Origin: Candidatus Lloydbacteria bacterium
GTDB lineage: Bacteria; Patescibacteriota; Minisyncoccia; Phycocordibacterales; UBA6899
Assembly (NCBI GenBank): GCA_043719805.1
Contig: JAYSTI010000015.1
Coordinates: 4,881-68,880 of the forward strand
DNA length: 64,000 nucleotides
Direction: 5' to 3'
The position numbers were made by a program, and so were the translations under genes. The notes beneath the pieces are model-generated. The model was not told where the DNA came from and searched no databases. It was given only the letters and a program-made list of their open reading frames with translations. Below, in pieces: positions 1 through 64,000 of this stretch (position 1 is its first letter; every line of letters starts with the position of its first letter).

Positions 1-440
1 CCAATCGAGCTGCGCAAAAGATCCTTGTTTTTGTAAATAGTAAGCGGGTACCGCTCTAATAGTTCCCCGACGACCTTCGAGCATGCTTCTTCAATGTCCC
101 AATAAGAAACACCCCGACAGTATGCGCCGTTTTGCAACTCCGTTGAGCCATCAGTTATTGTGCCGTTCACGCTTGCGAGGAGTCGCAAGCCGTATAGCTT
201 TGGCTCGTCGTTCATCATGGTGTCAAAATTTGCGCTTGGGTATTGTGTGATCCCCTGCTGGAAAAGATAGGCAAACAACGTTTGCCATTTGTCGGGAATA
301 GGATAATCAAAATTTGGGAAACTCCACGCCTGTTCCCCGGCGATGATGGGTGTAATTGTTGTGCGCACGGTAAGCAGTGCGCGCATAAGCGGTGAAAGCG
401 GGCTATTAAATCTTCCCGGGGAGAGGCTGAGGTGCCGCAT
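1..440 (-). CDS. Hypothetical protein, 3'-truncated at the window edge. The N-terminus reads MRHLSLSPGRF and the frame stays open down to position 1. This ORF is not in the supplied track because it has no in-window stop.
   Basis: I translated the reverse strand by eye from 549 down to 1 and met no stop codon. The first ATG is at 440..438. The frame differs from that of the overlapping upstream gene. Confidence 0.3.
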   Translation of the reverse strand, partial: MRHLSLSPGRFNSPLSPLMRALLTVRTTITPIIAGEQAWSFPNFDYPIPDKWQTLFAYLFQQGITQYPSANFDTMMNDEPKLYGLRLLASVNGTITDGSTELQNGAYCRGVSYWDIEEACSKVVGELLERYPLTIYKNKDLLRSSI

Positions 441-549
441 CGTTTCGGAAAATAATTCCGGACTTACCCGCCTCTCAGGAATAAAATATTGACGGTCATC
501 AGTAGCCGCCTCATTTCGGATTTTTTTTACCTCAGGATTTGATGATTCT

Positions 550-2391
550 TTAGTATTTTGCATATGTGTTTATCGCAGGCAACATGCGGGTGATTCCATA
601 TAATACATGACCGGCAGCATCAATCCAAGCGTTGGGGTGCATCGGGTCATGCCGAAAGCCACCCCACATCCTCGCCTGCATGTCTTCCTGTATAAAAAAA
701 GTATTTTCCTCGTTGTATTGCATGCGTTGTAGCCAACCTTGAGTACGCGCCAATACTTCACGTGGTACGAATTCGTTACCTGCAAGTACCTCGAATATTT
801 TTCCAACACCACGCGTGTACACAAACGTTGAGTTGCTGCAATTTGGAAAAGAGCCATCGGGACGTTGGTGTGAAAGAAGCCACAGCATAACATCAGCGTG
901 AACTGTTTTGTCGACATGGAGGCTTGCGACAGCAAGCTCAGCCCATAGCGCGAGACTAGGGGAGCCATCCTTTCTTGCGCGTGTGAAGCGTTGATAGAGC
1001 TGCGCAATACGCACTTTGGAAATTGCATGCGCACGTGCGGTTGGACTTTCAGACATGATAAAACTCACAGTTTGGCATAAACTGATGGGGTCAGTTGCTG
1101 ATGGGGAATCGAGATACGGGAGCAATTTTTCTTTTATCAACACGTTCGCACGAGTGTCGCCAAGTGCGCTTGCTAGTTGCCCGGTATAAGCGAGAATGAG
1201 CATAATATTTTCCCCTGCCTTTTTCTCTAACTCCGGAAGGTGGGTCATGAGGTAGCTGAAACTTTTTTGCGCTCCAGCTACGAAGCGAGCGTTTTTGGTA
1301 TGTGCGCCAAAGTGTGCGAGTGCCAGGGCGGTAAACGCGAGTCGCACCCAGTCGACTTGTGCGCCGAGGGCACCCCGCACATTGAGAATCGGGGGTATAT
1401 TTCCGTCCTTGTCCTGTCTGAGGAGTAGCCAGTCTGCCGCAAGTATCCCCATTTTTTGTAGTATTTCTATACCCACACCCTTCGTTGTCGCGATCACCGG
1501 ACCATGCAGTGTAAGTACTGAGTGGTGGTCGGTTGACTCGATGAAGTCGTCGACTTCAAAGATATGCACTTCACTTTGAGAAATATCACCATGGTTGATT
1601 CCCGCTTTTTCCCGGCCGAGCGAAGCGATTAGTTCAGTGAGCGTCCCAAATTCGCGAATATTGAAAATTTCAGGTAAATATAATCCTGACTGTTTTCCAT
1701 TTTTTATGAGATATCCCTTCTCGACGTAGACCTCATTTCTTGCCAACTCCTCTTTCGTGAGTGGAAAGGCAAGTGGGCTAAGGATGGTAATTTCAATACG
1801 GACGCGCTCAAGCTCTTCTCGCGTCACCGGTTTAAAGCGTAGGTCCATCATGGCCTCTCTAGTGGAGGAGCGTATTGCCGCGTCAACGGTCTGCCTTGAG
1901 GTGACATGTGACCCACGCATACAGCCTCCCACCCAGAGTGCGACTCCGATATGCGCCATTGCATTTTCGTGCGCCGCCGCCGACTCCGCAGCCTCGCTAC
2001 TGCCCGGATTTTCCCAATACTCCTTCATTGCCGCACGCGCAGAAGCAAATGCATGTTTTTTTTCTTCTATTGAAAGTGGAAAACGGAGCGGTCGAGCGCC
2101 ATTGCTGCGGTCTATTTTTTCTTCCACGGAAATTAATGGAGACGCAAAAAGCGTTACAAAACCCTCGGTGGGGAGTAATGCATCGAACGAGAGGCGAAAA
2201 GTCTCAACACCCTGCGCCACCGCGCTGTGCCATTTGGGGTTTCTGGGGTTAAGAGGAAATCGAAATTGGTAGTAGGCGTTGTGAGCGTCTTGCGTGACGC
2301 ACACCACATCGTCTTCTCGTGCGATAGTGCCAATCCATCGCATTGCGTGATTGATGAGCGTGCGACGTGCGGCCCGCCTTCGAAAGTTCAT
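550..2391 (-). CDS. AMMECR1-domain protein fused to a C-terminal alpha/alpha-toroid domain of the prenyltransferase/squalene-cyclase-like QxxDGSF repeat type
   Basis: A 613-aa ORF. The N-terminal ~180 aa resemble AMMECR1 (GVETFRLSFDALLPTEGFVTLFASPL). The C-terminal half carries repeats such as LLSHQRPDGSFPN and MWGGFRHD, typical of terpenoid-cyclase/prenyltransferase folds. Confidence 0.5.
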   Translation of the reverse strand: MNFRRRAARRTLINHAMRWIGTIAREDDVVCVTQDAHNAYYQFRFPLNPRNPKWHSAVAQGVETFRLSFDALLPTEGFVTLFASPLISVEEKIDRSNGARPLRFPLSIEEKKHAFASARAAMKEYWENPGSSEAAESAAAHENAMAHIGVALWVGGCMRGSHVTSRQTVDAAIRSSTREAMMDLRFKPVTREELERVRIEITILSPLAFPLTKEELARNEVYVEKGYLIKNGKQSGLYLPEIFNIREFGTLTELIASLGREKAGINHGDISQSEVHIFEVDDFIESTDHHSVLTLHGPVIATTKGVGIEILQKMGILAADWLLLRQDKDGNIPPILNVRGALGAQVDWVRLAFTALALAHFGAHTKNARFVAGAQKSFSYLMTHLPELEKKAGENIMLILAYTGQLASALGDTRANVLIKEKLLPYLDSPSATDPISLCQTVSFIMSESPTARAHAISKVRIAQLYQRFTRARKDGSPSLALWAELAVASLHVDKTVHADVMLWLLSHQRPDGSFPNCSNSTFVYTRGVGKIFEVLAGNEFVPREVLARTQGWLQRMQYNEENTFFIQEDMQARMWGGFRHDPMHPNAWIDAAGHVLYGITRMLPAINTYAKY

Positions 2392-2392
2392 A

Positions 2393-3121
2393 TTATTTTC
2401 CTAGTGCAAACCCATAAACGATAGACTCCGTAGTCCCATCGATATCCAGCAGTTGTTCGAGCATGTCGTCTATTGTGCCTCCAACGGCACAAGACTTAAT
2501 GCCAAGCGCCGAAGCAACGAGGCTGATATTTTGTCCGATATGTCCCGCTTCGAGAAAGATATAGCGATATCCGCGTTCACCATATTTGATCATTGACCGA
2601 GCGAAAGTCGCAGAGAGAAGTAGTACGCATCCAGCGTTGCCCACCCATCCATATGTAAATAATTTCGACATATCTTCGTCGGTGAAAGTTCTTTCCCAGA
2701 GTGCAGTGAGTGAATGTGCTCTGACATCATAATGGTAGAGCCCGGAAGGAAGTCCCGGCGATGGAACGATATTGAGGAGATATGACTCAATAGGATAACG
2801 GCTGCCCCCTGAAGGTTGCGCGCGATGGCCACCTTCACTCACTATGCCGCAGGAGTATTTCAGAAGTGTCCCCAGCTCATCTTTGAGAATGGGTTTTCTG
2901 GCAAAATCACGAACTGAGTTACGCGAAGCGAGTTTTTCAAAGAGATCTGCTTTTTGTACGTGGTCAGGGAGGGGGATCTTCTTGAATCGCGGATAAGATT
3001 TATGGTGTATTGTACGCCATTCTATCGGCCAGTCGTTTGGGTCACGTGGAAAAGGAGAGACATACCCATCCCTTATCTTTGAGGCGTGGTGGAAAAGCAT
3101 AGCGAAGTTCTTAGCATCCAT
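2393..3121 (-). CDS. SagB-type dehydrogenase (nitroreductase superfamily, McbC/SagB-like)
   Basis: A 242-aa ORF with the SagB signature: RNSVRDF...GHRAQPSGGSRYPIESYLLN...GLYHYD. The FMN-nitroreductase-like C-terminal half is present. It lies 1 bp from the gene at 550..2391, suggesting an operon. Confidence 0.65.
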   Translation of the reverse strand: MDAKNFAMLFHHASKIRDGYVSPFPRDPNDWPIEWRTIHHKSYPRFKKIPLPDHVQKADLFEKLASRNSVRDFARKPILKDELGTLLKYSCGIVSEGGHRAQPSGGSRYPIESYLLNIVPSPGLPSGLYHYDVRAHSLTALWERTFTDEDMSKLFTYGWVGNAGCVLLLSATFARSMIKYGERGYRYIFLEAGHIGQNISLVASALGIKSCAVGGTIDDMLEQLLDIDGTTESIVYGFALGK

Positions 3122-3181
3122 TATCGCACTATAGCAACGGCATAGAGTTTTATCAATATCAGCATGCTATAATCACAACCT

Positions 3182-3940
3182 ATGCAAATGTTGAAAGAAA
3201 AGATTTTTTTCGTCGCAATAACATACATTTTTCTTTTGGCGATGCTTGCCATTTCGTACGTTTGGTTTTTTCCGAAAACTATAGCAGGAGAATTATTCTT
3301 TGGTGGCTATGCACCTCTATATAATATCAAGCTGGCGAAGTTTAGTTATGAACAGTCGCTTCGCTTTGACGCTGTAAACGGCATTCCGCCGCCGTATGCA
3401 CACTATCAGCTTTCCCGCATTGCTTTTATCCAGGGCGACCTTCGCACGGCACTCAATGAGATCGACATCGAACTCGAGGTATACCCCGCCCACATGCACG
3501 CAAACTATGTTAAAGGTTTGACGCTTGCATACATGCGTCGCGACCAAGAGGCGATTGACGCATTTGCGAAGTTCATTGTTTACAAACCGCTGAGTTGGGC
3601 GGCGCGTAATGACAAGGCATGGCTCCATTTTCGCCTTGGTGATATTGACGAGGCCCTCGACACCATCATTCCTGCAGTTGTGCCGTACCCGGAGAACCCG
3701 TGGGTGCTCAACACCTACGGAGTTATGCTCATGAATAAGGGGGAATATGCAGAGGCCCAAAAACAGCTATCGCGCGGTTTGTTGGTTGTTAATCAAATGA
3801 CGGAGAAAGAATGGGGAGAGTCGTACCCAGGAAACTCTCCACAAATTTGGGAACGGGGGCTCGATGTGTTCCGCAAATCTTTGGCAGAGAACCTTGTGCT
3901 TACTAATCAGCATTTATCAACCCAGGGGGGTGGTCACTAG
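3182..3940 (+). CDS. Membrane-anchored tetratricopeptide-repeat protein
   Basis: There is an N-terminal TM helix (FFVAITYIFLLAMLAISYVWFF) followed by TPR-like helical repeats. Confidence 0.55.
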   Translation: MQMLKEKIFFVAITYIFLLAMLAISYVWFFPKTIAGELFFGGYAPLYNIKLAKFSYEQSLRFDAVNGIPPPYAHYQLSRIAFIQGDLRTALNEIDIELEVYPAHMHANYVKGLTLAYMRRDQEAIDAFAKFIVYKPLSWAARNDKAWLHFRLGDIDEALDTIIPAVVPYPENPWVLNTYGVMLMNKGEYAEAQKQLSRGLLVVNQMTEKEWGESYPGNSPQIWERGLDVFRKSLAENLVLTNQHLSTQGGGH

Positions 3941-3970
3941 TGTTTATTATTCTCCGATGCTATATAATAT

Positions 3971-4543
3971 ATGAATATGGAAAAAGGAAAAAACTTTCGT
4001 TCGCATGTTAAGAAATTAAAGTCTAGCCTATTGCCTGCCATTGGCGCGGTATCGTTTACGCTGTTGGTCGTTTTTTTGGGTAGTTTTGTGATTGCCGGAG
4101 GAGGAGCGCCCGCACTTGCTGAATTACATTTTGCGGGCCACTCAATACTTGGAAGTCGCGCGGGGTCGGTTGTTCCCGCAAGCTGCGAAAGCAATCCTCC
4201 AACAAACCATTTTGACGGAGACTGTCCATCGGTGGTAACGGTGGGCTTAAGTCCCGGTGACCCGCGCGTGAGCGCATGGATTACCGCAACTCCTGACACG
4301 CCGCGGCCAGGAGATTCGGTCACTGTTGCATGGGGGTCAACTGGTGCGACGAGCTGCATATCCAGCTGGACGCGGGCGGAGGTTGGGATAAGTGGAGCGG
4401 TGGTCCTCGGCGCGCCGAATATTTGCGAAAACGGTTACGCGTATGTTGTTTACTGTTCGAACGTGCAAGGTTTTTATAGTAAGCCTAGTGCAGACATTTA
4501 TGTCGAGTGGGCTAATCCTCCATGTTCAGGACCTCAGCGGTAG
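3971..4543 (+). CDS. Hypothetical secreted or membrane-anchored protein
   Basis: A 190-aa ORF with an N-terminal TM/signal segment and a Cys-containing Ser/Gly-rich body. A TATATAAT box lies just upstream. Confidence 0.4.
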   Translation: MNMEKGKNFRSHVKKLKSSLLPAIGAVSFTLLVVFLGSFVIAGGGAPALAELHFAGHSILGSRAGSVVPASCESNPPTNHFDGDCPSVVTVGLSPGDPRVSAWITATPDTPRPGDSVTVAWGSTGATSCISSWTRAEVGISGAVVLGAPNICENGYAYVVYCSNVQGFYSKPSADIYVEWANPPCSGPQR

Positions 4544-4552
4544 GCGCGACAG

Positions 4553-5684
4553 CATGCCCAAAAGTCATGTCTCTAGCTTCAGGCGCTTTTCTTGCCATGT
4601 AGCATGGCGCAAAGTGAAGACAAATTGTACTCAAAAATCACAATGCGTTGTTTTAGGTAGTTTTTTCTTTGCCCTTTGTGTTTCCACCTTGCTTTTTTCT
4701 AGTTTCGGTTTTTCAAAAAAGAGTAACCCTCCACATCTTTTTGTTTCGTACAACAATGCCACAGTAAACGGAGGACCGATTACTGCGATCGATCTCTCAA
4801 CGCTGGTGGCGAGTAGGCCGGACATCGACGCTTCGGTGTGTGATGGTATGGCATATCTCCCCACGCTCTCATCGGTCAGTTTTTACTGCCAAGGTTCTCG
4901 TTTGGGTCGTCAGTTTTGGACCTTTCATCTCAACGCGCTTGATGCTCGTCCTGCGTTCGGTGGATCAAGCGCGGTATTTCGACATCCACGCATGGTTGTC
5001 GATACGAGAGGTAGCGCCTTCTTTTCTGCGGGCGGCCCGCTTTCTTCACATGGGAACAATGCTCATGTTGTTATGCGGGGAGAAGACGGGTCACATGAAG
5101 TTGCAATTTCTGACGCACATCATAGTTTATATATCACGGAGCTTTTGCTTGATGAGGTGCGGGGCAAGCTGTGGGTCCTCAGTATGGGAGAGGCAGGGTA
5201 CACGCGACTCGACCGAATGGACATTGCAACACATCAGATAGACCTCTCAGTTCCGCTTCCCGTGCATTCTGCGTGGGGAATAATGAAAAATGGCGATCAG
5301 CTTGTGGTGGGCACATATCGGTCCTCTTTAGGTAAAGATGCATTTGTCTTTGATCTTGGTACGGGAAAAGAATCAGTATCGTTTGCCCTTCCGGTCGGAG
5401 GTGCAGGATATGTTGCGAAGGCGATGCTTGTAATGCCAAATGAAATCCTTATTGCAACCCAAGGTGGAGTGTTTCACCTCGACAAGGCAACCTACGGCAT
5501 AATAGGTTTTTCCACGACAAGTCCTGGAGATGCATTTACCAGGATGGTTGCTGACGATGCCTACATCTACGCAATAAACAGTTACGACAGCATTGTGCGC
5601 CTTAATGCGTCGGGCCTTGACCAAGAAGAGGTAATCCTGGCGGGGAACGGTGCTGGTGCGATGGAGATTCTCCTTGTCCCGTGA
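4553..5684 (+). CDS. Hypothetical secreted protein, possibly beta-propeller-like. The start is uncertain: the track ORF begins at 4392 and overlaps the previous gene.
   Basis: ORF 4392..5684. The internal Met at 4553 precedes a hydrophobic signal-like segment (VVLGSFFFALCVSTLLFSSFGF). Confidence 0.4.
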
Positions 5685-5740
5685 TTGTGCTTGGAGTGCA
5701 AGCGAATTTCCCAACAACCTGAAAAAGTTGTATTATTGGG

Positions 5741-5746
5741 TGTATA
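5741..5746 (+). promoter_or_regulatory. TATAAT -10-like box 12 bp upstream of the proposed start of the InlB-repeat protein gene
   Basis: The sequence reads ggtgTATAATaaaaaagctATG. The short leader is consistent with a leaderless or short-leader transcript. Confidence 0.3.
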
Positions 5747-5757
5747 ATAAAAAAGCT

Positions 5758-8412
5758 ATGCAAAGAAAATACCTACTATTTTTTTCGATGATTGTGATCT
5801 TGTTTTTTGGAGGCAAAGAAACTGTCTTCGCGGGGAATACTATTGATATTGAGCGCGGCACAGTGTCCTATATTGCCTGGACAGTTACACTTGCAGGTGC
5901 ATGTGCGCCTTCGACAACATATCCAGACCCTAACACTCCATCTGTTTCACTTCGCGATGCGTGGATGAGTGGAGTAGGTGGGGCATCAAGTGGGGCAATT
6001 TTCCTTCCTCCGGCTAACAACGTCGGCACGTGGACGTTTACCTGTACGCATATCGCAACAGCACTGGATACGGCAACTCCTTCGGATACTTCGACGCTTA
6101 ATGTGCGCGATTGTCCTTTTTATGGAAAAACTTGGGATGGTTCGACGTGTACGACCGCCCGCACCGTCACCTTCGACGCCAATGGCGGGTCGGGTTCAAT
6201 GGCCAATCAGGTTGCGAGCGTCTCAACCGCACTCACTGCGAACTCCTACACACGCGCCGGGTACACATTCAATGGCTGGAACACTGTTGCAGGTGCCGGG
6301 GGAACAGCATATGCAGACAGCGCCGCATACTCTTTTGCTGCAAATGCCACCCTCTATGCACAGTGGACAGCGCTCCCCGTATACACTCTCACCTTTGACG
6401 GCTGGGGCAGTACCGGTGGTGCAACCGCACTCATGAATATTCCGCAAGGCAATACTGTTCCACTCAACCTAAACGGCTACACCCGCACCGGATTTACCTT
6501 CAACGGGTGGAGCACAATTGCAGGTGGTGGCGGGACCTTATACGCCGACGGTGCGAACTACACCATGGGTGGAGCAAACGCCACTCTTTATGCGAGGTGG
6601 GTGGCAGTTCCCGTATACACCCTCACCTTTAACGGCAATGGTGCAGACGGCGGCGCAACCCCACTCATGAACATTGCACAGGGCGCAACGACACCTCTCA
6701 ACTTAAACGGCTTCACCCGTACCGGATTCAATTTCAACGGATGGAACACCTTGGCCGGAGGCGGAGGAACCGCATACGGCAACGGTGCGAACTACACCAT
6801 GGGTGGAGCAAACGCCACCCTCTATGCACAGTGGACTGCTGTTCCAGCCCCCGTCGTCACCGTCACCGGCGCAACAGTAAATGGAGGCACCGGAAACGGC
6901 AGCCGTTCCGCATACTATGGAGAAGCGGCAACTGTGAACTGGGCTGCAACCAATGGCGCCACTTCATGTTCCGTATACAGAAATGCAGTACTCGTCGGCC
7001 CATACGCATATCCCGGTACCTCGTCATACGTCACACCTGCACTTACAGCAGATGACAACTACCGCGTCGACTGTACGAACGGAACACTGGGAACAGGAAA
7101 CACAATTACCTTCATTATACCTCCGGTCCCGACAATCGTTGATGCTACGTGTCCTGTCCCTGGCAACAGCATGACCCTTAACTGGACACTTCCCGGCGTA
7201 TACACTGAAACGTATGTCCGTGCATACCGGACTCCTCCCGCATTCATCGATTGGACATCTGCCTGTTCACCCGCACAAGTCGCACCGAACGGCACCTGTT
7301 CCGTTGTGGTCGGCACCACGTTCACCATGGCAGCTACTCCGGGTCAGCAATACTATTGGTATATTCATACCAAGCACGCGAATACGAATTACAGTAATTC
7401 GGTGGGAGCAGGTGCGCCGTTTACGTGTACGCCCACTGCGCCAACAGTAACGGCCACACTAAATGGAGCCATTGCGCCGGTCACCATTCCCTCCGAAGGT
7501 TCCTTCACGCTCGCCATGTCCTCGACCGATGCAACTGCCTGTACGTGGGAACGTATCTCGACAAATAATCTCTTAGTTCCCTCATTTGCCCCGGCGCCGA
7601 TCCCCGTGCCTCTTGGTGGGCCATTCCAGCTCACTCCGCTTCTTCTGTCCGGTTGGCAGGGACCGGTAACGGTAACTCATAAGTTTGTTTGCTCGAACTT
7701 ATCCGGAAGTGACTCAAAATCGGTAGTGGTCACCGTGAACACCCCCGTTCCGCAGATAACAACAAACCCAGTTAATAATCTTGCTTTTGGTGATGTTCCA
7801 CTCAACAACATCCGCACAATGACATTCACCATGCAGAATACCGGACAGATTGGTTCAACACTCGCAGGTACGGTTACTACCGGAAGCGGACGCTTTGTTT
7901 GTACCGCTGGATGTGTGTACAATCTCGCCCAAGGCGCACCGGCGCAAACGGTCACCATGGAATTCACTCCAACCGCAAATGGAACTCTCAGTTTCCCCGC
8001 ACTCTTTAATGGAGTCGCAGAAAATACCCCGATTAATCCACTCGTGCTTTCCGGAAAGGGTATCCCCGCAGTCATCATGTTGCCTCCGTCAATCAATTTC
8101 GGTAGCGTCCCCATCATCCGCACCAAGGACATCACCTTCACGATTGTGAATATCGGTGCAGGCAACCTCGGACCTTCGACATTCGGCTTCGCTCCCCTTG
8201 GCGGGCCATACACCTGTGTTTCAGGGGCTACTTGCGCAGCCGGTGGCATCAACCTCAATTCCGGAGTTGTGAACACGGTCACCATTCGCTTCACACCAAC
8301 CGCAGCTATCGTGTACCCCCTATACAACGGAACACTGACCGGGCAACCGCTCTATATGGTCCCCATCAATGGTACGGGAGCGCAGCCGGTATTTGATGTG
8401 AAGGAGAGATAG
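5758..8412 (+). CDS. Large secreted adhesin-like protein. It carries three Listeria/Bacteroides (InlB B-repeat / Flg_new) repeats followed by choice-of-anchor-D / ASH-like Ig-fold domains.
   Basis: The signal peptide is MQRKYLLFFSMIVILFFGG. Three repeats match the Flg_new pattern (V/LTFDxNGG...GYTFNGWNT...ATLYAQW). The C-terminal units resemble FGxVPLNxxxTMTFTxxNTG. Confidence 0.75.
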   Translation: MQRKYLLFFSMIVILFFGGKETVFAGNTIDIERGTVSYIAWTVTLAGACAPSTTYPDPNTPSVSLRDAWMSGVGGASSGAIFLPPANNVGTWTFTCTHIATALDTATPSDTSTLNVRDCPFYGKTWDGSTCTTARTVTFDANGGSGSMANQVASVSTALTANSYTRAGYTFNGWNTVAGAGGTAYADSAAYSFAANATLYAQWTALPVYTLTFDGWGSTGGATALMNIPQGNTVPLNLNGYTRTGFTFNGWSTIAGGGGTLYADGANYTMGGANATLYARWVAVPVYTLTFNGNGADGGATPLMNIAQGATTPLNLNGFTRTGFNFNGWNTLAGGGGTAYGNGANYTMGGANATLYAQWTAVPAPVVTVTGATVNGGTGNGSRSAYYGEAATVNWAATNGATSCSVYRNAVLVGPYAYPGTSSYVTPALTADDNYRVDCTNGTLGTGNTITFIIPPVPTIVDATCPVPGNSMTLNWTLPGVYTETYVRAYRTPPAFIDWTSACSPAQVAPNGTCSVVVGTTFTMAATPGQQYYWYIHTKHANTNYSNSVGAGAPFTCTPTAPTVTATLNGAIAPVTIPSEGSFTLAMSSTDATACTWERISTNNLLVPSFAPAPIPVPLGGPFQLTPLLLSGWQGPVTVTHKFVCSNLSGSDSKSVVVTVNTPVPQITTNPVNNLAFGDVPLNNIRTMTFTMQNTGQIGSTLAGTVTTGSGRFVCTAGCVYNLAQGAPAQTVTMEFTPTANGTLSFPALFNGVAENTPINPLVLSGKGIPAVIMLPPSINFGSVPIIRTKDITFTIVNIGAGNLGPSTFGFAPLGGPYTCVSGATCAAGGINLNSGVVNTVTIRFTPTAAIVYPLYNGTLTGQPLYMVPINGTGAQPVFDVKER

Positions 8413-8430
8413 CAAAAAGATGAGCAAATC

Positions 8431-8456
8431 AAAAACCACCCTTCGGGTGGTTTTTG
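8431..8456 (+). terminator. Rho-independent terminator after the 5758..8412 gene
   Basis: The hairpin is aaaaaccaccc-ttcg-gggtggttttt, followed by T residues. Confidence 0.6.
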
Positions 8457-8457
8457 T

Positions 8458-8463
8458 TATAAT
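8458..8463 (+). promoter_or_regulatory. TATAAT box 7 bp before the ATG of the DJ-1 gene. The transcript is probably leaderless.
   Basis: The sequence reads gtTATAATggggacATG. Confidence 0.3.
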
Positions 8464-8469
8464 GGGGAC

Positions 8470-9003
8470 ATGGCGAAAATACTTTTTCTCGTCGCGCAGA
8501 CAGGCTTTCAAACCAAAGAATACAACGACTCAAAAAACGCGCTCACGCTTGCCGGGCACACCGTGACAACCGCATCGCGCGACGGCGGCATTGCGGTATC
8601 AACCGCAGATGAATCAATAGAAACCGACCTCAAGCTTCCTGACGTGCTTGTTGCTGATTACGACGGAGTGTTCATCATCGGAGGCCCGGGGTGCCTTACT
8701 CATCTTGATACCGAAGAGACGGTGCGCATCATGCGTGAAGCAAAAGAGAATGAGAAAATTATCTACGGGGCTATCTGCATTGCTCCGCGCATTCTCGCGA
8801 AGGCAAAATTGCTCAGCGGTGTGCATATTACCGCTTGGGACAATGACGGCAAACTTGGAACGATCTGTGAGAGTGGCGGATGTGTCCATGATTTACGCCC
8901 CGTCGTGCGCGATGGTCGCGTCATCACCGCAAATGGCCCGCAGTCGGCAAAAGATTTTGGAGAGACGATAGTCGCGACGCTTGCCGCGTCGGCTTCACGA
9001 TGA
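8470..9003 (+). CDS. DJ-1/PfpI family protein (class I glutamine-amidotransferase-like)
   Basis: A 177-aa ORF with the nucleophile-elbow motif AICIAP and DJ-1/PfpI-like length and fold signals. Confidence 0.75.
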   Translation: MAKILFLVAQTGFQTKEYNDSKNALTLAGHTVTTASRDGGIAVSTADESIETDLKLPDVLVADYDGVFIIGGPGCLTHLDTEETVRIMREAKENEKIIYGAICIAPRILAKAKLLSGVHITAWDNDGKLGTICESGGCVHDLRPVVRDGRVITANGPQSAKDFGETIVATLAASASR

Positions 9004-9227
9004 CCGACTACCGCATCAAAGTGCTTGCCGAACAAAGAAAGGAAGGCGTGGTGCTTGCACGCGACGGACGACTACTTGTATCAGTAAAAGCGAAGAGGGT
9101 AGAGTGGCGAGCGAATGAACGTGCGCTCTTTCTTATCGCAGAGTATCTCGCCATTCCCGTCGCCGACATTTCTATCGTTTGCGGTCATAATTTGCCGACT
9201 AAGACGATACGTGTTGGCACGAATTAG
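9000..9227 (+). CDS. DUF167/YggU-family small protein
   Basis: A 75-aa ORF. The pattern VKAKRVEWRANERALFLIAEYLAIPVADISIVCGHNLPTKTI matches the YggU-like consensus. Confidence 0.55.
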   Translation: MTDYRIKVLAEQRKEGVVLARDGRLLVSVKAKRVEWRANERALFLIAEYLAIPVADISIVCGHNLPTKTIRVGTN

Positions 9228-9407
9228 CAGAACTCAGGGCCACTTTAGTGGGGTGAAATTGTTCTGGCGTACGGCAGTGAAGCATTGTACAATACATTCG
9301 TTTTAATTCGCCCTCATTCCGCAGAAACATGCATTCGTTAAGGCCTCATCCATTAGTGTGTTGCTAAAAAAATGGATGATGCACAAAGGGCACGTGAGTG
9401 AGCTGAT

Positions 9408-11702
9408 ATGCCAAACCATCGACAGCAAAAAACCGGAGACATCCAACTCGCCCGCACCCTCGGCATTCCCGAAGTTACGCTACTTGGCATAGGCGCACTC
9501 CTTGGTGGAGGAATTTTTACATTACTCGGGTCAGCCGCAGGGCTCGCGGGAGGCGGTCTTATCTTCTCGATGCTGCTCGGATCAGGAATCGCATTCATTA
9601 ATTTGAACGCCTATGTTGCACTTGCGACGACGTTTCCACAGGCAGGAGGGGGCTACCACTGGGTGAAAGAAGGGCTTGGTGATTTCTCAGGATTTATGTC
9701 GGGCTGGTGTTCGTGGATGGCCTCGGCCGTTGCGTGCGCACTCTATGCTGTTTCTTTCGGATATTTTATGCAGGAACTGGCGTTTGATTATCTGCAACTT
9801 CCGCATGCTTTTCTTTCGGATTCCGGGTGGGAGATTGCGTTCACGCTTGCCGTCCTCCTCATTTTTGGATTAATCAATTATCGCGGAGTGAAACTATCGG
9901 GAAAGATAGGCGGTGGCATTGCCATCATCATCGTCGGCATTCTCGCATTCTATGTCACATACGGACTAAAGCACATGGCACTAAATCCGGAATTGCTGCA
10001 TATCAATTTTTCACCCCTTCTGCCAATGGGCCTCGCAGGGGTAATTCAGGCGGCCGCGCTATTTTATATTGCGTTTGAGGGCTCTGAGGTCCAGGCTCAA
10101 GCCGGGGAAGAGGTAGAAAACCCCGCAAAGGTCTTGAAAATAGGTCTATTCGCCTCTTGGGCCGTTGTTTCCATAATATACGTGTTCATTGCTGTCATTC
10201 TCATCGGAGCAACCAATGGGGGAGGAATCCCGTCATATCAGTTTTTGGGAGCAGCGTCTGAGCGGGCTATCATCGTGAGCGCAGAGGGATTCATGCCCTT
10301 TGGCTACCTCGTCATGCTCATCGCCGGGCTGCTGGCGAATCTTGCTGCGCTGAATGCAACCATCTACTCCTCATCGCGCGTGCTCTTTTCGCTTGGACGT
10401 GACCGACTGGTGTTCTCATCACTTGGAAAAATGCATCCCATCTATTTTATCCCGACGCGCGCACTGCTCCTCTCCCTTGCGTTTGTTGCCGTGATTTCAA
10501 CATTTCTTCCACTCAAAGATATTGCCAGTGTCGCGGACATTCTCTTCATCGTGTTATTCATGCAGTTGAATATTGCGTACATACAATTGCGCAGACAGAA
10601 GCCGGAAGCAAAGTGGCAATACGTCGTGCCCTTCGAGCCGTACCTTCCGCTTGTCGCCGTATTTTTGTACTTCCTCCTTGCCGTTGCTTTGTTTCATGTC
10701 AGTCCAACGGCAATATATTTCCTCTTAATCTGGGTATTATTTGGACTGGTCAACTATTTTGGTTATTCAAAGCGCGTCGAACGCGAAGACCACGCAAGGG
10801 AGGTAGTGTATGAGCACTCCACGCGCTTTCATCCGAAGAGCGAGTATCGTGTAGTGCTTCCCGTGGGTAGCGAGAAGAATTGGCATAGTTTTGCGGAGAT
10901 TGCCTCTGCGATGACAAAAGAAGAGGGCGGTGACCTTATCGCGTTGCGTATCCACGAAATGAAGGGGAACGACGACATCACCGGAGCATTTAACTCTTCA
11001 CGCGACAAGCGAGTTCTCGAAGAGATCGAAGAGGACATGGTGAGCAAGAAGATGAATATAGAAACGCGCATTGTGGCGTCCCACTCAGTTCCCGAAGCGA
11101 TTCTCGATACTATCCAATCTGAAAATGCGGATCTCGCACTGCTCAACTGGGACGGTCATGTGAATACGAAGGGGTTCATTTTCGGCCGCAAGATTGACGT
11201 AGTGCTTCATCGTGCAAAGTGTGACCTCCTTACCGTAAAGCTCGGCCTCGAGGATAAAAAGAAAAAGGTCATCATCCCCGTGGCCATCGATGCGAATCCC
11301 AACCTGCGTTTTACCGGGAAGGTCGCCACTGCGCTGTGTAACTCATTCGATTCGACAATTATGGTCGTGATGGTAGTACCTATCGACGTATTGGGAATCG
11401 AGGATGCGCGGTACAAGAAGATACTCGAAGTGCATGTGCGCGAGCTGAAGATTAAAGCGCAGGGGCGCGTCGAATCAATGTTGGTGTACTCCGATTATCT
11501 CGCATCGGGCATATTGAAAGCAGCAACGGGTTATGATGTCGTTCTTCTTCCGGCCGCACGCGGTCGCATTACCCGTGCCATTGGCGTCGGTTCGATACCC
11601 GAGCAAGTCGCAAAGAACTGCCGCAGAAAAACTGTTCTCATCGCAAAGGGTTACAAGGGGATAGCCCAGCCCTTCTGGGAGTACCTCATGAACCGGCTAT
11701 AG
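9408..11702 (+). CDS. APC-family amino-acid permease fused to C-terminal tandem universal stress protein (UspA) domains
   Basis: A 764-aa ORF. The N-terminal half has about 12 TM segments with APC motifs. The C-terminal ~280 aa hold two Usp-like alpha/beta domains. Confidence 0.8.
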   Translation: MPNHRQQKTGDIQLARTLGIPEVTLLGIGALLGGGIFTLLGSAAGLAGGGLIFSMLLGSGIAFINLNAYVALATTFPQAGGGYHWVKEGLGDFSGFMSGWCSWMASAVACALYAVSFGYFMQELAFDYLQLPHAFLSDSGWEIAFTLAVLLIFGLINYRGVKLSGKIGGGIAIIIVGILAFYVTYGLKHMALNPELLHINFSPLLPMGLAGVIQAAALFYIAFEGSEVQAQAGEEVENPAKVLKIGLFASWAVVSIIYVFIAVILIGATNGGGIPSYQFLGAASERAIIVSAEGFMPFGYLVMLIAGLLANLAALNATIYSSSRVLFSLGRDRLVFSSLGKMHPIYFIPTRALLLSLAFVAVISTFLPLKDIASVADILFIVLFMQLNIAYIQLRRQKPEAKWQYVVPFEPYLPLVAVFLYFLLAVALFHVSPTAIYFLLIWVLFGLVNYFGYSKRVEREDHAREVVYEHSTRFHPKSEYRVVLPVGSEKNWHSFAEIASAMTKEEGGDLIALRIHEMKGNDDITGAFNSSRDKRVLEEIEEDMVSKKMNIETRIVASHSVPEAILDTIQSENADLALLNWDGHVNTKGFIFGRKIDVVLHRAKCDLLTVKLGLEDKKKKVIIPVAIDANPNLRFTGKVATALCNSFDSTIMVVMVVPIDVLGIEDARYKKILEVHVRELKIKAQGRVESMLVYSDYLASGILKAATGYDVVLLPAARGRITRAIGVGSIPEQVAKNCRRKTVLIAKGYKGIAQPFWEYLMNRL

Positions 11703-12127
11703 GTCTTCCATAAATAGCGAGCTTCTTTGTTGCGTTTCCTTACAGGAACTGTACAGCTTTTGGATTTTTAAGAAAAAATCTCCAAAGCTCTTGCCGAACG
11801 GGTCCCACCCCGTTCCTCACCCACGCGACGCGGGCAACATATCAGAATATGTCTTCCTTGTCGCGTCTCCCGCGCCCTACTGGCGCAGTACACCTTTTGG
11901 ATACTTTTTTCGCTTCGCTCAAAATTATCTCAAAAGGTCTTGCTGTGGTCCCATCTGGATGGGTTCCCTTCACCACACCTCACCTCGAATCTCATCCATT
12001 TATAGTTGACGTAGTAAATTTGGTCCGCGCGCTTTCAAGTTCATGTTCTGAAAAAGACATATCCATCAACGTATTTTGACATTTTCACGGTGTAGGAAAT
12101 TGGGGTTGCGCTTTCTTTATTAGTGTG

Positions 12128-12133
12128 TATAAT
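12128..12133 (+). promoter_or_regulatory. Candidate -10 (TATAAT) upstream of the RRM gene
   Basis: The sequence gtgtgTATAATatatg sits about 95 bp upstream of the ATG. A TTGACA hexamer lies at 12076. Confidence 0.2.
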
Positions 12134-12229
12134 ATATGCATTCGTGTGTTTCTCGGGTGCTGCTGCATTAGCTGCGTGCGAGTCGAGAAGGTCGTACGCG
12201 AAGTTTTATGCAACTAGTTCTGACACAAA

Positions 12230-12544
12230 ATGGCTCAAAAGCTATACATTGGTGGATTGCCTTACTCAACGACGGATCAGGAGCTTGGTGATGCTTTCGC
12301 ATCGGCAGGTTCTGTAGTTTCGTCTTCGATCGTCACAGACCGAATGACCGGCCGCTCACGCGGATTCGGCTTCGTCGAAATGGCGTCGGAAGCTGAGGCA
12401 AATGCCGCTATTGATATGTGGCACGGCAAAGAGTTCGGTGGGCGTACGCTCACAGTGAATATTGCCCGCCCAAAGGAAGACCGACCACAAGGTGGTGGCG
12501 GTGGACAAGGTGGACAGCGCCGCGAGTGGCGCGAGCGCAATTAA
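12230..12544 (+). CDS. RRM-type RNA-binding protein with a Gly-rich C-terminal tail
   Basis: The RNP-2 motif (LYIGGLPY) and the RNP-1 motif (RGFGFVEM) are both present. The tail ends in GGGGGQGGQRR. Confidence 0.85.
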   Translation: MAQKLYIGGLPYSTTDQELGDAFASAGSVVSSSIVTDRMTGRSRGFGFVEMASEAEANAAIDMWHGKEFGGRTLTVNIARPKEDRPQGGGGGQGGQRREWRERN

Positions 12545-12565
12545 TATTGCGATCCAGCATTCAAT

Positions 12566-12604
12566 CAAACACCCCGCACTTACGTGCGGGGTGTTTGATT
12601 TTGT
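12566..12604 (+). terminator. Rho-independent terminator of the RRM gene
   Basis: The hairpin is aaacaccccgcac-ttac-gtgcggggtgttt, followed by gatttt. Confidence 0.7.
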
Positions 12605-12647
12605 AAGCATTTTTCTGCTCCTACCAAGTCCTCATGGGCGATGTCTC

Positions 12648-12691
12648 CCGAAGTACTATTTAGCCGCTATCGCGGCTAAATAGTACTTCGG
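12648..12691. repeat. Perfect 20-bp-arm palindrome, 7 bp from the left end of the IS element
   Basis: The sequence ccgaagtactatttagccgc-tatc-gcggctaaatagtacttcgg was verified base by base. Confidence 0.8.
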
Positions 12692-12698
12692 AGTTCAT

Positions 12699-13691
12699 TA
12701 GACTTGCTCCCCAATAACTCCCACTCGTCAAAAAACACACCCCACGGGTGTTTTTATGTTCGGTAACTCAAGTGATAGTTCCACAACCCCGCAGCGAGTT
12801 GAATGAAGAGGTCATCCAATTTCCCCAGTCGATTGCGAAAGGTCTCGGATACTGCACGAAAGCGTTTCATGCCACCGATTGCATGCTCCATGCGGACACG
12901 AATGCTTGAAATGAGTTTGTTCTCCGCTTTTTGTGTGGGTGTCAGTGGATATTTTTTTTGTTCCCTTTGTCGGTATACACACATTGGGGTGTTGTTTCTG
13001 TATTCCCTTAAATCCCGTGTCGACCCATATGCCCACCGAGGGTGGAATATGTGCGATTAACGATGCTTTGTCTGCCAGCCGTTTGTCATGCCGTCTTCCT
13101 GCTTTGGTGGGAGACACATAGAGAATGCGTTTCTTTTCATCGGTCATAATGATGTTCTTGCGTGTGGTGGTCTTCTTCTTTCCCGAGTATTGCTTGCGTT
13201 GATTCTTGGGTTTCTTGGGACGCTGTATTCGTCGTTCGGTTCCATCAAGAAATACATCCTTCACTTCCGGAAAGAGACGAAGAAACTCGTCGATGTCACC
13301 GATCCTCCGCTTGGGGAGCGTGTGCTTCACCTCCATACTGCGATTGAGCACTTGCGCAAAGAAGTGTACCGCCTCACAAGTTCTTCCTCGTGATTTCCCT
13401 GACAAGAAACCCAGGATATCAAAGGTGGGGTATGTTTTGAAATAGAAAAGGATGAAGAAGAGCTTTGCTTCGGCGGTGGAGAGATGCCCCTTTTGTCCTC
13501 CACCAGGGTTTCTTTTCCGATCTGGTTTCTTCATTTGAACGCTTTTCAGTGAGCATTCAAATACAGGAAGCAAATCGGTAAATTCTTGGTAACTAAGGCC
13601 GGTGAGTGCCTTAATGGCGCGATGGTCATGGGCAAGTTTGGTAATGTTCATTCATCTATTTTCTAATTTTTCTTATTGGGGAGCAAGTCTA
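12699..13691 (-). mobile_element. IS5-family (DDE_Tnp_4 / ISL2-like) insertion sequence of about 993 bp with 19-bp perfect terminal inverted repeats
   Basis: The left TIR is TAGACTTGCTCCCCAATAA at 12699..12717. Its reverse complement is at 13673..13691. A single transposase ORF lies inside. A possible TA target duplication flanks the element. Confidence 0.75.
12812..13651 (-). CDS. IS5-family DDE transposase
   Basis: A 279-aa ORF with the motif DGTERRIQRPKKPKNQRKQYSGKKKTTTRKN...GRRHDKRLAD, the DDE_Tnp_4 / IS5 ISL2-group signature. Confidence 0.8.
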   Translation of the reverse strand: MNITKLAHDHRAIKALTGLSYQEFTDLLPVFECSLKSVQMKKPDRKRNPGGGQKGHLSTAEAKLFFILFYFKTYPTFDILGFLSGKSRGRTCEAVHFFAQVLNRSMEVKHTLPKRRIGDIDEFLRLFPEVKDVFLDGTERRIQRPKKPKNQRKQYSGKKKTTTRKNIIMTDEKKRILYVSPTKAGRRHDKRLADKASLIAHIPPSVGIWVDTGFKGIQKQHPNVCIPTKGTKKISTDTHTKSGEQTHFKHSCPHGACNRWHETLSCSIRDLSQSTGEIG

Positions 13692-13705
13692 TTGTTTGCG
13701 TAAAC

Positions 13706-14275
13706 TCATTCTTGCACTCCGCATTCAAAAAATAATTTTTTAAGGTACTCAGAAAATGCACGCATTTCTTCCTGATATTCTTCAAGGCGAGTTTGTCGCG
13801 TTTCTTCATCTTCAATGGCTTGAATGTCAGACCCGATGCTTTCGAGTCGACTTAGTTTGTGCCCATATCCACTTGTGCTAAGCATCTGGTGGATAGGTAC
13901 TTTGCGTTCGCCATAAAAGTCATCGAGGATGGCAATGAGTCGTCGCCGTTCCTCAAGATTTTTTCGCATGATTTCCTCGAGTATTGCCTCCTTTTCTTCA
14001 TCACTGGTCGCGTCTTTCGCTTTGCGATAAAGTGCCGGCGCATCCCTTGTCTCAATGTCGACCCATGGTGCCCGAGTTCCGTGGTCAAGGTGGCCTTCGC
14101 AGGAACCGGTAGAATGGAATCCGCTTACAATGAGTCCGGCAAGGGCTTCTTTGATGCCCTCATCCACACCCCTTCCCAATTTGTCTGCAAAGGATTCTAT
14201 ATCTTCCCTCACCTTGTCCCAGACAGCCATCTTCTCAGGATTGAAGCCACCTTGATCTTCCGTATGTGTTTCCAT
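13706..14275 (-). CDS. Hypothetical acidic cytoplasmic protein
   Basis: A 189-aa ORF with no recognisable domain. Its density and orientation fit a real gene. Confidence 0.45.
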   Translation of the reverse strand: METHTEDQGGFNPEKMAVWDKVREDIESFADKLGRGVDEGIKEALAGLIVSGFHSTGSCEGHLDHGTRAPWVDIETRDAPALYRKAKDATSDEEKEAILEEIMRKNLEERRRLIAILDDFYGERKVPIHQMLSTSGYGHKLSRLESIGSDIQAIEDEETRQTRLEEYQEEMRAFSEYLKKLFFECGVQE

Positions 14276-14337
14276 TTATTCATAATAGGACTACTACTTC
14301 TTATTTGCAATGTTCGCATGTGGCACAAAACACATAA

Positions 14338-14362
14338 GACACATAAGGCAGCCTTATGTGTC
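14338..14362 (-). terminator. Hairpin downstream of the minus-strand gene 14390..14995. It may be a terminator.
   Basis: The hairpin is gacacataagg-cag-ccttatgtgtc, with 11 perfect base pairs. Confidence 0.35.
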
Positions 14363-14389
14363 CGCGACCAACTATCAAGAAAATGAAAG

Positions 14390-14995
14390 CTATGGTGTCA
14401 CGATCGAAAGAGTAGTTTTTGCGTCATGGATGTCCTGATTCCAGACGGCGAGTGTCGTGATGAGGCGATCGTATGCGGTGTTATTTTTATCAAGCGACTC
14501 TTTGTACGGCGCCGCACAGGCGTCGTTCCAGTTGGCGCAATTTTGATTGAACCCTGCTACAAGTTCCACGGATTCGTTTTTGATACGCAGCATCTCCTGT
14601 GAGAGCCTATCTGCGGCAAGCGTCTTTTCGTTAATCGTGGCTTCAAGCGAAGCACGGACGACCTCCGGAGAGGGGAGAATAATTTCTGGTGCAGAAATAT
14701 CAGCTCCAACATTTGCTTCGTCGAATACTTCTGCGCTCGAGGCATCCAGCGCACTACCTTCCACCTCTCTGCCAGTGGCGCCCTGATTGTCCGGAAGTGC
14801 ACTCCCGACTCCCGCAAGCTGCCCCGTAGGGCTTGTTGGCATCCAAAGGGTAAGATTACCCGTCGCGCCTATTCCGAGAATTACGCCAACGAGGAACGTT
14901 CCAAGGATAGCGCCAAGATGCACCTGTGACACGAGCGAAGGCTTTTCTTTTTGAATGACGATTGGAATGTGTACCATGAGAGCACTGTACCACAA
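14390..14995 (-). CDS. Hypothetical membrane-anchored protein. The start may be the internal Met at 14977.
   Basis: A 201-aa ORF with an N-terminal TM helix (LGAILGTFLVGVILGIGA) and a helical C-terminus. Confidence 0.45.
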   Translation of the reverse strand: MWYSALMVHIPIVIQKEKPSLVSQVHLGAILGTFLVGVILGIGATGNLTLWMPTSPTGQLAGVGSALPDNQGATGREVEGSALDASSAEVFDEANVGADISAPEIILPSPEVVRASLEATINEKTLAADRLSQEMLRIKNESVELVAGFNQNCANWNDACAAPYKESLDKNNTAYDRLITTLAVWNQDIHDAKTTLSIVTP

Positions 14996-15199
14996 TATTT
15001 AGTATAACGCAAGTAATTATGGACGAATCGTAGACCATGTTCCCTAAAATATAATCTGTGTGTTTATATAGGTATTTTGATGGTTCATAATATGCAGATA
15101 AGTGTTTTTTGTTCAAAGTAAGTTTGACACTCCCGCAAGTTTCTTGTTTGGGGATAACTTTTACAATTGCCTTATTTTTCAATGTAGAATATATAGATC

Positions 15200-15237
15200 G
15201 ACCATCGATATTTAGTGAAATCTCGACCATCGAGTTC
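15200..15237 (+). promoter_or_regulatory. Direct repeat TCGACCATCGA (x2) just upstream of the HTH gene. It is a candidate operator.
   Basis: The sequence aTCGACCATCGAtatttagtgaaatcTCGACCATCGAgtt ends 6 bp before the ATG at 15243. Confidence 0.3.
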
Positions 15238-15242
15238 CCAAA

Positions 15243-15737
15243 ATGACCTCAGAAGTGCAAAAAAAAGCAGGATTTATCACCCTCAAGGAAGCGAGTGAGC
15301 GTTTTGGGTATTCACCGGACTACATTGGACAGCTCATCAGAAAGGGCAAGCTCGAAGGAAAGCAGGTCTACGCGAATGTGGCTTGGATGACGACACCGGA
15401 GGCGATGGAAGAATATCTTGCCAAGGAAAAACGCACTGGGAAGACCGACAAGGAGAAAGTGAAGTGGACGCAGGATAGAGTGATGCAGACACTCTTCGAA
15501 CGCGACGGAAGCCGCGTATTGTCATGGGTACTTTATGCGACAATGGGAGTGCTTGCACTTGCGCTTTTGGTGGTGTTTTATTTTCTTTCCGTAGCACTCG
15601 ACAACCGCATGCAAGAGAGCGCGAAGGCACGACTTATCGAAACTACTTCCACCATGACAATACGTGTCGAGAAAGAAACACTCTCCGCATCCGGGTTAAT
15701 TCCACATGAGTTACTCTTTTCTTCCCGGAAGATATGA
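15243..15737 (+). CDS. Helix-turn-helix DNA-binding protein (HTH_17 / excisionase-like) with a C-terminal TM helix
   Basis: The HTH segment is ITLKEASERFGYSPDYIGQLIRKGKLEGKQV. The TM helix is VLALALLVVFYFLSVAL. Confidence 0.55.
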   Translation: MTSEVQKKAGFITLKEASERFGYSPDYIGQLIRKGKLEGKQVYANVAWMTTPEAMEEYLAKEKRTGKTDKEKVKWTQDRVMQTLFERDGSRVLSWVLYATMGVLALALLVVFYFLSVALDNRMQESAKARLIETTSTMTIRVEKETLSASGLIPHELLFSSRKI

Positions 15738-17524
15738 TCGAGAGAAACAACAATCATGTCGTGAGGTTGGGAGTACGCAGTGGCGCATCGCGTCCCACAT
15801 TTGCTGCGGTCAATCTTTCATCGCACGTGTTTGGCGCGCCACGCGTTGCTCCGACAAAAAAAATAACAGACGTACCTCGTTCGTTGCGCGGCGAGGAGAG
15901 AAGTGAAGAAGTTTCGACGCGGTCTACTTTTTATACCAGTACCATCGTAGGAGTTTTCTCGAAGGTCGCGGTATTACTCATTGTCCCCGTGCTTATTTTC
16001 CGCCCCCTCCTTCCGCTCTATGCCGCAGACGAGAGTGTAGCCTCACCGGTTGAAGTTTCTCCTGCGCCGGAAGTGGCGTCGCCTCCCGTCACACCAGCAC
16101 CTACCGTGGATGCTCCTGTTGATAGTGCGGCCGCAGATGTTCCTGCATCTGACGCTACTGCCATACCAAGCGACACGGAGGAGGTCCTGGTCGAAGAAAC
16201 CACGGTTGTAGTGGACGCGCCTCTGCCTCCTGCTGATGTTCCTCCCGCCATCGACACTCCACCCGAAGAGATCTCAGCGCAAACTCCCGGTGCTGCAACG
16301 ACGAGTGGCGCGACTCCGGCAGACGCTCTTCCCGCAGGAGGGGAAGTGCCCGGAGATTCGGGTGAGGCAAGTAGTACCCCTGTCGTGACAGAAGTGATGC
16401 CGACCGAAGAGGTTCCGCCGGTAACAATTGAAGAGGTGCCCGTAGTCGAGGAGGTTGCGCCCACTGAAGAAGTAGACTCCATTGAACCTGTCGCACCCGA
16501 GCTCACCAAAGAAGAAATCATTGCGCGTGAGCTCGAGAGTCGCTCTATCACGATGCGCCAAGAGTTGAAAAAAGAGATTGAGGCTGATGTGCTGAAGGGG
16601 TGTCTGACGCTCGATGGTGTCGGATATTATTGCTTGAAAGACAATGCACGCGCGGTCGCCTCCGGCACTCCATCACAGGCTCTTACCGCCGTCCACGCAG
16701 ATGTTGTTGTAGGGGGTACCGACAAAGAGATAATTGCGGACCGTGGTACCGAGATGATTCGACTGACCGATAACGATGTTGAGGACGCATTTCCTGCGAA
16801 AGACGTTGGAGGCACGCACGTGGTGTGGCAGACAGAAGACAGCGGGCGCTGGCAAATATTTTTCGCTGATGTATCTTCGAGTACTCCAACCATCTCACAG
16901 TTGACACACGGCACCGAGAGTAACTTCAATCCGCGCGTCGATGGTGGGAGTGTCGTCTGGCAAGGCTGGGTCGACGGAGGCTGGGAGATATTTCTTGCTG
17001 ACCAACTTTCCGCATCATCGCATTATGCGGCGGACAAGATGCCACAACTAAACACAATGCTCGGCATCGATGCATCGTGGCACGTCGTCCGCATCACACA
17101 AAATTCCGTGCACGATATGTTTCCGGCAATTGCCGGCGGCCTTGTGACGTGGCAGTCATTCGAAGGGGGAGTGTGGAGTGTCTACGCCTACAGCGTGATG
17201 ACCGGGAAGACAACCAAGCTTTCCGACGACGGCACAAAGAGTGAGAATCCGCGCTTTGCAGTCACGTGGGACGAGCGCGGTGCGAACGGGGAAACGCGCA
17301 TGATGGGATACGATATCGCAACAGGCGGAAAGGTCGACATGACACAGGCCGCACGCAATGTGCAGGGCGACAACAAACCCTATGTGCCGCAAACTCCGCA
17401 GCAGGCCCCCGAGCCGCTCGCACTTCCGGGTACTGCATCGACAACGGGCACAAGTACTGCGATGCGGGGTACAGGCGAGGGTGGTGACACGGGCGCCGGA
17501 ACAAGCACCGATACAACGATATGA
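15734..17524 (+). CDS. Secreted protein with a Pro/Ala/Val/Glu-rich linker and a TolB-like beta-propeller (PD40-like repeats)
   Basis: There is a signal anchor and a low-complexity region at 16020..16520. The motif W(Q)xxxDGxWxIFxAD recurs. Confidence 0.55.
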   Translation: MIERNNNHVVRLGVRSGASRPTFAAVNLSSHVFGAPRVAPTKKITDVPRSLRGEERSEEVSTRSTFYTSTIVGVFSKVAVLLIVPVLIFRPLLPLYAADESVASPVEVSPAPEVASPPVTPAPTVDAPVDSAAADVPASDATAIPSDTEEVLVEETTVVVDAPLPPADVPPAIDTPPEEISAQTPGAATTSGATPADALPAGGEVPGDSGEASSTPVVTEVMPTEEVPPVTIEEVPVVEEVAPTEEVDSIEPVAPELTKEEIIARELESRSITMRQELKKEIEADVLKGCLTLDGVGYYCLKDNARAVASGTPSQALTAVHADVVVGGTDKEIIADRGTEMIRLTDNDVEDAFPAKDVGGTHVVWQTEDSGRWQIFFADVSSSTPTISQLTHGTESNFNPRVDGGSVVWQGWVDGGWEIFLADQLSASSHYAADKMPQLNTMLGIDASWHVVRITQNSVHDMFPAIAGGLVTWQSFEGGVWSVYAYSVMTGKTTKLSDDGTKSENPRFAVTWDERGANGETRMMGYDIATGGKVDMTQAARNVQGDNKPYVPQTPQQAPEPLALPGTASTTGTSTAMRGTGEGGDTGAGTSTDTTI

Positions 17525-20500
17525 AGCAACTTCATTTCAATGTAATAAGGAGTATCCGACGCCGCGCACGGCGTGTGCTTCGCACATCGGGAATATTTTT
17601 CCTCACTTTGCTGACAATCTTTTACAGTTTTGGCGGTCTCGACTTCTATCTTGGGCTCATGACGCCATTTGCTCCCCGTGAGGCAGAGGCGGCATACACC
17701 GGAAAGCATCTCCGCACCGTTGAATTTATTTTGGGCGGAGGCACAGAGGCATCATCACGCGCGACGACACTCCTTACGTACTTCGGGTCAGCGACCTCGA
17801 CCACAAAGGGCCCCGCAGGAACAATGCCGGTCAAAATTCAGGGCTCCAGCATCGAAGTGAAAAGTGCGTATATTGACGTTGCGTATGTTATCGCAAGTCA
17901 GACAAATATCACCAACGAAGACGTTACTATTGATGTTGGTGGTTCTTCCTCTGGTGGCACAGATGCTCGCGTCGCAGAACTTGTTGGTGCGAGCCTTTAT
18001 GCGCAAAGTGGTGCCTTTACGAGCTACGTGAGACATCAGTACGACGTGACATCCTTTTTTGACCGACAGAGTGACGCAAGTTTCAATGCGGGAATACCCG
18101 TTGTGGCAAGTGTGGCCGTTACTGGCCCTACGCGTTCGCTGACCACACTCAGATTGGTTGTTACCTACGAGCAAAATTATTCAGCGAGTGTGCACACTGA
18201 GACGAAGACTGTGCGCTTCCCACTTGCTTCGACTGCAGCAAGCGACCGCGGTACGCGCGGGACGGTGTGTGCAGCCGCTACGACATGCACATTTCTTGCA
18301 ACGTCTACTATTCCCGATGCTGCGCTCGATGCGGATATCGTGAGTGTATATGTGGAGATGCATGGTGAGGTAAGCTCAAATCTTTCATCAAATTGGAGAA
18401 TAGGAATCCGCGGCGGGACTGGAACAAACGCGACGTCGTCTCCATTTGCGTGGTCGGAGTTGCTCACCGATGCTCCCGTTTATACAACCATCTGGAGTCC
18501 GACGGTGGGAAGTCCGAATTTTCAGAGGAATGCCGTGATGACTTTCGACGTACTGACCGGTACCGCCCCCGTCAACGCACTTGGCGGTGAGCTTGTCATT
18601 ACCTACAGTTTTTCTACCAATGCAGCGGTGCAGACGGAAACGGTGCGCTACTTTATGGACCAGCGCACCGCAGGCCCCGGTACAACACGCAATAACTTCG
18701 CCACGACATCGATGACGATATCCAACGGTGGGTTGTCTATGAAAAACGTATGGTTCAAAGTGCATACTGCACCCTTTGCTGCGAGTACTTTCACTTTATT
18801 CGGCAAGGTTGGGACGTCAACGGAGGTGACGAGGGGAATCACTATTGCAGCCGGAAATACCCGTGCAGGTAATGACCATACGATAATTTTCGACATGTCC
18901 GACAAGGCGGGGAATTTCTTTACGGCCGCAACTGACGTAATGGGAGCAACACAATTTTCTGCAGGCGGTGCACCGCCGGGAGTAGAGGCCTATTTCACAT
19001 TCACATGGAGCGGAAGTGCGGGGGGTGCAGAGACAAAAACGGTGACGTTTTCGGCCGCACAGCAGGGAACCAACGCAATCACAGGGGACTTTAATAATCG
19101 CCCCGCATATCTCTCACTCCCCGAGACGGTCACAAAGACATACCGCAGTGCATACCTTGAAACGAAGTACATGCATTCCCAGGCTTCCGCGTCCTTTGCT
19201 ATCGGCACTCTTACTATTGCCGTGAACGGTTCTTCAACGGTGATAACCGAGGTTGGAGATACTGAATCATATGCGTCGACCTATTTTGCTCAAATCGCGT
19301 CGTCGACATTTTCGGATGGAAACACCATCGCATGGACGGAGCGCGCCATAGAAATTAGTGAAGGAAAAAATGTGGCAAATCTCACCTCGTTCGCGAATAT
19401 GGTGGTGGTGACGTACGATGTAGATTTTTCTATCACCCAAGTAACCCCACCAGCGAAGCACCTCCGCACTGTGGAGTTTGTATTGGGAGGGGGCACCGAC
19501 ACGACATCACGCGCAACGGCGGTTTTGGCATATGGAGGGGCGACATGGAATACAGTGAAGGGTACAGCGGGGACTCGGTCGGTCATGATAAAAGGCTCGG
19601 GTATCGCAGTAAAAAACGCTTACCTTGACGTGTCGTATGTCATTAATACTTCCGCTGTTGTGACGAATGAAAATGTTTTTATTGATGTTGGTGGTTCATC
19701 ATCGGGGGGTACTGATGCGCGAGTTTCGGAGCTACTTGCTGCGTCACTTTGGGCAGCAAGTGGCCTCTCCGGATACCAGCGTCATCAGTACGACGTCACC
19801 GCATTCTTCGATAGACAGGGCGATGCAAGCTGGAACACGGGTATACCGGTCGCGACTGCGGTCTCTGTGACCGGACCGTCGCACTCACTCACTACGGTGA
19901 GGCTTGTTATTACATACGAGGAAAATTATTCACTTGTTCCACACACGGAAACGAAGACCGTGCGCTTCCCACTCTCCTCAATGGTGGCCGGGGACAGGGG
20001 TACGCGGAGTACGGTATGTGCCGCGGCGACAACATGCTCATTTCTTGCAACCTCTACAATTCCCGATGCAGTCGCCGATGGGGACATTGTGGATGTTTAT
20101 GTCGAAATACACGGCGAGGTAGATTCAAATGCTGCGTCGACTTTTCAGGTAGGCATTAGAGGCGGAAGCGGTGGAAACGCAACATCAACAGCATACAATT
20201 GGACAGAAGTGCTCCTCGACGACAACACAAAAACCGCTATTTGGCGTCCGACTGTTGGTAGTCCTAATTTTCAAAGGAATGCAGTGATGACCTTCGATGT
20301 GCTCATCGGGGCCGTGCCGATGAACGCACTCGGGGGTGAACTTGTCGTTACATACAATTATTCTACAGGTGCGGCGTTGCAAACAGAAACGGTCCGTTAT
20401 TTCATGGACCAAAATGCGACCTCTACCCCAGGAAATGCGCGGAGTGAGTTTCCTACGACAACGATGACGATATCGAATGTGGGTTTATCCATGCAAAATA

Positions 20501-22842
20501 TTTGGCTCAAGGCACACGTTGCGGCAACGTCGACTGCCAACATCACCATTTACGGAAAAGTGGGCACCTCGTCAGAAGTATCGCACGCCATTACTATCGG
20601 TGGGGTAAATCCGCGCTCGGGGGATGACCATAATTTAATATTAGATATGTCGGACAAAGCGGGGAATTTCTATACTGCGTCGACGGCACTCGCGGGGGCA
20701 GAGCAATTTAGCGCCGGTGCGGCCCCTATGGCTATCGAGGTCTATTTTACATTTACGTGGGCGGGAAATTTTGGCGGACTACAAACGCGAACCGCAACAT
20801 TCTCGGCAACACAGCAAGGACTCAACGCACTTGCAAACGATTACAACAACCGCCCCGCGTATATTAGCCTGCCTGAAACAGTGACGAAGACTTATCGTAG
20901 TGCATATCTTGAAACGAAGTTTATGCATTCGCAGGCGGCAAATATTTCCGCAGGAAATCTCACGATTGGCGTGAATGGTTCCTCTACGGTGATTCAGGAG
21001 TCTGCCGATACAGTGAATGAGTCCTACGCCTCCACATATTTTGCTCCGATTGCCTCCTCGACGTTCTCAGATGGGAATACGATTTCATGGACGGGGCGCG
21101 TCATTGAAATAAACGAATCAAAGAGTCAGGCGAACTTGGCGGGTTTCGCGAATATTGTGGTAGTGACCTATGACGCAAATCAAGAACTGTTGGTCCCAAC
21201 CTTCACGCAAAATTATTTCCAATTTTATCAGGACAATGACACCATCACGCCAACCGTTGCATGGCCGTCGAGCTCAGGGCCTATAGGAGAAAATGCGGAG
21301 ATAACGGCCGCGGACAATCCTCCCGCAAATGGTGACCGCGTGCGCATCCGCATGTCACTCAAAGTCGCGACGACAACGATGACTGCCTCGTCGACGCAAT
21401 TTAATTTGCAGTTTGCACAAAAAATTTCTACATGTAGCGCCGTTGCCTCATGGACCGATCTTGGCGTACCTGCGTCCGGTGCGCTCTGGAGAGGGTACAA
21501 CGCAACTCCTGTTTCAGGGGTACAACTTGCGGGTGGTGACCCACCCCCGGGAGGAACGGTGAAGCTTTCTGTTTCTGATTCTGCCGGAACATATCAAGAG
21601 TCGAATCCGACCGCGGTGAATCCGTTTGCGGTCATTGTTGGAAACGATGTTGAGTACGACTGGAATATTCAGAGCAACAATGCCGCAACAAATACGCCGT
21701 ACTGTTTCCGCATGACGAAGTCTGACGATAGCGCATTCTTTAGTTACGATTTTTATCCCGTCATCACAACAAGAGGATTTTTCCCTGAAGAAAAAAATTG
21801 GCGCTGGTATGACGATGAGACGGTGGCGAACCCAACCGTGCCGCTTTCGGGTGCAGGAGAGGGTGTTGCGCCGACGAACGTCGCGAACGGAAATACCATC
21901 AAACTCAGGCTCACTATCAATGAAGCTAACGCATCAATCGGCCCGAATCAAAAATTCCGTTTACAGTTCTCGACCTATTCTGATTTTTCCGCGAATGTGA
22001 ATTATGTTGAGGCGACTTCAACGTGTAGGGCCATCTCACAGTGGTGCTATGGCGATGGTGTCGACTTCAACAATGCTCCGGTGACGGCACCACTTCGACT
22101 GTCGGACTCGACCGCTGGTGGCACACACAACGAAGATGCCACAAGTACGACGTCATTCTATGCGCCAGCGTCAACTGCGGTAGAGTATGAATTTACTCTG
22201 CGCGGGCAGCGGGCATTCTGGAACACGACATATTTCTTCCGCGCATATGACGTGAATCATTCTCGCGCCGTTTCGCTCGGGAGCGGGGAAAGCTACCCAT
22301 CACTTTCTGTCGAGGGGACAACGCTTTCGTTTAGTATCGCGGGGATATCGACCTCGACAGTAATCGTTGGTGAAGGGGTGACGACGGACATCACCACCTA
22401 TCCGGCGGAAACAAGATTCATGTCCATTGCTCCGGGGTCGACAAAGATAGCTGCGCAGACACTTTCAGTCACGACGAATGCGGAAAACGGATATCAGGTA
22501 TTTTTGGGCACCGATGGGTGGTTTATGGGGTCGGGTGCACATGTTCCCGACATAGTGAGCACGAATGCGGTTCCGCTCGACTGGGCAGCTGCCTGCCCCG
22601 GTGCGCTCTCCGGATGTTTCGGCTATCATGCGGGTGATGACACACTCTTGGGGTCGACGCGATTTGTTCTTCCCGACACTTATGCGCCCTTTGCTTCAAC
22701 GACACTCGAGGAGGTGATGTACAATTCCGGCCCCGTAACTGCCGACACCGCCGACATGGTTTATCGCCTTGATATTCGTAACGCCCAGCCTGCGGGACAA
22801 TATTCCGTTCGGCTCACTTACCTCGTAGTTCCCACCTTCTAA
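17521..22842 (+). CDS. Giant surface protein (1773 aa) with an internal tandem duplication and a C-terminal WRGY-containing domain
   Basis: A single ORF with an N-terminal TM segment. Two repeats of about 584 aa (near 17704..19455 and 19456..21183) both begin KHLRTVEF(I/V)LGGGT. The tail resembles regions of the giant ORF at 49091. Confidence 0.8.
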   Translation: MKQLHFNVIRSIRRRARRVLRTSGIFFLTLLTIFYSFGGLDFYLGLMTPFAPREAEAAYTGKHLRTVEFILGGGTEASSRATTLLTYFGSATSTTKGPAGTMPVKIQGSSIEVKSAYIDVAYVIASQTNITNEDVTIDVGGSSSGGTDARVAELVGASLYAQSGAFTSYVRHQYDVTSFFDRQSDASFNAGIPVVASVAVTGPTRSLTTLRLVVTYEQNYSASVHTETKTVRFPLASTAASDRGTRGTVCAAATTCTFLATSTIPDAALDADIVSVYVEMHGEVSSNLSSNWRIGIRGGTGTNATSSPFAWSELLTDAPVYTTIWSPTVGSPNFQRNAVMTFDVLTGTAPVNALGGELVITYSFSTNAAVQTETVRYFMDQRTAGPGTTRNNFATTSMTISNGGLSMKNVWFKVHTAPFAASTFTLFGKVGTSTEVTRGITIAAGNTRAGNDHTIIFDMSDKAGNFFTAATDVMGATQFSAGGAPPGVEAYFTFTWSGSAGGAETKTVTFSAAQQGTNAITGDFNNRPAYLSLPETVTKTYRSAYLETKYMHSQASASFAIGTLTIAVNGSSTVITEVGDTESYASTYFAQIASSTFSDGNTIAWTERAIEISEGKNVANLTSFANMVVVTYDVDFSITQVTPPAKHLRTVEFVLGGGTDTTSRATAVLAYGGATWNTVKGTAGTRSVMIKGSGIAVKNAYLDVSYVINTSAVVTNENVFIDVGGSSSGGTDARVSELLAASLWAASGLSGYQRHQYDVTAFFDRQGDASWNTGIPVATAVSVTGPSHSLTTVRLVITYEENYSLVPHTETKTVRFPLSSMVAGDRGTRSTVCAAATTCSFLATSTIPDAVADGDIVDVYVEIHGEVDSNAASTFQVGIRGGSGGNATSTAYNWTEVLLDDNTKTAIWRPTVGSPNFQRNAVMTFDVLIGAVPMNALGGELVVTYNYSTGAALQTETVRYFMDQNATSTPGNARSEFPTTTMTISNVGLSMQNIWLKAHVAATSTANITIYGKVGTSSEVSHAITIGGVNPRSGDDHNLILDMSDKAGNFYTASTALAGAEQFSAGAAPMAIEVYFTFTWAGNFGGLQTRTATFSATQQGLNALANDYNNRPAYISLPETVTKTYRSAYLETKFMHSQAANISAGNLTIGVNGSSTVIQESADTVNESYASTYFAPIASSTFSDGNTISWTGRVIEINESKSQANLAGFANIVVVTYDANQELLVPTFTQNYFQFYQDNDTITPTVAWPSSSGPIGENAEITAADNPPANGDRVRIRMSLKVATTTMTASSTQFNLQFAQKISTCSAVASWTDLGVPASGALWRGYNATPVSGVQLAGGDPPPGGTVKLSVSDSAGTYQESNPTAVNPFAVIVGNDVEYDWNIQSNNAATNTPYCFRMTKSDDSAFFSYDFYPVITTRGFFPEEKNWRWYDDETVANPTVPLSGAGEGVAPTNVANGNTIKLRLTINEANASIGPNQKFRLQFSTYSDFSANVNYVEATSTCRAISQWCYGDGVDFNNAPVTAPLRLSDSTAGGTHNEDATSTTSFYAPASTAVEYEFTLRGQRAFWNTTYFFRAYDVNHSRAVSLGSGESYPSLSVEGTTLSFSIAGISTSTVIVGEGVTTDITTYPAETRFMSIAPGSTKIAAQTLSVTTNAENGYQVFLGTDGWFMGSGAHVPDIVSTNAVPLDWAAACPGALSGCFGYHAGDDTLLGSTRFVLPDTYAPFASTTLEEVMYNSGPVTADTADMVYRLDIRNAQPAGQYSVRLTYLVVPTF
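17704..21183 (+). repeat. Two tandem intragenic repeats of about 1.75 kb each
   Basis: The repeat protein segments are collinear from KHLRTVEF to VVVTYD. Identity is roughly 65-70% at the amino-acid level, estimated by eye. Confidence 0.8.
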
Positions 22843-22932
22843 ACATTCCACATGCAAACATCTGCCACCCCAAAGTGCATTTCAGTCGTTGTCCCCACTA
22901 CTTCTTGGGAATCCTACTCTATAATAAGAAGC

Positions 22933-24207
22933 ATGACGGAAAAGAGGAATCCGCGGGCATTTTGGTATACGATGCTGTTTTCTTTTTTGCTCTCACTCAT
23001 GTTTGCACCGCTCGCGCATGCTGAGGATTTCTCAGTAATCCCTGCAGTCATCGACGGGAAGGGGAAGTCGCGTGAGATTCTTCGCTACACGCTGACCGTC
23101 GAGAACACCACAAAGCACATGCTCCAGCTCTATCCGTGGGTCGCCGACCTCGACGCCGCTTCCGGTGCGACGGCGGGAAGCGATCTTGGCGGCGGGTCAC
23201 CGGGAGAATCGCGTATGGCCTCACCTTCCCGCTGGATAGAGATTAGTCGAGCAATGATTGACCTGCTTCCCGGTGAGAAGAAGGATATTCCGGTTCTGAT
23301 ACAAATAGACATGAATGCGGAGCCGGGAATTTACCATGCACTCATTCACGTGAGTGACGGCAGCAATCGCGCCGTTGCAGAGGCGAATGTCGCAGGTACG
23401 CGCGACACCGCGGTCAACATCGAAGTGCTTGATGACATTCACGAGCGGCTCGAGTTGAATACGTTTATGCCTGATAAGAATTTTTTCAGCGGCACCAACG
23501 CGTCATTCAATTATCGCATTGAAAACATCGGCAATCGCGGAGTTACTCCAACGGGCAAAATTCATATTTTTGACCGTAGAGGTGAAGAGGTTGCCGCCAT
23601 CGACGCAAATCAGGACAATCGTCGCCTTGAGCCGAACCAGAAAGAACTGCTCGCCTCAGTGTGGTCGGCAAACGGACATTTTGGACGGTACAAAGCGATG
23701 CTCGAGCTTGATTATGGCGCGCGTGGCGTTGTGCAAGATACGGTGTATTTTTGGATTATGCCTTGGACGAAACTGCTCGGCATGTTTGGGACCATCTGTT
23801 TGATGGGAGTTATCTTGGCGCTTGTGGCGCAGTCGTGGGGAATGGCGCAGCGCGGACCGCGACGACGTTTCGCTTTCTCTTTTTTGAGATCATCGCGTGG
23901 TCCCCGTGAGCTTGAGTTCTCGCCGGACGAAGAGGACAAAGATGCGCGCGAGGCATACGTCGACGGCATCACGGAGGTCGCAATTCCTCCACGCACCCGT
24001 ACGCGCTACAGCGTGGCCGAGCGAGAGCCGCGAACTCACGCACGCGAGACTCATGTGATTCATGACGAGTTGCACGCACTCGCTAGTGCAGGGAGGGGCG
24101 CGACGCATTCAGATGGTGCGCACACTGAGGGGCACAAGGTGCATCTGACCAAGAAAGAAAAATACATCGACCCGAATCATATCGTCACATTGGGAAGGAG
24201 GAAGTGA
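22933..24207 (+). CDS. Paralogue family A, copy 1. It is a cell-surface beta-sandwich protein with a C-terminal TM anchor and a basic cytoplasmic tail, with a DUF916/DUF3324-like (CscA-like) architecture.
   Basis: It has a signal peptide, a beta-rich domain of about 250 aa, a TM helix (LLGMFGTICLMGVILALVA) and a charged tail. It is paralogous to 24230..25615 and 36240..37316. Confidence 0.55.
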   Translation: MTEKRNPRAFWYTMLFSFLLSLMFAPLAHAEDFSVIPAVIDGKGKSREILRYTLTVENTTKHMLQLYPWVADLDAASGATAGSDLGGGSPGESRMASPSRWIEISRAMIDLLPGEKKDIPVLIQIDMNAEPGIYHALIHVSDGSNRAVAEANVAGTRDTAVNIEVLDDIHERLELNTFMPDKNFFSGTNASFNYRIENIGNRGVTPTGKIHIFDRRGEEVAAIDANQDNRRLEPNQKELLASVWSANGHFGRYKAMLELDYGARGVVQDTVYFWIMPWTKLLGMFGTICLMGVILALVAQSWGMAQRGPRRRFAFSFLRSSRGPRELEFSPDEEDKDAREAYVDGITEVAIPPRTRTRYSVAEREPRTHARETHVIHDELHALASAGRGATHSDGAHTEGHKVHLTKKEKYIDPNHIVTLGRRK

Positions 24208-24229
24208 TGCGTATCGCGGCATTTATACT

Positions 24230-25615
24230 ATGCAAAAAATGAAACAGTACACATTGTCTCCGGTTAGTTCGCTCACGCGACCCTGCTCCATTGCCATTTC
24301 CGCAATACTGTTTTTCGCACTGTTCCTACTTGTTCCCTCCGCCGCCTTCGCACAAGTCGATAAGAGTAGTCTCTCCATCACCATCGCCCCTCCGCTCTAT
24401 CAGCTTACTATTGCACCGGGCACATTGTGGAAGAGCACACTGCGCATCGTGAATACAAATCCCTATCCGCTCTCCATTCATACGGAGGTCGCAGATTTTC
24501 ATCCGAATGGGGAAACGGGAAATGCGGTGTTTGATAATTTGTCTCAGGGTAGTCCGGAAGACACTCGCCTCATGTCGGGGTGGATAATACTTCCCCCAGG
24601 TGATATCACGGTGCCACCTGACCAATCGTATGAGATTCCATTTTCAATCATGGTCCCACCGAATGCGGACCCGGGAGGGCACTACGGCGCCATTATGGTG
24701 GGCACACTTCCGCCGGACAACGTAGGTGGTAGCGGCGCGAGTGTCGGTACGATGCTCTCTTCGCTTATCTTCTTGCGCGTTCCCGGAGAGGTAATCGAGG
24801 AAGGGCTCATTCGTGACTTTTATGCCGCGAAGGATGTGGTGCCCTCGCCACTGCAGTCGTTTGTGTTGCGTTTCGAGAATAAAGGGAATGTGCATCTCGT
24901 TCCTCAGGGGCAAATCGTCATCACGAATATGTGGGGGAAGACGCGCGGGACAATAAACGTAAATGCAAAAAGTTCATTTGGTAACGTACTCCCCGGTTCA
25001 ACGAGAAAATTCGCCTTCGAATGGAAAGGGGAGGAGTCTATTTTTGATATCGGTCGCTACAAAGTGGAGGCGGTGCTTTCATATGGTGACCAAAACAAGC
25101 AGAGCGCCGTGCGCATAACGCACTTCTGGATTATTCCGTGGTTCAAAGTTTCCGCCACGCTCTTTACCGTCTTCTTTCTTGCGTGGTTCTTTACGTGGTC
25201 TATCAAGCGCTATATTCGCAATGCACTTCGGTTGGAGCGACAACGAATTTTTGGAGATGAGGGAGCGGAGCACAAAACAGCACATCGCGACACCAAGGCC
25301 ACACATCATCCGGCTCCTCATCACGAAGCTATGCCTCCGCGACTTACTCTCGACGTCCTGCGGCGCCCGCTTGTCGTTGGTGCAACGGAGCTGTCTCGCG
25401 GCAGATCAATGCCCGCTCACGTGGCGCACGCGAAGGAGAAGCACGCAAAACGGACCAAACACTTCTCATACATAGAGTGGGCAAAACGCTACCGCCTCTT
25501 CATTCTCTTCGTCCTAGTATTTGTCATGGGCTGTGCATTTATTTCTTGGTACTTCGTCGAAGTCTTCAAGGAGGAGCGCACTTACAACGTCACCGAAATC
25601 CGCCCGAAGGGGTAG
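24230..25615 (+). CDS. Paralogue family A, copy 2 (DUF916/DUF3324-like surface protein)
   Basis: It has the same signal, beta-domain, TM (WFKVSATLFTVFFLAWFFTW) and tail architecture. It shares the motifs SxxxxPPxYxL, G(Q/R)YKA(M/V) and F(W/I)I(M/I)PW with copy 1. Confidence 0.6.
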   Translation: MQKMKQYTLSPVSSLTRPCSIAISAILFFALFLLVPSAAFAQVDKSSLSITIAPPLYQLTIAPGTLWKSTLRIVNTNPYPLSIHTEVADFHPNGETGNAVFDNLSQGSPEDTRLMSGWIILPPGDITVPPDQSYEIPFSIMVPPNADPGGHYGAIMVGTLPPDNVGGSGASVGTMLSSLIFLRVPGEVIEEGLIRDFYAAKDVVPSPLQSFVLRFENKGNVHLVPQGQIVITNMWGKTRGTINVNAKSSFGNVLPGSTRKFAFEWKGEESIFDIGRYKVEAVLSYGDQNKQSAVRITHFWIIPWFKVSATLFTVFFLAWFFTWSIKRYIRNALRLERQRIFGDEGAEHKTAHRDTKATHHPAPHHEAMPPRLTLDVLRRPLVVGATELSRGRSMPAHVAHAKEKHAKRTKHFSYIEWAKRYRLFILFVLVFVMGCAFISWYFVEVFKEERTYNVTEIRPKG

Positions 25616-25716
25616 TGGGCATTAATCTCTACTTATATATAGACATTTCATTCTGTCTTGATAGAGTAGAGTGATGAAATTACAATTGAGTCCGTGGTTG
25701 AAATACAATCAATAAG

Positions 25717-26292
25717 ATGACACTTGTATCAAAAAAATATGTCGTTATGTGTGTTGGGTACACGCATTCAGGTAAAACAACGTTCGCAAAAAAAATTGCA
25801 AAAACCGTTAGCAATCTCGTGCTGATAGATACAGACGAAATTGCAAGCTTCGTTATGGAGCGTTACCCGGCAGCCGTCCTCTCTTTGCACAACAAACAAA
25901 AAAGAGATTTCAGAAACCCGAACCTCAAATTCCTTCTCTGGAAAGGCGTATTGAAATTCTGCTTAGATGCAGGCGTTAACGTCATGTTGTCCAATGGAAA
26001 TCTTGGGAAAGATATCCGCTCACTGATTTGCCGTACAGCAAAAGCAAATGGGTACAAGGTTGTTACGGTTTATTTTAATATTCCGACCGAGACTGTTGCG
26101 AGCAGGATTAAGTCTTCAAAGAAAAGCACGAAGATGTTTGTTCATTCGAAAAAATGGCAAGTGGTTTTAGATAAGCAGAAAGGATATGCAGAGCTTCCGC
26201 CTTCCAAAAAAGACACCACGTATTTTGAAATTCAAAAAAACGCAGACTATGGTTTGGTTGAGACAGGCATAGTACGGCTTCTATGCAAGTAG
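25717..26292 (+). CDS. P-loop kinase (AAA_33 / zeta-toxin-like ATP-binding protein)
   Basis: The Walker A motif GYTHSGKTT is present. The ORF is about 190 aa, similar in size to small nucleotide or antibiotic kinases. Confidence 0.6.
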   Translation: MTLVSKKYVVMCVGYTHSGKTTFAKKIAKTVSNLVLIDTDEIASFVMERYPAAVLSLHNKQKRDFRNPNLKFLLWKGVLKFCLDAGVNVMLSNGNLGKDIRSLICRTAKANGYKVVTVYFNIPTETVASRIKSSKKSTKMFVHSKKWQVVLDKQKGYAELPPSKKDTTYFEIQKNADYGLVETGIVRLLCK

Positions 26293-26505
26293 AGCGCGAG
26301 GGTTCGATGTCGCGTATGCCACTGTTTTGAGGCGATACATGTTTCAAGTGGAAGGTGACGAGGGAAGTTCCCTTGTTGAGCGTGGATAAAACTTCCTGGA
26401 GCCTCCACAGACGAACGGCTTGGTCCGCACGGTCCTGCGGGCGGCATTCGTCGAGGATAGTTTTGCCCGCCGCTGGAAGCGGGCAAATGAGCTCCAAGAT
26501 GTTTT

Positions 26506-26620
26506 ATCCGAGCTGAAAGTTACCCGCAGTTTGTCCACCATTTTCCACAGGCAGAATATAATTAATACTAGGTTCTTTCTATGTATTCTCGGAAATCCAC
26601 ACTCTTCGGTGTGGGTGCGG
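26506..26620 (+). promoter_or_regulatory. Promoter/leader module, copy 1. It contains DnaA-box-like 9-mers, TTTTCCACA, TATAAT and a conserved leader CTATGTATTCTCGGAAATCCACACTC.
   Basis: TTTGTCCAC is at 26530..26538. TTTTCCACA is at 26541..26549. TATAAT is at 26557..26562. The leader matches copy 2. Confidence 0.45.
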
Positions 26621-26754
26621 TGGGTGGTGCTGTCGTGACGCCAGTACTCGCCCTTGTCTATGCTGTGGGTCTTGGAACCCTCTGCGCCATCTCACTTTTG
26701 GCATCACTCTTCGCTCGCTATTTTCGTAGTAGAAACCAAGAAAATCTATTTATT

Positions 26755-28032
26755 TTACGTATGCACATGCTCGGCTTCAACGGAACATATAGAGCAGGTG
26801 TCACAAATACTTGCGCCATTCCTGAACGCTTTCCATGCTTTAGATAATGGAAGAATTCTCATAAACATGCAGAGATCAACGAGGCGACGGATACCCCAGC
26901 CAACTCTTCCATAGAGGGAAAAATTTCCGATAAGTACACCAGCCCACTTGGGGCCTGCGGGGATGGCATTAATGGGCATTGTGGGTGCATAAATTGTATA
27001 GATTGGAAGTAAGCCATTTCCCAGAATCGTCTGTGCGACGACCTCACCCGCATGCCTGCCGTCATAAAGTGCCGTCTGTGCCCATCCGGAAAATTGCGTT
27101 GCCGCTCCGTCGCCAGCAACAAATATCGCAGGGTAATCTTTGATTCGTAGATGTGCATCGACTTCTACCTTTCCGCGTTTGTCGATAGGAAGTTTCCAAT
27201 TCTCATAGCTTGCATTTGCGCGAACTCCCGCAGTCCAGATCACGGTCCGTGCTTTTATTTTCATGTCTTTTAAGAATACCTCTTCGCATTCTTCACGCTC
27301 AATCGTGCGATTAAGAAAAATGTTGATGCCCAATCCGCGCAAGTGATGCTCGATGCGGTCAGTAAATGATTTCGGAAGAGCGGGGAGAATTTTAGGAGCA
27401 CCCTCGATAAGATCAACGGATACCAGCCCAGGGTCAATGCCGTATGCGCTTGCGAGTTCTCGCGCGTAGACAATGAGTTGTCCTGCCATTTCGACCCCCG
27501 TAGCACCAGCACCGATGACGACAAAGTGTGCGTCGCAGATCTGCTCGACCTTGTTGGTAAAATCTATCTTGCAGGTGAGGAGTGCTTCAGTGATGTGTTG
27601 CTTCAGCTTGAGTGCCTCGGGGATGGACTTCATGCCGTATGAGTACTCCCTGAGTCCGGGAATGCCAAAGTAATTGGTCTCAGATCCAAGTCCCAGAATA
27701 AGATAATCGTAGCGATAACGAGAACCAGAAGAACCCGTGAGCGTTTTCTCCTCTCCGTGGAGTAGGGTGATGCGGTCTTCGACCACCTCAACATGTTTTC
27801 CTTGGAATATTTCTCGGAGTGGAATGCAAACTTCCAGTGGGGAGCTTCCCGTCACTAAGCGATAGAGGGCTGCATGATATTCAAAATGTGGCTTATCTGC
27901 GACAAGTATGATTTTTACATTTGGAAGGCGTTTTTTTTCTAGCGCTAGTGCGGCTGCAACTCCAGCAAATCCACCCCCCACGATAACAATGTGCGTTTCC
28001 ATCATGCCGGGGATTATAACATAGCAAGACAT
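26755..28032 (-). CDS. ndh: Type II NADH dehydrogenase (NDH-2), a FAD-dependent pyridine nucleotide-disulfide oxidoreductase
   Basis: The FAD-binding Rossmann motif is HIVIVGGGFAGV. A second GxGxxG (VVIGAGATGVE) is present. The real start is probably the Met at 28002 (METHIV). Confidence 0.8.
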   Translation of the reverse strand: MSCYVIIPGMMETHIVIVGGGFAGVAAALALEKKRLPNVKIILVADKPHFEYHAALYRLVTGSSPLEVCIPLREIFQGKHVEVVEDRITLLHGEEKTLTGSSGSRYRYDYLILGLGSETNYFGIPGLREYSYGMKSIPEALKLKQHITEALLTCKIDFTNKVEQICDAHFVVIGAGATGVEMAGQLIVYARELASAYGIDPGLVSVDLIEGAPKILPALPKSFTDRIEHHLRGLGINIFLNRTIEREECEEVFLKDMKIKARTVIWTAGVRANASYENWKLPIDKRGKVEVDAHLRIKDYPAIFVAGDGAATQFSGWAQTALYDGRHAGEVVAQTILGNGLLPIYTIYAPTMPINAIPAGPKWAGVLIGNFSLYGRVGWGIRRLVDLCMFMRILPLSKAWKAFRNGASICDTCSICSVEAEHVHT

Positions 28033-28360
28033 TCATTTTTACGGCAGTGCTTTCTTTGCAAAAAATACGGCATAGTCATCGTGCTGTCGATGTTTCCTAT
28101 TCATGCATTTGCTGTGATTGCTTATCTCCTCAGTCTTGCGGAGGTTATGTGGAAAAGGTAAGTAGTGTGGTCTTCGCCTTTTGGCGAAGCAGGCCCGTCG
28201 AGCGACCTAAAATTTCATCGAGTCATCGAGCGCTGAAATTTGGAAGTACTCGCAGTGGTACAGAATCACAATTTTTCGCAGGAAAAATTGATGATGAGTT
28301 TTTCGTCTCACGAAGCGAGGGCGACAAGGTTGCTCTGAAAAGACTTGCTGCCCGAGTGGA

Positions 28361-28475
28361 AAGTTATCCACAGTTATCCACAGTTTGTCCACCCTTTTTC
28401 CACAGTCGTTGTATAATAAATGCTAGGTGTATTCTATGTATTCTCGGATATCCACACTCCGAGGTCAAAAGTACA
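28361..28475 (+). promoter_or_regulatory. Promoter/leader module, copy 2. It has tandem perfect DnaA boxes TTATCCACA x2 plus TTTGTCCAC, TTTTCCACA and TATAAT, followed by a conserved leader.
   Basis: TTATCCACA is at 28364..28372 and 28374..28382. TATAAT is at 28412..28417. The leader is ctatgtattctcggatatccacactccgag. Confidence 0.5.
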
Positions 28476-28785
28476 GGTGAGTCACCATCCCAAATTATTG
28501 CATTGAAAAACGCTCCAAAAGTTTTTTAATGATTCGGCTTTTCAAGTGGTACTCGCCCGCGAAAAGTCAGAATTGAGCATTGTTTTATTGGAATGTCGGT
28601 TTGCCATTATTCATCCCACCGAGTTGCGAAACTCTTGGATAATGATCTGCGGACTCTGTGCGCTGACGGGGGAAAACGAGGGGCATGAAGCGTGTGCCAC
28701 AAAGGGTTTCTCAGTGTTGGAGCCAAAATTTGTGAATCGTTAGACATTGGTTGTGTCAACTTGGAATTTATCCCACTAGTTCTTT

Positions 28786-29994
28786 ATGAGCTATCTCCAC
28801 ATGTTTCGATATCTTGCCCGATTGAAAGGGCTCGGAATCGTACTCCTGACCGCTACTATCGGTTGGGCAGTCGGTATCCCGTTTCTTATTAATACTGGTT
28901 CGGCAGCGCAACTCACATTTGTCTCCGCCACTGCGTCTTCGTCTGCACCGTCCGTCTCGACGAGTTATATGGTACGATTTACGACAACTGGTACACTCGG
29001 CAGTGGCGTTGCGGGATTTGCTTCGTCAACGAGAATTACTTTCGATCCAGTGGGTGATTCGTTCGACGTCACTTCGCTCGCTACCACTACTGATGTATTT
29101 ATTTCAGGTGGCGTTACTCAGGTGGCAAATCTTGCTAGCTGTACGGGGCCAACAACTGATGAGGTTTACGTCTCGCAGATTGGTCGTTCGCAGCCTGCGG
29201 ACTTTGTCGAGTTTACCACTTGCATGGGAGACACGGTTCCCGCAGGTGCAAAGATCGTAAATCTTCCAAACGCACACGTCACCAATCCTGGAGCGACAGG
29301 TTCCTATGTCGTTCGCATCGGCGCGGGGTTCACCAACGCCACTACGACCGGAATTGCTGACTCCGGAGATACTCGCGTGGCGATCATTAGTTCAGTCACT
29401 ATGACGGCATCTGTCGATAGCAATCTGACCTTCGCAATCACCGGTGTTGCATCGAGCTCCATTGTGAACGGTGACACAACTTCAACATCAACGACTCCAT
29501 CTGTCACGGCAATTGGGTTCGGCACGCTCTCTGTCGGGACTTCGTCTATTGCTGCGCAGGACATTTCCGTTGCAACGAACGCCGCAAATGGCTTTAGTGT
29601 CACCGTCACGCAGAGCCAGGACCTCACTGCTTCGAATGGTGCGACAATCAATGCATTCAGGGATGGGAATGCGGCGCCCGCAGGTGTATTGGCTGCCCCC
29701 GCAGCTTGGGGTGCTGCCCCGTTGGGTACTATCGGTAACGCGAATTCTTACGGTCACATGGGAATTACCTCTGAGGATGCAACGTTGCCGGCCGATGACT
29801 TCGGCTCCGCATTCTACGGAGGACTCACGTCGACCTCAACACGCACAGTGCTCTATCACACAGGCCCTGCCGATGGAACGACCGCAGATATTGGAAGGAC
29901 GCGAGTTGGATACCGCGTGCAAATCACGTCACTTCAGGAGGCGGGATCTGATTATACGAATCAGATCAGGTACGTTTGTACGCCGATCTTCTAG
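28786..29994 (+). CDS. Paralogue family B, copy 1. It is a secreted or membrane-anchored beta-rich protein with a conserved post-TM segment (QLxxVSATASSSAPSVST...RFT) and an invariant C-terminus (...RYVCTPIF).
   Basis: A 402-aa ORF with an N-terminal TM. It is paralogous to 30035..31201 and 34673..35839. Confidence 0.65.
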   Translation: MSYLHMFRYLARLKGLGIVLLTATIGWAVGIPFLINTGSAAQLTFVSATASSSAPSVSTSYMVRFTTTGTLGSGVAGFASSTRITFDPVGDSFDVTSLATTTDVFISGGVTQVANLASCTGPTTDEVYVSQIGRSQPADFVEFTTCMGDTVPAGAKIVNLPNAHVTNPGATGSYVVRIGAGFTNATTTGIADSGDTRVAIISSVTMTASVDSNLTFAITGVASSSIVNGDTTSTSTTPSVTAIGFGTLSVGTSSIAAQDISVATNAANGFSVTVTQSQDLTASNGATINAFRDGNAAPAGVLAAPAAWGAAPLGTIGNANSYGHMGITSEDATLPADDFGSAFYGGLTSTSTRTVLYHTGPADGTTADIGRTRVGYRVQITSLQEAGSDYTNQIRYVCTPIF

Positions 29995-30034
29995 GATGCT
30001 GCCCACCTAACTTATCTAGCAAACAAAAATACCA

Positions 30035-31201
30035 GTGAATTATTACAACCCACTCATGCAATTTGTTCGTTCGAGAACATTGAGCGCCGCAATCATCATT
30101 GCGATGGTTGGTTTGGTGTTTCCGGCATTTCAACTCTTCACTCCAACCTACGCAGCACAGCTAAGCCTCGTAAGTGCCACGGCGTCTACGTCAGCCCCGT
30201 CGGTTTCGACGAACTACATGGTGAGGTTTACGAACATAAACACAATAGGCCAGGCAGTGACGGCATCAACATCGAGGATAACGTTTGACCCTCTTGGGAA
30301 CTCATTCGATTTTTCTTCACTCGTCGTCGGCGATATTACAGTCTCGGGTCCTCAGGTGACGACAAGAACCGGAATAGGTGGCTGCACGGGGCCGACAACA
30401 AATGAAATGTATCCGTCATCAATTGGCGTAAATCCCGACTATATTGAGCTTTCTACTTGCGTTGGCGACACTGTTCCCGCAGGTGCCATTTTGGTTAATA
30501 TGGCAAATGCTCATGTCGTGAATCCTGCAGCCGTTGGCTCGTATATTGTGCGCATTAACGGCACAATGACCGATTCCGCCGACACCCGTGTCGCAACCAT
30601 AAACTCCGTGACAATGACAGGAATCGTCGGCACCAATCTAACTTTCACGGTTGCCACTGTCGCCTCGAGTTCACTGGTCAACGGGGATACAACCTCAACG
30701 TCGAGTTCGGCGACGGCAATTGGGTTTGGCACACTTTCGGTTGGTACCTCGTCTATCGCCGCACAGGACATCACTGTTCAGACAAATGCATTAAATGGTT
30801 TCAGTGTAACGGTAACCGAAAACCAAGACCTCACTTCTTCCAACGGTGCGACTATCAACGCGTTTAGAGACGGCAATCCAGCACCAGGTGGCATCCTCGC
30901 TGCCCCCGCAGCTTGGGGTGCCGCCCCGTTGGGTACGATTGGTAATGCGAACTCCTACGGTCACATGGGGGTTACCTCTGAGGATTCAACGTTACCGGCC
31001 GATGACTTCGGCTCCGCATTCTACGGAGGACTCACCTCGACCTCAACGCGCACGGTGCTCTATCACACTGGTCCCGCAGACGCATCAACTGCAAACATCG
31101 GAGCTACTCGTGTGGGATTCCGTGTGCAGATTACCTCACTCCAGGAAGCCGGAACTGACTACACGAATCAGATCCGCTACGTCTGCACCCCGATTTTTTA
31201 G
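30035..31201 (+). CDS. Paralogue family B, copy 2
   Basis: A 388-aa ORF. The motifs AQLSLVSATASTSAPSVSTNYMVRFTN and the terminal ...QIRYVCTPIF are present. The 3' ~350 nt are about 85% identical in nucleotide sequence to copy 1. Confidence 0.65.
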   Translation: MNYYNPLMQFVRSRTLSAAIIIAMVGLVFPAFQLFTPTYAAQLSLVSATASTSAPSVSTNYMVRFTNINTIGQAVTASTSRITFDPLGNSFDFSSLVVGDITVSGPQVTTRTGIGGCTGPTTNEMYPSSIGVNPDYIELSTCVGDTVPAGAILVNMANAHVVNPAAVGSYIVRINGTMTDSADTRVATINSVTMTGIVGTNLTFTVATVASSSLVNGDTTSTSSSATAIGFGTLSVGTSSIAAQDITVQTNALNGFSVTVTENQDLTSSNGATINAFRDGNPAPGGILAAPAAWGAAPLGTIGNANSYGHMGVTSEDSTLPADDFGSAFYGGLTSTSTRTVLYHTGPADASTANIGATRVGFRVQITSLQEAGTDYTNQIRYVCTPIF

Positions 31202-31233
31202 GGTTACATTTTTAAACTCCGAATAGGTGACAA

Positions 31234-31262
31234 AAAAGCAAGCTCAAGCTGAGCTTGCTTTT
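31234..31262 (+). terminator. Rho-independent terminator after family-B copy 2
   Basis: The hairpin is aaaagcaagctca-agc-tgagcttgctttt. Confidence 0.6.
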
Positions 31263-31384
31263 ACGTAAAAAAATATATAGTGACTTATCCACTCGATATT
31301 AACAGCCTTATGAACAAATCTAAGGCGCAAATTTCTGGGGGGGGTGCTAGTGTGGGATAAGTTTGTTAAACTATTATTTGTGAT

Positions 31385-34108
31385 ATGAATATTTTTCAAG
31401 TGAACAAGATGACACAGTTGTCAATCTGTATACTAGCAGGGTTGTTTAGTTTTTCTATTGTTCACGCTCAAGGCGTAGCAGCATTTCCGCAGCGTATTAG
31501 CGTCGCCACTGATGGTACGCAGGCAAACGGGTGGTCATATCAACCACTGATTGGTGGCGATGGTCGCTTTGTTATTTTTAACTCAGGTGCGAACAATTTC
31601 GTTTCCGGAATAATTTCTACAGCTTCAGCGTATGTTCATGATAACCTGACTGGATCAACCGAGCCAGTAATTTCACTTAATGGAACGGTGAGGTATGCAT
31701 CTGCTAATTCAATTAGTAATAATGGAAGATATGTTGCTTTTAATTCTAGCGACTCCAGCCTTGTTTCTGGTGACACAAATGGTCAAATGGATACTTTTGT
31801 GCAAGACGTGACGACTGGCATAACAATTCGCGTAAGCATGGCAGCGGGCAATATTGAAAGTAACGGATATTCTACTCCATGGGCAGTAAGTAATGACGGA
31901 AATTTCACACTTTTTGATTCCAGTGCTACCAATCTTGTGCCTAACGACACGAATGGAGCATCTGATATTTTTTTGCGAGATATCAGTAATGGAGTCACTA
32001 CCAGGGTGAGTGTGGCAACTGATGGAACGCAGGGCGGCGGCGCATCCACTGGTCTTGCAAATTTTTCTGTTGACGCGCGCTTTGTCGTTTTTACATCAGA
32101 CGCAAATAATCTCGTTTCAGGTGACGCTGGTGGTAGGGATGTTTTTCTTCACGATAGAATAAGTGGCGCTACGACGCTTGTGAGTACCGCTTCCGATGGT
32201 ACTCAAGGAAATGGACAATGTGGCTATTGCGAGGGTTATCCAGAAATTTCTGGCAATGGCCGATTCATTGTATTTATTTCTAGTGCAACGAATTTGGTTT
32301 CTGGCGACACGAACGGTGTCACAGATGTTTTTGTAAAGGACTTACTGACTGGCATTACTACGCGCGAGAGCGTTGCAAGTGATGGATCACAAATGCTTGA
32401 CTCAGTAACTCAAGTTGGTGCGATGTATCCGCAAATTAGTGACAACGGACGATTTGTGACCTTTTCCACATTTGCTGCGAATCTTGTTGGTGACGACACG
32501 AATAATACCGTTGATGCTTTTATTCATGACCGAGATACGGGGATGACCTACAGAATTAGCGTAAACGGTTACAATTTGGAGGGTAATTCACATTCCCATC
32601 ATCCTGACGTGAGTGGTGATGGACGAGTGATAACTTTTTATTCAGACGCTACAAACATGGTTCCGGGAGACACAAACGGAGTTGGGGATATATTTGTGAA
32701 GCTAAATCCTGCACTGGTTGATGCTCGTCCGAATGCTCCAATGGGCTTTGTTGCAAGCATGGTCTCGACCTCGTCCCTCTCTCTTGCGTGGACAGATAAT
32801 TCGGCGAATGAAGATGGGTATCAGCTCGAACGTTCGTTTGATGGTGTCGCATATACGCAGATTGCAACGACGAGTGTTGATGCTGCAGGCCATATTGATA
32901 ATGGACTTTCCCCTGCGACTTCATACTACTATCGACTCCGTGCATTTAATGTTGGCGGTGCATCGGAGTATGCAACGACTTCGGCCGTTACCGAAGTGGA
33001 TAATCATGCCCCAGTATTATCCCTAATTGGCAATCAAGCAGTAAATGAGGGTGGAGTGCTTTCGCTCACCCTTTCGGCCTCTGACCGAGATGGCGACAGT
33101 ATAACTTACTCCGCATCAAATCTCCCCACAGGCGCAGTGTTTGATGCGCAAACCCATGTATTTTCTTGGACTCCCGCATTCACGCAGTCCGGGGTTTATC
33201 CCAACGTAGTGTTTACTGCGACTGATTCAGGAAATCCTACTCTGTCCATAACGGAATCCATTACAATCACCATAGACGACGTTAATCGTGCGCCGCTGCT
33301 CCTGCTAATTGGCAGTCGAGCAGTAAATGAGGGTGGAATGCTCACGTTTACCCTCTCGGCAACCGACCCCGATGAAGATAGTTTGACCTATGGTGCCTCC
33401 AACCTTCCACTGGGTGCGACGTTCGACGCGCAAACCCACACATTCTCATGGGTGCCGAGTTATAGCCAAGCAGGAAATTATACTAATATAGAGTTTACGG
33501 TCACCGACAGCGGAGGCCCTATCGAGCTCGCCGTGGAACTTGTCACAGTCACGGTGGGTGACGTGAATCGCGCGCCAGTCTTTGCGCCACTTAGTGCGCA
33601 GCAGGTACTTGAGAATGCCCCGCTTAGCTTCACTGTTTTCGCGACCGATCCGGATGGCGACACAGTCTCGCTCATGGCAACGAGCGCTCCTAGCGGGGCG
33701 ACATTCAATGCATTGACCGGTTTGTTCTCCTGGACACCCGGTCTCATGCAGGCGGGAGTCTGTGTCGTTATCTTTGTTGCAACGGACAACGGTCTACCGG
33801 TTGAACAGGCAATGATCGACGTAGTAATCACGGTTGGCGACGATCCCACCCCGGTTGAACAGGCGGCAGCCATAGTAGGCGTTGTGGTGGGCTATAACTT
33901 TCCGACAAATATAGAGAATTCTTATCTCGCTAATTTGAAGAAGGTTGAAAACTTTATCCAGAATGGACAGGTTACCTCTGCGCTTAACCAGCTGAACGCC
34001 TTCATCGTCAAGGTGAACGCTGATTATGGTCGCAGTATTATTACTCAGGTTGTACGTGATAATCTTCTCGCGATGGCCCAGCTACTGATTGCCGTGTTAA
34101 ACAACTAA
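31385..34108 (+). CDS. Large secreted protein with a PD40-like beta-propeller repeat region, an FN3 domain and three cadherin-like / putative-Ig domains
   Basis: The signal is (M)TQLSICILAGLFSFSIVHA. Repeats of the form S.DGTQ.NG.S..P.ISGDGRFV.F.S.A.NLV.GDTNG..DVF recur. The FN3 domain is LSLAWTDNSANEDGYQLERS...YYYRLRAFN. Three units of SxxDxDGDxxTYxASNLPxGAxFDAQTHxFSWxP follow. Confidence 0.7.
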   Translation: MNIFQVNKMTQLSICILAGLFSFSIVHAQGVAAFPQRISVATDGTQANGWSYQPLIGGDGRFVIFNSGANNFVSGIISTASAYVHDNLTGSTEPVISLNGTVRYASANSISNNGRYVAFNSSDSSLVSGDTNGQMDTFVQDVTTGITIRVSMAAGNIESNGYSTPWAVSNDGNFTLFDSSATNLVPNDTNGASDIFLRDISNGVTTRVSVATDGTQGGGASTGLANFSVDARFVVFTSDANNLVSGDAGGRDVFLHDRISGATTLVSTASDGTQGNGQCGYCEGYPEISGNGRFIVFISSATNLVSGDTNGVTDVFVKDLLTGITTRESVASDGSQMLDSVTQVGAMYPQISDNGRFVTFSTFAANLVGDDTNNTVDAFIHDRDTGMTYRISVNGYNLEGNSHSHHPDVSGDGRVITFYSDATNMVPGDTNGVGDIFVKLNPALVDARPNAPMGFVASMVSTSSLSLAWTDNSANEDGYQLERSFDGVAYTQIATTSVDAAGHIDNGLSPATSYYYRLRAFNVGGASEYATTSAVTEVDNHAPVLSLIGNQAVNEGGVLSLTLSASDRDGDSITYSASNLPTGAVFDAQTHVFSWTPAFTQSGVYPNVVFTATDSGNPTLSITESITITIDDVNRAPLLLLIGSRAVNEGGMLTFTLSATDPDEDSLTYGASNLPLGATFDAQTHTFSWVPSYSQAGNYTNIEFTVTDSGGPIELAVELVTVTVGDVNRAPVFAPLSAQQVLENAPLSFTVFATDPDGDTVSLMATSAPSGATFNALTGLFSWTPGLMQAGVCVVIFVATDNGLPVEQAMIDVVITVGDDPTPVEQAAAIVGVVVGYNFPTNIENSYLANLKKVENFIQNGQVTSALNQLNAFIVKVNADYGRSIITQVVRDNLLAMAQLLIAVLNN

Positions 34109-34130
34109 TCTGAGGCTAATCTGAATCAAC

Positions 34131-34165
34131 AAAGTCTCCGCGTAAGCGCGGAGACTTTGTTTTCT
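34131..34165 (+). terminator. Rho-independent terminator
   Basis: The hairpin is aaagtctccgcg-taa-gcgcggagacttt, followed by gtttt. Confidence 0.65.
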
Positions 34166-34420
34166 GTTGGCCATCGCGTGCAAATAACCTCACCCTAGGA
34201 GACAGGAACATATTACGCGAACAAGATCAGCTACGTTTTACCCCGTTTTTTTGATTTTTTCGACCGAAAATGATCAGTTAAAAACTATTTTACTATTCAA
34301 TGGTATAGTTGGGTATTTTTTTGCCCCTATGCTTATCCACTTTTGTGGACAACATTGTCGAATATAATGATATTTTCACGATTGCGCGATTTCCGAGGAG
34401 AAATCGCAACAAAATATGAG

Positions 34421-34500
34421 TTATCCACAGTTATCCACCGTAAGCGCACCACTTTTCCACAGGAGCGGTATAATTACTTGTAGGTGAGTTCTCTGTTTAT
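34421..34500 (+). promoter_or_regulatory. Promoter module, copy 3, with TTATCCACA/TTATCCACC tandem boxes, TTTTCCACA and TATAAT, upstream of family-B copy 3
   Basis: TTATCCACA is at 34421..34429. TTATCCACC is at 34431..34439. TTTTCCACA is at 34453..34461. TATAAT is at 34469..34474. Confidence 0.5.
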
Positions 34501-34672
34501 GGAAACAGAGAACAACACAAAAACATCCCATTCGCGAATAACAGAAGCGTTCTGAATATGGACTTCCCACAGGGACATATGCAACATCAGAACATTAGTG
34601 CTTCACTTTCTCCCGCTGCAAATTCTCCAAACTTGCAAGCAGTTATTCGTTATCAAAATAAAAGTTCACACT

Positions 34673-35839
34673 ATGGACTACACAAACGCATTTCGTTCTT
34701 TAATTCGCATGAGGTGGCTCGCCACGACGCTTGTCGTCGCGACCTTCTCTTGGGCACTCGGCCTACCATTTCTTTTTAATACGGCATCGGCATCTCAGCT
34801 CTTGCTGGTGAGTGCAACTGCATCATCATCTGCACCACTGGTCTCTGGAAATTACATTGTGCGATATACGAACATAAACACAATTGGTCAGGCCGTGACG
34901 GCATCAACAACAAGGATCACCTTTGACCCTGGGAGTAATTCATTCGATTTTTCGACGCTCGTCGTCGGCGATGTAACCATCTCAGGTCCTCAGGTGACGG
35001 GGAGAGCTAATATCGGTGCTTGCTCTGCACCGACCACAAATGAAATGTACCCCTCATCAATTGGCGTGAATCCAGACTATATTGAACTTACTACTTGTGT
35101 TGGTGATACCGTTGTCGCCGGTGCGCTTACTGTGAGTGTCGTAAATTCACATATAACAAATCCATCAGGTGTTGGTTCCTATGTGGTGCGTGTCGGCGGC
35201 ACAATGGCGGATTCCGCAGACACACGCGTTGCCATCATTAGCTCAGTGACCATGACCGCAATTGTTGATACCAACCTTACCTTTACAATTGCGGGTGTTG
35301 CCTCTAGTTCGCTCGTGAACGGCGACACAACCTCGACTTCGACCTCCGCAATAGCTATCGGGTTTGGCATCATCTCCGTTGGTACGTCGTCCATTGCGGC
35401 GCAGGACATTACCGTTGCTACAAATGCCTTCAATGGTTTTTCGGTGACCATCACTCAAAACCAAGACCTTCTTTCCGCGAATGGTGCAAACATCAACGCG
35501 TTTAAGGACGGCAATCCCGCACCAGGTGGTGTTCTCGATGCCCCCGTAGCCTGGACGACGCCACTAGGAACACTCGGAGTGAATAATGCATATGGTCACA
35601 TGGGTGTGACATCAGAGGATTCATCATTACCGACAGGTGACGCATTTGGCACTTCACTCTACGGTGGACTCACGTCTACGTCGACACGCACGGTCCTCTA
35701 TCACACTGCGGTGGCAGACGGTACGACTGCGCACATTGGTGCAACCCGCGTGGGATACCGCGTGCAGGTCTCGGCACTTCAGGAAGCAGCCGTCGACTAC
35801 AACAACGTTATCACCTACGTTTGTACCCCAATCTTTTAA
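34673..35839 (+). CDS. Paralogue family B, copy 3
   Basis: The start is at MDYTNAFRS, inside track ORF 34598..35839. The motifs SQLLLVSATASSSAPLVSGNYIVRYTN and the terminal ...TYVCTPIF are present. Confidence 0.65.
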   Translation: MDYTNAFRSLIRMRWLATTLVVATFSWALGLPFLFNTASASQLLLVSATASSSAPLVSGNYIVRYTNINTIGQAVTASTTRITFDPGSNSFDFSTLVVGDVTISGPQVTGRANIGACSAPTTNEMYPSSIGVNPDYIELTTCVGDTVVAGALTVSVVNSHITNPSGVGSYVVRVGGTMADSADTRVAIISSVTMTAIVDTNLTFTIAGVASSSLVNGDTTSTSTSAIAIGFGIISVGTSSIAAQDITVATNAFNGFSVTITQNQDLLSANGANINAFKDGNPAPGGVLDAPVAWTTPLGTLGVNNAYGHMGVTSEDSSLPTGDAFGTSLYGGLTSTSTRTVLYHTAVADGTTAHIGATRVGYRVQVSALQEAAVDYNNVITYVCTPIF

Positions 35840-36239
35840 AAGCACAATAGAAGCCGCCTCGCCTTGCCGTGGGGCCACTGTGATTTGGTCATACATTAGA
35901 ATATGTCTTGCCTTCTACAATCCCCATGCGTCGTATCTGCGTTCATCTGATACGCTCCACGGCAATGCAATCTAGTGTGCGTATCTTGGGTGTTCGGGCT
36001 ACCCGGAAGTGCTCGAATGCAGTCCATAGTGAAAAATGCACCAATCAATTTGATTGGTGCATTTTTTTGTCGTTTTACTGCACCGTTGCCTTTCCAAATG
36101 TGATTTATAAGATCACACTTTCCACATAGCCAATGATTCGGTACAATGGTAACTAGTCTCACTGAGGTGAGTTGTGGAAAGGAAAGAATTTATACATAGC
36201 TTATACGCCTCGCCGTGCGGGAGAGGTCCAAAATTTTTT

Positions 36240-37316
36240 ATGTCGAGATCCAATATGATTTTAAAGAGTGATTTGGTCCTTGCCGCGTTTGTCGGCTCTG
36301 CGATGCTCATCGCACCACTTTCGGCACTCGCGCAAAATAAAGTGAGTTTCAATCTTTCCCCTACGACTATTGAAGATAAAGTTGAGCCGGGCACGGAGCA
36401 CTCGTACTCGGTGCGTATCGAAAATCGTGGCGATCAGGGGACAACTCTTTATCCTGTCGCACGCAACATTTCAACAATCGGAGCCGACCATCAGCCCGTC
36501 TACATGGAAGGAGCTGACGTAAATGCGACGGAGCTTGCATCATGGATAACATACGATGAGTCAGTGCTTGATGTTCCTGCAGGCAAGGGGGCAGTGCTCC
36601 ATTTCACCATCAAATTTCCCGCCGATGCACGTCCCGGTTCGCACCTCGCGGGTTTATTTTTGACACAGAAACCGCCCGACAACCTCAAGGAAGGTTCTGC
36701 GGTGGGTTTCGATATTGGTGCAATACTCCATTTTCAAATGAAAGGGGATATCGTTGAGGACACACGCATGAGGGGATTCCGTACCGACAAGCTTATCTAT
36801 GGTTCTGCGAACGTCGTCTTTAGTGTGGAGGCGGAGAATAAGGGCAACACGCTTTCGCGCCCCCAAGGACTGATTGATATTACGGACATGTTCGGAAAGA
36901 AAGTCGAGTCACTTCCAGTGAATGAGACAGCTTACGTCATCTCACCGAACGCCACCGGAAAGTACGACGTCAACTGGAGTCCGGACGGGTTTGTCATCGG
37001 TCACTTTGAAGCGGTTGTGGCGCTCGCGGTACCTCTCGTTGACGGCGGAAATCAAACCATTTCATCGGTGACTTCGTTCTGGATACTCCCAATGAATATC
37101 ATTGGCCCGGTCTTGGGGGGTCTCCTCACGTTCATTCTCGTACTCTATTTCATGATTCGCCTCTACGTTAAACGACAGTTAGCGGGAATGGTGGGTGGAC
37201 GCGGAAGCTCGGCTGCACGTGGCGCACAGGGCATTTCACGACTTGCTGCGGTGGCCATCGGACTCTTGTTTGCGATTATTGTGGGTCTACTCATCCTCTT
37301 CTTCTACTTTGGCTAG
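36240..37316 (+). CDS. Paralogue family A, copy 3 (DUF916/DUF3324-like anchored surface protein)
   Basis: The signal is MSRSNMILKSDLVLAAFVGSAMLIAPLSALA. It has a beta-domain, a TM (IIGPVLGGLLTFILVLYFMI) and a second C-terminal TM. Confidence 0.55.
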   Translation: MSRSNMILKSDLVLAAFVGSAMLIAPLSALAQNKVSFNLSPTTIEDKVEPGTEHSYSVRIENRGDQGTTLYPVARNISTIGADHQPVYMEGADVNATELASWITYDESVLDVPAGKGAVLHFTIKFPADARPGSHLAGLFLTQKPPDNLKEGSAVGFDIGAILHFQMKGDIVEDTRMRGFRTDKLIYGSANVVFSVEAENKGNTLSRPQGLIDITDMFGKKVESLPVNETAYVISPNATGKYDVNWSPDGFVIGHFEAVVALAVPLVDGGNQTISSVTSFWILPMNIIGPVLGGLLTFILVLYFMIRLYVKRQLAGMVGGRGSSAARGAQGISRLAAVAIGLLFAIIVGLLILFFYFG

Positions 37317-37321
37317 CGAAG

Positions 37322-37354
37322 AAAATAGAGAAAGTTCACTTTCTCTATTTTTCT
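37322..37354 (+). terminator. Rho-independent terminator after family-A copy 3
   Basis: The hairpin is aaaatagagaaag-ttcac-tttctctattttt, with 13 perfect base pairs. Confidence 0.65.
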
Positions 37355-37640
37355 GAGCGACGCCAAAGCAAATTCATCATATCTGGATTGTGCCAGATAT
37401 GATGAATTTGTCATTGGTTAGCGAGAAATACTTGAGTGTGAGCACTCAGTCATTTCTGAGCGACGCCAAAGCAAATACGCAGTTGCGGGGCTTTGCCCGC
37501 TGCTGCGTATTTGTCATTGGCTAAAATGCGAAATTGCACCCCAATTATGAAAGTTTTTACGACGTGATGCCAAAGCAAATTCACCGCAGCGACGCGGTGA
37601 ATTTGCTATTTGGTATCATACGAAATTTAATCCGTCTGCT
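37355..37640 (+). repeat. Array of at least 3 hairpins with conserved flanks (GCCAAAGCAAAT...ATTTGYC) and divergent inner stems showing compensatory variation
   Basis: Unit 1 stem: caaattcatcatatctgg / ccagatatgatgaatttg. Unit 2 stem: caaatacgcagttgcgggg / gcccgctgctgcgtatttg. Unit 3 stem: gcaaattcaccgc / gcggtgaatttgc. An extra hairpin, acttgagtg..cactcagt, lies between units. Confidence 0.6.
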
Positions 37641-37681
37641 TTGCTGGAGGTTATTCTCAGCTCACTTGGTATAATCGTTCC

Positions 37682-38647
37682 ATGGAACAAGCACTAAAGA
37701 AATACTGGAAAGAAAAAAAGCCTACGAGTAATTGTGATATCTTGGTTGTGACGCTTTTGGCTCCCGGACAAAGTACGAATCATCTCAATTACAAGGTGGC
37801 CACAACAAAGGGCACATACGTAGCAAGGGTGAGCAATCCAAAGGAGGTCCTCCCACACGGAGATCTCGCGGATGAATTTGCGATCTTGAAACTCGCAGAA
37901 AGATACAACGTGGGACCACGTGCGATTTGTATAGACAGTAAACACTTTGATTTCACGCTGTTGGTTGAGGAGTATCTCGACGGTGTTCCTTATTCGGAGC
38001 TGAGTGAAGCCGATGCAAAGGAGTTTCAGGGCGCCATTGAATTGTTGCTCAAGGTGAGTAGTATGGAGATTTCTAAAGAGCGGTTTCCGCATAAGTCTAC
38101 TTATCTGACGTATGTGACGAACTTCACCGTATGGCATGAGAGACTTCTGGAGATTTCCCGGGCTGTTGGAGAAGAGAGTGCGCTCGTTCGGCAATTCGGG
38201 CAAATTGCAAAAGAAGCTGAAAACATTCTTCAAAAAAAAGAGCATCTTCTCGCGGGTGCGCCAAAGGAGTTCATTTATAATGACGTACATCCGGGGAATA
38301 TGTTTTGGATGCCTCTCGATCACAGCGCAAAATTCATTGACTGGCAGAAGGTGAGCCTTGGTGATCCGACTTTTATGGCCGCACTTTTCGCGAGACGATT
38401 TGGCTCTATTTGGAGGGAGGATAATGCACAATTTGCCACGAGGGTCATGAAAGCATGTGTGGACAAGAAGCAAGTACCAAATTTTAATGAATTGTTTCAT
38501 GCTCGACTTCTTGAGAGGGCAGTGTCGGACATGATTTGGGTCGTCTGGGCTGATGTGAAAAGAGGGAATGAGGCGAATGTTTCTCCCGCAGAAGCGAACC
38601 CATATTATCTTGAGGCGAAGTCGTTGATGTCCACATTTTCGATGTGA
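37682..38647 (+). CDS. Aminoglycoside-phosphotransferase / choline-kinase-family kinase (APH fold)
   Basis: The catalytic loop is YNDVHPGNMFW (HxxN). The divalent-cation-binding motif is FIDWQ. Confidence 0.7.
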   Translation: MEQALKKYWKEKKPTSNCDILVVTLLAPGQSTNHLNYKVATTKGTYVARVSNPKEVLPHGDLADEFAILKLAERYNVGPRAICIDSKHFDFTLLVEEYLDGVPYSELSEADAKEFQGAIELLLKVSSMEISKERFPHKSTYLTYVTNFTVWHERLLEISRAVGEESALVRQFGQIAKEAENILQKKEHLLAGAPKEFIYNDVHPGNMFWMPLDHSAKFIDWQKVSLGDPTFMAALFARRFGSIWREDNAQFATRVMKACVDKKQVPNFNELFHARLLERAVSDMIWVVWADVKRGNEANVSPAEANPYYLEAKSLMSTFSM

Positions 38648-38749
38648 GTTCCATGTGGTTGCACTCCCAGTCATTAAAGAGATTTCCCGACGCTGAGGGT
38701 GCGTGAAAGGTCTTTACCTAAGGGCAATTTAGCCATAAAATGAGGCCAT

Positions 38750-39184
38750 ATGGCCATTTGGAAGGATAAGGTGGGCAAAAAGGCAACAATTCAATATGCA
38801 GCGATACTTATCGTGGGCTTTGCCGTGCTTACGCAGCTCACTTTTGACGGATTCGCGCCGATAAAAAATATTGCACTTCAGGCGACGGAAAATATTGCCG
38901 GAGTAATTGGTATTGCGGGATCAGTTGCACCTAATGAATATAATGACCTCGCCGCACAGATTGACCAGAAAAATGAAGAGCTCACGCTTCGCGAGCAAGC
39001 ATTGGCGGTCCGAGAGGAAGCGCTTTTCTCGGGGAATGACCGCATTACCCTCGACGTACTTTTCGGTATCACGGGGCTCCTTTTACTGCTCATTTCGCTC
39101 AATTTTTACTACGATTGGAGGCGCGGTCCTTCGGTTGATTATGTTGGACCGTCTCATCGGGACGAAATGACAACTCGACTGTAA
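38750..39184 (+). CDS. Hypothetical membrane protein with a coiled-coil segment
   Basis: A 144-aa ORF with two hydrophobic helices flanking a helical charged region. Confidence 0.4.
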   Translation: MAIWKDKVGKKATIQYAAILIVGFAVLTQLTFDGFAPIKNIALQATENIAGVIGIAGSVAPNEYNDLAAQIDQKNEELTLREQALAVREEALFSGNDRITLDVLFGITGLLLLLISLNFYYDWRRGPSVDYVGPSHRDEMTTRL

Positions 39185-39192
39185 CAATTACA

Positions 39193-40134
39193 ATGCACGA
39201 ACGAACAAACATTACAGCCACGCCGGTCAGGTTGACCATCCGGAGAGAAGGTCGTGCGCAATACGCACCCCCGCTCCCGCAACCACCACCGAAGAAAAAG
39301 CGCGGAGGAGGTTTTTGGAAAGGGTCGCTCATCGTCATCGGGGCGATACTGCTCACTACGCTTGCGAGTAAGGCGAGCGATTCCCTTAAGATAAGTGACG
39401 CGCTTTTGCTCGCCGGAACAGGGAAATCGACTGAGGTGTTACGTTGCCCAAAGGAGATGGTGTATGTCCCCACATCTCTGGGTGGATTCTGTATTGACCG
39501 TTATGAGGTGACGACGAGTGTGACCTGCCCGCGCACGAGTCCGTCGAGTGAAATGCAGACAAGGGAGAATCTTGCGGTTGCGACCTGTGTCCCCGAGTCG
39601 ACGAAGGGGATGTATCCGTGGGTAAACGCATCATACGCTCAGGCGATGGCGCTCTGTGCGCGAGTGGGGAAAAGGCTACCTTCTCCCGGAGAGTGGTATC
39701 GTGCAGCGCTCGGTACTCCCGATACGATAGGCGACGTGAAGGCTGGGTGTGTCCTTGGTCGCTCTGGTATGAGTCAGGGAGAAAAAGCCGGAGTGCACGA
39801 AGAGTGTGTTTCCTCGTTTGGTTCCTACGATATGGTGGGAAACGTCTGGGAATGGGTAGATGCGGATGTTGTGGACGGGGTCTACGGTGACCGCACGCTT
39901 CCGCCTGAGGGGTACATCACCGAAGCAGATGCGGACGGAGTCCCTTCGCAAACAGCCACGACTTCTTCGCCGGTATTTGGCGAAGACTATTTCTACGCTG
40001 ATTCGACCGGAGTGCGCGGAATGTTTCGCGGAGGGTTTTGGAATTTGACCGACAGGGCGGGAATTTTTACCATCAACGCCACCATCCAGACCTCGTTCGC
40101 CGGCTCTGCCGTCGGGTTTCGTTGTGTAAAATAA
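39193..40134 (+). CDS. Membrane-anchored protein of the formylglycine-generating-enzyme family (FGE-sulfatase / SUMF1-like domain)
   Basis: The motifs FCIDRYEVT, GKRLPSPGEWYRAALG, MVGNVWEWV and FRGGFW are present. There is an N-terminal TM. Confidence 0.65.
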   Translation: MHERTNITATPVRLTIRREGRAQYAPPLPQPPPKKKRGGGFWKGSLIVIGAILLTTLASKASDSLKISDALLLAGTGKSTEVLRCPKEMVYVPTSLGGFCIDRYEVTTSVTCPRTSPSSEMQTRENLAVATCVPESTKGMYPWVNASYAQAMALCARVGKRLPSPGEWYRAALGTPDTIGDVKAGCVLGRSGMSQGEKAGVHEECVSSFGSYDMVGNVWEWVDADVVDGVYGDRTLPPEGYITEADADGVPSQTATTSSPVFGEDYFYADSTGVRGMFRGGFWNLTDRAGIFTINATIQTSFAGSAVGFRCVK

Positions 40135-40171
40135 GCAGCAAATTTGTAGAGCGCGAAAACAGAACATATTC

Positions 40172-41920
40172 ATGACACAACAGAGAGTACATCATTCAGC
40201 GATACTGCAAAAAAAGGACCCGGCACCGATGGCCGGCATTCTTCTTTTTTTAACCTTGCTTATTCCGTTGTCATTTGTGCATGCTGGTACGATTTCGTTT
40301 GTGAGTGACACCGTCTCGACATCGGCCCCGAGTGCAACGACGACGTCGCACACAATTCAGTTCACCGTGGCGACGGCAATACCCCCAGGCGGGCATATCG
40401 TGGTGACCCCCGAGGGCTTCACCATTCCCGTTGCACTCAGTTTTGCGGACGTTGACCTTGCTGTCGCGACATTGCCGGGCGCGTTTACTAATCGCATACT
40501 TGCGGCTGTGCCCAGTGTGACTGATGTCGGGGTGACGGTTACATCAGGACTAACGGGGCAGATACTGTTTACACTTAGTTCGGGTGCAGGAATATCTGCA
40601 GGAGACACCGTAAAAATTTCCATAGGGGATGTTGCCACATTTGGCGGTGTGGGGACGCAATTTATTGAGAGCCCTGGTACTGTCGGTTCGCGCCACGTGC
40701 GCTTTTTGACGACGAATGCCGTCAATGCGAATCTTGATTTCGGGTCCACGATTGTGGCCATCATCGCTCCGGTGGGAATCACCGCTTCGTTGCCGGTATT
40801 TGAGCCAACTCGTACGAATGCACTTCCTTCTGGGCTCTTCCCTGGGAGTACGCGGAACATCTGGGTGTCGCTTAACACCGATATTCCCGCAACGTGTCGC
40901 TACGCTACCTCAAGTGGCGTGCTCTATACAAACATGCTGGGAAGCACCGCCTTTACCGCTGCAAATGGTGGCTTGCTGCACTATCGCAACGAGGCGGTCG
41001 CCACAAATACTGTGTATAGTTTTTATGTGCGCTGTCAGACGCCTTCATTGATAGTGAACTCCAGCGACCTACTTATCCGTTTTGAAATAGGAGTAGAGGC
41101 GGGTGCGGCAACCGCGACGCCACCGCTTCCGCCTCCACCACCTCCGGGCGGGGGAGGCATTTCGGGGCCGGGCGGAGGAGGAGGGCTTTACTTGAACGGT
41201 GGAGACGTAACCCTCGAGGGTAGGGCGGCACCGGGCGCGGCAATGGTTTTCCTTAAGGACGGCGTGATTGCGCGCGAGACGACCGTGTCTCAAGTAGGAG
41301 ATTTTTCAGAAAAGTTCACGAACCTCCAGCGCGGTACCTATACATGGGGTGTATATATCCGAGATACGAACGGGAGGCTTTCCTCGACATATTCGTCGAC
41401 TATTTACCTCATCGCAAGAACAAACAACATCATTGCACCTGTATACATTTCTCCGACGATAATCGCTGCGACGACAACGGTTGGCCTTGGGGATAAGATA
41501 AAATTGAGCGGATACGCAATACCGCTAACTCCGGTTCAGGTGATAATGAATGCACAAGGAAATGCACTTTCGGGAAAGATAGTCACCGGCACGACGACGG
41601 CAAATGGGAACGGCTCGTGGAGTTTGGAACTATCCTCCGATGGATTAGCGAAGGGGACATACGAGGCGAAGGCGCTCTCAAAACTTCTGAATAAAGATCA
41701 GAGTCTCTTGAGTCCAATACTCTACATCGGTATGGGCGTTTCTCCGACTCCCGATTTTACGAATCGTTCAGACTTGAATAAAGATAAAAAGGTGAATCTC
41801 ATCGACTTTTCGATATTGTTGTTTAATTGGAAAAGTTCGGACCCGGTGTCGGACATCAATCAGGACGGGACGGTGAATTTGGTGGACTTTTCTATCATGC
41901 TCGCCAATTGGACCGGGTAA
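40172..41920 (+). CDS. Secreted protein with a C-terminal type-I dockerin module. Its N-terminal post-signal segment is shared with family B.
   Basis: Two Ca-binding dockerin repeats are present: DLNKDKKVNLIDFSILLFNW and DINQDGTVNLVDFSIMLANW. The N-terminal segment TISFVSDTVSTSAPSATTTSHTIQFT follows the signal peptide. Confidence 0.65.
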   Translation: MTQQRVHHSAILQKKDPAPMAGILLFLTLLIPLSFVHAGTISFVSDTVSTSAPSATTTSHTIQFTVATAIPPGGHIVVTPEGFTIPVALSFADVDLAVATLPGAFTNRILAAVPSVTDVGVTVTSGLTGQILFTLSSGAGISAGDTVKISIGDVATFGGVGTQFIESPGTVGSRHVRFLTTNAVNANLDFGSTIVAIIAPVGITASLPVFEPTRTNALPSGLFPGSTRNIWVSLNTDIPATCRYATSSGVLYTNMLGSTAFTAANGGLLHYRNEAVATNTVYSFYVRCQTPSLIVNSSDLLIRFEIGVEAGAATATPPLPPPPPPGGGGISGPGGGGGLYLNGGDVTLEGRAAPGAAMVFLKDGVIARETTVSQVGDFSEKFTNLQRGTYTWGVYIRDTNGRLSSTYSSTIYLIARTNNIIAPVYISPTIIAATTTVGLGDKIKLSGYAIPLTPVQVIMNAQGNALSGKIVTGTTTANGNGSWSLELSSDGLAKGTYEAKALSKLLNKDQSLLSPILYIGMGVSPTPDFTNRSDLNKDKKVNLIDFSILLFNWKSSDPVSDINQDGTVNLVDFSIMLANWTG

Positions 41921-42479
41921 ATACCGCTCGGGTTTATGGCTTTTGAAAGGCACACAGTCGGCCCCTCCGAGGTAGCACACCCTTTGAGCAATTTCTAAAA
42001 AAGCTCAAAAGGTCTTGCGCAATGGGCCACACCCATCGTTCACCTGCCGGGGCCGCTCTCGCTCACCACGGAGAGTACTTTTTGCTTTCAAATTCACTTC
42101 GCTCATTAGAATACGAAGTCGCCCGGTAGTTGCCACATCAGAACGAGAATTAGGCCAACCGTCCTGCGAGGGGCCCTAAGAAGTGGTAAATCCTCGTTGT
42201 TGAGGAAGTGCTACATTCTGTATTCTCTAAAAAAATCAATACCTTGCTTCCAGGTTCGTTTCTTACGCTAAGTGAGTATGCGCAATTTTTTGTAGAGGAG
42301 AAAATTCGTGGTGTTTTTTGACATTCCTTTGCAATGCGCTAGTCGCGTAAAGCTACACTTTATGGTTGGTTTTGTTTTCGAAAAACACAAAAAATATTTT
42401 CCTCGACAATGCGTTGATGTGTGTTAGTTTTAGCAAGGATTACGTACGTTGAAAAAACGTTCACCACAAGGAGAATTGA

Positions 42480-43922
42480 GTGAAAACGAGAGACGATGCG
42501 ATCGATCCCGTGCACTATTTTGGGAAGCTGCTCGGCCTTGACTCGGCCGGCATGACGGCGCTCGTCAAACGCGCACTTTTTGGTGCGGAAGACGGCGAGC
42601 TCTTTCTGCAGCGTTCGGAAAGCGAAAGTGTTTCGCTCAACGATGGCCGGGTCCAGTCGCCGTCACGAAGTGTGGACCAAGGATTTGGTCTGCGCCGCGT
42701 GAACGGGGAGTCGGTGCTTTACGCACACGGCAATACGATCTCGACTCGGGCTATCGTTCGCGCGGGCAAAGAGCTCCGCGAAATCGCAACGGCGAAGCAG
42801 TCGTACGTGATGCGGGAGGTGCTTCCGCAACCGATGGCTCGTTATGCCGGAACGCTCACCCCACTGTCGCTTGCGGCTCGGGTAAAGGTCCTGCGTGCGA
42901 TCGACCGTTACGCGCGAAAAGACAAAGTGGTGACCAACGTCAGTGCTTTCATTGCGAGTGGACTCACCTATGTCCTCATCGTGCGTGCGGATGGAACTGT
43001 TGCGAGCGATGTTCGCCCGATGACAAAACTGTTTGTCTCGGTCCAGTGCGCCCTCGGTGAGAAGCGTGAGAGCGGAGATGGAAGTATCGCCGGACGATAC
43101 GATTATTCGCGCCTCATCGCGCCGAATGTGTGGATGCCGGAAGTTGATCTTGCGATACACAACGCAAAGGAAACGCTGCGTGCGGGACCATGTCCGTCGG
43201 GCATCATGCCTGTCGTCTTGGGTCCGGGTTGGGCCGGAGTATTGCTTCATGAAGCTATCGGGCACGGACTGGAAGCTGACTGTGTGTGGCGGAAGACAAC
43301 CGTCTTCGCGGACCTCGTCGGAAAACGCGTTGCAAGCGAACTTGTGACGGTTGTCGACGATGGCACGTTGCAAGACGAACGTGGCTCACTCACCATCGAT
43401 GATGAGGGGACACCGACCGAGCGCACCGTGCTTATCAAAGACGGTATTTTGGTCGGCTTCATGCACGACAGACAGAGTGCGCGTTTGCTCAATATGCGTG
43501 CGACCGGCAGCGGTCGTCGCGAATCGTACGAACATCGCACGCAGGTGCGTATGCGCAACACACTCATGGAGAGTGGCGTGACTCCACCCGAAGACATCAT
43601 CGCCGCAACAAAGCACGGTTTGTATATGCCTTCGTTCAGCGGCGGACAAGTTGACCCGGTAACGGGGCAATTCGTGTTCGGCTGTGAGCTTGCGTACAAG
43701 ATTGAAGACGGCAAACTGACTACGCCGGTCGTTGGTGCAACGCTTATCGGCAATTGCACTACGGTGCTCACGTTCGTTGACCTCGTCGGAAATGACAGTA
43801 AGTTGGGCGGCGCGGGAACGTGCGGCAAGGGAGGGCAAAGTGTGCCTGTTGGCATCGGCCAACCGACACTGCGGCTTTCCGGCGGAGTGACCGTCGGCGG
43901 AACTGAAACAGCAGCGGAATAA
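42480..43922 (+). CDS. tldD: TldD metalloprotease (TldD/PmbA family)
   Basis: The metal-binding motif HEAIGHGLE is present. The ORF is 480 aa with a GTG start. Confidence 0.8.
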   Translation: MKTRDDAIDPVHYFGKLLGLDSAGMTALVKRALFGAEDGELFLQRSESESVSLNDGRVQSPSRSVDQGFGLRRVNGESVLYAHGNTISTRAIVRAGKELREIATAKQSYVMREVLPQPMARYAGTLTPLSLAARVKVLRAIDRYARKDKVVTNVSAFIASGLTYVLIVRADGTVASDVRPMTKLFVSVQCALGEKRESGDGSIAGRYDYSRLIAPNVWMPEVDLAIHNAKETLRAGPCPSGIMPVVLGPGWAGVLLHEAIGHGLEADCVWRKTTVFADLVGKRVASELVTVVDDGTLQDERGSLTIDDEGTPTERTVLIKDGILVGFMHDRQSARLLNMRATGSGRRESYEHRTQVRMRNTLMESGVTPPEDIIAATKHGLYMPSFSGGQVDPVTGQFVFGCELAYKIEDGKLTTPVVGATLIGNCTTVLTFVDLVGNDSKLGGAGTCGKGGQSVPVGIGQPTLRLSGGVTVGGTETAAE

Positions 43923-43933
43923 AGGAGACGACC

Positions 43934-45277
43934 ATGAATCAAAAAGAAATGCTGCGTGTCGGCAGGCAACTGCTGCGTCACGCGAAGTCCGCCGGCGCGA
44001 CTGATGCCGTTGTGTCACTCGACACGTCGATAGAGCGTGGCGTCACTGTTCGTGACGGAGTGCAAGAGGATGTCACGTTTTCGAGCAGTGCCGGTTTCAC
44101 TGTAACGGCGATTGTCGGGGACAAGCGCGGACATGCGCAAAGCTCCTCATTCGCGAGCGAGGACCTTGCTCGTACCGCAAAAGAGGCGGTACTGTCTGCG
44201 CATCTCGTAAGTGCAAACCCGCACCAGCGGCTTGCGCGACCTGACGAATGGCCGTGTGCGATGGAGGAGCTGCCCGCCAAAATGGCGCTCCTCGATTGCT
44301 TGGACCGCAGTCCGGAGCCGACATTGAAAGAACTCGTTGGACAGGCGATCGTACTTGATCGCATTGCGCGGAAGTTCCCGGGAATTTCCCGCAGCGAAGG
44401 GACCAGTTTTGGTTTCCAGTCTGATGTTTCGGTACAACTTTTGTCGAACGGTTTCGCAATCGTCTCTCCGTCGACACAGTATTCAAAGAGCACGAGTGTT
44501 ATTGCGGAAAAAGCCGGTGAGATGAAATCCGGTTCGCATTGGCACGTGGCGGCTCATCGTGCAGACCTGATGGAAGATGAGGAGTGTGCCTACCGTGCAG
44601 GAGACTATGCGGTGCGACAGCTCGGTGCGCATTCGATCAAAACGGAAGCGATGCCGGTCATCTTTGATAAGCGGGTTTCTCCGCGACTGCTTGAGGCGCT
44701 CTTTGCCGCCATCAGCGGTGAGTGCGTATATCAGAAAGAGACCTTCCTACTCGACCATCTCGGTTCACACATCTTTCGTGATGATGTGCACATTGTCGAG
44801 CGGCCGCATATGCCGCGCCGACTTCAGTCAGAGCTCTATGACGACGACTGCGTCAAGACCTCGCCGTGGACCTTGGTCGACGAAGGGTTGCTCAAGATGT
44901 GGGCAACATCCATCGAATCGGCGTCGAAGCTCGGCACGAGCGGCTCGACGGGACATGCATCGGGTGCACTTAATTTGCTCCTGTGTCCTTCGATGAGTTC
45001 GTTGAACACAATGATTCGGAAGATTGATCGCGGGTTTCTTGTTACCGATATCATGGGCGACGGAACGAATGTTGCGACCGGAGCATATTCGGTCGGAGCG
45101 GAAGGTTTCCTCATCGAGCGCGGCGAGATTGTCTGTGCAGTGAACAAGGTGACCATTGCAGGGAACTTGCTCAAAATGTTCCGGCACATGATTCCCGCTG
45201 ATGATTGTTCCGATAACACTTATGGTGCGAATGCCCCGAGCTGCCTCATCGACGAGATGATGGTCGCAGGGGAATAG
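43934..45277 (+). CDS. pmbA: PmbA/TldE protease (TldD/PmbA family partner)
   Basis: A 447-aa ORF adjacent to tldD. It has the family-typical Gly-rich C-terminal region (DIMGDGTNVATGAYSVGAEGFLIERGE). Confidence 0.75.
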   Translation: MNQKEMLRVGRQLLRHAKSAGATDAVVSLDTSIERGVTVRDGVQEDVTFSSSAGFTVTAIVGDKRGHAQSSSFASEDLARTAKEAVLSAHLVSANPHQRLARPDEWPCAMEELPAKMALLDCLDRSPEPTLKELVGQAIVLDRIARKFPGISRSEGTSFGFQSDVSVQLLSNGFAIVSPSTQYSKSTSVIAEKAGEMKSGSHWHVAAHRADLMEDEECAYRAGDYAVRQLGAHSIKTEAMPVIFDKRVSPRLLEALFAAISGECVYQKETFLLDHLGSHIFRDDVHIVERPHMPRRLQSELYDDDCVKTSPWTLVDEGLLKMWATSIESASKLGTSGSTGHASGALNLLLCPSMSSLNTMIRKIDRGFLVTDIMGDGTNVATGAYSVGAEGFLIERGEIVCAVNKVTIAGNLLKMFRHMIPADDCSDNTYGANAPSCLIDEMMVAGE

Positions 45278-45289
45278 GTAGTTGTGCGA

Positions 45290-45318
45290 AAGGCGCTGTA
45301 TCCACAGCGCCTTTTTTG
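45290..45318 (+). terminator. Rho-independent terminator after pmbA
   Basis: The hairpin is ggcgctg-tatcca-cagcgcc, followed by ttttttg. Confidence 0.65.
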
Positions 45319-45715
45319 TACACACAAATCTGTTTCTTCACAGGGTGAAGATCAAAGCATTTACCTAATAAATAGCGAGGGTAAAACATTTTGGGAGCCC
45401 TCGCAGGCGCAAACTTTCGAGAGCGAGGGCATTCTCCTTTTGAAATGGCCCTGCGCAAGCCCGACGGGGCGAGCAAAGCAAAAATTCAGCAGAATTTTAT
45501 GCGTGCCTTTCAAAAGGAGAATGCCCCAGCGAGCGTTCTCCCCTTGTTGTTCACAGTTTCATTGCGCAAGATATACAATTTCACGTATAATGTATTCAAC
45601 TCTACCGTGATGAAAGTTTGGGCTAAAACATTTTTTCAGAAAAAATGTTCGTCCGAACAAATTTAGGAAATTTGTTTTAGGAGGCGGGTTACTAATTAAT
45701 TGTACTTTTGATTAT

Positions 45716-46228
45716 ATGAGTTCTTTTTTACAAAAACTCAAAGGAAAGGGAATTGGAGTATCAGACGAACACACTGTTTCGACGACGAATCTTCCCGCAA
45801 AATCAGACATTCCCGCAGGCGTAACGCAACTTCCGGTTGACGTTAAGCAAGGTGACACGGAGATCACCATATACGCACAAGTACCGGGGACCGAGATCAA
45901 GGATCTCGATGTGTCTATCGAGGGGGACAATGACGTCATCACCATCCAGGGTACATCACGTCGCCCCGAGGACCTTATGCCGCATGCAGCAGAGGGCAAC
46001 GTGTCTATCAATCAGGGCGTGCAGCACGAAGAAGAGCATGACGCGTTCACGCTTGAGGAGTGTGTTTGGGGGAAATTTTTCAGACAGATTATTCTTCCTC
46101 AAGAAGTCGACGCCGCCGCCGCACAGGCAAAGGTGAAGGACGGCGTCCTCGTGCTTCATTTGCCGCTCAAGGGTCACACCTCAAATAAGTTGCGCATGCA
46201 TGTCGAACGCGTAGATTCTGCTGCATAG
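45716..46228 (+). CDS. Hsp20 / alpha-crystallin-family small heat-shock protein
   Basis: It has the ACD beta-sandwich pattern (ITIYAQVPG...DLDVSIEGDNDVITIQG...GKFFRQIILP...KDGVLVLHLP). Confidence 0.8.
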   Translation: MSSFLQKLKGKGIGVSDEHTVSTTNLPAKSDIPAGVTQLPVDVKQGDTEITIYAQVPGTEIKDLDVSIEGDNDVITIQGTSRRPEDLMPHAAEGNVSINQGVQHEEEHDAFTLEECVWGKFFRQIILPQEVDAAAAQAKVKDGVLVLHLPLKGHTSNKLRMHVERVDSAA

Positions 46229-46257
46229 GTGCGTTCATGTTTGCGTAACTCATTCTT

Positions 46258-47757
46258 ATGCGCCGCTCACTCCTCACACAATCAATAGGATTTTTTCTCA
46301 GTGTACTAGTGGTCATCGGTGCACCGATGGTGGTTTTTGCGCAACAGGCGGGAGACGTACAGACCGGAGGAGCAGTGCTTTCGTTCAATCCTCCCTCCGG
46401 GATTATCGGAGTAGGGAAGACGCTGACGGTGACCATTGCCGTCGAGTCTCCTGCACCATTCAATTCAGCAAACGCACTCGTCAGTTTTGATAAAAATATT
46501 CTGACCATGGACGGCGTTTCGAAGGCAAGCTCCGCATTTTCGTTTTGGCCCGAAGAGCCGACTATCTCCAATGCGAATGGAACGATGAATTTTGGCGGTG
46601 GCGGCACCGTGGGACTTGTTGGGAAGAAGACCATTCTGACAATCACTTTGAAGGGAGTCAAAGAGGGAAAAAGCGATGTGGTGTTTACCACCGGCTCTGT
46701 TTTGGCCAATGACGGAAAAGGTACGGATATTTTAAGTACTAAAATTATTGCCAACTACACGGTGTCCGCGACGGCCGCAAATAATACGCACCCTCCGATA
46801 CCGGGCCTCCCTGATACCGGACTATTGGGTCCAAAGCCCGAATTGCCGGATGTTACTTCAACGTCGCATCCCGACGAAAATCTTTATTACAATGCACCCA
46901 AAGGGCGATTTTTATGGGAATTACCTCCTGACGTATTGATTGTGCGCATGGACCTCGACAAGAGTGCCAAGACCGACCCGAAGACAAGTTATGACCCGGC
47001 GATAAACGAAAAAGAATTCGACCAGCTCACCGACGGGGTGATGTATTTTCATTTGAAATATCAAAATGATGCAGGTTGGGGGCCGATTTTGCACAGGAAG
47101 ATAATGGTGGACCGAACTGCACCGCCTCCTTTTACGCTTGACATTACGGTGCCTGCGTCTACGACGGATGTAATAGTGAAATTTTCCGCAACGGATACGC
47201 TCTCGGGAATCGACCGCTACGAGGCTGTCGTCGATGCGGGGGATGCCATAAAAATAGCGTTGAGTGCCGTCAAGGATGATACGTACAAGCTTTCCGGACA
47301 AAGCCCCGGCGAGCACACACTCACCCTTAAGGCGTATGACAAAGCAGGGAATTACACTCCTGCTGAAGGAAAGTTTCTGATTGAAGGAGAGCTTCCTTCT
47401 GATGCCTCAAAGCTCGTTGTTGACGATACACCGAAGCCGACGAACTGGTCGCTCATTGCGAATATCTTTCTCGTCGCGCTTGTTGCATTCCTCATCGGCT
47501 ATATGTGGTACGAAAGAAAATCGTTTCGTAAAGAGAAGTATGTGACAAAGCGAGAAGCAGATGAGCTGCGCGATAGCCTGGGAAATATTTTTGCAGCACT
47601 TCGTGAGGAGATAGGGGAGCAGACCGGTGCACTTTTCCAAAAACCTAATCCGTCTGCGCAGGACAGGGAAGTCATGGAAAAAATCAATGAGGCGATTGAT
47701 CTTTCTGAAGAATTGATATCCAAGGAGGCGGAGGACGTCCGTAAACTCCTCATGTAA
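46258..47757 (+). CDS. Membrane-anchored protein with an N-terminal cohesin-like domain, an Ig-like domain, a TM helix and a cytoplasmic coiled-coil tail
   Basis: The signal peptide is present. The cohesin-like pattern is LSFNPPSG..VGKTLTVTIAVES..LVSFDKNILTMDGVS..MNFGGG..KTILTITLKGVKEGKSDVVF. The TM is WSLIANIFLVALVAFLIGYMWY. Confidence 0.55.
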   Translation: MRRSLLTQSIGFFLSVLVVIGAPMVVFAQQAGDVQTGGAVLSFNPPSGIIGVGKTLTVTIAVESPAPFNSANALVSFDKNILTMDGVSKASSAFSFWPEEPTISNANGTMNFGGGGTVGLVGKKTILTITLKGVKEGKSDVVFTTGSVLANDGKGTDILSTKIIANYTVSATAANNTHPPIPGLPDTGLLGPKPELPDVTSTSHPDENLYYNAPKGRFLWELPPDVLIVRMDLDKSAKTDPKTSYDPAINEKEFDQLTDGVMYFHLKYQNDAGWGPILHRKIMVDRTAPPPFTLDITVPASTTDVIVKFSATDTLSGIDRYEAVVDAGDAIKIALSAVKDDTYKLSGQSPGEHTLTLKAYDKAGNYTPAEGKFLIEGELPSDASKLVVDDTPKPTNWSLIANIFLVALVAFLIGYMWYERKSFRKEKYVTKREADELRDSLGNIFAALREEIGEQTGALFQKPNPSAQDREVMEKINEAIDLSEELISKEAEDVRKLLM

Positions 47758-48276
47758 AAACTTCCAAATTTGGCACACTACAATTTTTTCATCAACGAAA
47801 GGTTTGGGGGACGTACCCCATGTACGCCCCCGCAAACACTTTCATCTTGAAAAAATTGCAATGCGACTGATTTTTCTTAGCGGTAGCCGCTTTAGAAAAA
47901 CGAAGTGCCCTTGTGGTATATCCAAATTATGAAAGTTTTTGTAAGTCCGCTCGAACATCGCCACCTTGTCGCCTCGCAGCTTATCCCAAATATCACGCTA
48001 GCTTTCAGCGCCAAAATATTAGTTTTAAAATTTCGGCTTGCTTGCATATTTCTATTTTGCCTCGCACTACATCTCAATTTTGTAAATAATTTAATGCGTA
48101 GGTTTTTCAAAAAGATATAAATACTCGCTTGAGAGTGTTTTGATTCGACCCTTCTGCTACGGTGGTGCAACGATGATTTATATAATGTGTACGGTCGTAC
48201 ACATTATATAAAATTGAGAAAGAAGTCGAAAAAGAAAATCGCCCCAGGATGGAGGGCGATTGATACTTGGTTGGTC

Positions 48277-48840
48277 TTAGAACCAGTTGCTCCAGAACCG
48301 TTTGGCTCGCAGTGCGTCAGCATCTTCGGCATGGTTTTTGATGTACCAATTGCTCCAAAAGCGTTTTGCCGGCGGCACGTCAGCGCCTTTAGTGCGGTAT
48401 GTGTCGAGCCAGCCAATCCCCCAGGTGCGTTCGTGGCCCGAGGCACTTATCGCCTCTGGTGTTTCGGAATAGCCCTTTTTCTTGAGTCGCCAGATGCCGA
48501 TGCTCTCTCCGAGGCTGACGCCGGTGAGGAGTATGACGAAAGAAAAAAAGAACTCAGATGCCGGCGCAGAGCATATCGTCGTGAGTGCTACCGTACAGCC
48601 CGCTGCTGTGCCAAGATTGTCTAGTGCACCGAAGCCATTTTTTGAAGGTTTCATGACCCCAGTGACGAGCAACCCCGCGGATAGGAAGGTCGCATAAATG
48701 AGCAGACCTGGTGGCAGTGTCCTCATCAGCATCCATGTAATCCAAAAAACTATTGAGCCGATGATTGCGTAAGAAAGGAATGCGGCGACGCAGTCAAACA
48801 ACGTTGCGCGCCTCAGCAATTTCATTTGGTTTGTTTCCAC
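48277..48840 (-). CDS. Hypothetical polytopic membrane protein with C-terminal KRFWSNW(Y/F) repeats
   Basis: A 187-aa ORF with four hydrophobic helices. The perfect palindrome tatataatgtgtacg-gtc-cgtacacattatata lies 70 bp downstream. Confidence 0.45.
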   Translation of the reverse strand: METNQMKLLRRATLFDCVAAFLSYAIIGSIVFWITWMLMRTLPPGLLIYATFLSAGLLVTGVMKPSKNGFGALDNLGTAAGCTVALTTICSAPASEFFFSFVILLTGVSLGESIGIWRLKKKGYSETPEAISASGHERTWGIGWLDTYRTKGADVPPAKRFWSNWYIKNHAEDADALRAKRFWSNWF

Positions 48841-49090
48841 GTATGCTCCTTGTGTGTGGTCAATGAATCTATGAAAAATCTACATAAGAAATGGCTTTTT
48901 GTCAATTTTTGAATAATAAGGACGCGCGCGCGAGGGTAACCTGTGGAAAACTTTTGCAATGAAGCAAATGTGGTGCGGTTGAGCCATTGTGCCGTACCCG
49001 ATTTTGCGTAGAAATGAGGCCATTTTTAGGCATTTTTTTGGTAAAATAACGTGCATAACCGATCCTGTTGGAGGACTGGTATTTTGTTTC

Positions 49091-52000
49091 ATGCACAATC
49101 AATTTTCATTCATTTTGAGACGCCTGAATATCAGTTTTTCCGTGCGCACGCGCCTCGTTTTTGGGGCACTCGCACTCGTCGTAACGCTGTGGGCATTCAC
49201 ACAATTTGTGCTCGCAGAAAAGGAAGCGAATGTGTATATTTTTCCGAGTGCGATGGGCAGTGACGGCTGGGAGAATGATGAGGCATCACTAATGCAAGAC
49301 CTTTCTCCTGATGCGGAGCTTGTCGATTTTACGCGTGACAATTCTTCGCAGGTATTTTTTGGAAAACCCGTTTCGACTTCTACGGTCGACACGTCCGTCA
49401 TCGAGACGCCTGCTCCTGCGCCGGCAGAGGCCCCCATTGTTGAAGTAACAACAACACCTCAATCCGATGCTCCCGCATCGGTGACTGAAACACTTCCGTC
49501 TTTTCCAAATCCATTTGTTCCGTCGGGAATAAATATTGAGACGCCTGTCGTTGCACCCATGCCTACAGTCGAAGAGACTGCGCCAAGTGGTATTCAGTCA
49601 AAAATTGAACAGACGTTACGAGATTTTTTGACGCGTGTGTGGAGTCCCCACTCAGCAATCGCATTGGAAGTGCCAACGACAACGAGTGAGATAGTGAGTG
49701 ACGCACCGAACCTCTCTCTGGTAACGGACTTATTTATTTCAAGTGGTGTCGGTTCGCTCGAAGTGCCTCCGCTTGTTGAGGGCTCGAGTGCAAGCACCGC
49801 ATCGACATCCACATTCAGCGAAATTATTATCAGTGACATCGTACCTACGGGGGACACTGCGACGACGGCCGACGCTTCTCCTCTGCCAATTTTGCCCAGC
49901 GTTGAAAGTGCAGACCCGTACACCGTTGCACTTTGTACAACGCTCGGAAAAACGTGCCACGTCATGGAGTTCGACGGGTTTGGTCTAGGCGGCGCTCTCG
50001 ACAAAAATCCTCTTCTTGGCGCGACGCTGGAAATTTCGCTTGCGGGGTCCGGCGCATTCACCACCGGCGCATATGACCGCGTTATTGTGCGCGCGTACCA
50101 TGCGGGGCATTGGCAGTTTCTTGGGTCGACGGAGTTGCGTGGAGAAGTGTCAAACGGTAAGCACGGCGGATACCGGAAATACGAACTTCCGGATATCGCA
50201 GAATGGCAAGACCTTTCGGACCTCAAGATTGTCGTCGAGTACGACCGCACGAGTGATGCGGATGCATCTGCATACGTCGACGGCATCTGGATTAATGCGC
50301 GTTACGCGAATGACGCACTTGCCGATGCTTCCGCTGAAGATGTTGCGCTCTCAGGAATGAATATTCGCAGTACGCTTCTGGCAAAGGACGCTGAAGCAAG
50401 AAAAGCACGACGCGACAGATTGATGCTTCCCGAAGGCAAAGAACTCTCCTTCGTCAACAGACAAGATTATGCAGGCGCAACGCTTTCCGTCAAAACCGAT
50501 GATGCGGTCTATCACGCACTTGGGGATGGACGTACGTATTTCAATGTGACGAACGAGAGTGCTGACCCGCAGGTGGTGCGCGTGCAGTTCCACTTTCCCG
50601 TTGAGGGTGCGAACGTGAAGTCGCTTTCTCGGTTTGCGCACAACGTTCCGTACAAAGTGGGGCAATTGAAATACAATGACATCGGATATTTTTGTGATGC
50701 AGGATGGGAGTCGGGAACTTCTCCCTCGACATTTCGTTGTGCGGTAAACGAAGAAGTGCGCTCGTGTGACCGATTGAACGATGACAAAACAAATTGTATT
50801 ACCGTCGGTGCGCGCGTCGGACTTACCGAGGGGACGGAATACCGTGACGGATGGATGGAGGCAGCACTTCGCCCGGGCTCGATTATCGATGATGCGGGAC
50901 TCTTTGCAAAGGCGGTCGATCTCCTGTTGAACCAGCTTCCACCTGACATCATGCCGTCTACCGTTCTTCCTGTCGCACATCTCGGTGACTCCGTGCTCCT
51001 TCAGCCCGGGCAGACGATGTATTTCCGTGCGGACATTACTGTTCCCTTGAACGGTCGTGGAGACTTTTTTGTGGAGGCCGCGGCACAGTCCGGAGCATAC
51101 GGATTGGTCCGTTCTGGTTGGGACGGTTCGTGGAATCATCGTGCGCATATTTCCATCGACAATGAAAACATCACTACAGACGGCACATTTGCAATTCCCA
51201 TCTCACTTGATAATGCACCGTCCGGTTTTTGGGAACACGTTTCGCGGGACGGAAGCGACATTCGATTTGTCGATGAGGCCGCTGCCGCCGAACTCCCATA
51301 CTGGCTTCAAGCTTTTGATACCGAGAAAAAGACTGGGCTAGTTTGGGTTCGTGCGAACGGGAAGGACGGAGGTGCCTCTACGACGATTGCGATGTATTAC
51401 GATTTTGCGACGACCACTTCGCGTTCGGACCCTGCGGCACCATTCCGCACCACAGAACCTGAACCGCGCGGAATAATATTTGGCGGGAGTCAGTCAGACA
51501 TGACACTCCACGTCATTGCACTCGATGACAATGTGCGCGTTCTCGCATCGGACAAACCCGAGGTTGTTTTGAAGAAGGGAGAGAGTGCACTTTTCGACGG
51601 CATGAAACCGGGAAGCGTAATTTCTGCTGACGGTCCTATCGCCGCATCGGTCGAGGCGCCGGGTGCGAATGCAATTTATGTTCCGACGGGATATGCGGGT
51701 GACGAGTTTATTATTCCCGGGATAGGAGGGGAGCGCGAGCTTTCGCTCGGTGTGACCGCACCGAACGTTACACATGCGGGGCTTGGATTCACAAACGGCC
51801 CGGAAATACTCGATCCGGTACGAGGCTCCATCGTTGGGCGCCCAATTGCTCTGGATGAAAGCGTCACACTCACCGGTTCGGGCGACATCATCCCCGTACT
51901 CGGAAGCAACAGCCAATCATTTCCTACGCCGATTTATCCTGCAACTACCGAGGAGCTTTTCGGATTCCAAGTGGGGAGGAGTGTCGTCGGCGTAGCGTGG

Positions 52001-55000
52001 GACGCAACGGCATTTACGGTGGCATGTGGAAATGGTGCACGTCAGGAAGTTGACGGAAGACGAAAGGGGATGACCGTGAAGCTTGATCACTGCGGTGCAG
52101 GCGAGGGACTTCTCTCTGATGCAGTACGTGTTATGGGTGCAAGCAATCCGATAGGCATCGTCGGCGAGGTCAACGAAAATCTCACCGTCGCCGTGCCACG
52201 CAGTGAGTTTGCTTCATCGTATCTTTCACCTTACGATGCGACGGGCGTCTCGATACTTTGTGCCGGAGAAGACGGTGCCATGGATATCGGCGTCTTCGAC
52301 CCTCAGGGCGGGATACTTGCCTCTTCGACTTGCGCAGGTGCGGGCGTGTATCCGGGCAGAACATTCATTGCTCCGGTGAAAGATATTTTTGCGGCAGGGT
52401 TTTCGGTGCGGACGATATCTTCTCTGTCGCCGCAGACATTTCTCGCAGCAATCGTTCCGAGCGTGAAGGCAAGTGTGGACGCCAAGGTGTCACACGCACT
52501 TCTCCCGCTCATTTCGCCTCAGCTTTCTCGCGTATCGGGAGCACGTCATCCCGGGGCGCAGATCGGCGAAGAAGAGTTCGTGGTTCCCGGAGAGCATCGT
52601 CGACTTGATGTTGACGCAGACGGTCGTGATAAAGATCATTTTGGTAGATTGCTTTCAAAGGATCGCGAATTTTCTATTCACCAATTACCTGCGTTCGTTT
52701 TTCAGTACAAGCGTCAGGCAAACGGATTGTTGCAGAGTGTCCGCGACGTGTTCGGGGTGAAGCCGTTCAGCGTTTCTCGCGTCGTGCTGAAGCATGCAAC
52801 CATGGGTGATATCCCCGTCAATTATGACATCAGCTACGGCAACAACAATGAATGGTCAGTTGCGCTGAAAGACATGCATGGTGCGGTGCGTCCGGGAAAA
52901 TATACGCTGTACGTTGAGATCGCGGAGGGCGGTGAGGTGTATGTTGACGAGTACGATTTTTATTGGGGGGTTCTTGCAATCAATTTCAATAAAACTGTTT
53001 TTACGGAGGGTGAGAAGGTTGCAATTTCGGTCGGCGCACTTTCAAACAACGGCAACACTATTTGTGATGCGAATGTGAAATTGTGGATTACGGACACAGT
53101 CGGCGTTGAGGATGAGGTTTTGATGACACCATCCGGACTTTGTAATGGGAACAACGTCGTCGACGTGCCGGATTATTCGGCCATGTACGCACTTCCAAAC
53201 GCGACGGGAACATATAAGGTGAAGCTCGTGCGCTTTGATCAGTACGAAAATGTTGCGAGCCAAGTAAGCGACAGTTTCGAAGTGAGGGAGAGTGTTCCGT
53301 ATTCCGTGGAGCGTGATGGTCCAACGCGCATCTATCCGCTTGCACATTACCCGATGAAGATTCGCATTCATGCAAATGAGGCATTCGAGGGGAATATCGT
53401 GGAGCGCATCCCGGGGGATTTCACTGTTATCGACAGAGGTAATGCAAATTTAGAGTGGGGCGATGCTGAGCATACGTTTATCACTGCGACATGGCCGGTG
53501 AAGCTTTCTGCGGGCGGCTCCATTGACCTGCAATATACATTTGACGCACCGGACCGCTCGCCGTTCCTTTTCTTGCTCGGGCCACTCGAGATGACGAGCA
53601 CGAGCGGTGGGACGAATTTCTCCGAGTTGAGACAGTGGCAGATTGCGTCCGATGCGGCAGGGAAGATGATTTTGTATTGGGATGGAGGCGCAGCTCCCTC
53701 GGGGTGGACCTGTGTTTCATGTTTGGGAAGCGACCCTTTTTCGTTTCGCATTGCCATGGGTTCATCAACATATGGCGGGCAAGGGGGTGCAACAACGACG
53801 ACACATACGGTTTCCGGAACAATAAATACCGCGACATCGACGGCTGTTGCGGAAAGTACCCAGAACAATTTGCTCCTTGCGGATAATTTGCACGGACATT
53901 CGGTCACTCCCAATGTTGTCGCCGCAACAAATACACCGCTTTCCAAGACACTACGCGTCATTCAGTCGACCTCGGCGGGGGAGCCACCATCATTGCCGGT
54001 GGGAGCTATTGCAATGTTTGATATTGCCTCCACCTCACTTCCGTTGACGTGGTATCGCTATGCTCCGATGGATGGGTATTACGCAATGGCTTCGACATCG
54101 GTCGGCTCGACCACTGGTGCCAATACTCATGCACATACGGTGACCGGTTCAACGTCCCCCGCAACCGGCAATGGATATCGTTCGCGTACTCCGACTATCT
54201 CCCCTCAGCCCGCACTACTCAGCCACGTCCACCGGTTTTCAACCTCAACAAACCCCACGGTAAACAATGAGCCGCCATACGTTGAGGTGCTTTATGCTCG
54301 ACTCACTGTGGCAACGACAACCTTACAGAATTTCAATGGCATGATAACGATGTGGGACAATACACCACCTGCAGGGTGGACAAATCAGTCAGACGCGGGG
54401 CAAGTCTTTGATGGAAAGTTTTTGAAGGCATCGACAACATATAGCGGCACGGGGGGTGGTACGACGCACACGCACATCGATATGAGTGGAGGAGCTGTCC
54501 AGTCGCCTGATGCGCAGGCAAATGGACGCACGCCGACTTCCCCCGTTGTTGTACAATCAGCACCGGGAGACCATTCACACGCTTTCAATCTCAGCGGCTA
54601 TTCGACTGATACGAGTTTGCCTAATTACATCGAAGTAATTTTTGCAAAGCGCTTCAGCGGAATTACTGTTTACGCACAAGACAATCATCTTTGGTATGAC
54701 AACGTAAATGCTAATACCCCGACAGACATCTGGCCTCCGGGAGGATCAACCCTTGGCGAGGGGGACGCTATTACTGTTTCAACGCAGCCGCCAATTCCGG
54801 GAAATGTGCTTCGATTGCGCATGACGTTCAACGTTACGAATGCGACAGCAACAGCATTGTCGCAGGCGTTCAAGCTGCAGTATGTTGCAGCGGACAGCGG
54901 TACCTGCGCATCGGCACTCATGTGGACCGACGTCGGGGCTATCGGCGCAGGTGGGGCACTTTGGCGGGGATACAACAATGCGGGAGTTACTGACGGAGCA

Positions 55001-58000
55001 AACCTCTCGTCATTGTTGTTGACGAATTCAAATGTCGGGGAAAGTTATACGGAGCAAAATAATTCTTCTTCAACCCCGACAGAAATTCCGCTTCTCCAAA
55101 CTGGAGAGTGGGATTGGGTAATACAGGACAATCTTGCGACAGAGGGAACAAATTATTGTTTCCGCATGGTGAAGTCGGACGGTACTCCCCTGGACACGTA
55201 TACTGACTATCCCGAGGCAATCACAAATAGTGCTCCCGACCTGCCGGTGCAAACTATTCCATTTGATAATCAAAAAGTAAGTAGCGTGACCCCCGACTTT
55301 CGATTCGTCGGCGTTGACCCTGAATTGAACGACCTCGACTACGAGATACAGATCGACACTACCGCGACGTTTACTGCGCCGTTCATCGACAAGGAGTCAA
55401 CAGCAAACCCTGAATTGTTTGACAACATCAATACTCCTGCAAATAAGGCGCCATTCTATTCCGGAGATACAATCCACTTTGCTCCAACTACCGCCCTCAC
55501 GAATGGTGTCACCTACTGGTGGCGCGTGCGCGCAAAAGATACCAATGCATCCAATACATATGGTGCGTGGTCGGCGATACAAAGTTTCACTATTGATACG
55601 AGCGTTGTTCGCACGACGTGGTTCCAGACACGACAGATACAATTTTTGAATGATACTTTTGATGGTGCGACTACGACTGGTGCGAATGATGTGCAACTTG
55701 TTGTGGGTTCATCGACGGGTTACATTTATTCACAGCCGATATACTTTAGCGTGCGCGGAGCGGAAACTGTGTGGGCGACTACCTCATGGAGTAGAGACGA
55801 AACGAACGGCACAGTACGATTGCAAGTTGAATATTATACGTCGACCAGTTCATGGGCGCTTATCCCTGATGCGGATTTGTCCGGGAATGCCGCGACTTTT
55901 GGAGGTGGGTCGAAGTCGCTACTCACACTTGATCCGAATACGTATTCAATAATTCGTCTCAAGGCTACATTGATCAACATCAGTGGTTCGCCGATACTGC
56001 AAGATTGGACCGTTTCATGGGGGTATAAGGTGGTGACTCCGACACAATATCTTCCCTTTGATAATGCGAAAGTAGGCACGACGACGCCGTCATTCGAGTT
56101 CCGCTCGTCCGACCCTCTTGGGGGAGACCTCTACTATGAAATTCAGTGGTCGACAACCTCTGCATTCACCTCTTCCACAACGCGAAATTCGCAGGCAAGC
56201 ACCACGGCATTTATAAATATTCAGAATGCCACGGACACCCAACCGTTCAATTCCGGTGACCGTATTCGCTTTACGCCATACGGGGGCGACACACTTTCTG
56301 CAACAACAACCTATTATTGGCGTGTGCGCGCGAAGGACGTCAATGGTACGAACGTCTTTTCTTTCTGGTCTTCAATCTGGAGTATCACGACCGATTCTGC
56401 GCTGACATATACGACGTGGTTTCAAACTCATGACGGGCAATTCTCGACTGACGCCCTCACGAGCATGGAGACGTTTGCATCAAATACATTGCGAGTCGCG
56501 ACGACGACCGGGGATGCGATGTTTGCGTATGCTTCAGGGGTAAATCAGGCGCCGAAGTATCGTCTCTGGGACGGTGCTTCGTGGGGTTCTTCTGCGGCAT
56601 CACTCAGCGCATCTTCCACCATCCAATGGGTAGTACTTAAGGCATCGACACTTTATGGCGAGTATCTTATGGGGACGATTGGAGCCAATAAGCATGCGAT
56701 TTTTCAGGTTTACAAAAACGGCGCTTGGGGAAATTCCTTGAGTCTTACGACGACCGTGGCGAATGTTTCGCGACGTGGAATTGCAATTGCGTATCAGACG
56801 TTATCCGGTAATGCGGTTGTCGCCGCATGTGACGGTGATGCGGACCCGAGATATGCGATATGGAACAGCACGTCATCCTCCTGGTCGGCAACGGGGACTA
56901 TCAACGTGGCAAGTGTGAACAACTGCGAGTGGCTTCGACTTGTTTCAAGTCCTATTTCAAATGAAGTCATTGTCATGGAGCGCGATACGGGTGCCGCGTA
57001 CGAGGCACAAGTGTTGAATGGGACTACGTCGACGTGGGGGAACGCAACGACGTTTGGTGGAATGACCGAAACGGGTCATGAGGGAATGGCTTTGGAATAT
57101 GAGCGAAGTGGATATCAGGCGATTGCGTTATCTTCGAGATTGAACACGGCAAATTTTGGTTGGCGTTCATGGGATGGTTCGATTTGGTCTGCCGCACTCA
57201 CGAATCAGTCAATAACCGACGACTTCGAATGGGGGAATCTTAAGGTGCCGGGTTACGCGACGGACACATTAGCACTGTGTTATGAAAATCAAGTTGACGA
57301 CCATTACGTCATTCGCTGGAATGGAGCTGCGTGGGTGGGCAATACCGTCATGACGGCAACGGGTAATACAAAAAACGACAACCGTTCGATTGACTGTGAT
57401 TATGATGCCGCAACGTCGACCGATAAGTCGAACGTTGTTGTTGCATATAGTGACACGACCAATGCGCGCTATAAGGTGTTTCAGTCGACAACAACCCCGT
57501 GGTCGTGGTGGAGCCAAGGAACTATTTCCACCATTCCTGCTTCTGCGGCGGTACAAACAGCGCGTACGCTTGGAGGAAAGATACTTGCGGTGTTTCTCAA
57601 TAAGACCGCGAAGAGTTATGACTTTTCTGCATGGAATGGTTCGACGTGGTCGACTACGCAAACACTAGAGACAACATCGTCGGTGTCCGCATCTCCATAC
57701 GCCGAGCCTTTTATGCTTGCCGCGAAAAATCCCGCAACGCAAGGCTCCGTTGTTTCTACGCAGATTAATTTTGCAGACGGACTTTCTCCTGCATGGAGGC
57801 AAGTGTTATGGAGCGCGCAAAAACCTACGGGAACCACGTTCGTTGTCCAAGTTCAATATTTGGATTCAGGAACGGGGGCGTGGACACTCATTCCCAATGC
57901 CCAGATTCCTGGAAATGACGTCGGAACAACGACCTCGCCAATCTCAATCTTAAATTTAAACACCACGACTTATGGCACGATACGACTTGTCGGTAGCGCT

Positions 58001-61000
58001 ACATGTTATTTTGGGACATGCCCGTTCCTCAATGATTGGTCTGTCGAATGGGCGCTGGGAATTCAAATTTCCGGAATAGCCCGCGCGCACGACCTCACCA
58101 CAAATGTGACATCAGGAACAGTCGCCGTTGCGGTCAACGGAGCGATTCAGACGGGTAGAACAGGAACGATAGCCGCGAACGGAAGTTGGTATATCGATAA
58201 TGTGAATGCGTTCGCGGGCAACGTAGTTACGGTGTTCATTTCGGGAGCAAATGACTTCAACGAAGCGGTTGCTGTGGCAAAATATACCGGACCCGGAGAC
58301 ATGGGCGGTATGAAGTTGAGCGAGCGGTGGCTCACGCTGGGGTCCGCATCAACTACGGGGCAGACGCTCACACTTACCGACATTGGTCGATATGATAATT
58401 CCATTTCAGCCAATGAAGATATTTTCTACGATGTCGGAGTCGGTGGAGATTATACTAATTGCGCGACAGGAGTGTGCCTCGATTCAAGTATCGATGTGTA
58501 CTCCAACACCTTCCGTCCGTCGACTTCCACGCCGCAGACAGTGAATACGTGGGACATGCGCAACGTCGCATATTTCTACGCAGATGCAAACACGGTGAAG
58601 GTGAGTGGTTCCTGGATAAACGTCGGCGGATTTACATCAAATGCTTCAACGATTATCTTCAATGCAACAAGCTCGACGCGCACCATTGATTCGACGGGTG
58701 CAGCGACCTCAACGTTCTTTAATGTGACATTCGGCGAGAGTGGAAACGTCGCAACGTGGGGATTGTCCAGTGCGTTCACTGCAACGGGAACAGTCTCTAT
58801 GAATTTTGGTACGACTTCACCGGGGACCTCCGCGATGACGCTTCAGGGTGACCTCTCAATCGGGGCGTCCGGGACATTCTTGAAGGGGACCGCGACGACG
58901 ACCTTTTCCGGAGCATTGTCAAAAACGTGGACAGACAGCACGGCATCGAAGCAGGACCTCGGAAATATTTTAATCGATGGAACAGCAAAGACATTAACAC
59001 TGGGTTCGTCTGTGAGGGCAAGTGCAGTGAAGATCGGCGCCGACGACATACTCAACGCCGGAGGAGCAAATACGATGACTGTTTTGGGCTTCTGGGAGAA
59101 TCTCGGAACATTCACTGCGCAGACGGGGACCGTGACATTCGCCACGACGACGGCAAGTCTTTCAATTAACCAAGGTATTTCAGATTTTTACAATCTTACA
59201 TTTAATGGCTCCGGCGGGTCATGGCGGTGGTTGAACACCAATGCAACCGCAACTGCTAATGTGACAATTACCGTCGGCACCGTCACCCTCCCCGGGGGAA
59301 CTCTTGCAGTCGGTAGCTCGTTTGATAACTCCGGCGGTACATTCGTGAATAGCAGTGGTGCAATCAAGTTTACTTCGACAGCGACGGGGAGAAATGTTCG
59401 ATTCAACGGCTCCAATGCTTCCACGCTTTTGTTTTCGGGTACTGGCGGTGGATGGACATTCCTTGATGCAAATGCGACTGCAACACAGGACGTCTTTATT
59501 ACTGCAGGTACGCCAACATTCCCAAGTGGTACGCTTGAAGTAGGTCGCGATTTCTTGAATCAAAGCGGAGCATTCACGGCCAACGGAGGCACACTCAAGA
59601 TGACGTCGACCTTGTCGGGTCGGTCCATCACCTTGTTTGGTTCTTCGCTCGCGTCGCTGCTTATTGCTGCCGCCGGCACCTTTACCATCACCGACACCAA
59701 CGCAACTGCAACCGCAGATGTCATGTTCGCCGCCGGAACGACGGTGTTCCCATCCGGAACGTTTGCCATCGGTGGGTCATTCACAAATAGCGCGGTGTTT
59801 ACGGCAGGAAGTCAGGTTGCATTTAATGCTTCATCGGGAACGAAGCTCGTCAATCCCGGTAGTTCATCGTTTGTGAACGTAAGTGTCAGGCCTTCAACCG
59901 GCGCGACCACAACTATCACAGCGAATGCGACCACGACGGGCACATTCACACTCGTCTCCGGCAATTTCTCGCAGACGACGGGAACCGCACTTGCCGTAGG
60001 CGGCGCCTTCACCAATCAGACGGGAGGTGCTGCGACGACGTGGACCGGCTCCACGCTTTCGCTCAATTCTGGTACGTCATTCACATTGAATACGAAGACG
60101 TTGGGTGGTGATGCATATGCAACAATGCGGCTCGTGGCAGGCACGAACATTCGCATGTGGGGCTCTTCCGTCAGCACCTACCAGCTCGCCAGTTTCTCCT
60201 CGATGTATTCCCAGAATAACGTGGGGATAAGCGGGGCGCTTCTCATTGCAGGGGACTACGCGCGTACGAGTGGAACGGATTATTGGGATTACGCAACCGA
60301 TTTTGACGGGACAGCATTAGGAGGAAGTTCGCGACAGGTAAATGTGCGCTTTACGCCGAATGCGACGACAACCTTTACCACTGGCGCCATCCTCAGCATT
60401 GTCGGCACTTCGACTGCAACGACAACCATAGACCGACAGACGACCGGCAGTTTCGCGATCTCGCTTGCGAGTACGACACTGAATGCCTCGTACTATCAAT
60501 TCCGAAACATGAATTCTTCCGGACTGAGTCTTTCCGGCTCCACGACCATCACATCGCTTTCTTACGGTGATTTTGAGGTCGCAACCGCGGGGGGTAGTGC
60601 GCTTACCATTGCGTCGACGACAGTGACGCATAACTCCGGATTACAAATATTCAACGTGCGTTTTGCGACAACGACCGCCATCTCCGCATTCAATGTGACC
60701 GAAGTGGGTACGCCGACTTCAGTGTCGTCATACATCCGCTTCAAACAACACTACGGAAATCTTGCCGGTGAAGGATTTGACGTCGATCCGGGAGGGAATC
60801 CGGGATACATCCGGTGGGATGATAGTTTGTTCGTCATTTCCATTTCGGGAACGGTTTATACTACTGCGCTTACGCCAATGGGTGCACCAACGTGTAACGA
60901 TGTAACGCCGAATGTGCGCGTGAAGGTTGACGGCTTGGGGAATTTTACTGCGGTATGTAGTTCTGTAGACGGCACATTTACTGTTCCGGGCGTTACCTTT

Positions 61001-64000
61001 ACCGGCGATACGGTCATGACGGTGTATCTTGATACAGGAGGAGCAGCTAAGGCCGTTTGGGTGACGAGGTCAGCCGCCGCCAGTCTTTCGGGCGTTAAGC
61101 TGTATCAGAATCGCGTCATTGTCAGTCATGAGGACGTCACTCCGCTCACGATCGCGAACATGAACGCCTACGATGGAGGGGACGATGCGGACATTCCGTT
61201 TGTGGCGACGCTCGGATCTCCAAATACGCTTACGGTAAATCCGGAGATGGAGTTTTGGGTATGGACCGGGAAGACGTTCATTCCCGGAGGAAATATCACA
61301 CTCAATTCGGGGGGCTCCGGAAATAATTGGGATGGTGCATTCCACATCGATAACAGCTCGACTTTCACCGCGCAGGGGACGGAGTCACATTCGGTCGGGG
61401 GCAAATGGACCGCAGATGCCGGTGCGACATTCACTGCTGCTTCGTCGACATTCATCTTTACTGCAACCACATCGGGAAAGGCAATCACCGCAATCGTACC
61501 AATCACATTCTGGAATACAACGTTCAACGGCACGGGGGGAAATTGGTCAGTGAACCAGACCGTGAACGTCGGAAACAATTTCGTTGTTACGGCAGGAACA
61601 GTTTCGGGTGCAAGTTCTATTAACGTAACCGGAACGAGTGCAAGCGGGAACGGAGTTGTTGCGATGACGGGTGGGACGTTCTCCCTGTTCTACGGCGGAA
61701 CATTTGGAGGAACGTCAGACTGGAGTTTCAATAATCTTACCTTCGGTACCGGCACGGTGGCGACAACAACAAAGACTGCTTCTTCGACGGTGACGGTGTC
61801 GAGTGTATTGACCGTTGCAAGTGCCCATGTATTTCTTGCGGGTAGTCCGTCGACGTGGAATTTGACCGGCGGCGGGACTCCGTTCGTTCAAAGTGGTACG
61901 TTCGACGCACAGACGAGCATCTTCAGATATAGCAGTAATGCGGCGACGAACATCACGCCCGCAACGTATCATCGCCTCTATCTTGCACCGAGCGCGTCGG
62001 GTGGTCCGACGTATACATTTTCGAGCGGTACGTTCACCGTGAACAATAATTTGAGTATTGGTGACGGAGTAAACACCGCGACGGTGACGGCGACGACCAA
62101 TGACCCGATTCTCAATGTGCTTGGGGATATGTTCATTCGCGCGACTACGACATTTATCGCGTCAGATAGTGCGGCTCTAAACGCGTCGCGTGACTTTGTA
62201 AACGCAGGGCTCTTCACGAGCTCAGGTGGGACCGTCAACTTTATTGCAACAACAACCGGACGCTTTGTTACGACTGCGTCTTCGTCGTTTGCCAACGTGA
62301 ATTTCAACGGCGCGGCGGGAGGATGGACGATAACGGGGAATGCAACGTCGACAAGTAATTTCTCTCTCACTGCTTCGTCACAATTTACGATGGCGTCGGG
62401 TACAACACTTGAGGTGAAGGGGGTATTTACCAATGCCGTGGGTGGCACTGCAACGACGTGGACAGGCACAACGCTCTACATGAACTCCGGCGCCACATCC
62501 GCACTCAACGCGAAGTCTGTGTTGGGGGATCAGTATGAGACGCTGAACGTCGCCGCAAGTACTGCAATTAGTATGTGGAACTCAGCTGCAACCTCGACGA
62601 GCATCAACGCGAGTGGAAGTTTGTATTCACAAAACCACGCGTCGACGACCGGCTTACTGTACATATTCGGAGCATACGCACGCTCATCCGGAACGGACTA
62701 TTGGAGTTACGCAAATAATTTCGATGGAACCGCGCTTGGGGTAGCGAGTCGTCGCGTTGATGTGCGTTTTGCCTCTGCGACAACGATGACGGTATCGGGT
62801 ACCGGAGGACTTGAGGTGATTGGTATTTCAACTGCATCGACGACGCTCGATGTGCAGTCTTTGGGTACGTACGCCATGAGTTTTTCAGGTGGCTCGTCGA
62901 CGATGCGGTATTTGAATGTTCGTGGAGTCAATGGCAACGGTTTTAATTACTCCGGCACAACACTGGCGAATGATCTCTCGGATGCCGATTTTCTTCTGCA
63001 GGTGGACGGGGGAAGTATGATTACCGTCGCAGGAGGGACGATCGACGTGAACCCGCTCAAGATCTTTTCACGAAACTATTTCAGCACCACGACGGGTATT
63101 GTCTCTGGGTATAACGTGAAGGCGACCGGTGTTTCCGGATCAATCTGGCGTTTCTCCGGAACTCCCGCCTTGTACGGAAATTATTCCGGAGAGGCCCGTG
63201 ATTCCGACCCAGGAGGCGACCCGGGGTACATTGTGTGGGATGACTCTGCGAACAACGTTACAATTTCAGGAAATGTGTACGGCGACGAAGGGGTTACTCC
63301 TATCGGTGGACCGACATGTAACGGTGTTACGCAAAACGTACGACTCAAGGTGCAAGGGGCAGGTACCTATACCTCGGCTTGTAATGCGGTATCGGGAGCA
63401 TTTTCAATCTCATCTGTCGTGTTTAATCCCGGAGACACACTCACGCTCTATCTCGACACTAATAGCACTACGTCTGCGGCGAATATTTCCGTTGATCCGA
63501 CAACGAACATCAGCAACATGCATCTGTATCGCGATCGCGTCATTCTCCGTCACGAACAGGGAAGTCCGATGACTATCGCTGCAATCGATTTGTACGACGG
63601 CAATCAGGACACCGATATCGCAGTCCAGGCATCGCTCGGCGCTCCAAATATTCTCATTGTTCGCGCAGGCACAAAAATTATCGTCTGGACCGCGAAAACA
63701 TTTACGCCGGGAGGAAACGTAACGATACACGGAAATGCCGCAAGTGGCATTGACGGCACGGTCGAGCTTCAGGCGACGTCGACGTGGGCATCAACGGGCT
63801 CGGAAACGCACACATTGGCAGGGCAGTTCCTTGCGCAGTCCGCCGCTACTGTTGTTCCCGCAAGTTCCACGTTCATATTCTATGCAACGACGACGGGAAA
63901 GTACATTGCGGCATCGTCATCGCTTACGTTCTATAATCTCACCTTCAGTGGCGCTTCCGGAGGTTGGGATATCGGCGGCGTTGGTACTTCGTCCAACGAT
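49091..64000 (+). CDS. Giant surface protein of at least 4,970 aa, 3'-truncated at the window end. It was missed by the ORF track because it has no in-window stop. Its modules are: a signal anchor; a Pro/Ala-rich linker; tail-collar-like HxH modules; a WRGY domain; FN3-like domains; long parallel beta-helix repeat tracts; and a tandem super-repeat of about 2.4 kb.
   Basis: I translated this frame codon by codon from the ATG at 49091 to 64000, which is 14,910 nt or exactly 4,970 codons. I met no stop. The protein is coherent throughout, with repeated motifs such as TYYWRVRAKD and FxNLTFxGxGGxW. It shares a domain with the ORF at 17521..22842. The N-terminus is MHNQFSFILRRLNISFSVRTRLVFGALALVVTLWAF. 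Confidence 0.75.
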   Translation, partial: MHNQFSFILRRLNISFSVRTRLVFGALALVVTLWAFTQFVLAEKEANVYIFPSAMGSDGWENDEASLMQDLSPDAELVDFTRDNSSQVFFGKPVSTSTVDTSVIETPAPAPAEAPIVEVTTTPQSDAPASVTETLPSFPNPFVPSGINIETPVVAPMPTVEETAPSGIQSKIEQTLRDFLTRVWSPHSAIALEVPTTTSEIVSDAPNLSLVTDLFISSGVGSLEVPPLVEGSSASTASTSTFSEIIISDIVPTGDTATTADASPLPILPSVESADPYTVALCTTLGKTCHVMEFDGFGLGGALDKNPLLGATLEISLAGSGAFTTGAYDRVIVRAYHAGHWQFLGSTELRGEVSNGKHGGYRKYELPDIAEWQDLSDLKIVVEYDRTSDADASAYVDGIWINARYANDALADASAEDVALSGMNIRSTLLAKDAEARKARRDRLMLPEGKELSFVNRQDYAGATLSVKTDDAVYHALGDGRTYFNVTNESADPQVVRVQFHFPVEGANVKSLSRFAHNVPYKVGQLKYNDIGYFCDAGWESGTSPSTFRCAVNEEVRSCDRLNDDKTNCITVGARVGLTEGTEYRDGWMEAALRPGSIIDDAGLFAKAVDLLLNQLPPDIMPSTVLPVAHLGDSVLLQPGQTMYFRADITVPLNGRGDFFVEAAAQSGAYGLVRSGWDGSWNHRAHISIDNENITTDGTFAIPISLDNAPSGFWEHVSRDGSDIRFVDEAAAAELPYWLQAFDTEKKTGLVWVRANGKDGGASTTIAMYYDFATTTSRSDPAAPFRTTEPEPRGIIFGGSQSDMTLHVIALDDNVRVLASDKPEVVLKKGESALFDGMKPGSVISADGPIAASVEAPGANAIYVPTGYAGDEFIIPGIGGERELSLGVTAPNVTHAGLGFTNGPEILDPVRGSIVGRPIALDESVTLTGSGDIIPVLGSNSQSFPTPIYPATTEELFGFQVGRSVVGVAWDATAFTVACGNGARQEVDGRRKGMTVKLDHCGAGEGLLSDAVRVMGASNPIGIVGEVNENLTVAVPRSEFASSYLSPYDATGVSILCAGEDGAMDIGVFDPQGGILASSTCAGAGVYPGRTFIAPVKDIFAAGFSVRTISSLSPQTFLAAIVPSVKASVDAKVSHALLPLISPQLSRVSGARHPGAQIGEEEFVVPGEHRRLDVDADGRDKDHFGRLLSKDREFSIHQLPAFVFQYKRQANGLLQSVRDVFGVKPFSVSRVVLKHATMGDIPVNYDISYGNNNEWSVALKDMHGAVRPGKYTLYVEIAEGGEVYVDEYDFYWGVLAINFNKTVFTEGEKVAISVGALSNNGNTICDANVKLWITDTVGVEDEVLMTPSGLCNGNNVVDVPDYSAMYALPNATGTYKVKLVRFDQYENVASQVSDSFEVRESVPYSVERDGPTRIYPLAHYPMKIRIHANEAFEGNIVERIPGDFTVIDRGNANLEWGDAEHTFITATWPVKLSAGGSIDLQYTFDAPDRSPFLFLLGPLEMTSTSGGTNFSELRQWQIASDAAGKMILYWDGGAAPSGWTCVSCLGSDPFSFRIAMGSSTYGGQGGATTTTHTVSGTINTATSTAVAESTQNNLLLADNLHGHSVTPNVVAATNTPLSKTLRVIQSTSAGEPPSLPVGAIAMFDIASTSLPLTWYRYAPMDGYYAMASTSVGSTTGANTHAHTVTGSTSPATGNGYRSRTPTISPQPALLSHVHRFSTSTNPTVNNEPPYVEVLYARLTVATTTLQNFNGMITMWDNTPPAGWTNQSDAGQVFDGKFLKASTTYSGTGGGTTHTHIDMSGGAVQSPDAQANGRTPTSPVVVQSAPGDHSHAFNLSGYSTDTSLPNYIEVIFAKRFSGITVYAQDNHLWYDNVNANTPTDIWPPGGSTLGEGDAITVSTQPPIPGNVLRLRMTFNVTNATATALSQAFKLQYVAADSGTCASALMWTDVGAIGAGGALWRGYNNAGVTDGANLSSLLLTNSNVGESYTEQNNSSSTPTEIPLLQTGEWDWVIQDNLATEGTNYCFRMVKSDGTPLDTYTDYPEAITNSAPDLPVQTIPFDNQKVSSVTPDFRFVGVDPELNDLDYEIQIDTTATFTAPFIDKESTANPELFDNINTPANKAPFYSGDTIHFAPTTALTNGVTYWWRVRAKDTNASNTYGAWSAIQSFTIDTSVVRTTWFQTRQIQFLNDTFDGATTTGANDVQLVVGSSTGYIYSQPIYFSVRGAETVWATTSWSRDETNGTVRLQVEYYTSTSSWALIPDADLSGNAATFGGGSKSLLTLDPNTYSIIRLKATLINISGSPILQDWTVSWGYKVVTPTQYLPFDNAKVGTTTPSFEFRSSDPLGGDLYYEIQWSTTSAFTSSTTRNSQASTTAFINIQNATDTQPFNSGDRIRFTPYGGDTLSATTTYYWRVRAKDVNGTNVFSFWSSIWSITTDSALTYTTWFQTHDGQFSTDALTSMETFASNTLRVATTTGDAMFAYASGVNQAPKYRLWDGASWGSSAASLSASSTIQWVVLKASTLYGEYLMGTIGANKHAIFQVYKNGAWGNSLSLTTTVANVSRRGIAIAYQTLSGNAVVAACDGDADPRYAIWNSTSSSWSATGTINVASVNNCEWLRLVSSPISNEVIVMERDTGAAYEAQVLNGTTSTWGNATTFGGMTETGHEGMALEYERSGYQAIALSSRLNTANFGWRSWDGSIWSAALTNQSITDDFEWGNLKVPGYATDTLALCYENQVDDHYVIRWNGAAWVGNTVMTATGNTKNDNRSIDCDYDAATSTDKSNVVVAYSDTTNARYKVFQSTTTPWSWWSQGTISTIPASAAVQTARTLGGKILAVFLNKTAKSYDFSAWNGSTWSTTQTLETTSSVSASPYAEPFMLAAKNPATQGSVVSTQINFADGLSPAWRQVLWSAQKPTGTTFVVQVQYLDSGTGAWTLIPNAQIPGNDVGTTTSPISILNLNTTTYGTIRLVGSATCYFGTCPFLNDWSVEWALGIQISGIARAHDLTTNVTSGTVAVAVNGAIQTGRTGTIAANGSWYIDNVNAFAGNVVTVFISGANDFNEAVAVAKYTGPGDMGGMKLSERWLTLGSASTTGQTLTLTDIGRYDNSISANEDIFYDVGVGGDYTNCATGVCLDSSIDVYSNTFRPSTSTPQTVNTWDMRNVAYFYADANTVKVSGSWINVGGFTSNASTIIFNATSSTRTIDSTGAATSTFFNVTFGESGNVATWGLSSAFTATGTVSMNFGTTSPGTSAMTLQGDLSIGASGTFLKGTATTTFSGALSKTWTDSTASKQDLGNILIDGTAKTLTLGSSVRASAVKIGADDILNAGGANTMTVLGFWENLGTFTAQTGTVTFATTTASLSINQGISDFYNLTFNGSGGSWRWLNTNATATANVTITVGTVTLPGGTLAVGSSFDNSGGTFVNSSGAIKFTSTATGRNVRFNGSNASTLLFSGTGGGWTFLDANATATQDVFITAGTPTFPSGTLEVGRDFLNQSGAFTANGGTLKMTSTLSGRSITLFGSSLASLLIAAAGTFTITDTNATATADVMFAAGTTVFPSGTFAIGGSFTNSAVFTAGSQVAFNASSGTKLVNPGSSSFVNVSVRPSTGATTTITANATTTGTFTLVSGNFSQTTGTALAVGGAFTNQTGGAATTWTGSTLSLNSGTSFTLNTKTLGGDAYATMRLVAGTNIRMWGSSVSTYQLASFSSMYSQNNVGISGALLIAGDYARTSGTDYWDYATDFDGTALGGSSRQVNVRFTPNATTTFTTGAILSIVGTSTATTTIDRQTTGSFAISLASTTLNASYYQFRNMNSSGLSLSGSTTITSLSYGDFEVATAGGSALTIASTTVTHNSGLQIFNVRFATTTAISAFNVTEVGTPTSVSSYIRFKQHYGNLAGEGFDVDPGGNPGYIRWDDSLFVISISGTVYTTALTPMGAPTCNDVTPNVRVKVDGLGNFTAVCSSVDGTFTVPGVTFTGDTVMTVYLDTGGAAKAVWVTRSAAASLSGVKLYQNRVIVSHEDVTPLTIANMNAYDGGDDADIPFVATLGSPNTLTVNPEMEFWVWTGKTFIPGGNITLNSGGSGNNWDGAFHIDNSSTFTAQGTESHSVGGKWTADAGATFTAASSTFIFTATTSGKAITAIVPITFWNTTFNGTGGNWSVNQTVNVGNNFVVTAGTVSGASSINVTGTSASGNGVVAMTGGTFSLFYGGTFGGTSDWSFNNLTFGTGTVATTTKTASSTVTVSSVLTVASAHVFLAGSPSTWNLTGGGTPFVQSGTFDAQTSIFRYSSNAATNITPATYHRLYLAPSASGGPTYTFSSGTFTVNNNLSIGDGVNTATVTATTNDPILNVLGDMFIRATTTFIASDSAALNASRDFVNAGLFTSSGGTVNFIATTTGRFVTTASSSFANVNFNGAAGGWTITGNATSTSNFSLTASSQFTMASGTTLEVKGVFTNAVGGTATTWTGTTLYMNSGATSALNAKSVLGDQYETLNVAASTAISMWNSAATSTSINASGSLYSQNHASTTGLLYIFGAYARSSGTDYWSYANNFDGTALGVASRRVDVRFASATTMTVSGTGGLEVIGISTASTTLDVQSLGTYAMSFSGGSSTMRYLNVRGVNGNGFNYSGTTLANDLSDADFLLQVDGGSMITVAGGTIDVNPLKIFSRNYFSTTTGIVSGYNVKATGVSGSIWRFSGTPALYGNYSGEARDSDPGGDPGYIVWDDSANNVTISGNVYGDEGVTPIGGPTCNGVTQNVRLKVQGAGTYTSACNAVSGAFSISSVVFNPGDTLTLYLDTNSTTSAANISVDPTTNISNMHLYRDRVILRHEQGSPMTIAAIDLYDGNQDTDIAVQASLGAPNILIVRAGTKIIVWTAKTFTPGGNVTIHGNAASGIDGTVELQATSTWASTGSETHTLAGQFLAQSAATVVPASSTFIFYATTTGKYIAASSSLTFYNLTFSGASGGWDIGGVGTSSND
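60240..64000 (+). repeat. Diverged tandem super-repeat of about 2.4 kb per copy within the giant ORF. Copy 2 continues beyond the window.
   Basis: Copy 1 (about 60240..62640) and copy 2 (62640 onwards) are collinear segments: YAR(T/S)SGTDYW.YA..FDGTALG...R.V.VRF...PGG(N/D)PGYI.WDDS...ISG.VY...TP.GGPTCN.VT.NVR.KV.G...LYLDT. Confidence 0.65.

Follow-up and report, generated by a model that had tools for sequence, protein, structure and literature searches.

A Parcubacteria-type gene for a giant, probably membrane-tethered protein with an HxH triple block and β-helix super-repeats

Extent and conservation of the giant gene

The window, by which we mean the whole 64,000-nt stretch of DNA that was analysed, ends within a very long open reading frame on the plus strand. 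The following features were located in this part of the window:

45716–46228, plus strand: HSP20 gene (Pfam); the corresponding gene precedes the orthologue in GCA_002451235.1, with 71% identity
46258–47757, plus strand: gene for a cohesin-like 499-aa protein (Pfam); it likewise precedes the GCA_002451235.1 orthologue, with 53% identity
48961–49090, plus strand: conserved upstream region, from an alignment to the corresponding stretch in two orthologues
49039–49047, plus strand: extended −10-like element TGGTAAAAT, from the upstream alignment; putative promoter element
49070–49075, plus strand: ribosome-binding site GGAGGA, 15 nt 5' of the ATG
49091–64000, plus strand: giant ORF without a stop, also found on an identical Logan contig and colinear with the orthologue P0087

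Frame 2 of the plus strand is free of stops from 48983 to 64000 (15,021 nt), the preceding stop lying at 48980–48982. From the ATG at 49091 to the window end it encodes 4,970 amino acids, with the 3' part of the gene outside the window. This confirms the reading in the earlier note that the frame is open from 49091 to the last base, no in-frame stop being found up to 64000. The probability that 5,007 random codons contain no stop is (61/64)^5007, or approximately 1e-104, at about 50% GC, indicating that the open frame did not arise by chance. The ATG at 49091 is the conserved start, and both the ATG and the 'MHN' start of the protein are kept in an orthologue (L002). The earlier note had suggested extending the contig to find the stop codon. 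A public Logan contig, read to window-equivalent 57757, shares 21.5 kb with the window and is identical to it throughout that length. On this contig the gene is called as a 6,242-aa product with a GTG start equivalent to window 49142. The full gene encodes approximately 6,242–6,259 aa over about 18.7 kb, and ends near window-equivalent 67,870, about 3.9 kb past the window. The orthologue P0087 (6,229 aa) is colinear with the window protein and runs 1,293 aa longer. The window thus holds the first 80% or so of a genuine gene, whose product has about 6,250 residues. The final 1,290 residues or so, as well as the downstream operon, lie outside the window and are known from orthologues.

The giant ORF is missing from the ORF track of the window because the lister omits ORFs truncated at the edge of the source sequence, in keeping with the earlier claim that an ORF caller needing a stop would miss the gene. 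A practical lesson is that dropping edge-truncated ORFs left a quarter of the window seemingly empty. The description of the gene as unreported holds for this ORF track only, since the identical public contig already carries the gene call. One large protein database gave only fragments of the giant-protein family, these being shorter than about 1,900 aa.

The gene is real and conserved. Several full-length orthologues of about 5,500–6,500 aa, with 38–64% identity, are colinear with it without frame breaks, the full-length proteins of 5,515–6,229 aa being colinear at 36–49% identity. A nine-sequence alignment contains hundreds of invariant columns. At approximately 20 metagenome loci with GC contents of 41–61%, the frame stayed open over all of the 10 kb preceding the match and ended about 3.8 kb after it; relatives in the metagenome collection were at most 78% identical. 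No 20-mer is repeated within the gene and the DNA identity between its super-repeats is negligible. The best homologue (61% identity) is from Parcubacteria group bacterium GW2011_GWA2_47_7, the closest named relative and the one relative present in the genome collection. Its orthologue is split by frame changes, so that an intact gene is not indispensable in every lineage. This split region, along with the general proneness of repeat-rich genes to misassembly, might be taken to suggest an artefact, whether through chimerism or collapse of the assembly, through sequencing errors that joined several genes into one long ORF, or through a pseudogene in decay that by chance contains no stops, but such an explanation is effectively refuted by the identical independent assembly, the absence of repeated 20-mers and of appreciable DNA identity between super-repeats, the uninterrupted architecture in about 20 loci and eight full-length proteins of differing samples and GC, and the approximately 1e-104 chance of a stop-free run of this length.

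Other homologues carry the names Kaiserbacteria, Minisyncoccia, Parcubacteria, Patescibacteria and Saccharibacteria. Scanning the window with Rfam and for tRNAs yielded no rRNA or tRNA marker, so the assignment to Patescibacteria/CPR rests on the names of homologues. The earlier guess of a CPR lineage fits with the closest of these, named Parcubacteria, Kaiserbacteria, Minisyncoccia and Patescibacteria.

The gene also has a conserved neighbourhood, with the order HSP20, cohesin-like protein, giant gene, multi-FN3 protein, ABC ATPase and MacB/FtsX permease. The downstream FN3, ABC ATPase and MacB/FtsX genes were found at 22–23 loci and in GCA_002451235.1, and the adjacent transporter in orthologous loci consists of an ABC ATPase and a MacB_PCD/FtsX permease. 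The window also has a dockerin-bearing gene about 7 kb upstream, and another is found downstream of the orthologue.

Domain organization of the protein

Based on the translation, internal similarity and comparison with orthologues, the part of the protein encoded in the window was divided as follows:

49148–49216, plus strand: N-terminal hydrophobic helix, aa ~20–42 (Kyte-Doolittle)
49373–49960, plus strand: low-complexity P/T/S/A/E-rich linker, aa ~95–290 (composition of the translation)
49961–52540, plus strand: variable N-terminal region, aa 291–1150 (coverage and identity profile of orthologues)
51248–51445, plus strand: DUF2341 copy 1, aa 720–785 (Pfam)
52688–53590, plus strand: conserved β-sandwich region, aa 1200–1500, present in all orthologues
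53657–54661, plus strand: three tandem HxH units of ~108 aa, aa 1523–1631, 1636–1741 and 1749–1857
54668–55240, plus strand: β-sandwich domain, aa 1860–2050, invariably present after the HxH triple
55244–56497, plus strand: FN3-like 1 (aa 2052–2203), module X1 (aa 2210–2314) and FN3-like 2 (aa 2317–2469), from internal repeats
56498–57745, plus strand: Trp-rich region, aa 2470–2885, with seven repeats of Y.(I/V)W.G..W (alignment)
57743–58063, plus strand: module X2, aa 2885–2991, a paralogue of X1 with 34% identity to aa 2210–2314
58064–60781, plus strand: β-helix super-repeat 1, aa 2992–3897 (internal similarity), kept across orthologues
60782–63205, plus strand: super-repeat 2, aa 3898–4705, in which an Ig-like head precedes a long right-handed parallel β-helix
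63206–64000, plus strand: super-repeat 3, aa 4706 onward, ~45% identical to the start of super-repeat 2; the window ends inside it

Of the Kyte-Doolittle peaks of the window protein, only that of the N-terminal helix has a helix-like profile, and a single N-terminal hydrophobic peak is also found in seven of the eight full-length orthologues. The helix is a signal anchor or, if cut after VLA/EKE, a signal peptide. The linker that follows is the least conserved part of the protein among orthologues (10–27% identity). Both elements had been proposed in the earlier note as a hydrophobic anchor and a low-complexity linker, and both were borne out, as was its suggestion of FN3-like units: two 'YYWRVRAKD'-type modules (aa 2052–2203 and 2317–2469) are present with 43% identity to each other, and aa 2349–2432 match Ig_Rha78A_N (PF25788) with 34.9 bits against a curated cut-off of 27.4 (E 1.9e-8). 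The only other Pfam match in the whole window protein, when the Pfam search proposed in that note was run, was to DUF2341 (PF10102) at aa 720–785, which scored 47.8 bits (cut-off 23.4; E 2e-12). A second copy of DUF2341 occurs in the C-termini of orthologues (E 1e-17 to 1e-23) as well as on the identical contig. In the orthologues, the C-terminus is made up of the completed super-repeat 3, DUF2341 copy 2 and then β-sandwich domains.

Sequence variation is unevenly distributed over these modules. The segment at aa 800–1150 is found in only a minority of orthologues, and the Trp-rich slot, which differs between lineages, is occupied in some family members by an unrelated module. The Trp-rich region may form a β-propeller, this being a guess from its sequence pattern; its profile had no match among PDB sequences. 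Within the conserved β-sandwich region, aa ~1297–1392 are weakly MG2-like (α2-macroglobulin type), and the homologue P0049 has an MG2 match in the aligned stretch (E 1e-5) that lies below the curated cut-off. The β-sandwich domain of aa 1860–2050 is also found in the 1,773-aa ORF of the window. A profile of the C-terminal ConA/LamG-like region gave no match among PDB sequences, and the label 'LamG' for this region is a guess. Nothing usable was obtained when the Trp-rich tile, the N-terminal tiles and the MG-like tile were searched against Pfam, and the whole protein had no matches to PDB sequences, NCBIfam or PHROGs. Approximately 90% of the protein is without a Pfam, NCBIfam, PHROG or PDB sequence match.

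The super-repeats account for the C-terminal part of the window protein. Comparison of aa 3543–4154 with aa 4346–4961 gave about 45% identity at an offset of about 806 aa (2.4 kb), in agreement with the diverged super-repeat of about 2.4 kb in the earlier note, and the β-helix repeats predicted there were matched by the β-helix fold found for the super-repeat. Super-repeat 1 is the longest, owing to additional coil sub-repeats of about 77 aa. The best structural matches of the β-helix were to adhesins and tailspikes, with polysaccharide lyases and depolymerases also ranking high. Polysaccharide lyases and depolymerases are also built on the β-helix fold.

The HxH triple block

The HxH triple at aa 1523–1857 is the most distinctive part of the protein, and the module is undescribed. 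It does not figure in the earlier note. The second HxH of each unit (H1601/H1603, H1712/H1714 and H1828/H1830) is invariant across the 21 sequences aligned, and the corresponding H80/H82 of the unit profile do not vary in any of 33 units. In the window protein, the first HxH of unit 1 has degenerated to THTV. The cores of the units were predicted by AF2 at pLDDT 85–96. As determined with an HMM of the unit, every complete protein contains three or six units. The module is present in 4,306 cluster representatives, its hosts including giant fibres, small CPR surface proteins of 600 aa, and other giant proteins. Stand-alone homologues such as P0042 and P0039 have 583–607 aa.

We also examined the relationship of the unit to known structures. 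The unit profile (33 sequences), when compared with PDB sequences, matched 9qgo_A (E 3e-5), 9nxk_A (E 0.0027) and 6ov6_A (E 0.98), all of which belong to three-chain entries, and in 9QGO and 9NXK, the homotrimeric fibres Pvc13 and Pa223 gp60, it is the C-terminal portion that is matched. None of the 33 units matched Pfam Collar (PF07484) at E <= 1, tblastn with the module found nothing in 50,697 phage genomes, and chain-by-chain structure searches with the units gave no structural match. HHalign against T4 gp12 aligned 21 columns only, with a probability of 28%, and against T4 gp37 it gave nothing, at a probability of 0.6%. A gp37-needle-like iron-binding array was dropped on account of the null result with gp37 and the restriction of the gp12 match to a 21-column motif; a remote relationship of the collar/short-fibre type is preferred.

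HxH motifs of T4 fibres bind metal on the trimer axis. In the giant protein the domain is not a homotrimer; the three units would most likely pack into a single-chain equivalent of the trimeric tip domain of phage and PVC tail fibres, and their occurrence in strict sets of three or six fits such a single-chain pseudo-trimer. Packed in this way, histidines from all three units would together hold one metal ion. The HxH block is found in the N-terminal third of the chain and phage fibres carry the HxH domain distally. This position away from the distal end raises the possibility that the block may act as a structural clamp instead of a receptor-binding tip. We also put forward, tentatively and as something closer to a conjecture than an expectation, that the block is a domesticated, triplicated and fused phage tip, forming a pseudo-trimer that needs no trimerisation chaperone and having spread as a mobile recognition cassette (three units plus the β-sandwich), and that the fibre, together with the MacB/FtsX-type ABC system, could serve as a device for host recognition which the transporter actively handles, by energising or releasing it. 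If this were the case, the fibre would not be a passive adhesin.

Proposed role and comparison with known systems

The single N-terminal helix, the β-helix matches to adhesins and tailspikes, and the surface-protein and MacB-type neighbours suggest that the protein is displayed at the cell surface. We propose that this Parcubacteria-type gene encodes a membrane-tethered surface fibre of about 6,250 residues that most likely serves attachment to, or recognition of, a host, a partner cell or a surface, and place the probability of this reading at roughly 0.7. The earlier description of a secreted or surface multi-modular protein is thus supported, whereas its adhesin function we infer. According to this proposal, the protein would be exported by Sec and tethered to the cytoplasmic membrane by its N-terminal helix; the disordered Pro/Thr/Ser-rich linker would cross the wall, and the chain of β-sandwiches together with three β-helix rods of about 800 residues would project the protein outward as a long fibre. 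Candidate binding parts are the two DUF2341 domains (concanavalin-like), the C-terminal β-sandwiches, the lineage-variable Trp-rich repeats and the HxH block. The HSP20, cohesin-like and multi-FN3 proteins and the MacB/FtsX-type ABC system may be made and handled along with the fibre, a role for the ABC system being conjectural.

The protein might instead be structural, an S-layer-like component or wall-spanning scaffold that provides a protective fibrous coat without a specific partner. It is huge, repetitive, rich in Thr, Ser, Ala and Gly and membrane-anchored, the neighbouring cohesin-like gene and the dockerin-bearing genes hint at assembly of a scaffold, and a thick fibrous surface layer has been described on CPR cells (PMC8080830). 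We consider this unlikely, however, as this 6,000-aa protein is encoded by one gene copy and shows no sign of domains that would form a lattice, while the lineage-specific module swaps (Trp-rich region, aa 800–1150) are more typical of binding specificity, to which the tail-fibre-like module also points. The high rank of lyases and depolymerases among the β-helix matches raises another alternative, that of a giant surface-tethered enzyme in which the β-helix super-repeats, like those of phage tailspikes, would be lyase or depolymerase domains that break down the capsule or wall of host or prey cells, and the other modules would bind carbohydrate; we regard this as improbable.

How ultrasmall CPR bacteria find and hold their hosts is poorly understood, with suspicion falling mainly on giant surface proteins. 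One widespread family now gains a concrete anatomy, with lengths of 5,500–6,500 aa and with domain order and flanking genes that stay constant in dozens of samples. Parts that can be tested are the compact, confidently predicted 340-residue HxH module with its six invariant histidines, the lineage-variable Trp-rich cassette and the conserved MacB-type partnership.

Several known systems share features with the protein. The β-helix adhesins (the two-partner-secretion exoproteins HMW1/FhaB and EtpA; the autotransporter passengers Vag8, Hap, Pet and Ag43; the binding region of the serine-rich-repeat protein SRRP of L. reuteri) have the right-handed parallel β-helix in common with it, but at sequence identities of only 5–15%, and the protein described here is anchored through its N-terminal helix. 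CPR cells, to our knowledge, have no outer membrane. An exoprotein of the TPS or autotransporter type was rejected, as Pfam found no TPS domain or β-barrel translocator in the window protein and four orthologue C-termini. The giant RTX/T1SS adhesins (LapA, SiiE, MpIBP) are likewise repetitive proteins of several thousand residues with an adjoining ABC transporter; this class was rejected since no RTX family was detected by Pfam in the window protein or the orthologue C-termini and the protein has no C-terminal secretion signal, has an N-terminal signal anchor, and is accompanied by MacB/FtsX rather than HlyB/HlyD/TolC. Also rejected were an LPXTG sortase-anchored adhesin, based on the C-termini of the orthologues L008 and P0087, which are β-sandwich without LPXTG or a hydrophobic segment, and a polymorphic toxin, the protein having no toxin or Rhs domain and ending in β-sandwich domains. 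With the fibre tips of phages and PVC (Pvc13, 9QGO; Pseudomonas phage Pa223 gp60, 9NXK; T4 gp12) the HxH unit shares the motif order 'G-M-I-x-M-F/W ... P-x-G-W', HxH, '(I/L)-P-P-Y', but here three diverged copies are found in one chain, in a cellular protein and far from both of its ends.

The closest comparison is with the giant proteins of Patescibacteria. CPR giant membrane proteins, including those of Vampirococcus, have been proposed to form a fibrous host-contacting surface (PMC8080830), FhaB and/or DUF2341 were found in 82 of 149 Patescibacteria proteins larger than 4,000 aa (PMC11809585), and epibiotic growth of a Saccharibacterium requires adhesins (PMC10633639). The giant DUF2341/FhaB proteins resemble the protein described here in exceeding 4,000 aa, in carrying DUF2341, in their predicted membrane or surface location and in their proposed role in adhesion or host interaction; its length, DUF2341 and lineage place it in the giant DUF2341 class, with FhaB not detected by Pfam. 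This class is already noted in the literature, whereas the family that combines the HxH triple, three β-helix super-repeats and the MacB-type operon is not described in PMC11809585 or PMC8080830, which give only counts and domain labels. The new details are the fused-trimer module and the MacB-type operon.

Open reading frame and orthologues of the giant gene

The earlier note had proposed an unreported giant ORF in frame 2 of the + strand that stays open to the window end. The last stop in this frame lies at 48980-48982 and the frame is then stop-free to base 64000 (15,021 nt), which bears out the claim with zero stops across 48983-64000. From the ATG at 49091, from which residues are numbered, the ORF encodes 4,970 residues before being broken by the window end, and Thr, Ser, Ala, and Gly make up 43% of the translated part. 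The probability of 5,007 codons without a stop at ~50% GC is about 1e-104. Only short antisense ORFs appeared in the six-frame track because the ORF lister drops ORFs that run off the source. As regards that lister the gene was indeed unreported, but it had already been called on a public Logan contig (SRR23617209_106736, 46,332 nt) that is identical base for base to window 36258-57757. This call is 6,242 aa long with a GTG start at window 49142, and the end of the gene is therefore expected ~3.87 kb beyond the window. Judged from sequence, the ATG at 49091 is a better start than the GTG; the 17 residues separating the two are kept in a relative ('MHNQ...' versus 'MHNR...'), and 5' of the ATG lie GGAGGA (49070-49075) and a conserved TGGTAAAAT (49039-49047). 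The giant gene contains no repeated 20-mer and DNA identity among its super-repeats is almost nil, so that a collapsed-repeat assembly, a possibility raised in the earlier note, is not a concern.

The last 500 residues of the window protein, used to scan metagenomes, recovered 25 loci at 40-78% identity. In approximately 20 of these (GC 41-61%) the frame is open across the whole 10 kb 5' of the match and reaches a stop ~3.8 kb 3' of it, the distance expected from the 6,242-aa call. Alignment of nine metagenome ORFs revealed hundreds of invariant columns. An exhaustive profile search identified P0087, a protein of 6,229 aa (NCBI GCA_002451235.1) that shares 49% identity with the window protein and is colinear with it over residues 43-4970; it runs 1,293 residues past the cut end of the window protein. 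Seven further full-length proteins, of 5,515-6,510 aa, have the same domain order as the giant protein. The giant ORF is a real gene, and an artefactual origin is effectively excluded. The exhaustive representative library included family members of 5,500-6,800 aa; the word-indexed protein database returned family fragments of less than ~1,900 aa only, and the identical 6,242-aa product was absent from its results. Giant proteins can be systematically invisible to word-indexed search. Among named organisms, the closest relatives are Parcubacteria group bacterium GW2011_GWA2_47_7 (61% protein identity), Kaiserbacteria, Minisyncoccia, and 'Patescibacteria group'; the window contains no rRNA, tRNA, or Rfam feature and thus no independent lineage marker.

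The GW2011_GWA2_47_7 orthologue is split over several ORFs (loci L002 6440-6640; L005 ~4510 and ~6252; L003, L004). A loss of ~34 codons with a frame shift, relative to window aa ~1351-1388, closes an ORF of 1,386 aa; homology resumes in a different frame, and a second contig adds two frame changes. The first break looks real rather than a sequencing error because the 200 nt around it are identical in two independent Logan assemblies. The broken orthologue could be a pseudogene, a split gene, or a case of recoding.

The non-coding region 5' of the giant gene (window 48961-49090) is strongly conserved in the relative at 61% protein identity, and the orthologue at 49% still shares the blocks TGTGGAAAACT, TGCGGTTGAGC, CCATTTTT, and TG.TAAAAT. 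This suggests a conserved promoter or leader, one unflagged by a generic sigma-70 promoter scan. The interval separating the cohesin-like and giant genes contains a minus-strand ORF (48277-48840, 182-187 aa) with a promoter-like site on its own strand (48905-48877) and a terminator-like hairpin (48261-48237). It is also called on the identical Logan contig, and the relative has a 140-aa minus-strand gene at the same position.

Domain organization

Modules of the giant protein within the window (residues; all + strand)
~20-42: hydrophobic helix, the sole one in the window protein (hydropathy)
~95-290: Pro/Thr/Ser/Ala/Glu-rich stretch, lowest conservation in the protein
291-1150: variable region (conservation profile)
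720-785: DUF2341 (PF10102) copy 1 (Pfam, E 2e-12)
1200-1500: β-sandwich region, weakly MG2-like (MG2 match of a homologue)
1523-1857: three HxH units, tandem repeats of ~108 aa (alignment)
1860-2050: β-sandwich constantly accompanying the HxH units
2052-2203 and 2317-2469: FN3-like modules 1 and 2 with a 'YYWRVRAKD' motif (43% mutual identity)
2210-2314 and 2885-2991: two smaller paralogous modules (internal repeats)
2470-2885: Trp-rich region with seven Y.(I/V)W.G..W repeats (alignment)
2992-3897, 3898-4705, and 4706 onward: three super-repeats (internal similarity)

All structural statements of the earlier note held, namely an N-terminal hydrophobic anchor (the single helix), a low-complexity linker (aa ~95-290), FN3-like units (two modules, one matching Ig_Rha78A_N, PF25788, at E 2e-8), β-helix repeats, and a diverged super-repeat of ~2.4 kb (super-repeats 2 and 3 share ~45% identity at an offset of ~806 aa). 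Its overall interpretation of a multi-modular surface protein is likewise supported. From aa ~1200 to the end, identity is 30-60% in all full-length members. In the orthologues, the sequence beyond the window consists of the remainder of super-repeat 3, a second DUF2341 copy (E 1e-17 to 1e-23), a conserved Trp/Cys-containing region, ConA/LamG-like in appearance, one additional β-sandwich, and Ig-like domains. The hydrophobic segment of full-length orthologues is likewise single and N-terminal; at the C-terminus neither a hydrophobic or membrane segment nor an LPXTG motif was found. The repeats of the Trp-rich region suggest a propeller, and this region has no PDB or Pfam match.

Modules vary among family members. 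Locus L011 has unrelated sequence (19% identity) in place of the Trp-rich region (window 56498-57745), alignment over this region is reduced in L026, L013, and L028, and only about a quarter of full-length orthologues have aa 800-1150 (window 51488-52540). These differences resemble the cassette swapping of receptor-binding proteins.

The HxH block

Each HxH unit follows the pattern M-I-x-(M/F/W)-(W/F)-D ... P-x-G-W ... G-x-T-G-G-x-x-T-H-T-H ... (variable loop) ... H-T-H ... N-x-P-P-Y-x-x-V-I-x-A-K. The second HxH of every unit is invariant in 21 homologues (H1601/1603, H1712/1714, and H1828/1830), and across 33 single units only its two histidines and one proline are invariant; the first HxH of unit 1 in the window protein is degenerate (THTV). 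In AlphaFold2 predictions the unit cores reach pLDDT 85-96 and show an identical six-strand order in each unit, and the loops joining the two HxH motifs, variable in sequence, are of low confidence. A single-unit profile searched against all PDB sequences gave three matches, each a three-chain fibre: 9qgo_A 'Tail fiber protein' (E 3e-5), 9nxk_A 'Tail fibers protein' (E 0.0027), and 6ov6_A (E ~1). The alignments place the same motifs in the C-terminal regions of these fibres. Pvc13 of a Photorhabdus virulence cassette (9QGO) has a C-terminal region described as homologous to phage short-tail-fibre host-binding domains, and for gp60 of Pseudomonas phage Pa223 (9NXK) the tip has been described as T4 gp37-tip-like.

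In all sets examined, the number of units in a complete protein is always three or, as two triplets, six, a rule that spans giant orthologues, stand-alone proteins of 583-607 aa, and giants of very different architecture; counts of two occur only in sequences ended by a contig or locus boundary. Read most simply, the three units would co-fold as a single-chain equivalent of the phage-fibre trimer, in which case the invariant histidines would meet on a pseudo-threefold axis. Further independent tests left this reading no stronger. The Pfam Collar model does not match the units, tblastn of the module against 50,697 phage genomes gave no match, and HHalign aligned the opening motif alone to T4 gp12 (aa 340-361, probability 28%) and nothing to T4 gp37. 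The kinship with phage fibres is therefore remote, supported by one profile search and by motif order. Given its position in the N-terminal third of the chain rather than at the distal end, the block may serve as a stabilising clamp and not as a receptor-binding tip.

The module has a wide distribution: 4,306 cluster representatives match it at E <= 1e-3, and 987 still do at E <= 1e-30. Together with its β-sandwich the triple forms a portable cassette, carried among others by P0031 and P0033 (about 900-920 aa). Proteins of ~600 aa that have a hydrophobic segment at the N-terminus (P0039 and P0042, 583-607 aa; loci L031, L032) carry it alone, a protein with the label Candidatus Saccharibacteria carries it twice, giving six units, and it is also found in very different giants, P0074 (5,808 aa) and P0171 (6,807 aa), which have many N-x-S/T sequons and DUF2341-like segments.

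Genomic context, proposed fibre, and known systems

Neighbours of the giant gene and of its orthologues
5' in the window: TldD/PmbA pair
45716-46228, +: HSP20 (Pfam)
46258-47757, +: cohesin-like protein of 499 aa (Pfam)
3' of orthologues: ~500-aa protein with several FN3 domains (23 of 23 related loci)
3' of orthologues: ~440-aa ABC ATPase (22 related loci)
3' of orthologues: MacB_PCD/FtsX permease (13 related loci)
3' of orthologues: ~600-aa protein with no Pfam match (some related loci)

The orthologue in GCA_002451235.1 is also preceded by HSP20 (71% identity) and the cohesin-like protein (53%). By analogy with the related loci, we infer that the FN3, ABC, and MacB-type genes lie past the window end in this genome. 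MacB/FtsX-type systems such as FtsEX, LolCDE, and MacB pass ATP-driven motion to extracytoplasmic partners; that such a system handles or energises the fibre is possible, though entirely speculative.

Other features of these loci were noted. At L036, the GCA_002451235.1 locus, the ABC ATPase 3' of the orthologue is called as pieces of 79 and 262 aa (22476-23475), and tblastn finds the normally ~440-aa sequence over residues 144-439 only; its nucleotide-binding N-terminus may be lost or frameshifted. A dockerin-bearing Ig-domain protein is encoded at window 40172-41920, ~7 kb 5' of the giant gene, and another dockerin-bearing protein 3' of the orthologue at L036 27836-28867. With the cohesin-like protein immediately 5' of the giant gene, they hint at a surface assembly of cohesin-dockerin type in these CPR genomes; the giant protein itself showed no dockerin. 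A second surface-gene cluster without Pfam matches (ORFs 15734-17524, 17521-22842, 22852-24207, and 24230-25615; also 36174-37316) has modules in common with the giant gene and with the operons of stand-alone HxH proteins. The post-HxH β-sandwich reappears in its 1,773-aa ORF (aa 1196-1417, E 1e-21 to 1e-25), and the C-terminus of the 596-aa ORF matches genes of 217-229 aa positioned after stand-alone HxH proteins. Its proteins of 451, 461, and 380 aa match L031_334 (E down to 5e-36) and have a signal peptide, β-rich ectodomain, transmembrane helix, and charged tail. A DDE-family transposase (12812-13651, − strand; DDE_Tnp_4, E 2e-15) indicates at least one mobile element in the window.

In the picture with best support, the protein would be exported by Sec and stay tethered by its N-terminus as a fibre. 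After a flexible linker would come β-sandwich beads and three β-helix rods, and these would hold several putative binding modules off the cell. At ~25 coils of ~0.48 nm per super-repeat, each rod would measure very roughly 12 nm, and the whole fibre, other domains included, several tens of nanometres; fibrous gaps of 20-100 nm around a CPR epibiont are of comparable scale (PMC8080830). A rival to the tethered fibre is a non-specific envelope scaffold. Another takes the β-helices as enzymatic depolymerases, but the giant protein showed no match to a catalytic family and the top structural matches of the β-helix are adhesins.

The tethered fibre is proposed to work in the same way as β-helix adhesins. 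It differs from the TPS, autotransporter, RTX/T1SS, and LPXTG families, whose defining secretion and anchoring features are absent from the giant protein. We found no description of the family architecture, the fused triple HxH module, or the MacB-type operon in the open-access literature, absence from which is no proof of novelty; the fused triple HxH structure is a proposed, testable sub-feature of the giant protein. That CPR bacteria carry giant surface proteins is already recognised. In Vampirococcus, giant membrane proteins have been linked to the fibrous surface of the cell (PMC8080830), and epibiotic growth of a Saccharibacterium requires adhesins (PMC10633639). A survey identified 149 Patescibacteria proteins of > 4,000 aa, 82 of them with FhaB and/or DUF2341, and proposed a role in adhesion or host interaction (PMC11809585). 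By its length, DUF2341 domain, and lineage, the giant gene belongs to this class of giant DUF2341 proteins of Patescibacteria.

What the first reader, a model, noticed from the sequence alone, without database searches (positions are those of the whole stretch)
53660..54610. Phage tail-collar-like (MdpB / T4 gp36-type) HxH modules embedded in the giant surface protein
Within the giant ORF, at least two segments follow the tail-collar domain logic (P.GW..C.G......Y..LF..IG..YGG.G...F.LPDLRGR...G.G......GG.E.HTLT...MP.H.H). The first is WDGGAAPSGWTCVSCLGSDPFSFRIAMGSSTYGGQGGATTTTHTVSGT. The second is WDNTPPAGWTNQSDAGQVFDGKFLKASTTYSGTGGGTTHTHIDMSGG. Additional isolated HxH motifs are ANTHAHTVTG and GDHSHAFNLSGY. 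HxH repeats in phage fibres coordinate metal ions in trimeric beta-structures. Their presence in a cellular giant adhesin suggests a fibre-like receptor-binding tip, or a module acquired from a phage.
Basis: partly seen in the sequence, partly recalled or inferred. Interest (0 to 1): 0.55.

Follow-up and report, generated by a model that had tools for sequence, protein, structure and literature searches.

The report
Single-chain phage-fibre-tip domain in giant adhesin
A giant surface protein of an ultra-small (CPR-type) bacterium carries a conserved, uncatalogued 335-residue domain made of three tandem copies of a histidine-rich module that viruses use once at the tip of their tail fibres, so it probably rebuilds a trimeric viral receptor-binding tip within one protein chain.

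Summary
Residues 1558-1892 of the giant ORF (window 53654-54658) are three homologous ~108-aa modules, not two. Each has two HxH layers: five intact motifs plus one degenerate TxH, and these are the only HxH motifs in 5006 aa.

This triple unit is a large uncatalogued family. It has 2170 representatives and no Pfam, NCBIfam or PHROG model. [quoted passage not shown]

The phage link holds:
- A high-confidence AlphaFold model (pLDDT 87) matches the tail proteins Pas28 and Pas29 of Actinoplanes phage phiAsp2, which also carry three tandem HxH modules.
- The same module occurs once at the extreme C-terminus of viral tail-fibre proteins.

Pfam Collar does not hit, and T4 gp36 has no Collar domain. 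However, profile-profile comparison with gp37-type Collar+HxH fibre tips gives 84-89% probability, against 1.6% or less for controls.

Best reading: a single-chain pseudo-trimer of a phage fibre tip, with two His6-type metal sites and three hypervariable tip loops, acting as a binding knob. The geometry, metal binding and ligand are inferred, not shown. I rate it a new variant of a known kind.

The parts
49091..64000 (+). Giant ORF, more than 4970 aa, running off the window end. The first ATG is at 49091 and the frame is open from 48983.
   Evidence: The N-terminal hydrophobic anchor and DUF2341 are listed as separate parts.
49154..49216 (+). N-terminal hydrophobic segment LVFGALALVVTLWAFTQFVLA, a likely signal anchor, so the rest of the protein is probably extracellular.
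   Evidence: Read from the translation. No topology predictor was run, so this is inference.
51248..51445 (+). DUF2341 domain (aa 756-821 of the frame).
   Evidence: Pfam PF10102, E 2.2e-13.
53654..54658 (+). Triple-module HxH domain (aa 1558-1892), the unit this report describes.
   Evidence: Three module-HMM hits, none elsewhere in the window. The unit is conserved in 2170 representatives. AlphaFold model has pLDDT 87.4 and pTM 0.83.
53654..53986 (+). Module 1 (aa 1558-1668).
   Evidence: hmmsearch i-E 1.6e-30. M1 vs M2 and M1 vs M3 profile hhalign gives 99.7% and 99.9%.
53993..54313 (+). Module 2 (aa 1671-1777).
   Evidence: hmmsearch i-E 9.7e-27. Alignment.
54335..54658 (+). Module 3 (aa 1785-1892).
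   Evidence: hmmsearch i-E 2.2e-31.
53798..53806 (+). Layer A, module 1: T-T-H. The first His is replaced by Thr, so the motif is degenerate.
   Evidence: Alignment. The same one-His-short pattern occurs in 47 of 202 units.
54128..54136 (+). Layer A, module 2: HAH.
   Evidence: His occupancy is 94-96% in the family.
54467..54475 (+). Layer A, module 3: HTH.
53891..53899 (+). Layer B, module 1: HGH.
   Evidence: His occupancy is 96-98%.
54224..54232 (+). Layer B, module 2: HVH.
54572..54580 (+). Layer B, module 3: HSH.
53810..53890 (+). Hypervariable tip loop of module 1, between His layers A and B.
   Evidence: Low pLDDT. Column entropy is 3.3 bits against 2.25 bits in the core. Identity to the closest homologues is 18-23% against 46-56% in the core.
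54137..54223 (+). Hypervariable tip loop of module 2.
54476..54571 (+). Hypervariable tip loop of module 3.

Best explanation
Residues 1558-1892 of the giant, N-terminally anchored surface protein form one autonomous domain built from three diverged tandem copies of a ~108-residue module. That module is homologous to the C-terminal tip module of viral tail fibres.

In a virus the module occurs once per chain, and the fibre is presumed to be a homotrimer. Here the three 'subunits' are fused into one polypeptide, which I propose folds around a pseudo-threefold axis.

In the proposed model, each module contributes three things:
- A collar-like base, made of the N-terminal strand G.I..W/F, the P.GW turn, F.RG, and the C-terminal strand (L)P.Y..V..AK.
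- An ascending strand carrying GG..(T)HTH (layer A) and a descending strand carrying HxH (layer B).
- A loop of about 27 hypervariable residues between the two layers.

The His side chains of each layer would point to the axis and form two stacked octahedral metal sites (Fe2+ or Zn2+), as in T4 gp37, R-pyocin fibres and gp12. In this protein layer B has six His, and layer A has five His plus one Thr. The three variable loops would form the distal ligand-binding face.

Both chain termini would lie at the base, so the domain could sit as a side knob inside a monomeric giant protein. It most likely mediates recognition of, or adhesion to, a surface ligand on another cell.

Shown here: the three homologous modules, His conservation, the fixed copy number, homology to phage tail proteins and to single-module viral fibre ends, and a confident compact monomer model. 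Inferred: the pseudo-threefold geometry, metal binding, and the binding function and ligand.
For: Module structure:
- There are three modules and no others in the window.
- The module profiles are mutually homologous (hhalign 99.7-99.9%, E 1e-26 to 1e-32).
- The positions carry position-specific consensus features, so the triplication is old.
- Of 182 family proteins, 150 have exactly 3 modules and 26 exactly 6. None has 4 or 7. The few others are truncated or weak.

Histidine layers:
- His occupancy over 202 units is 83-96% in layer A and 96-99% in layer B.
- 178 of 202 units have all six His in layer B.

Structure prediction:
- The AlphaFold2 monomer model from 41 sequences has pLDDT 87.4 and pTM 0.83.
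- It shows the same six-strand pattern three times. The HxH strands are confident and only the inter-layer loops are of low confidence.

Phage relatives:
- Foldseek against BFVD hits phiAsp2 Pas29 (E 7.7e-15, TMq 0.54) and Pas28 (E 1e-12).
- Both lie directly after the long tail protein gene. Pas29 is annotated 'possible receptor recognizing protein'.
- Both contain three tandem modules with four HxH each, and both match the module HMM.
- A viral contig (IMG/VR) encodes a 485-aa protein with tail-spike and tail-fibre PHROG hits over aa 57-338. It ends in exactly one module.
- Seventeen small proteins of 105-192 aa end in one module. Two are encoded next to a tail-fibre-like gene.
- One relative, P0071, fuses the triple unit to a baseplate-protein domain (phrog_1160, E 8.8e-17).

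Distant relatives:
- The module profile hits the Pa223 tail fibre 9NXK at E 0.025 and the JUB59 receptor-binding protein 6OV6 at E 2.4. Both alignments cover both ends of the module.
- Both proteins have gp37-like tips (10.1101/2025.06.11.659172; PMC9509320).
- hhalign against a gp37-type Collar+HxH tip profile gives 84-89%, with P between 2e-6 and 7e-6. Controls give 1.6% or less.

Other support:
- HxH layers on the axis of trimeric fibres bind Fe or Zn through six His (PMC6116203).
- The tip loops are hypervariable but length-constrained, with an interquartile range of 26-29 aa.
- Among genomes, the family is found mainly in CPR bacteria and DPANN archaea.
Against: - Coordinates could not be inspected, so neither the pseudo-threefold packing nor the His geometry was measured.
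- Foldseek against the PDB found nothing significant, including the gp37 tip 2XGF and gp12. This is expected for one chain compared with single chains of intertwined trimers, but it is still a negative result.
- Pfam Collar and Phage_fiber are not hit at useful E-values.
- hhalign of the module profile against the single gp37 sequence gives only 2%.
- The 84-89% result rests on an ad hoc nine-sequence profile.
- The copy-number count comes from proteins retrieved with a triple-unit profile, so it is biased against single-module or odd-number architectures.
- Layer A of this protein has only five His.
- The His co-loss test did not discriminate between shared and independent sites.
- The roles of Pas28 and Pas29 are annotation only.
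- No ligand is known.
Confidence: 0.6

Rival explanations
1. Beads on a trimeric string. The giant protein itself forms a homotrimer, and each of the three modules pairs with the same module of the two other chains. This would give three consecutive trimeric collar/HxH knobs, as in a true phage fibre, rather than one pseudo-trimer.
For: All solved HxH fibre proteins are homotrimers (PMC6116203; the 9NXK and 6OV6 hits). The single-module viral relatives are presumably trimeric. Tandem knob domains occur in R-pyocin fibres (PMC6116203).
Against: - Copy number is fixed at 3 or 6, with position-specific divergence of M1, M2 and M3. That is unexpected for independent beads.
- The AlphaFold monomer model is compact and confident (pTM 0.83) without partner chains.
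- Standalone 325-356-aa proteins consist of exactly one triple unit.
- The flanking domains of the giant protein (DUF2341, Ig-like) are not fibre-like trimerisation domains.
Confidence: 0.15
2. A rigid, metal-stapled structural spacer. The pseudo-trimer exists but serves only to stiffen or stabilise the giant protein, not to bind a ligand.
For: Buried metal sites in fibres are thought to serve folding and stiffness (PMC6116203). The loop length between the layers is tightly constrained.
Against: The loops between the layers are the most variable part of the domain: 18-23% against 46-56% identity, and entropy 3.3 against 2.25 bits. This is the pattern of receptor-binding tips. The viral relatives place the module at the distal C-terminal end of fibres.
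Confidence: 0.15
3. The HxH pairs form catalytic or metal-sequestering sites, making the domain an enzyme or metal store unrelated to fibres.
For: HxH motifs occur in many metalloenzymes (general knowledge). There are weak YmaF hits (E 0.03-0.05).
Against: No enzyme family is hit in Pfam, NCBIfam or the PDB. The homologues found are phage tail proteins. No conserved acidic or nucleophile residues accompany the His.
Confidence: 0.05
4. Compositional coincidence in a Thr/Gly-rich protein, which is the refutation case the first reader proposed.
For: The protein is 12.5% Thr and 10% Gly. Pfam Collar gives no hit.
Against: - 5 HxH are observed against 0.65 expected.
- The family has 2170 homologues with conserved His.
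- Reversed and shuffled profile controls give 1.6% or less, against 84-89%.
- There are significant structural hits to phage tail proteins.
Confidence: 0.01

Closest known systems
Actinoplanes phage phiAsp2 Pas28 and Pas29 (tail proteins encoded after the long tail protein gene; Pas29 annotated 'possible receptor recognizing protein; contains HXHY motifs')
   Same: Both have three tandem homologous modules in one chain, with the G.I..W / P.GW start, GG..HxH and a C-terminal PP(Y/F)..V strand. Foldseek gives E 7.7e-15 and 1e-12 with TMq 0.54. The module HMM matches. tblastn gives E 8e-4.
   Different: The phage modules carry four HxH motifs each (three at 7-residue spacing plus one) rather than two, so they have a longer 'needle'. 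They do not map one-to-one onto M1, M2 and M3. They sit in virion tail proteins rather than a cellular giant protein. Neither has been characterised experimentally.
Single-module viral fibre ends (IMG/VR contig L062, 485-aa tail-fibre protein; small proteins P0183-P0199)
   Same: They carry the same module at 38-50% identity, including CPSGWTR, FLRG, YGGTGGS.THTH, HxH and LPPYIDVVF. They score 50-107 bits against the M1, M2 and M3 HMMs.
   Different: There is one module per chain, always at the extreme C-terminus, presumably assembling as a homotrimer. The context is viral or tail-fibre genes.
T4 gp37 long-tail-fibre tip (PDB 2XGF): Collar domain PF07484 plus an HxH iron-binding needle. Related tips occur in Pa223 gp60 (9NXK), JUB59 RBP (6OV6) and SU10 short fibre.
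   Same: The order of elements is the same: N-terminal strand, P.G(W) turn, (D.)RG.F.RG, ascending HxH, distal variable part, descending HxH, then a final strand that returns to the base at the chain end. hhalign gives 84-89%. There are weak HMM hits to 9NXK and 6OV6. In these fibres HxH binds Fe through six His on the threefold axis (PMC6116203, PMC9509320).
   Different: - Those are homotrimers of one module; here there is one chain with three modules.
- About 22 residues of the Collar (Q.F...YP.L...YP..iPD) are absent.
- There is no LPDLRGR motif.
- There are two His layers instead of seven in gp37.
- Pfam Collar is not hit, and Foldseek against the PDB is not significant.
MdpB-like 'phage tail collar domain' proteins of bacteria
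   Same: They share the general motif logic P.GW ... YGG ... GG...H.L/H.T ...
   Different: This was not tested directly, because no MdpB sequence was at hand. Their defining Pfam model, Collar, does not match this region.

Membership tests
Pfam PF07484 Phage Tail Collar domain | hmmscan hit at or above the gathering score (24 bits) | tested here: not met
   There is no hit at E<=1 for the 400-aa region. There is no hit at E<=10 for 21 individual modules or for 18 viral single modules. The positive control works: T4 gp37 residues 816-863 hit at 7e-11.
Pfam PF07484 Phage Tail Collar domain | Conserved 'F.LPDLRGR' segment and the preceding 'Y..LF..IG..YGG' helix | tested here: not met
   The sequence shows only 'F.RG' (for example FRIAMG and KFLKAS). 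The hhalign alignment places a gap of about 22 residues opposite this segment.
gp37-type Collar+HxH fibre tip (superfamily level) | Profile-profile similarity to an alignment of gp37-type tips | tested here: inconclusive
   hhalign gives probability 84-89% and P between 2e-6 and 7e-6, against 1.6% or less for reversed or column-shuffled controls. Against the single gp37 sequence it gives only 2%. The tip profile is ad hoc, built from 9 sequences.
gp37-type Collar+HxH fibre tip (superfamily level) | Structural match to solved tips (2XGF, gp12, 6OV6) | tested here: not met
   Foldseek against the PDB gives no match with E<=0.001. The test is weak for a fused chain compared with single chains of intertwined trimers.
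HxH metal-binding fibre proteins | Conserved HxH motifs | tested here: met
   There are five HxH plus one TxH. His occupancy in the family is 83-99%.
HxH metal-binding fibre proteins | Six His from three symmetry-related strands coordinating one Fe or Zn on the axis | not testable with these tools
This is inferred from 3 x 2 His per layer.
HxH metal-binding fibre proteins | Homotrimeric assembly | not testable with these tools
   The architecture of three modules in one chain suggests that a pseudo-trimer replaces the homotrimer.
Pfam PF03903 Phage_T4_gp36 | hmmscan hit | tested here: not met
   There is no hit. T4 gp36 itself matches only PF03903 and has no Collar or HxH domain.
Triple HxH-module family (uncatalogued; CPR/DPANN surface proteins and phiAsp2 Pas28/29) | Three consecutive homologous modules, each with GG..HxH and a second HxH, ending in P(P)Y..V | tested here: met
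   Shown. The family profile retrieves 2170 representatives. The window region is 47-48% identical to Parcubacteria and Lloydbacteria proteins.
MdpB (microcystin-dependent protein) family | Sequence similarity to MdpB | not tested
Only its Pfam domain (Collar) was tested, with a negative result.

The most novel reading that the evidence does not exclude
The triple HxH unit is a host-recognition determinant of episymbiotic CPR bacteria and DPANN archaea. It would be a viral receptor-binding fibre tip converted by triplication into a single-chain pseudo-trimer, so that it can be displayed on monomeric giant adhesins. Its three hypervariable loops would set which host cell the episymbiont attaches to, and it would have been exchanged between viruses and cells across both prokaryotic domains.
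Probability: 0.3. Interest if true: 0.8.

Novelty: new variant of a known kind. Interest (0 to 1): 0.62.

Why it matters
**Host recognition by episymbionts.** How ultra-small episymbionts (CPR/Patescibacteria and DPANN) recognise and hold on to their hosts is largely unknown, and their giant surface proteins are mostly unannotated. This work defines a large, conserved domain family with no entry in Pfam, NCBIfam or PHROGs. It ties that family to viral receptor-binding fibre tips and gives concrete boundaries, candidate metal ligands and candidate binding loops. Homologues occur in Saccharibacteria, a group for which cocultures exist, so the idea can be tested.

**Phage structural biology and protein engineering.** A natural single-chain version of an intertwined, metal-stapled trimeric fibre tip would be a useful scaffold. 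It would have three independently variable loops on one chain and would need no trimerisation chaperone.

**Domain evolution.** It would also show how a homotrimer can become a pseudo-symmetric monomer. Triple jelly-roll capsid proteins are a comparable case (general knowledge).

Tried and rejected
- **Pfam, NCBIfam and PHROG scans.** The region, the individual modules, the viral single modules and Pas28/29 give no model for the module. Only weak YmaF and Phage_fiber hits appear.
- **phmmer against PDB sequences.** This gave only a chance antibody hit.
- **Foldseek against the PDB.** Neither the shallow model (pLDDT 67) nor the good model gave anything significant.
- **hhalign of the module profile against the single T4 gp37 tip sequence.** Probability was 2%. 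An ad hoc profile of nine gp37-type tips was needed to see the relation.
- **The search for related loci with broad alignments.** These failed because no stretch was conserved enough. The alignment of the window's closest relatives found no IMG/VR relatives. The alignment of the standalone triple-unit proteins found the viral single-module fibre.
- **His co-loss test.** Checking whether the three modules lose their His pairs together, to separate a shared site from independent sites, gave results close to independence and is uninformative.
- **Mapping phiAsp2 modules onto M1, M2 and M3.** There is no one-to-one pattern, so whether the phage and cellular triplications share one origin is unresolved.
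- **Literature searches.** Searches on HxH, pseudo-trimer, tail collar and CPR terms found no description of this domain in the held library.
- **Diversity-generating retroelement.** None was seen. No reverse transcriptase was found among the window ORFs scanned.
Full report
**1. What is there**

The + strand frame beginning at 48983 is open to the end of the window (5006 codons). The first ATG is at 49091 and is followed by a hydrophobic anchor. A DUF2341 domain lies at aa 756-821, and Ig-like domains lie further on.

The protein contains only five HxH motifs, all within aa 1637-1866. Shuffling predicts 0.65, and 5 of 5000 shuffles reach five.

Aligning the segment to itself and to homologues shows three tandem modules, not two. 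They span aa 1558-1668, 1671-1777 and 1785-1892 (window 53654-54658). Each module has this plan:
- G.I..(W/F)D, then P.GW, then F.RG, then YG.TGG..(T)HTH, which is layer A.
- About 27 variable residues.
- HxH, which is layer B.
- (L)P.Y..V..(A)K.

**2. It is a conserved unit, not a compositional accident**

A word-indexed search found six homologues with the same three-module layout. They include a Parcubacteria protein (47% identity) and two roughly 355-aa proteins that consist of the unit alone.

A profile search of 1.84 billion representatives found 2170 proteins at E<=1e-3 and 462 at E<=1e-30. Among the best 150, the median length is 1340 aa and 28 exceed 3000 aa.

Module counts across the 182 family proteins at hand:

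| Modules per protein | Proteins |
|---|---|
| 3 | 150 |
| 6 | 26 |
| 4 or 7 | 0 |
| Other (truncated or marginal) | 6 |

This count is biased, because the proteins were retrieved with a triple-unit profile.

The three positions have their own consensus features, and their profiles are mutually homologous at 99.7-99.9%. So the triplication is old and fixed.

His occupancy over 202 units is 83-96% in layer A and 96-99% in layer B. All six layer-B His are present in 178 of 202 units.

The loops between the layers are the most variable part. Their entropy is 3.3 bits against 2.25 bits in the core, and their identity to the closest homologues is 18-23% against 46-56%. Their length is nevertheless tightly constrained, with an interquartile range of 26-29 residues.

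No Pfam, NCBIfam or PHROG model covers the module.

**3. Who has it**

In one-genome-per-species GTDB contigs, 56 loci were confirmed.
- Nearly all are Patescibacteria (CPR): Lloydbacteria (the best match, at 48%), Paceibacterota, Saccharibacteria and Kaiserbacteria.
- Several are DPANN archaea: Woesearchaeota, Nanoarchaeia and unclassified archaea.
- A few come from other phyla.

The window is therefore most likely from a Parcubacteria-type CPR bacterium. This is an inference from the best hits.

**4. The phage connection**

*(a) Structure.* With seven sequences the AlphaFold model was poor (pLDDT 67). With 41 sequences it reached pLDDT 87.4 and pTM 0.83. It shows the same six-strand pattern three times, with confident HxH strands and low confidence only in the inter-layer loops.

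Foldseek against the PDB gave nothing significant. Against BFVD it gave Pas29 (E 7.7e-15, TMq 0.54) and Pas28 (E 1e-12) of Actinoplanes phage phiAsp2.

These two genes follow the long tail protein gene. Pas29 is annotated as a possible receptor-recognising protein with HXHY motifs. Both proteins contain three tandem modules with four HxH each. They match the module HMM, whereas T4 gp34, gp36 and gp37 do not.

*(b) Single-module viral forms.* An IMG/VR contig encodes a 485-aa protein that hits tail-spike and tail-fibre PHROGs over residues 57-338. Its last roughly 110 residues are exactly one module, ending ...SHLPPYIDVVFCKKD*.

Searching with that module found 17 small proteins (105-192 aa) that all end in one module. 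On two contigs, two such genes lie side by side, close to a gene with tail-fibre PHROG hits (3e-16) and downstream of a giant gene.

These single modules score 50-107 bits against the M1, M2 and M3 HMMs.

*(c) Fusion to a baseplate domain.* One relative, P0071, fuses the triple unit to a baseplate-protein domain.

*(d) Distant relatives.* The module profile weakly hits the tail fibre of Pseudomonas phage Pa223 (9NXK, E 0.025) and the receptor-binding protein of phage JUB59 (6OV6, E 2.4). Both alignments cover the N-terminal P.GW part and the C-terminal HxH...PP(Y/F) part. Both proteins are described as having T4 gp37-like tips, with HxH iron sites in JUB59 (10.1101/2025.06.11.659172; PMC9509320).

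**5. Is it a 'tail collar' domain?**

The same model finds T4 gp37 residues 816-863. T4 gp36 has no Collar domain, so 'gp36-type' is wrong.

I built a profile from T4 gp37 and eight divergent phage fibre tips found by tblastn and compared it with the module profiles.
- hhalign gives 84-89% probability, with P between 2e-6 and 7e-6.
- Reversed or column-shuffled controls give 1.6% or less.

The alignment is sensible:
- P.G.I..W....P.GW pairs with P.GA...WPS.T.P.G.
- A roughly 22-residue stretch of the Collar (Q.F...YP.L...YP..iPD) is missing from the module.
- RG.FiRG pairs with (g)kF.RG.
- The first HxH motifs pair.
- In global mode, the terminal LPPYIDVVF.K pairs with E.RP.NIA.NYIIK.

I read the module as a diverged, shortened relative of the Collar+HxH tip. 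It is not a member of the Pfam family as defined.

**6. How it probably works**

In solved fibres (T4 gp37, R-pyocin fibres, P2/phi92 spikes, gp12), each chain of a homotrimer gives one HxH per layer. The six His coordinate Fe or Zn on the threefold axis (PMC6116203).

Four observations bear on this domain:
- The module occurs once at the C-terminal end of viral fibres.
- It occurs exactly three times (or six) in cellular proteins.
- The three copies are position-specifically diverged.
- The monomer is predicted as one compact, confident domain.

The simplest explanation is a single-chain pseudo-trimer with a collar-like base, two stacked His layers and three hypervariable loops forming the distal face. 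In this protein, layer A has five His plus one Thr and layer B has six His.

Both termini lie at the base. This would let the domain be inserted as a knob in a monomeric giant surface protein. The location at a viral fibre tip, the loop hypervariability and the restriction to episymbiotic lineages all point to ligand or cell recognition.

I could not inspect coordinates. The geometry and metal binding are therefore inferred, and no ligand is known.

**7. Rivals**

- A homotrimeric giant protein with three consecutive trimeric knobs is possible. The fixed copy number, the standalone triple-unit proteins and the confident monomer model disfavour it.
- A purely structural, metal-stapled spacer remains possible. 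The loop variability argues against it.
- An enzymatic role has no support.
- Compositional coincidence is excluded.

**8. Novelty**

HxH fibre tips and Collar domains are known. [quoted passage not shown]

Four literature searches in the held library found no description of it. That library is incomplete, so prior description elsewhere cannot be excluded. I rate it a new variant of a known kind.

Noticed in passing
window 40130-41917 (+) and 46249-47754 (+): One ORF has a dockerin type I hit (E 1.2e-5) with bacterial Ig domains, and a nearby ORF has a cohesin hit (E 2.9e-5). This is a possible cohesin-dockerin surface assembly pair upstream of the giant gene.
   Followed up: no
window 42480-43919 and 43907-45274 (+): An adjacent, overlapping TldD/PmbA-type metallopeptidase pair (E 1e-65 and 4e-52) lies just upstream of the surface-protein genes.
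   Followed up: no
window 39139-40131 (+): A protein with an FGE-sulfatase / C-type-lectin-like domain (E 1.9e-13). From my own knowledge, this fold is often the variable protein of diversity-generating retroelements in CPR. No reverse transcriptase was seen among the ORFs scanned.
   Followed up: partly
window about 59800-61300 and about 62200-63700 (aa about 3600-4100 and about 4400-4900 of the giant ORF): There is a large internal duplication in the C-terminal part of the giant protein. Examples are DYWDYATDFDGTALGGSSRQVNVRF against DYWSYANNFDGTALGVASRRVDVRF, and DPGGNPGYIRWDDS against DPGGDPGYIVWDDS. These are long Thr/Ser/Gly-rich beta-helix-like repeats with no Pfam hit.
   Followed up: no
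window about 55230-55600 and about 56010-56400 (aa about 2085-2205 and about 2345-2470): Two copies of a module PFDN.KV....P.F.F...DP...DL.YEIQ...T..F......WWRVRAKD lie within the giant protein. They are hit by Ig_Rha78A_N (E 3.4e-8).
   Followed up: no
window 54660-55230 (aa about 1893-2080), and the same position in P0001, P0004, P0088, P0107 and P0116: A conserved domain (..Q..FR(F/W)Y.D......LRLR......A....FKLQY...C....W.DV) directly follows the triple unit in many homologues. It has no family assignment and may work together with the unit.
   Followed up: no
L063 10001-10869 and L064 9456-10324: Two adjacent single-module genes (178 aa and 107 aa) lie downstream of a gene of more than 2200-2900 aa and of a tail-fibre-like gene, with no Pfam annotation on any neighbour. 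This may be the tail module of an unknown virus.
   Followed up: partly
P0190 and P0191 (189 aa): These single-module proteins have an N-terminal hydrophobic leader (…ALTFGILVVCFAVAFYVVAWQEP…), so cellular or secreted single-module forms may exist besides the fibre ends.
   Followed up: no
P0071 (653 aa), P0003 and P0005 (L001, L002): P0071 is a triple unit with no signal peptide, starting MANLHLF(W/F)DG and fused to a baseplate-protein domain. P0003 and P0005 are standalone triple units sitting among short same-strand genes. These look like viral versions of the triple form.
   Followed up: partly
window 17488-22839 (+): A second very large ORF (1784 aa) has no Pfam hit at all.
   Followed up: no
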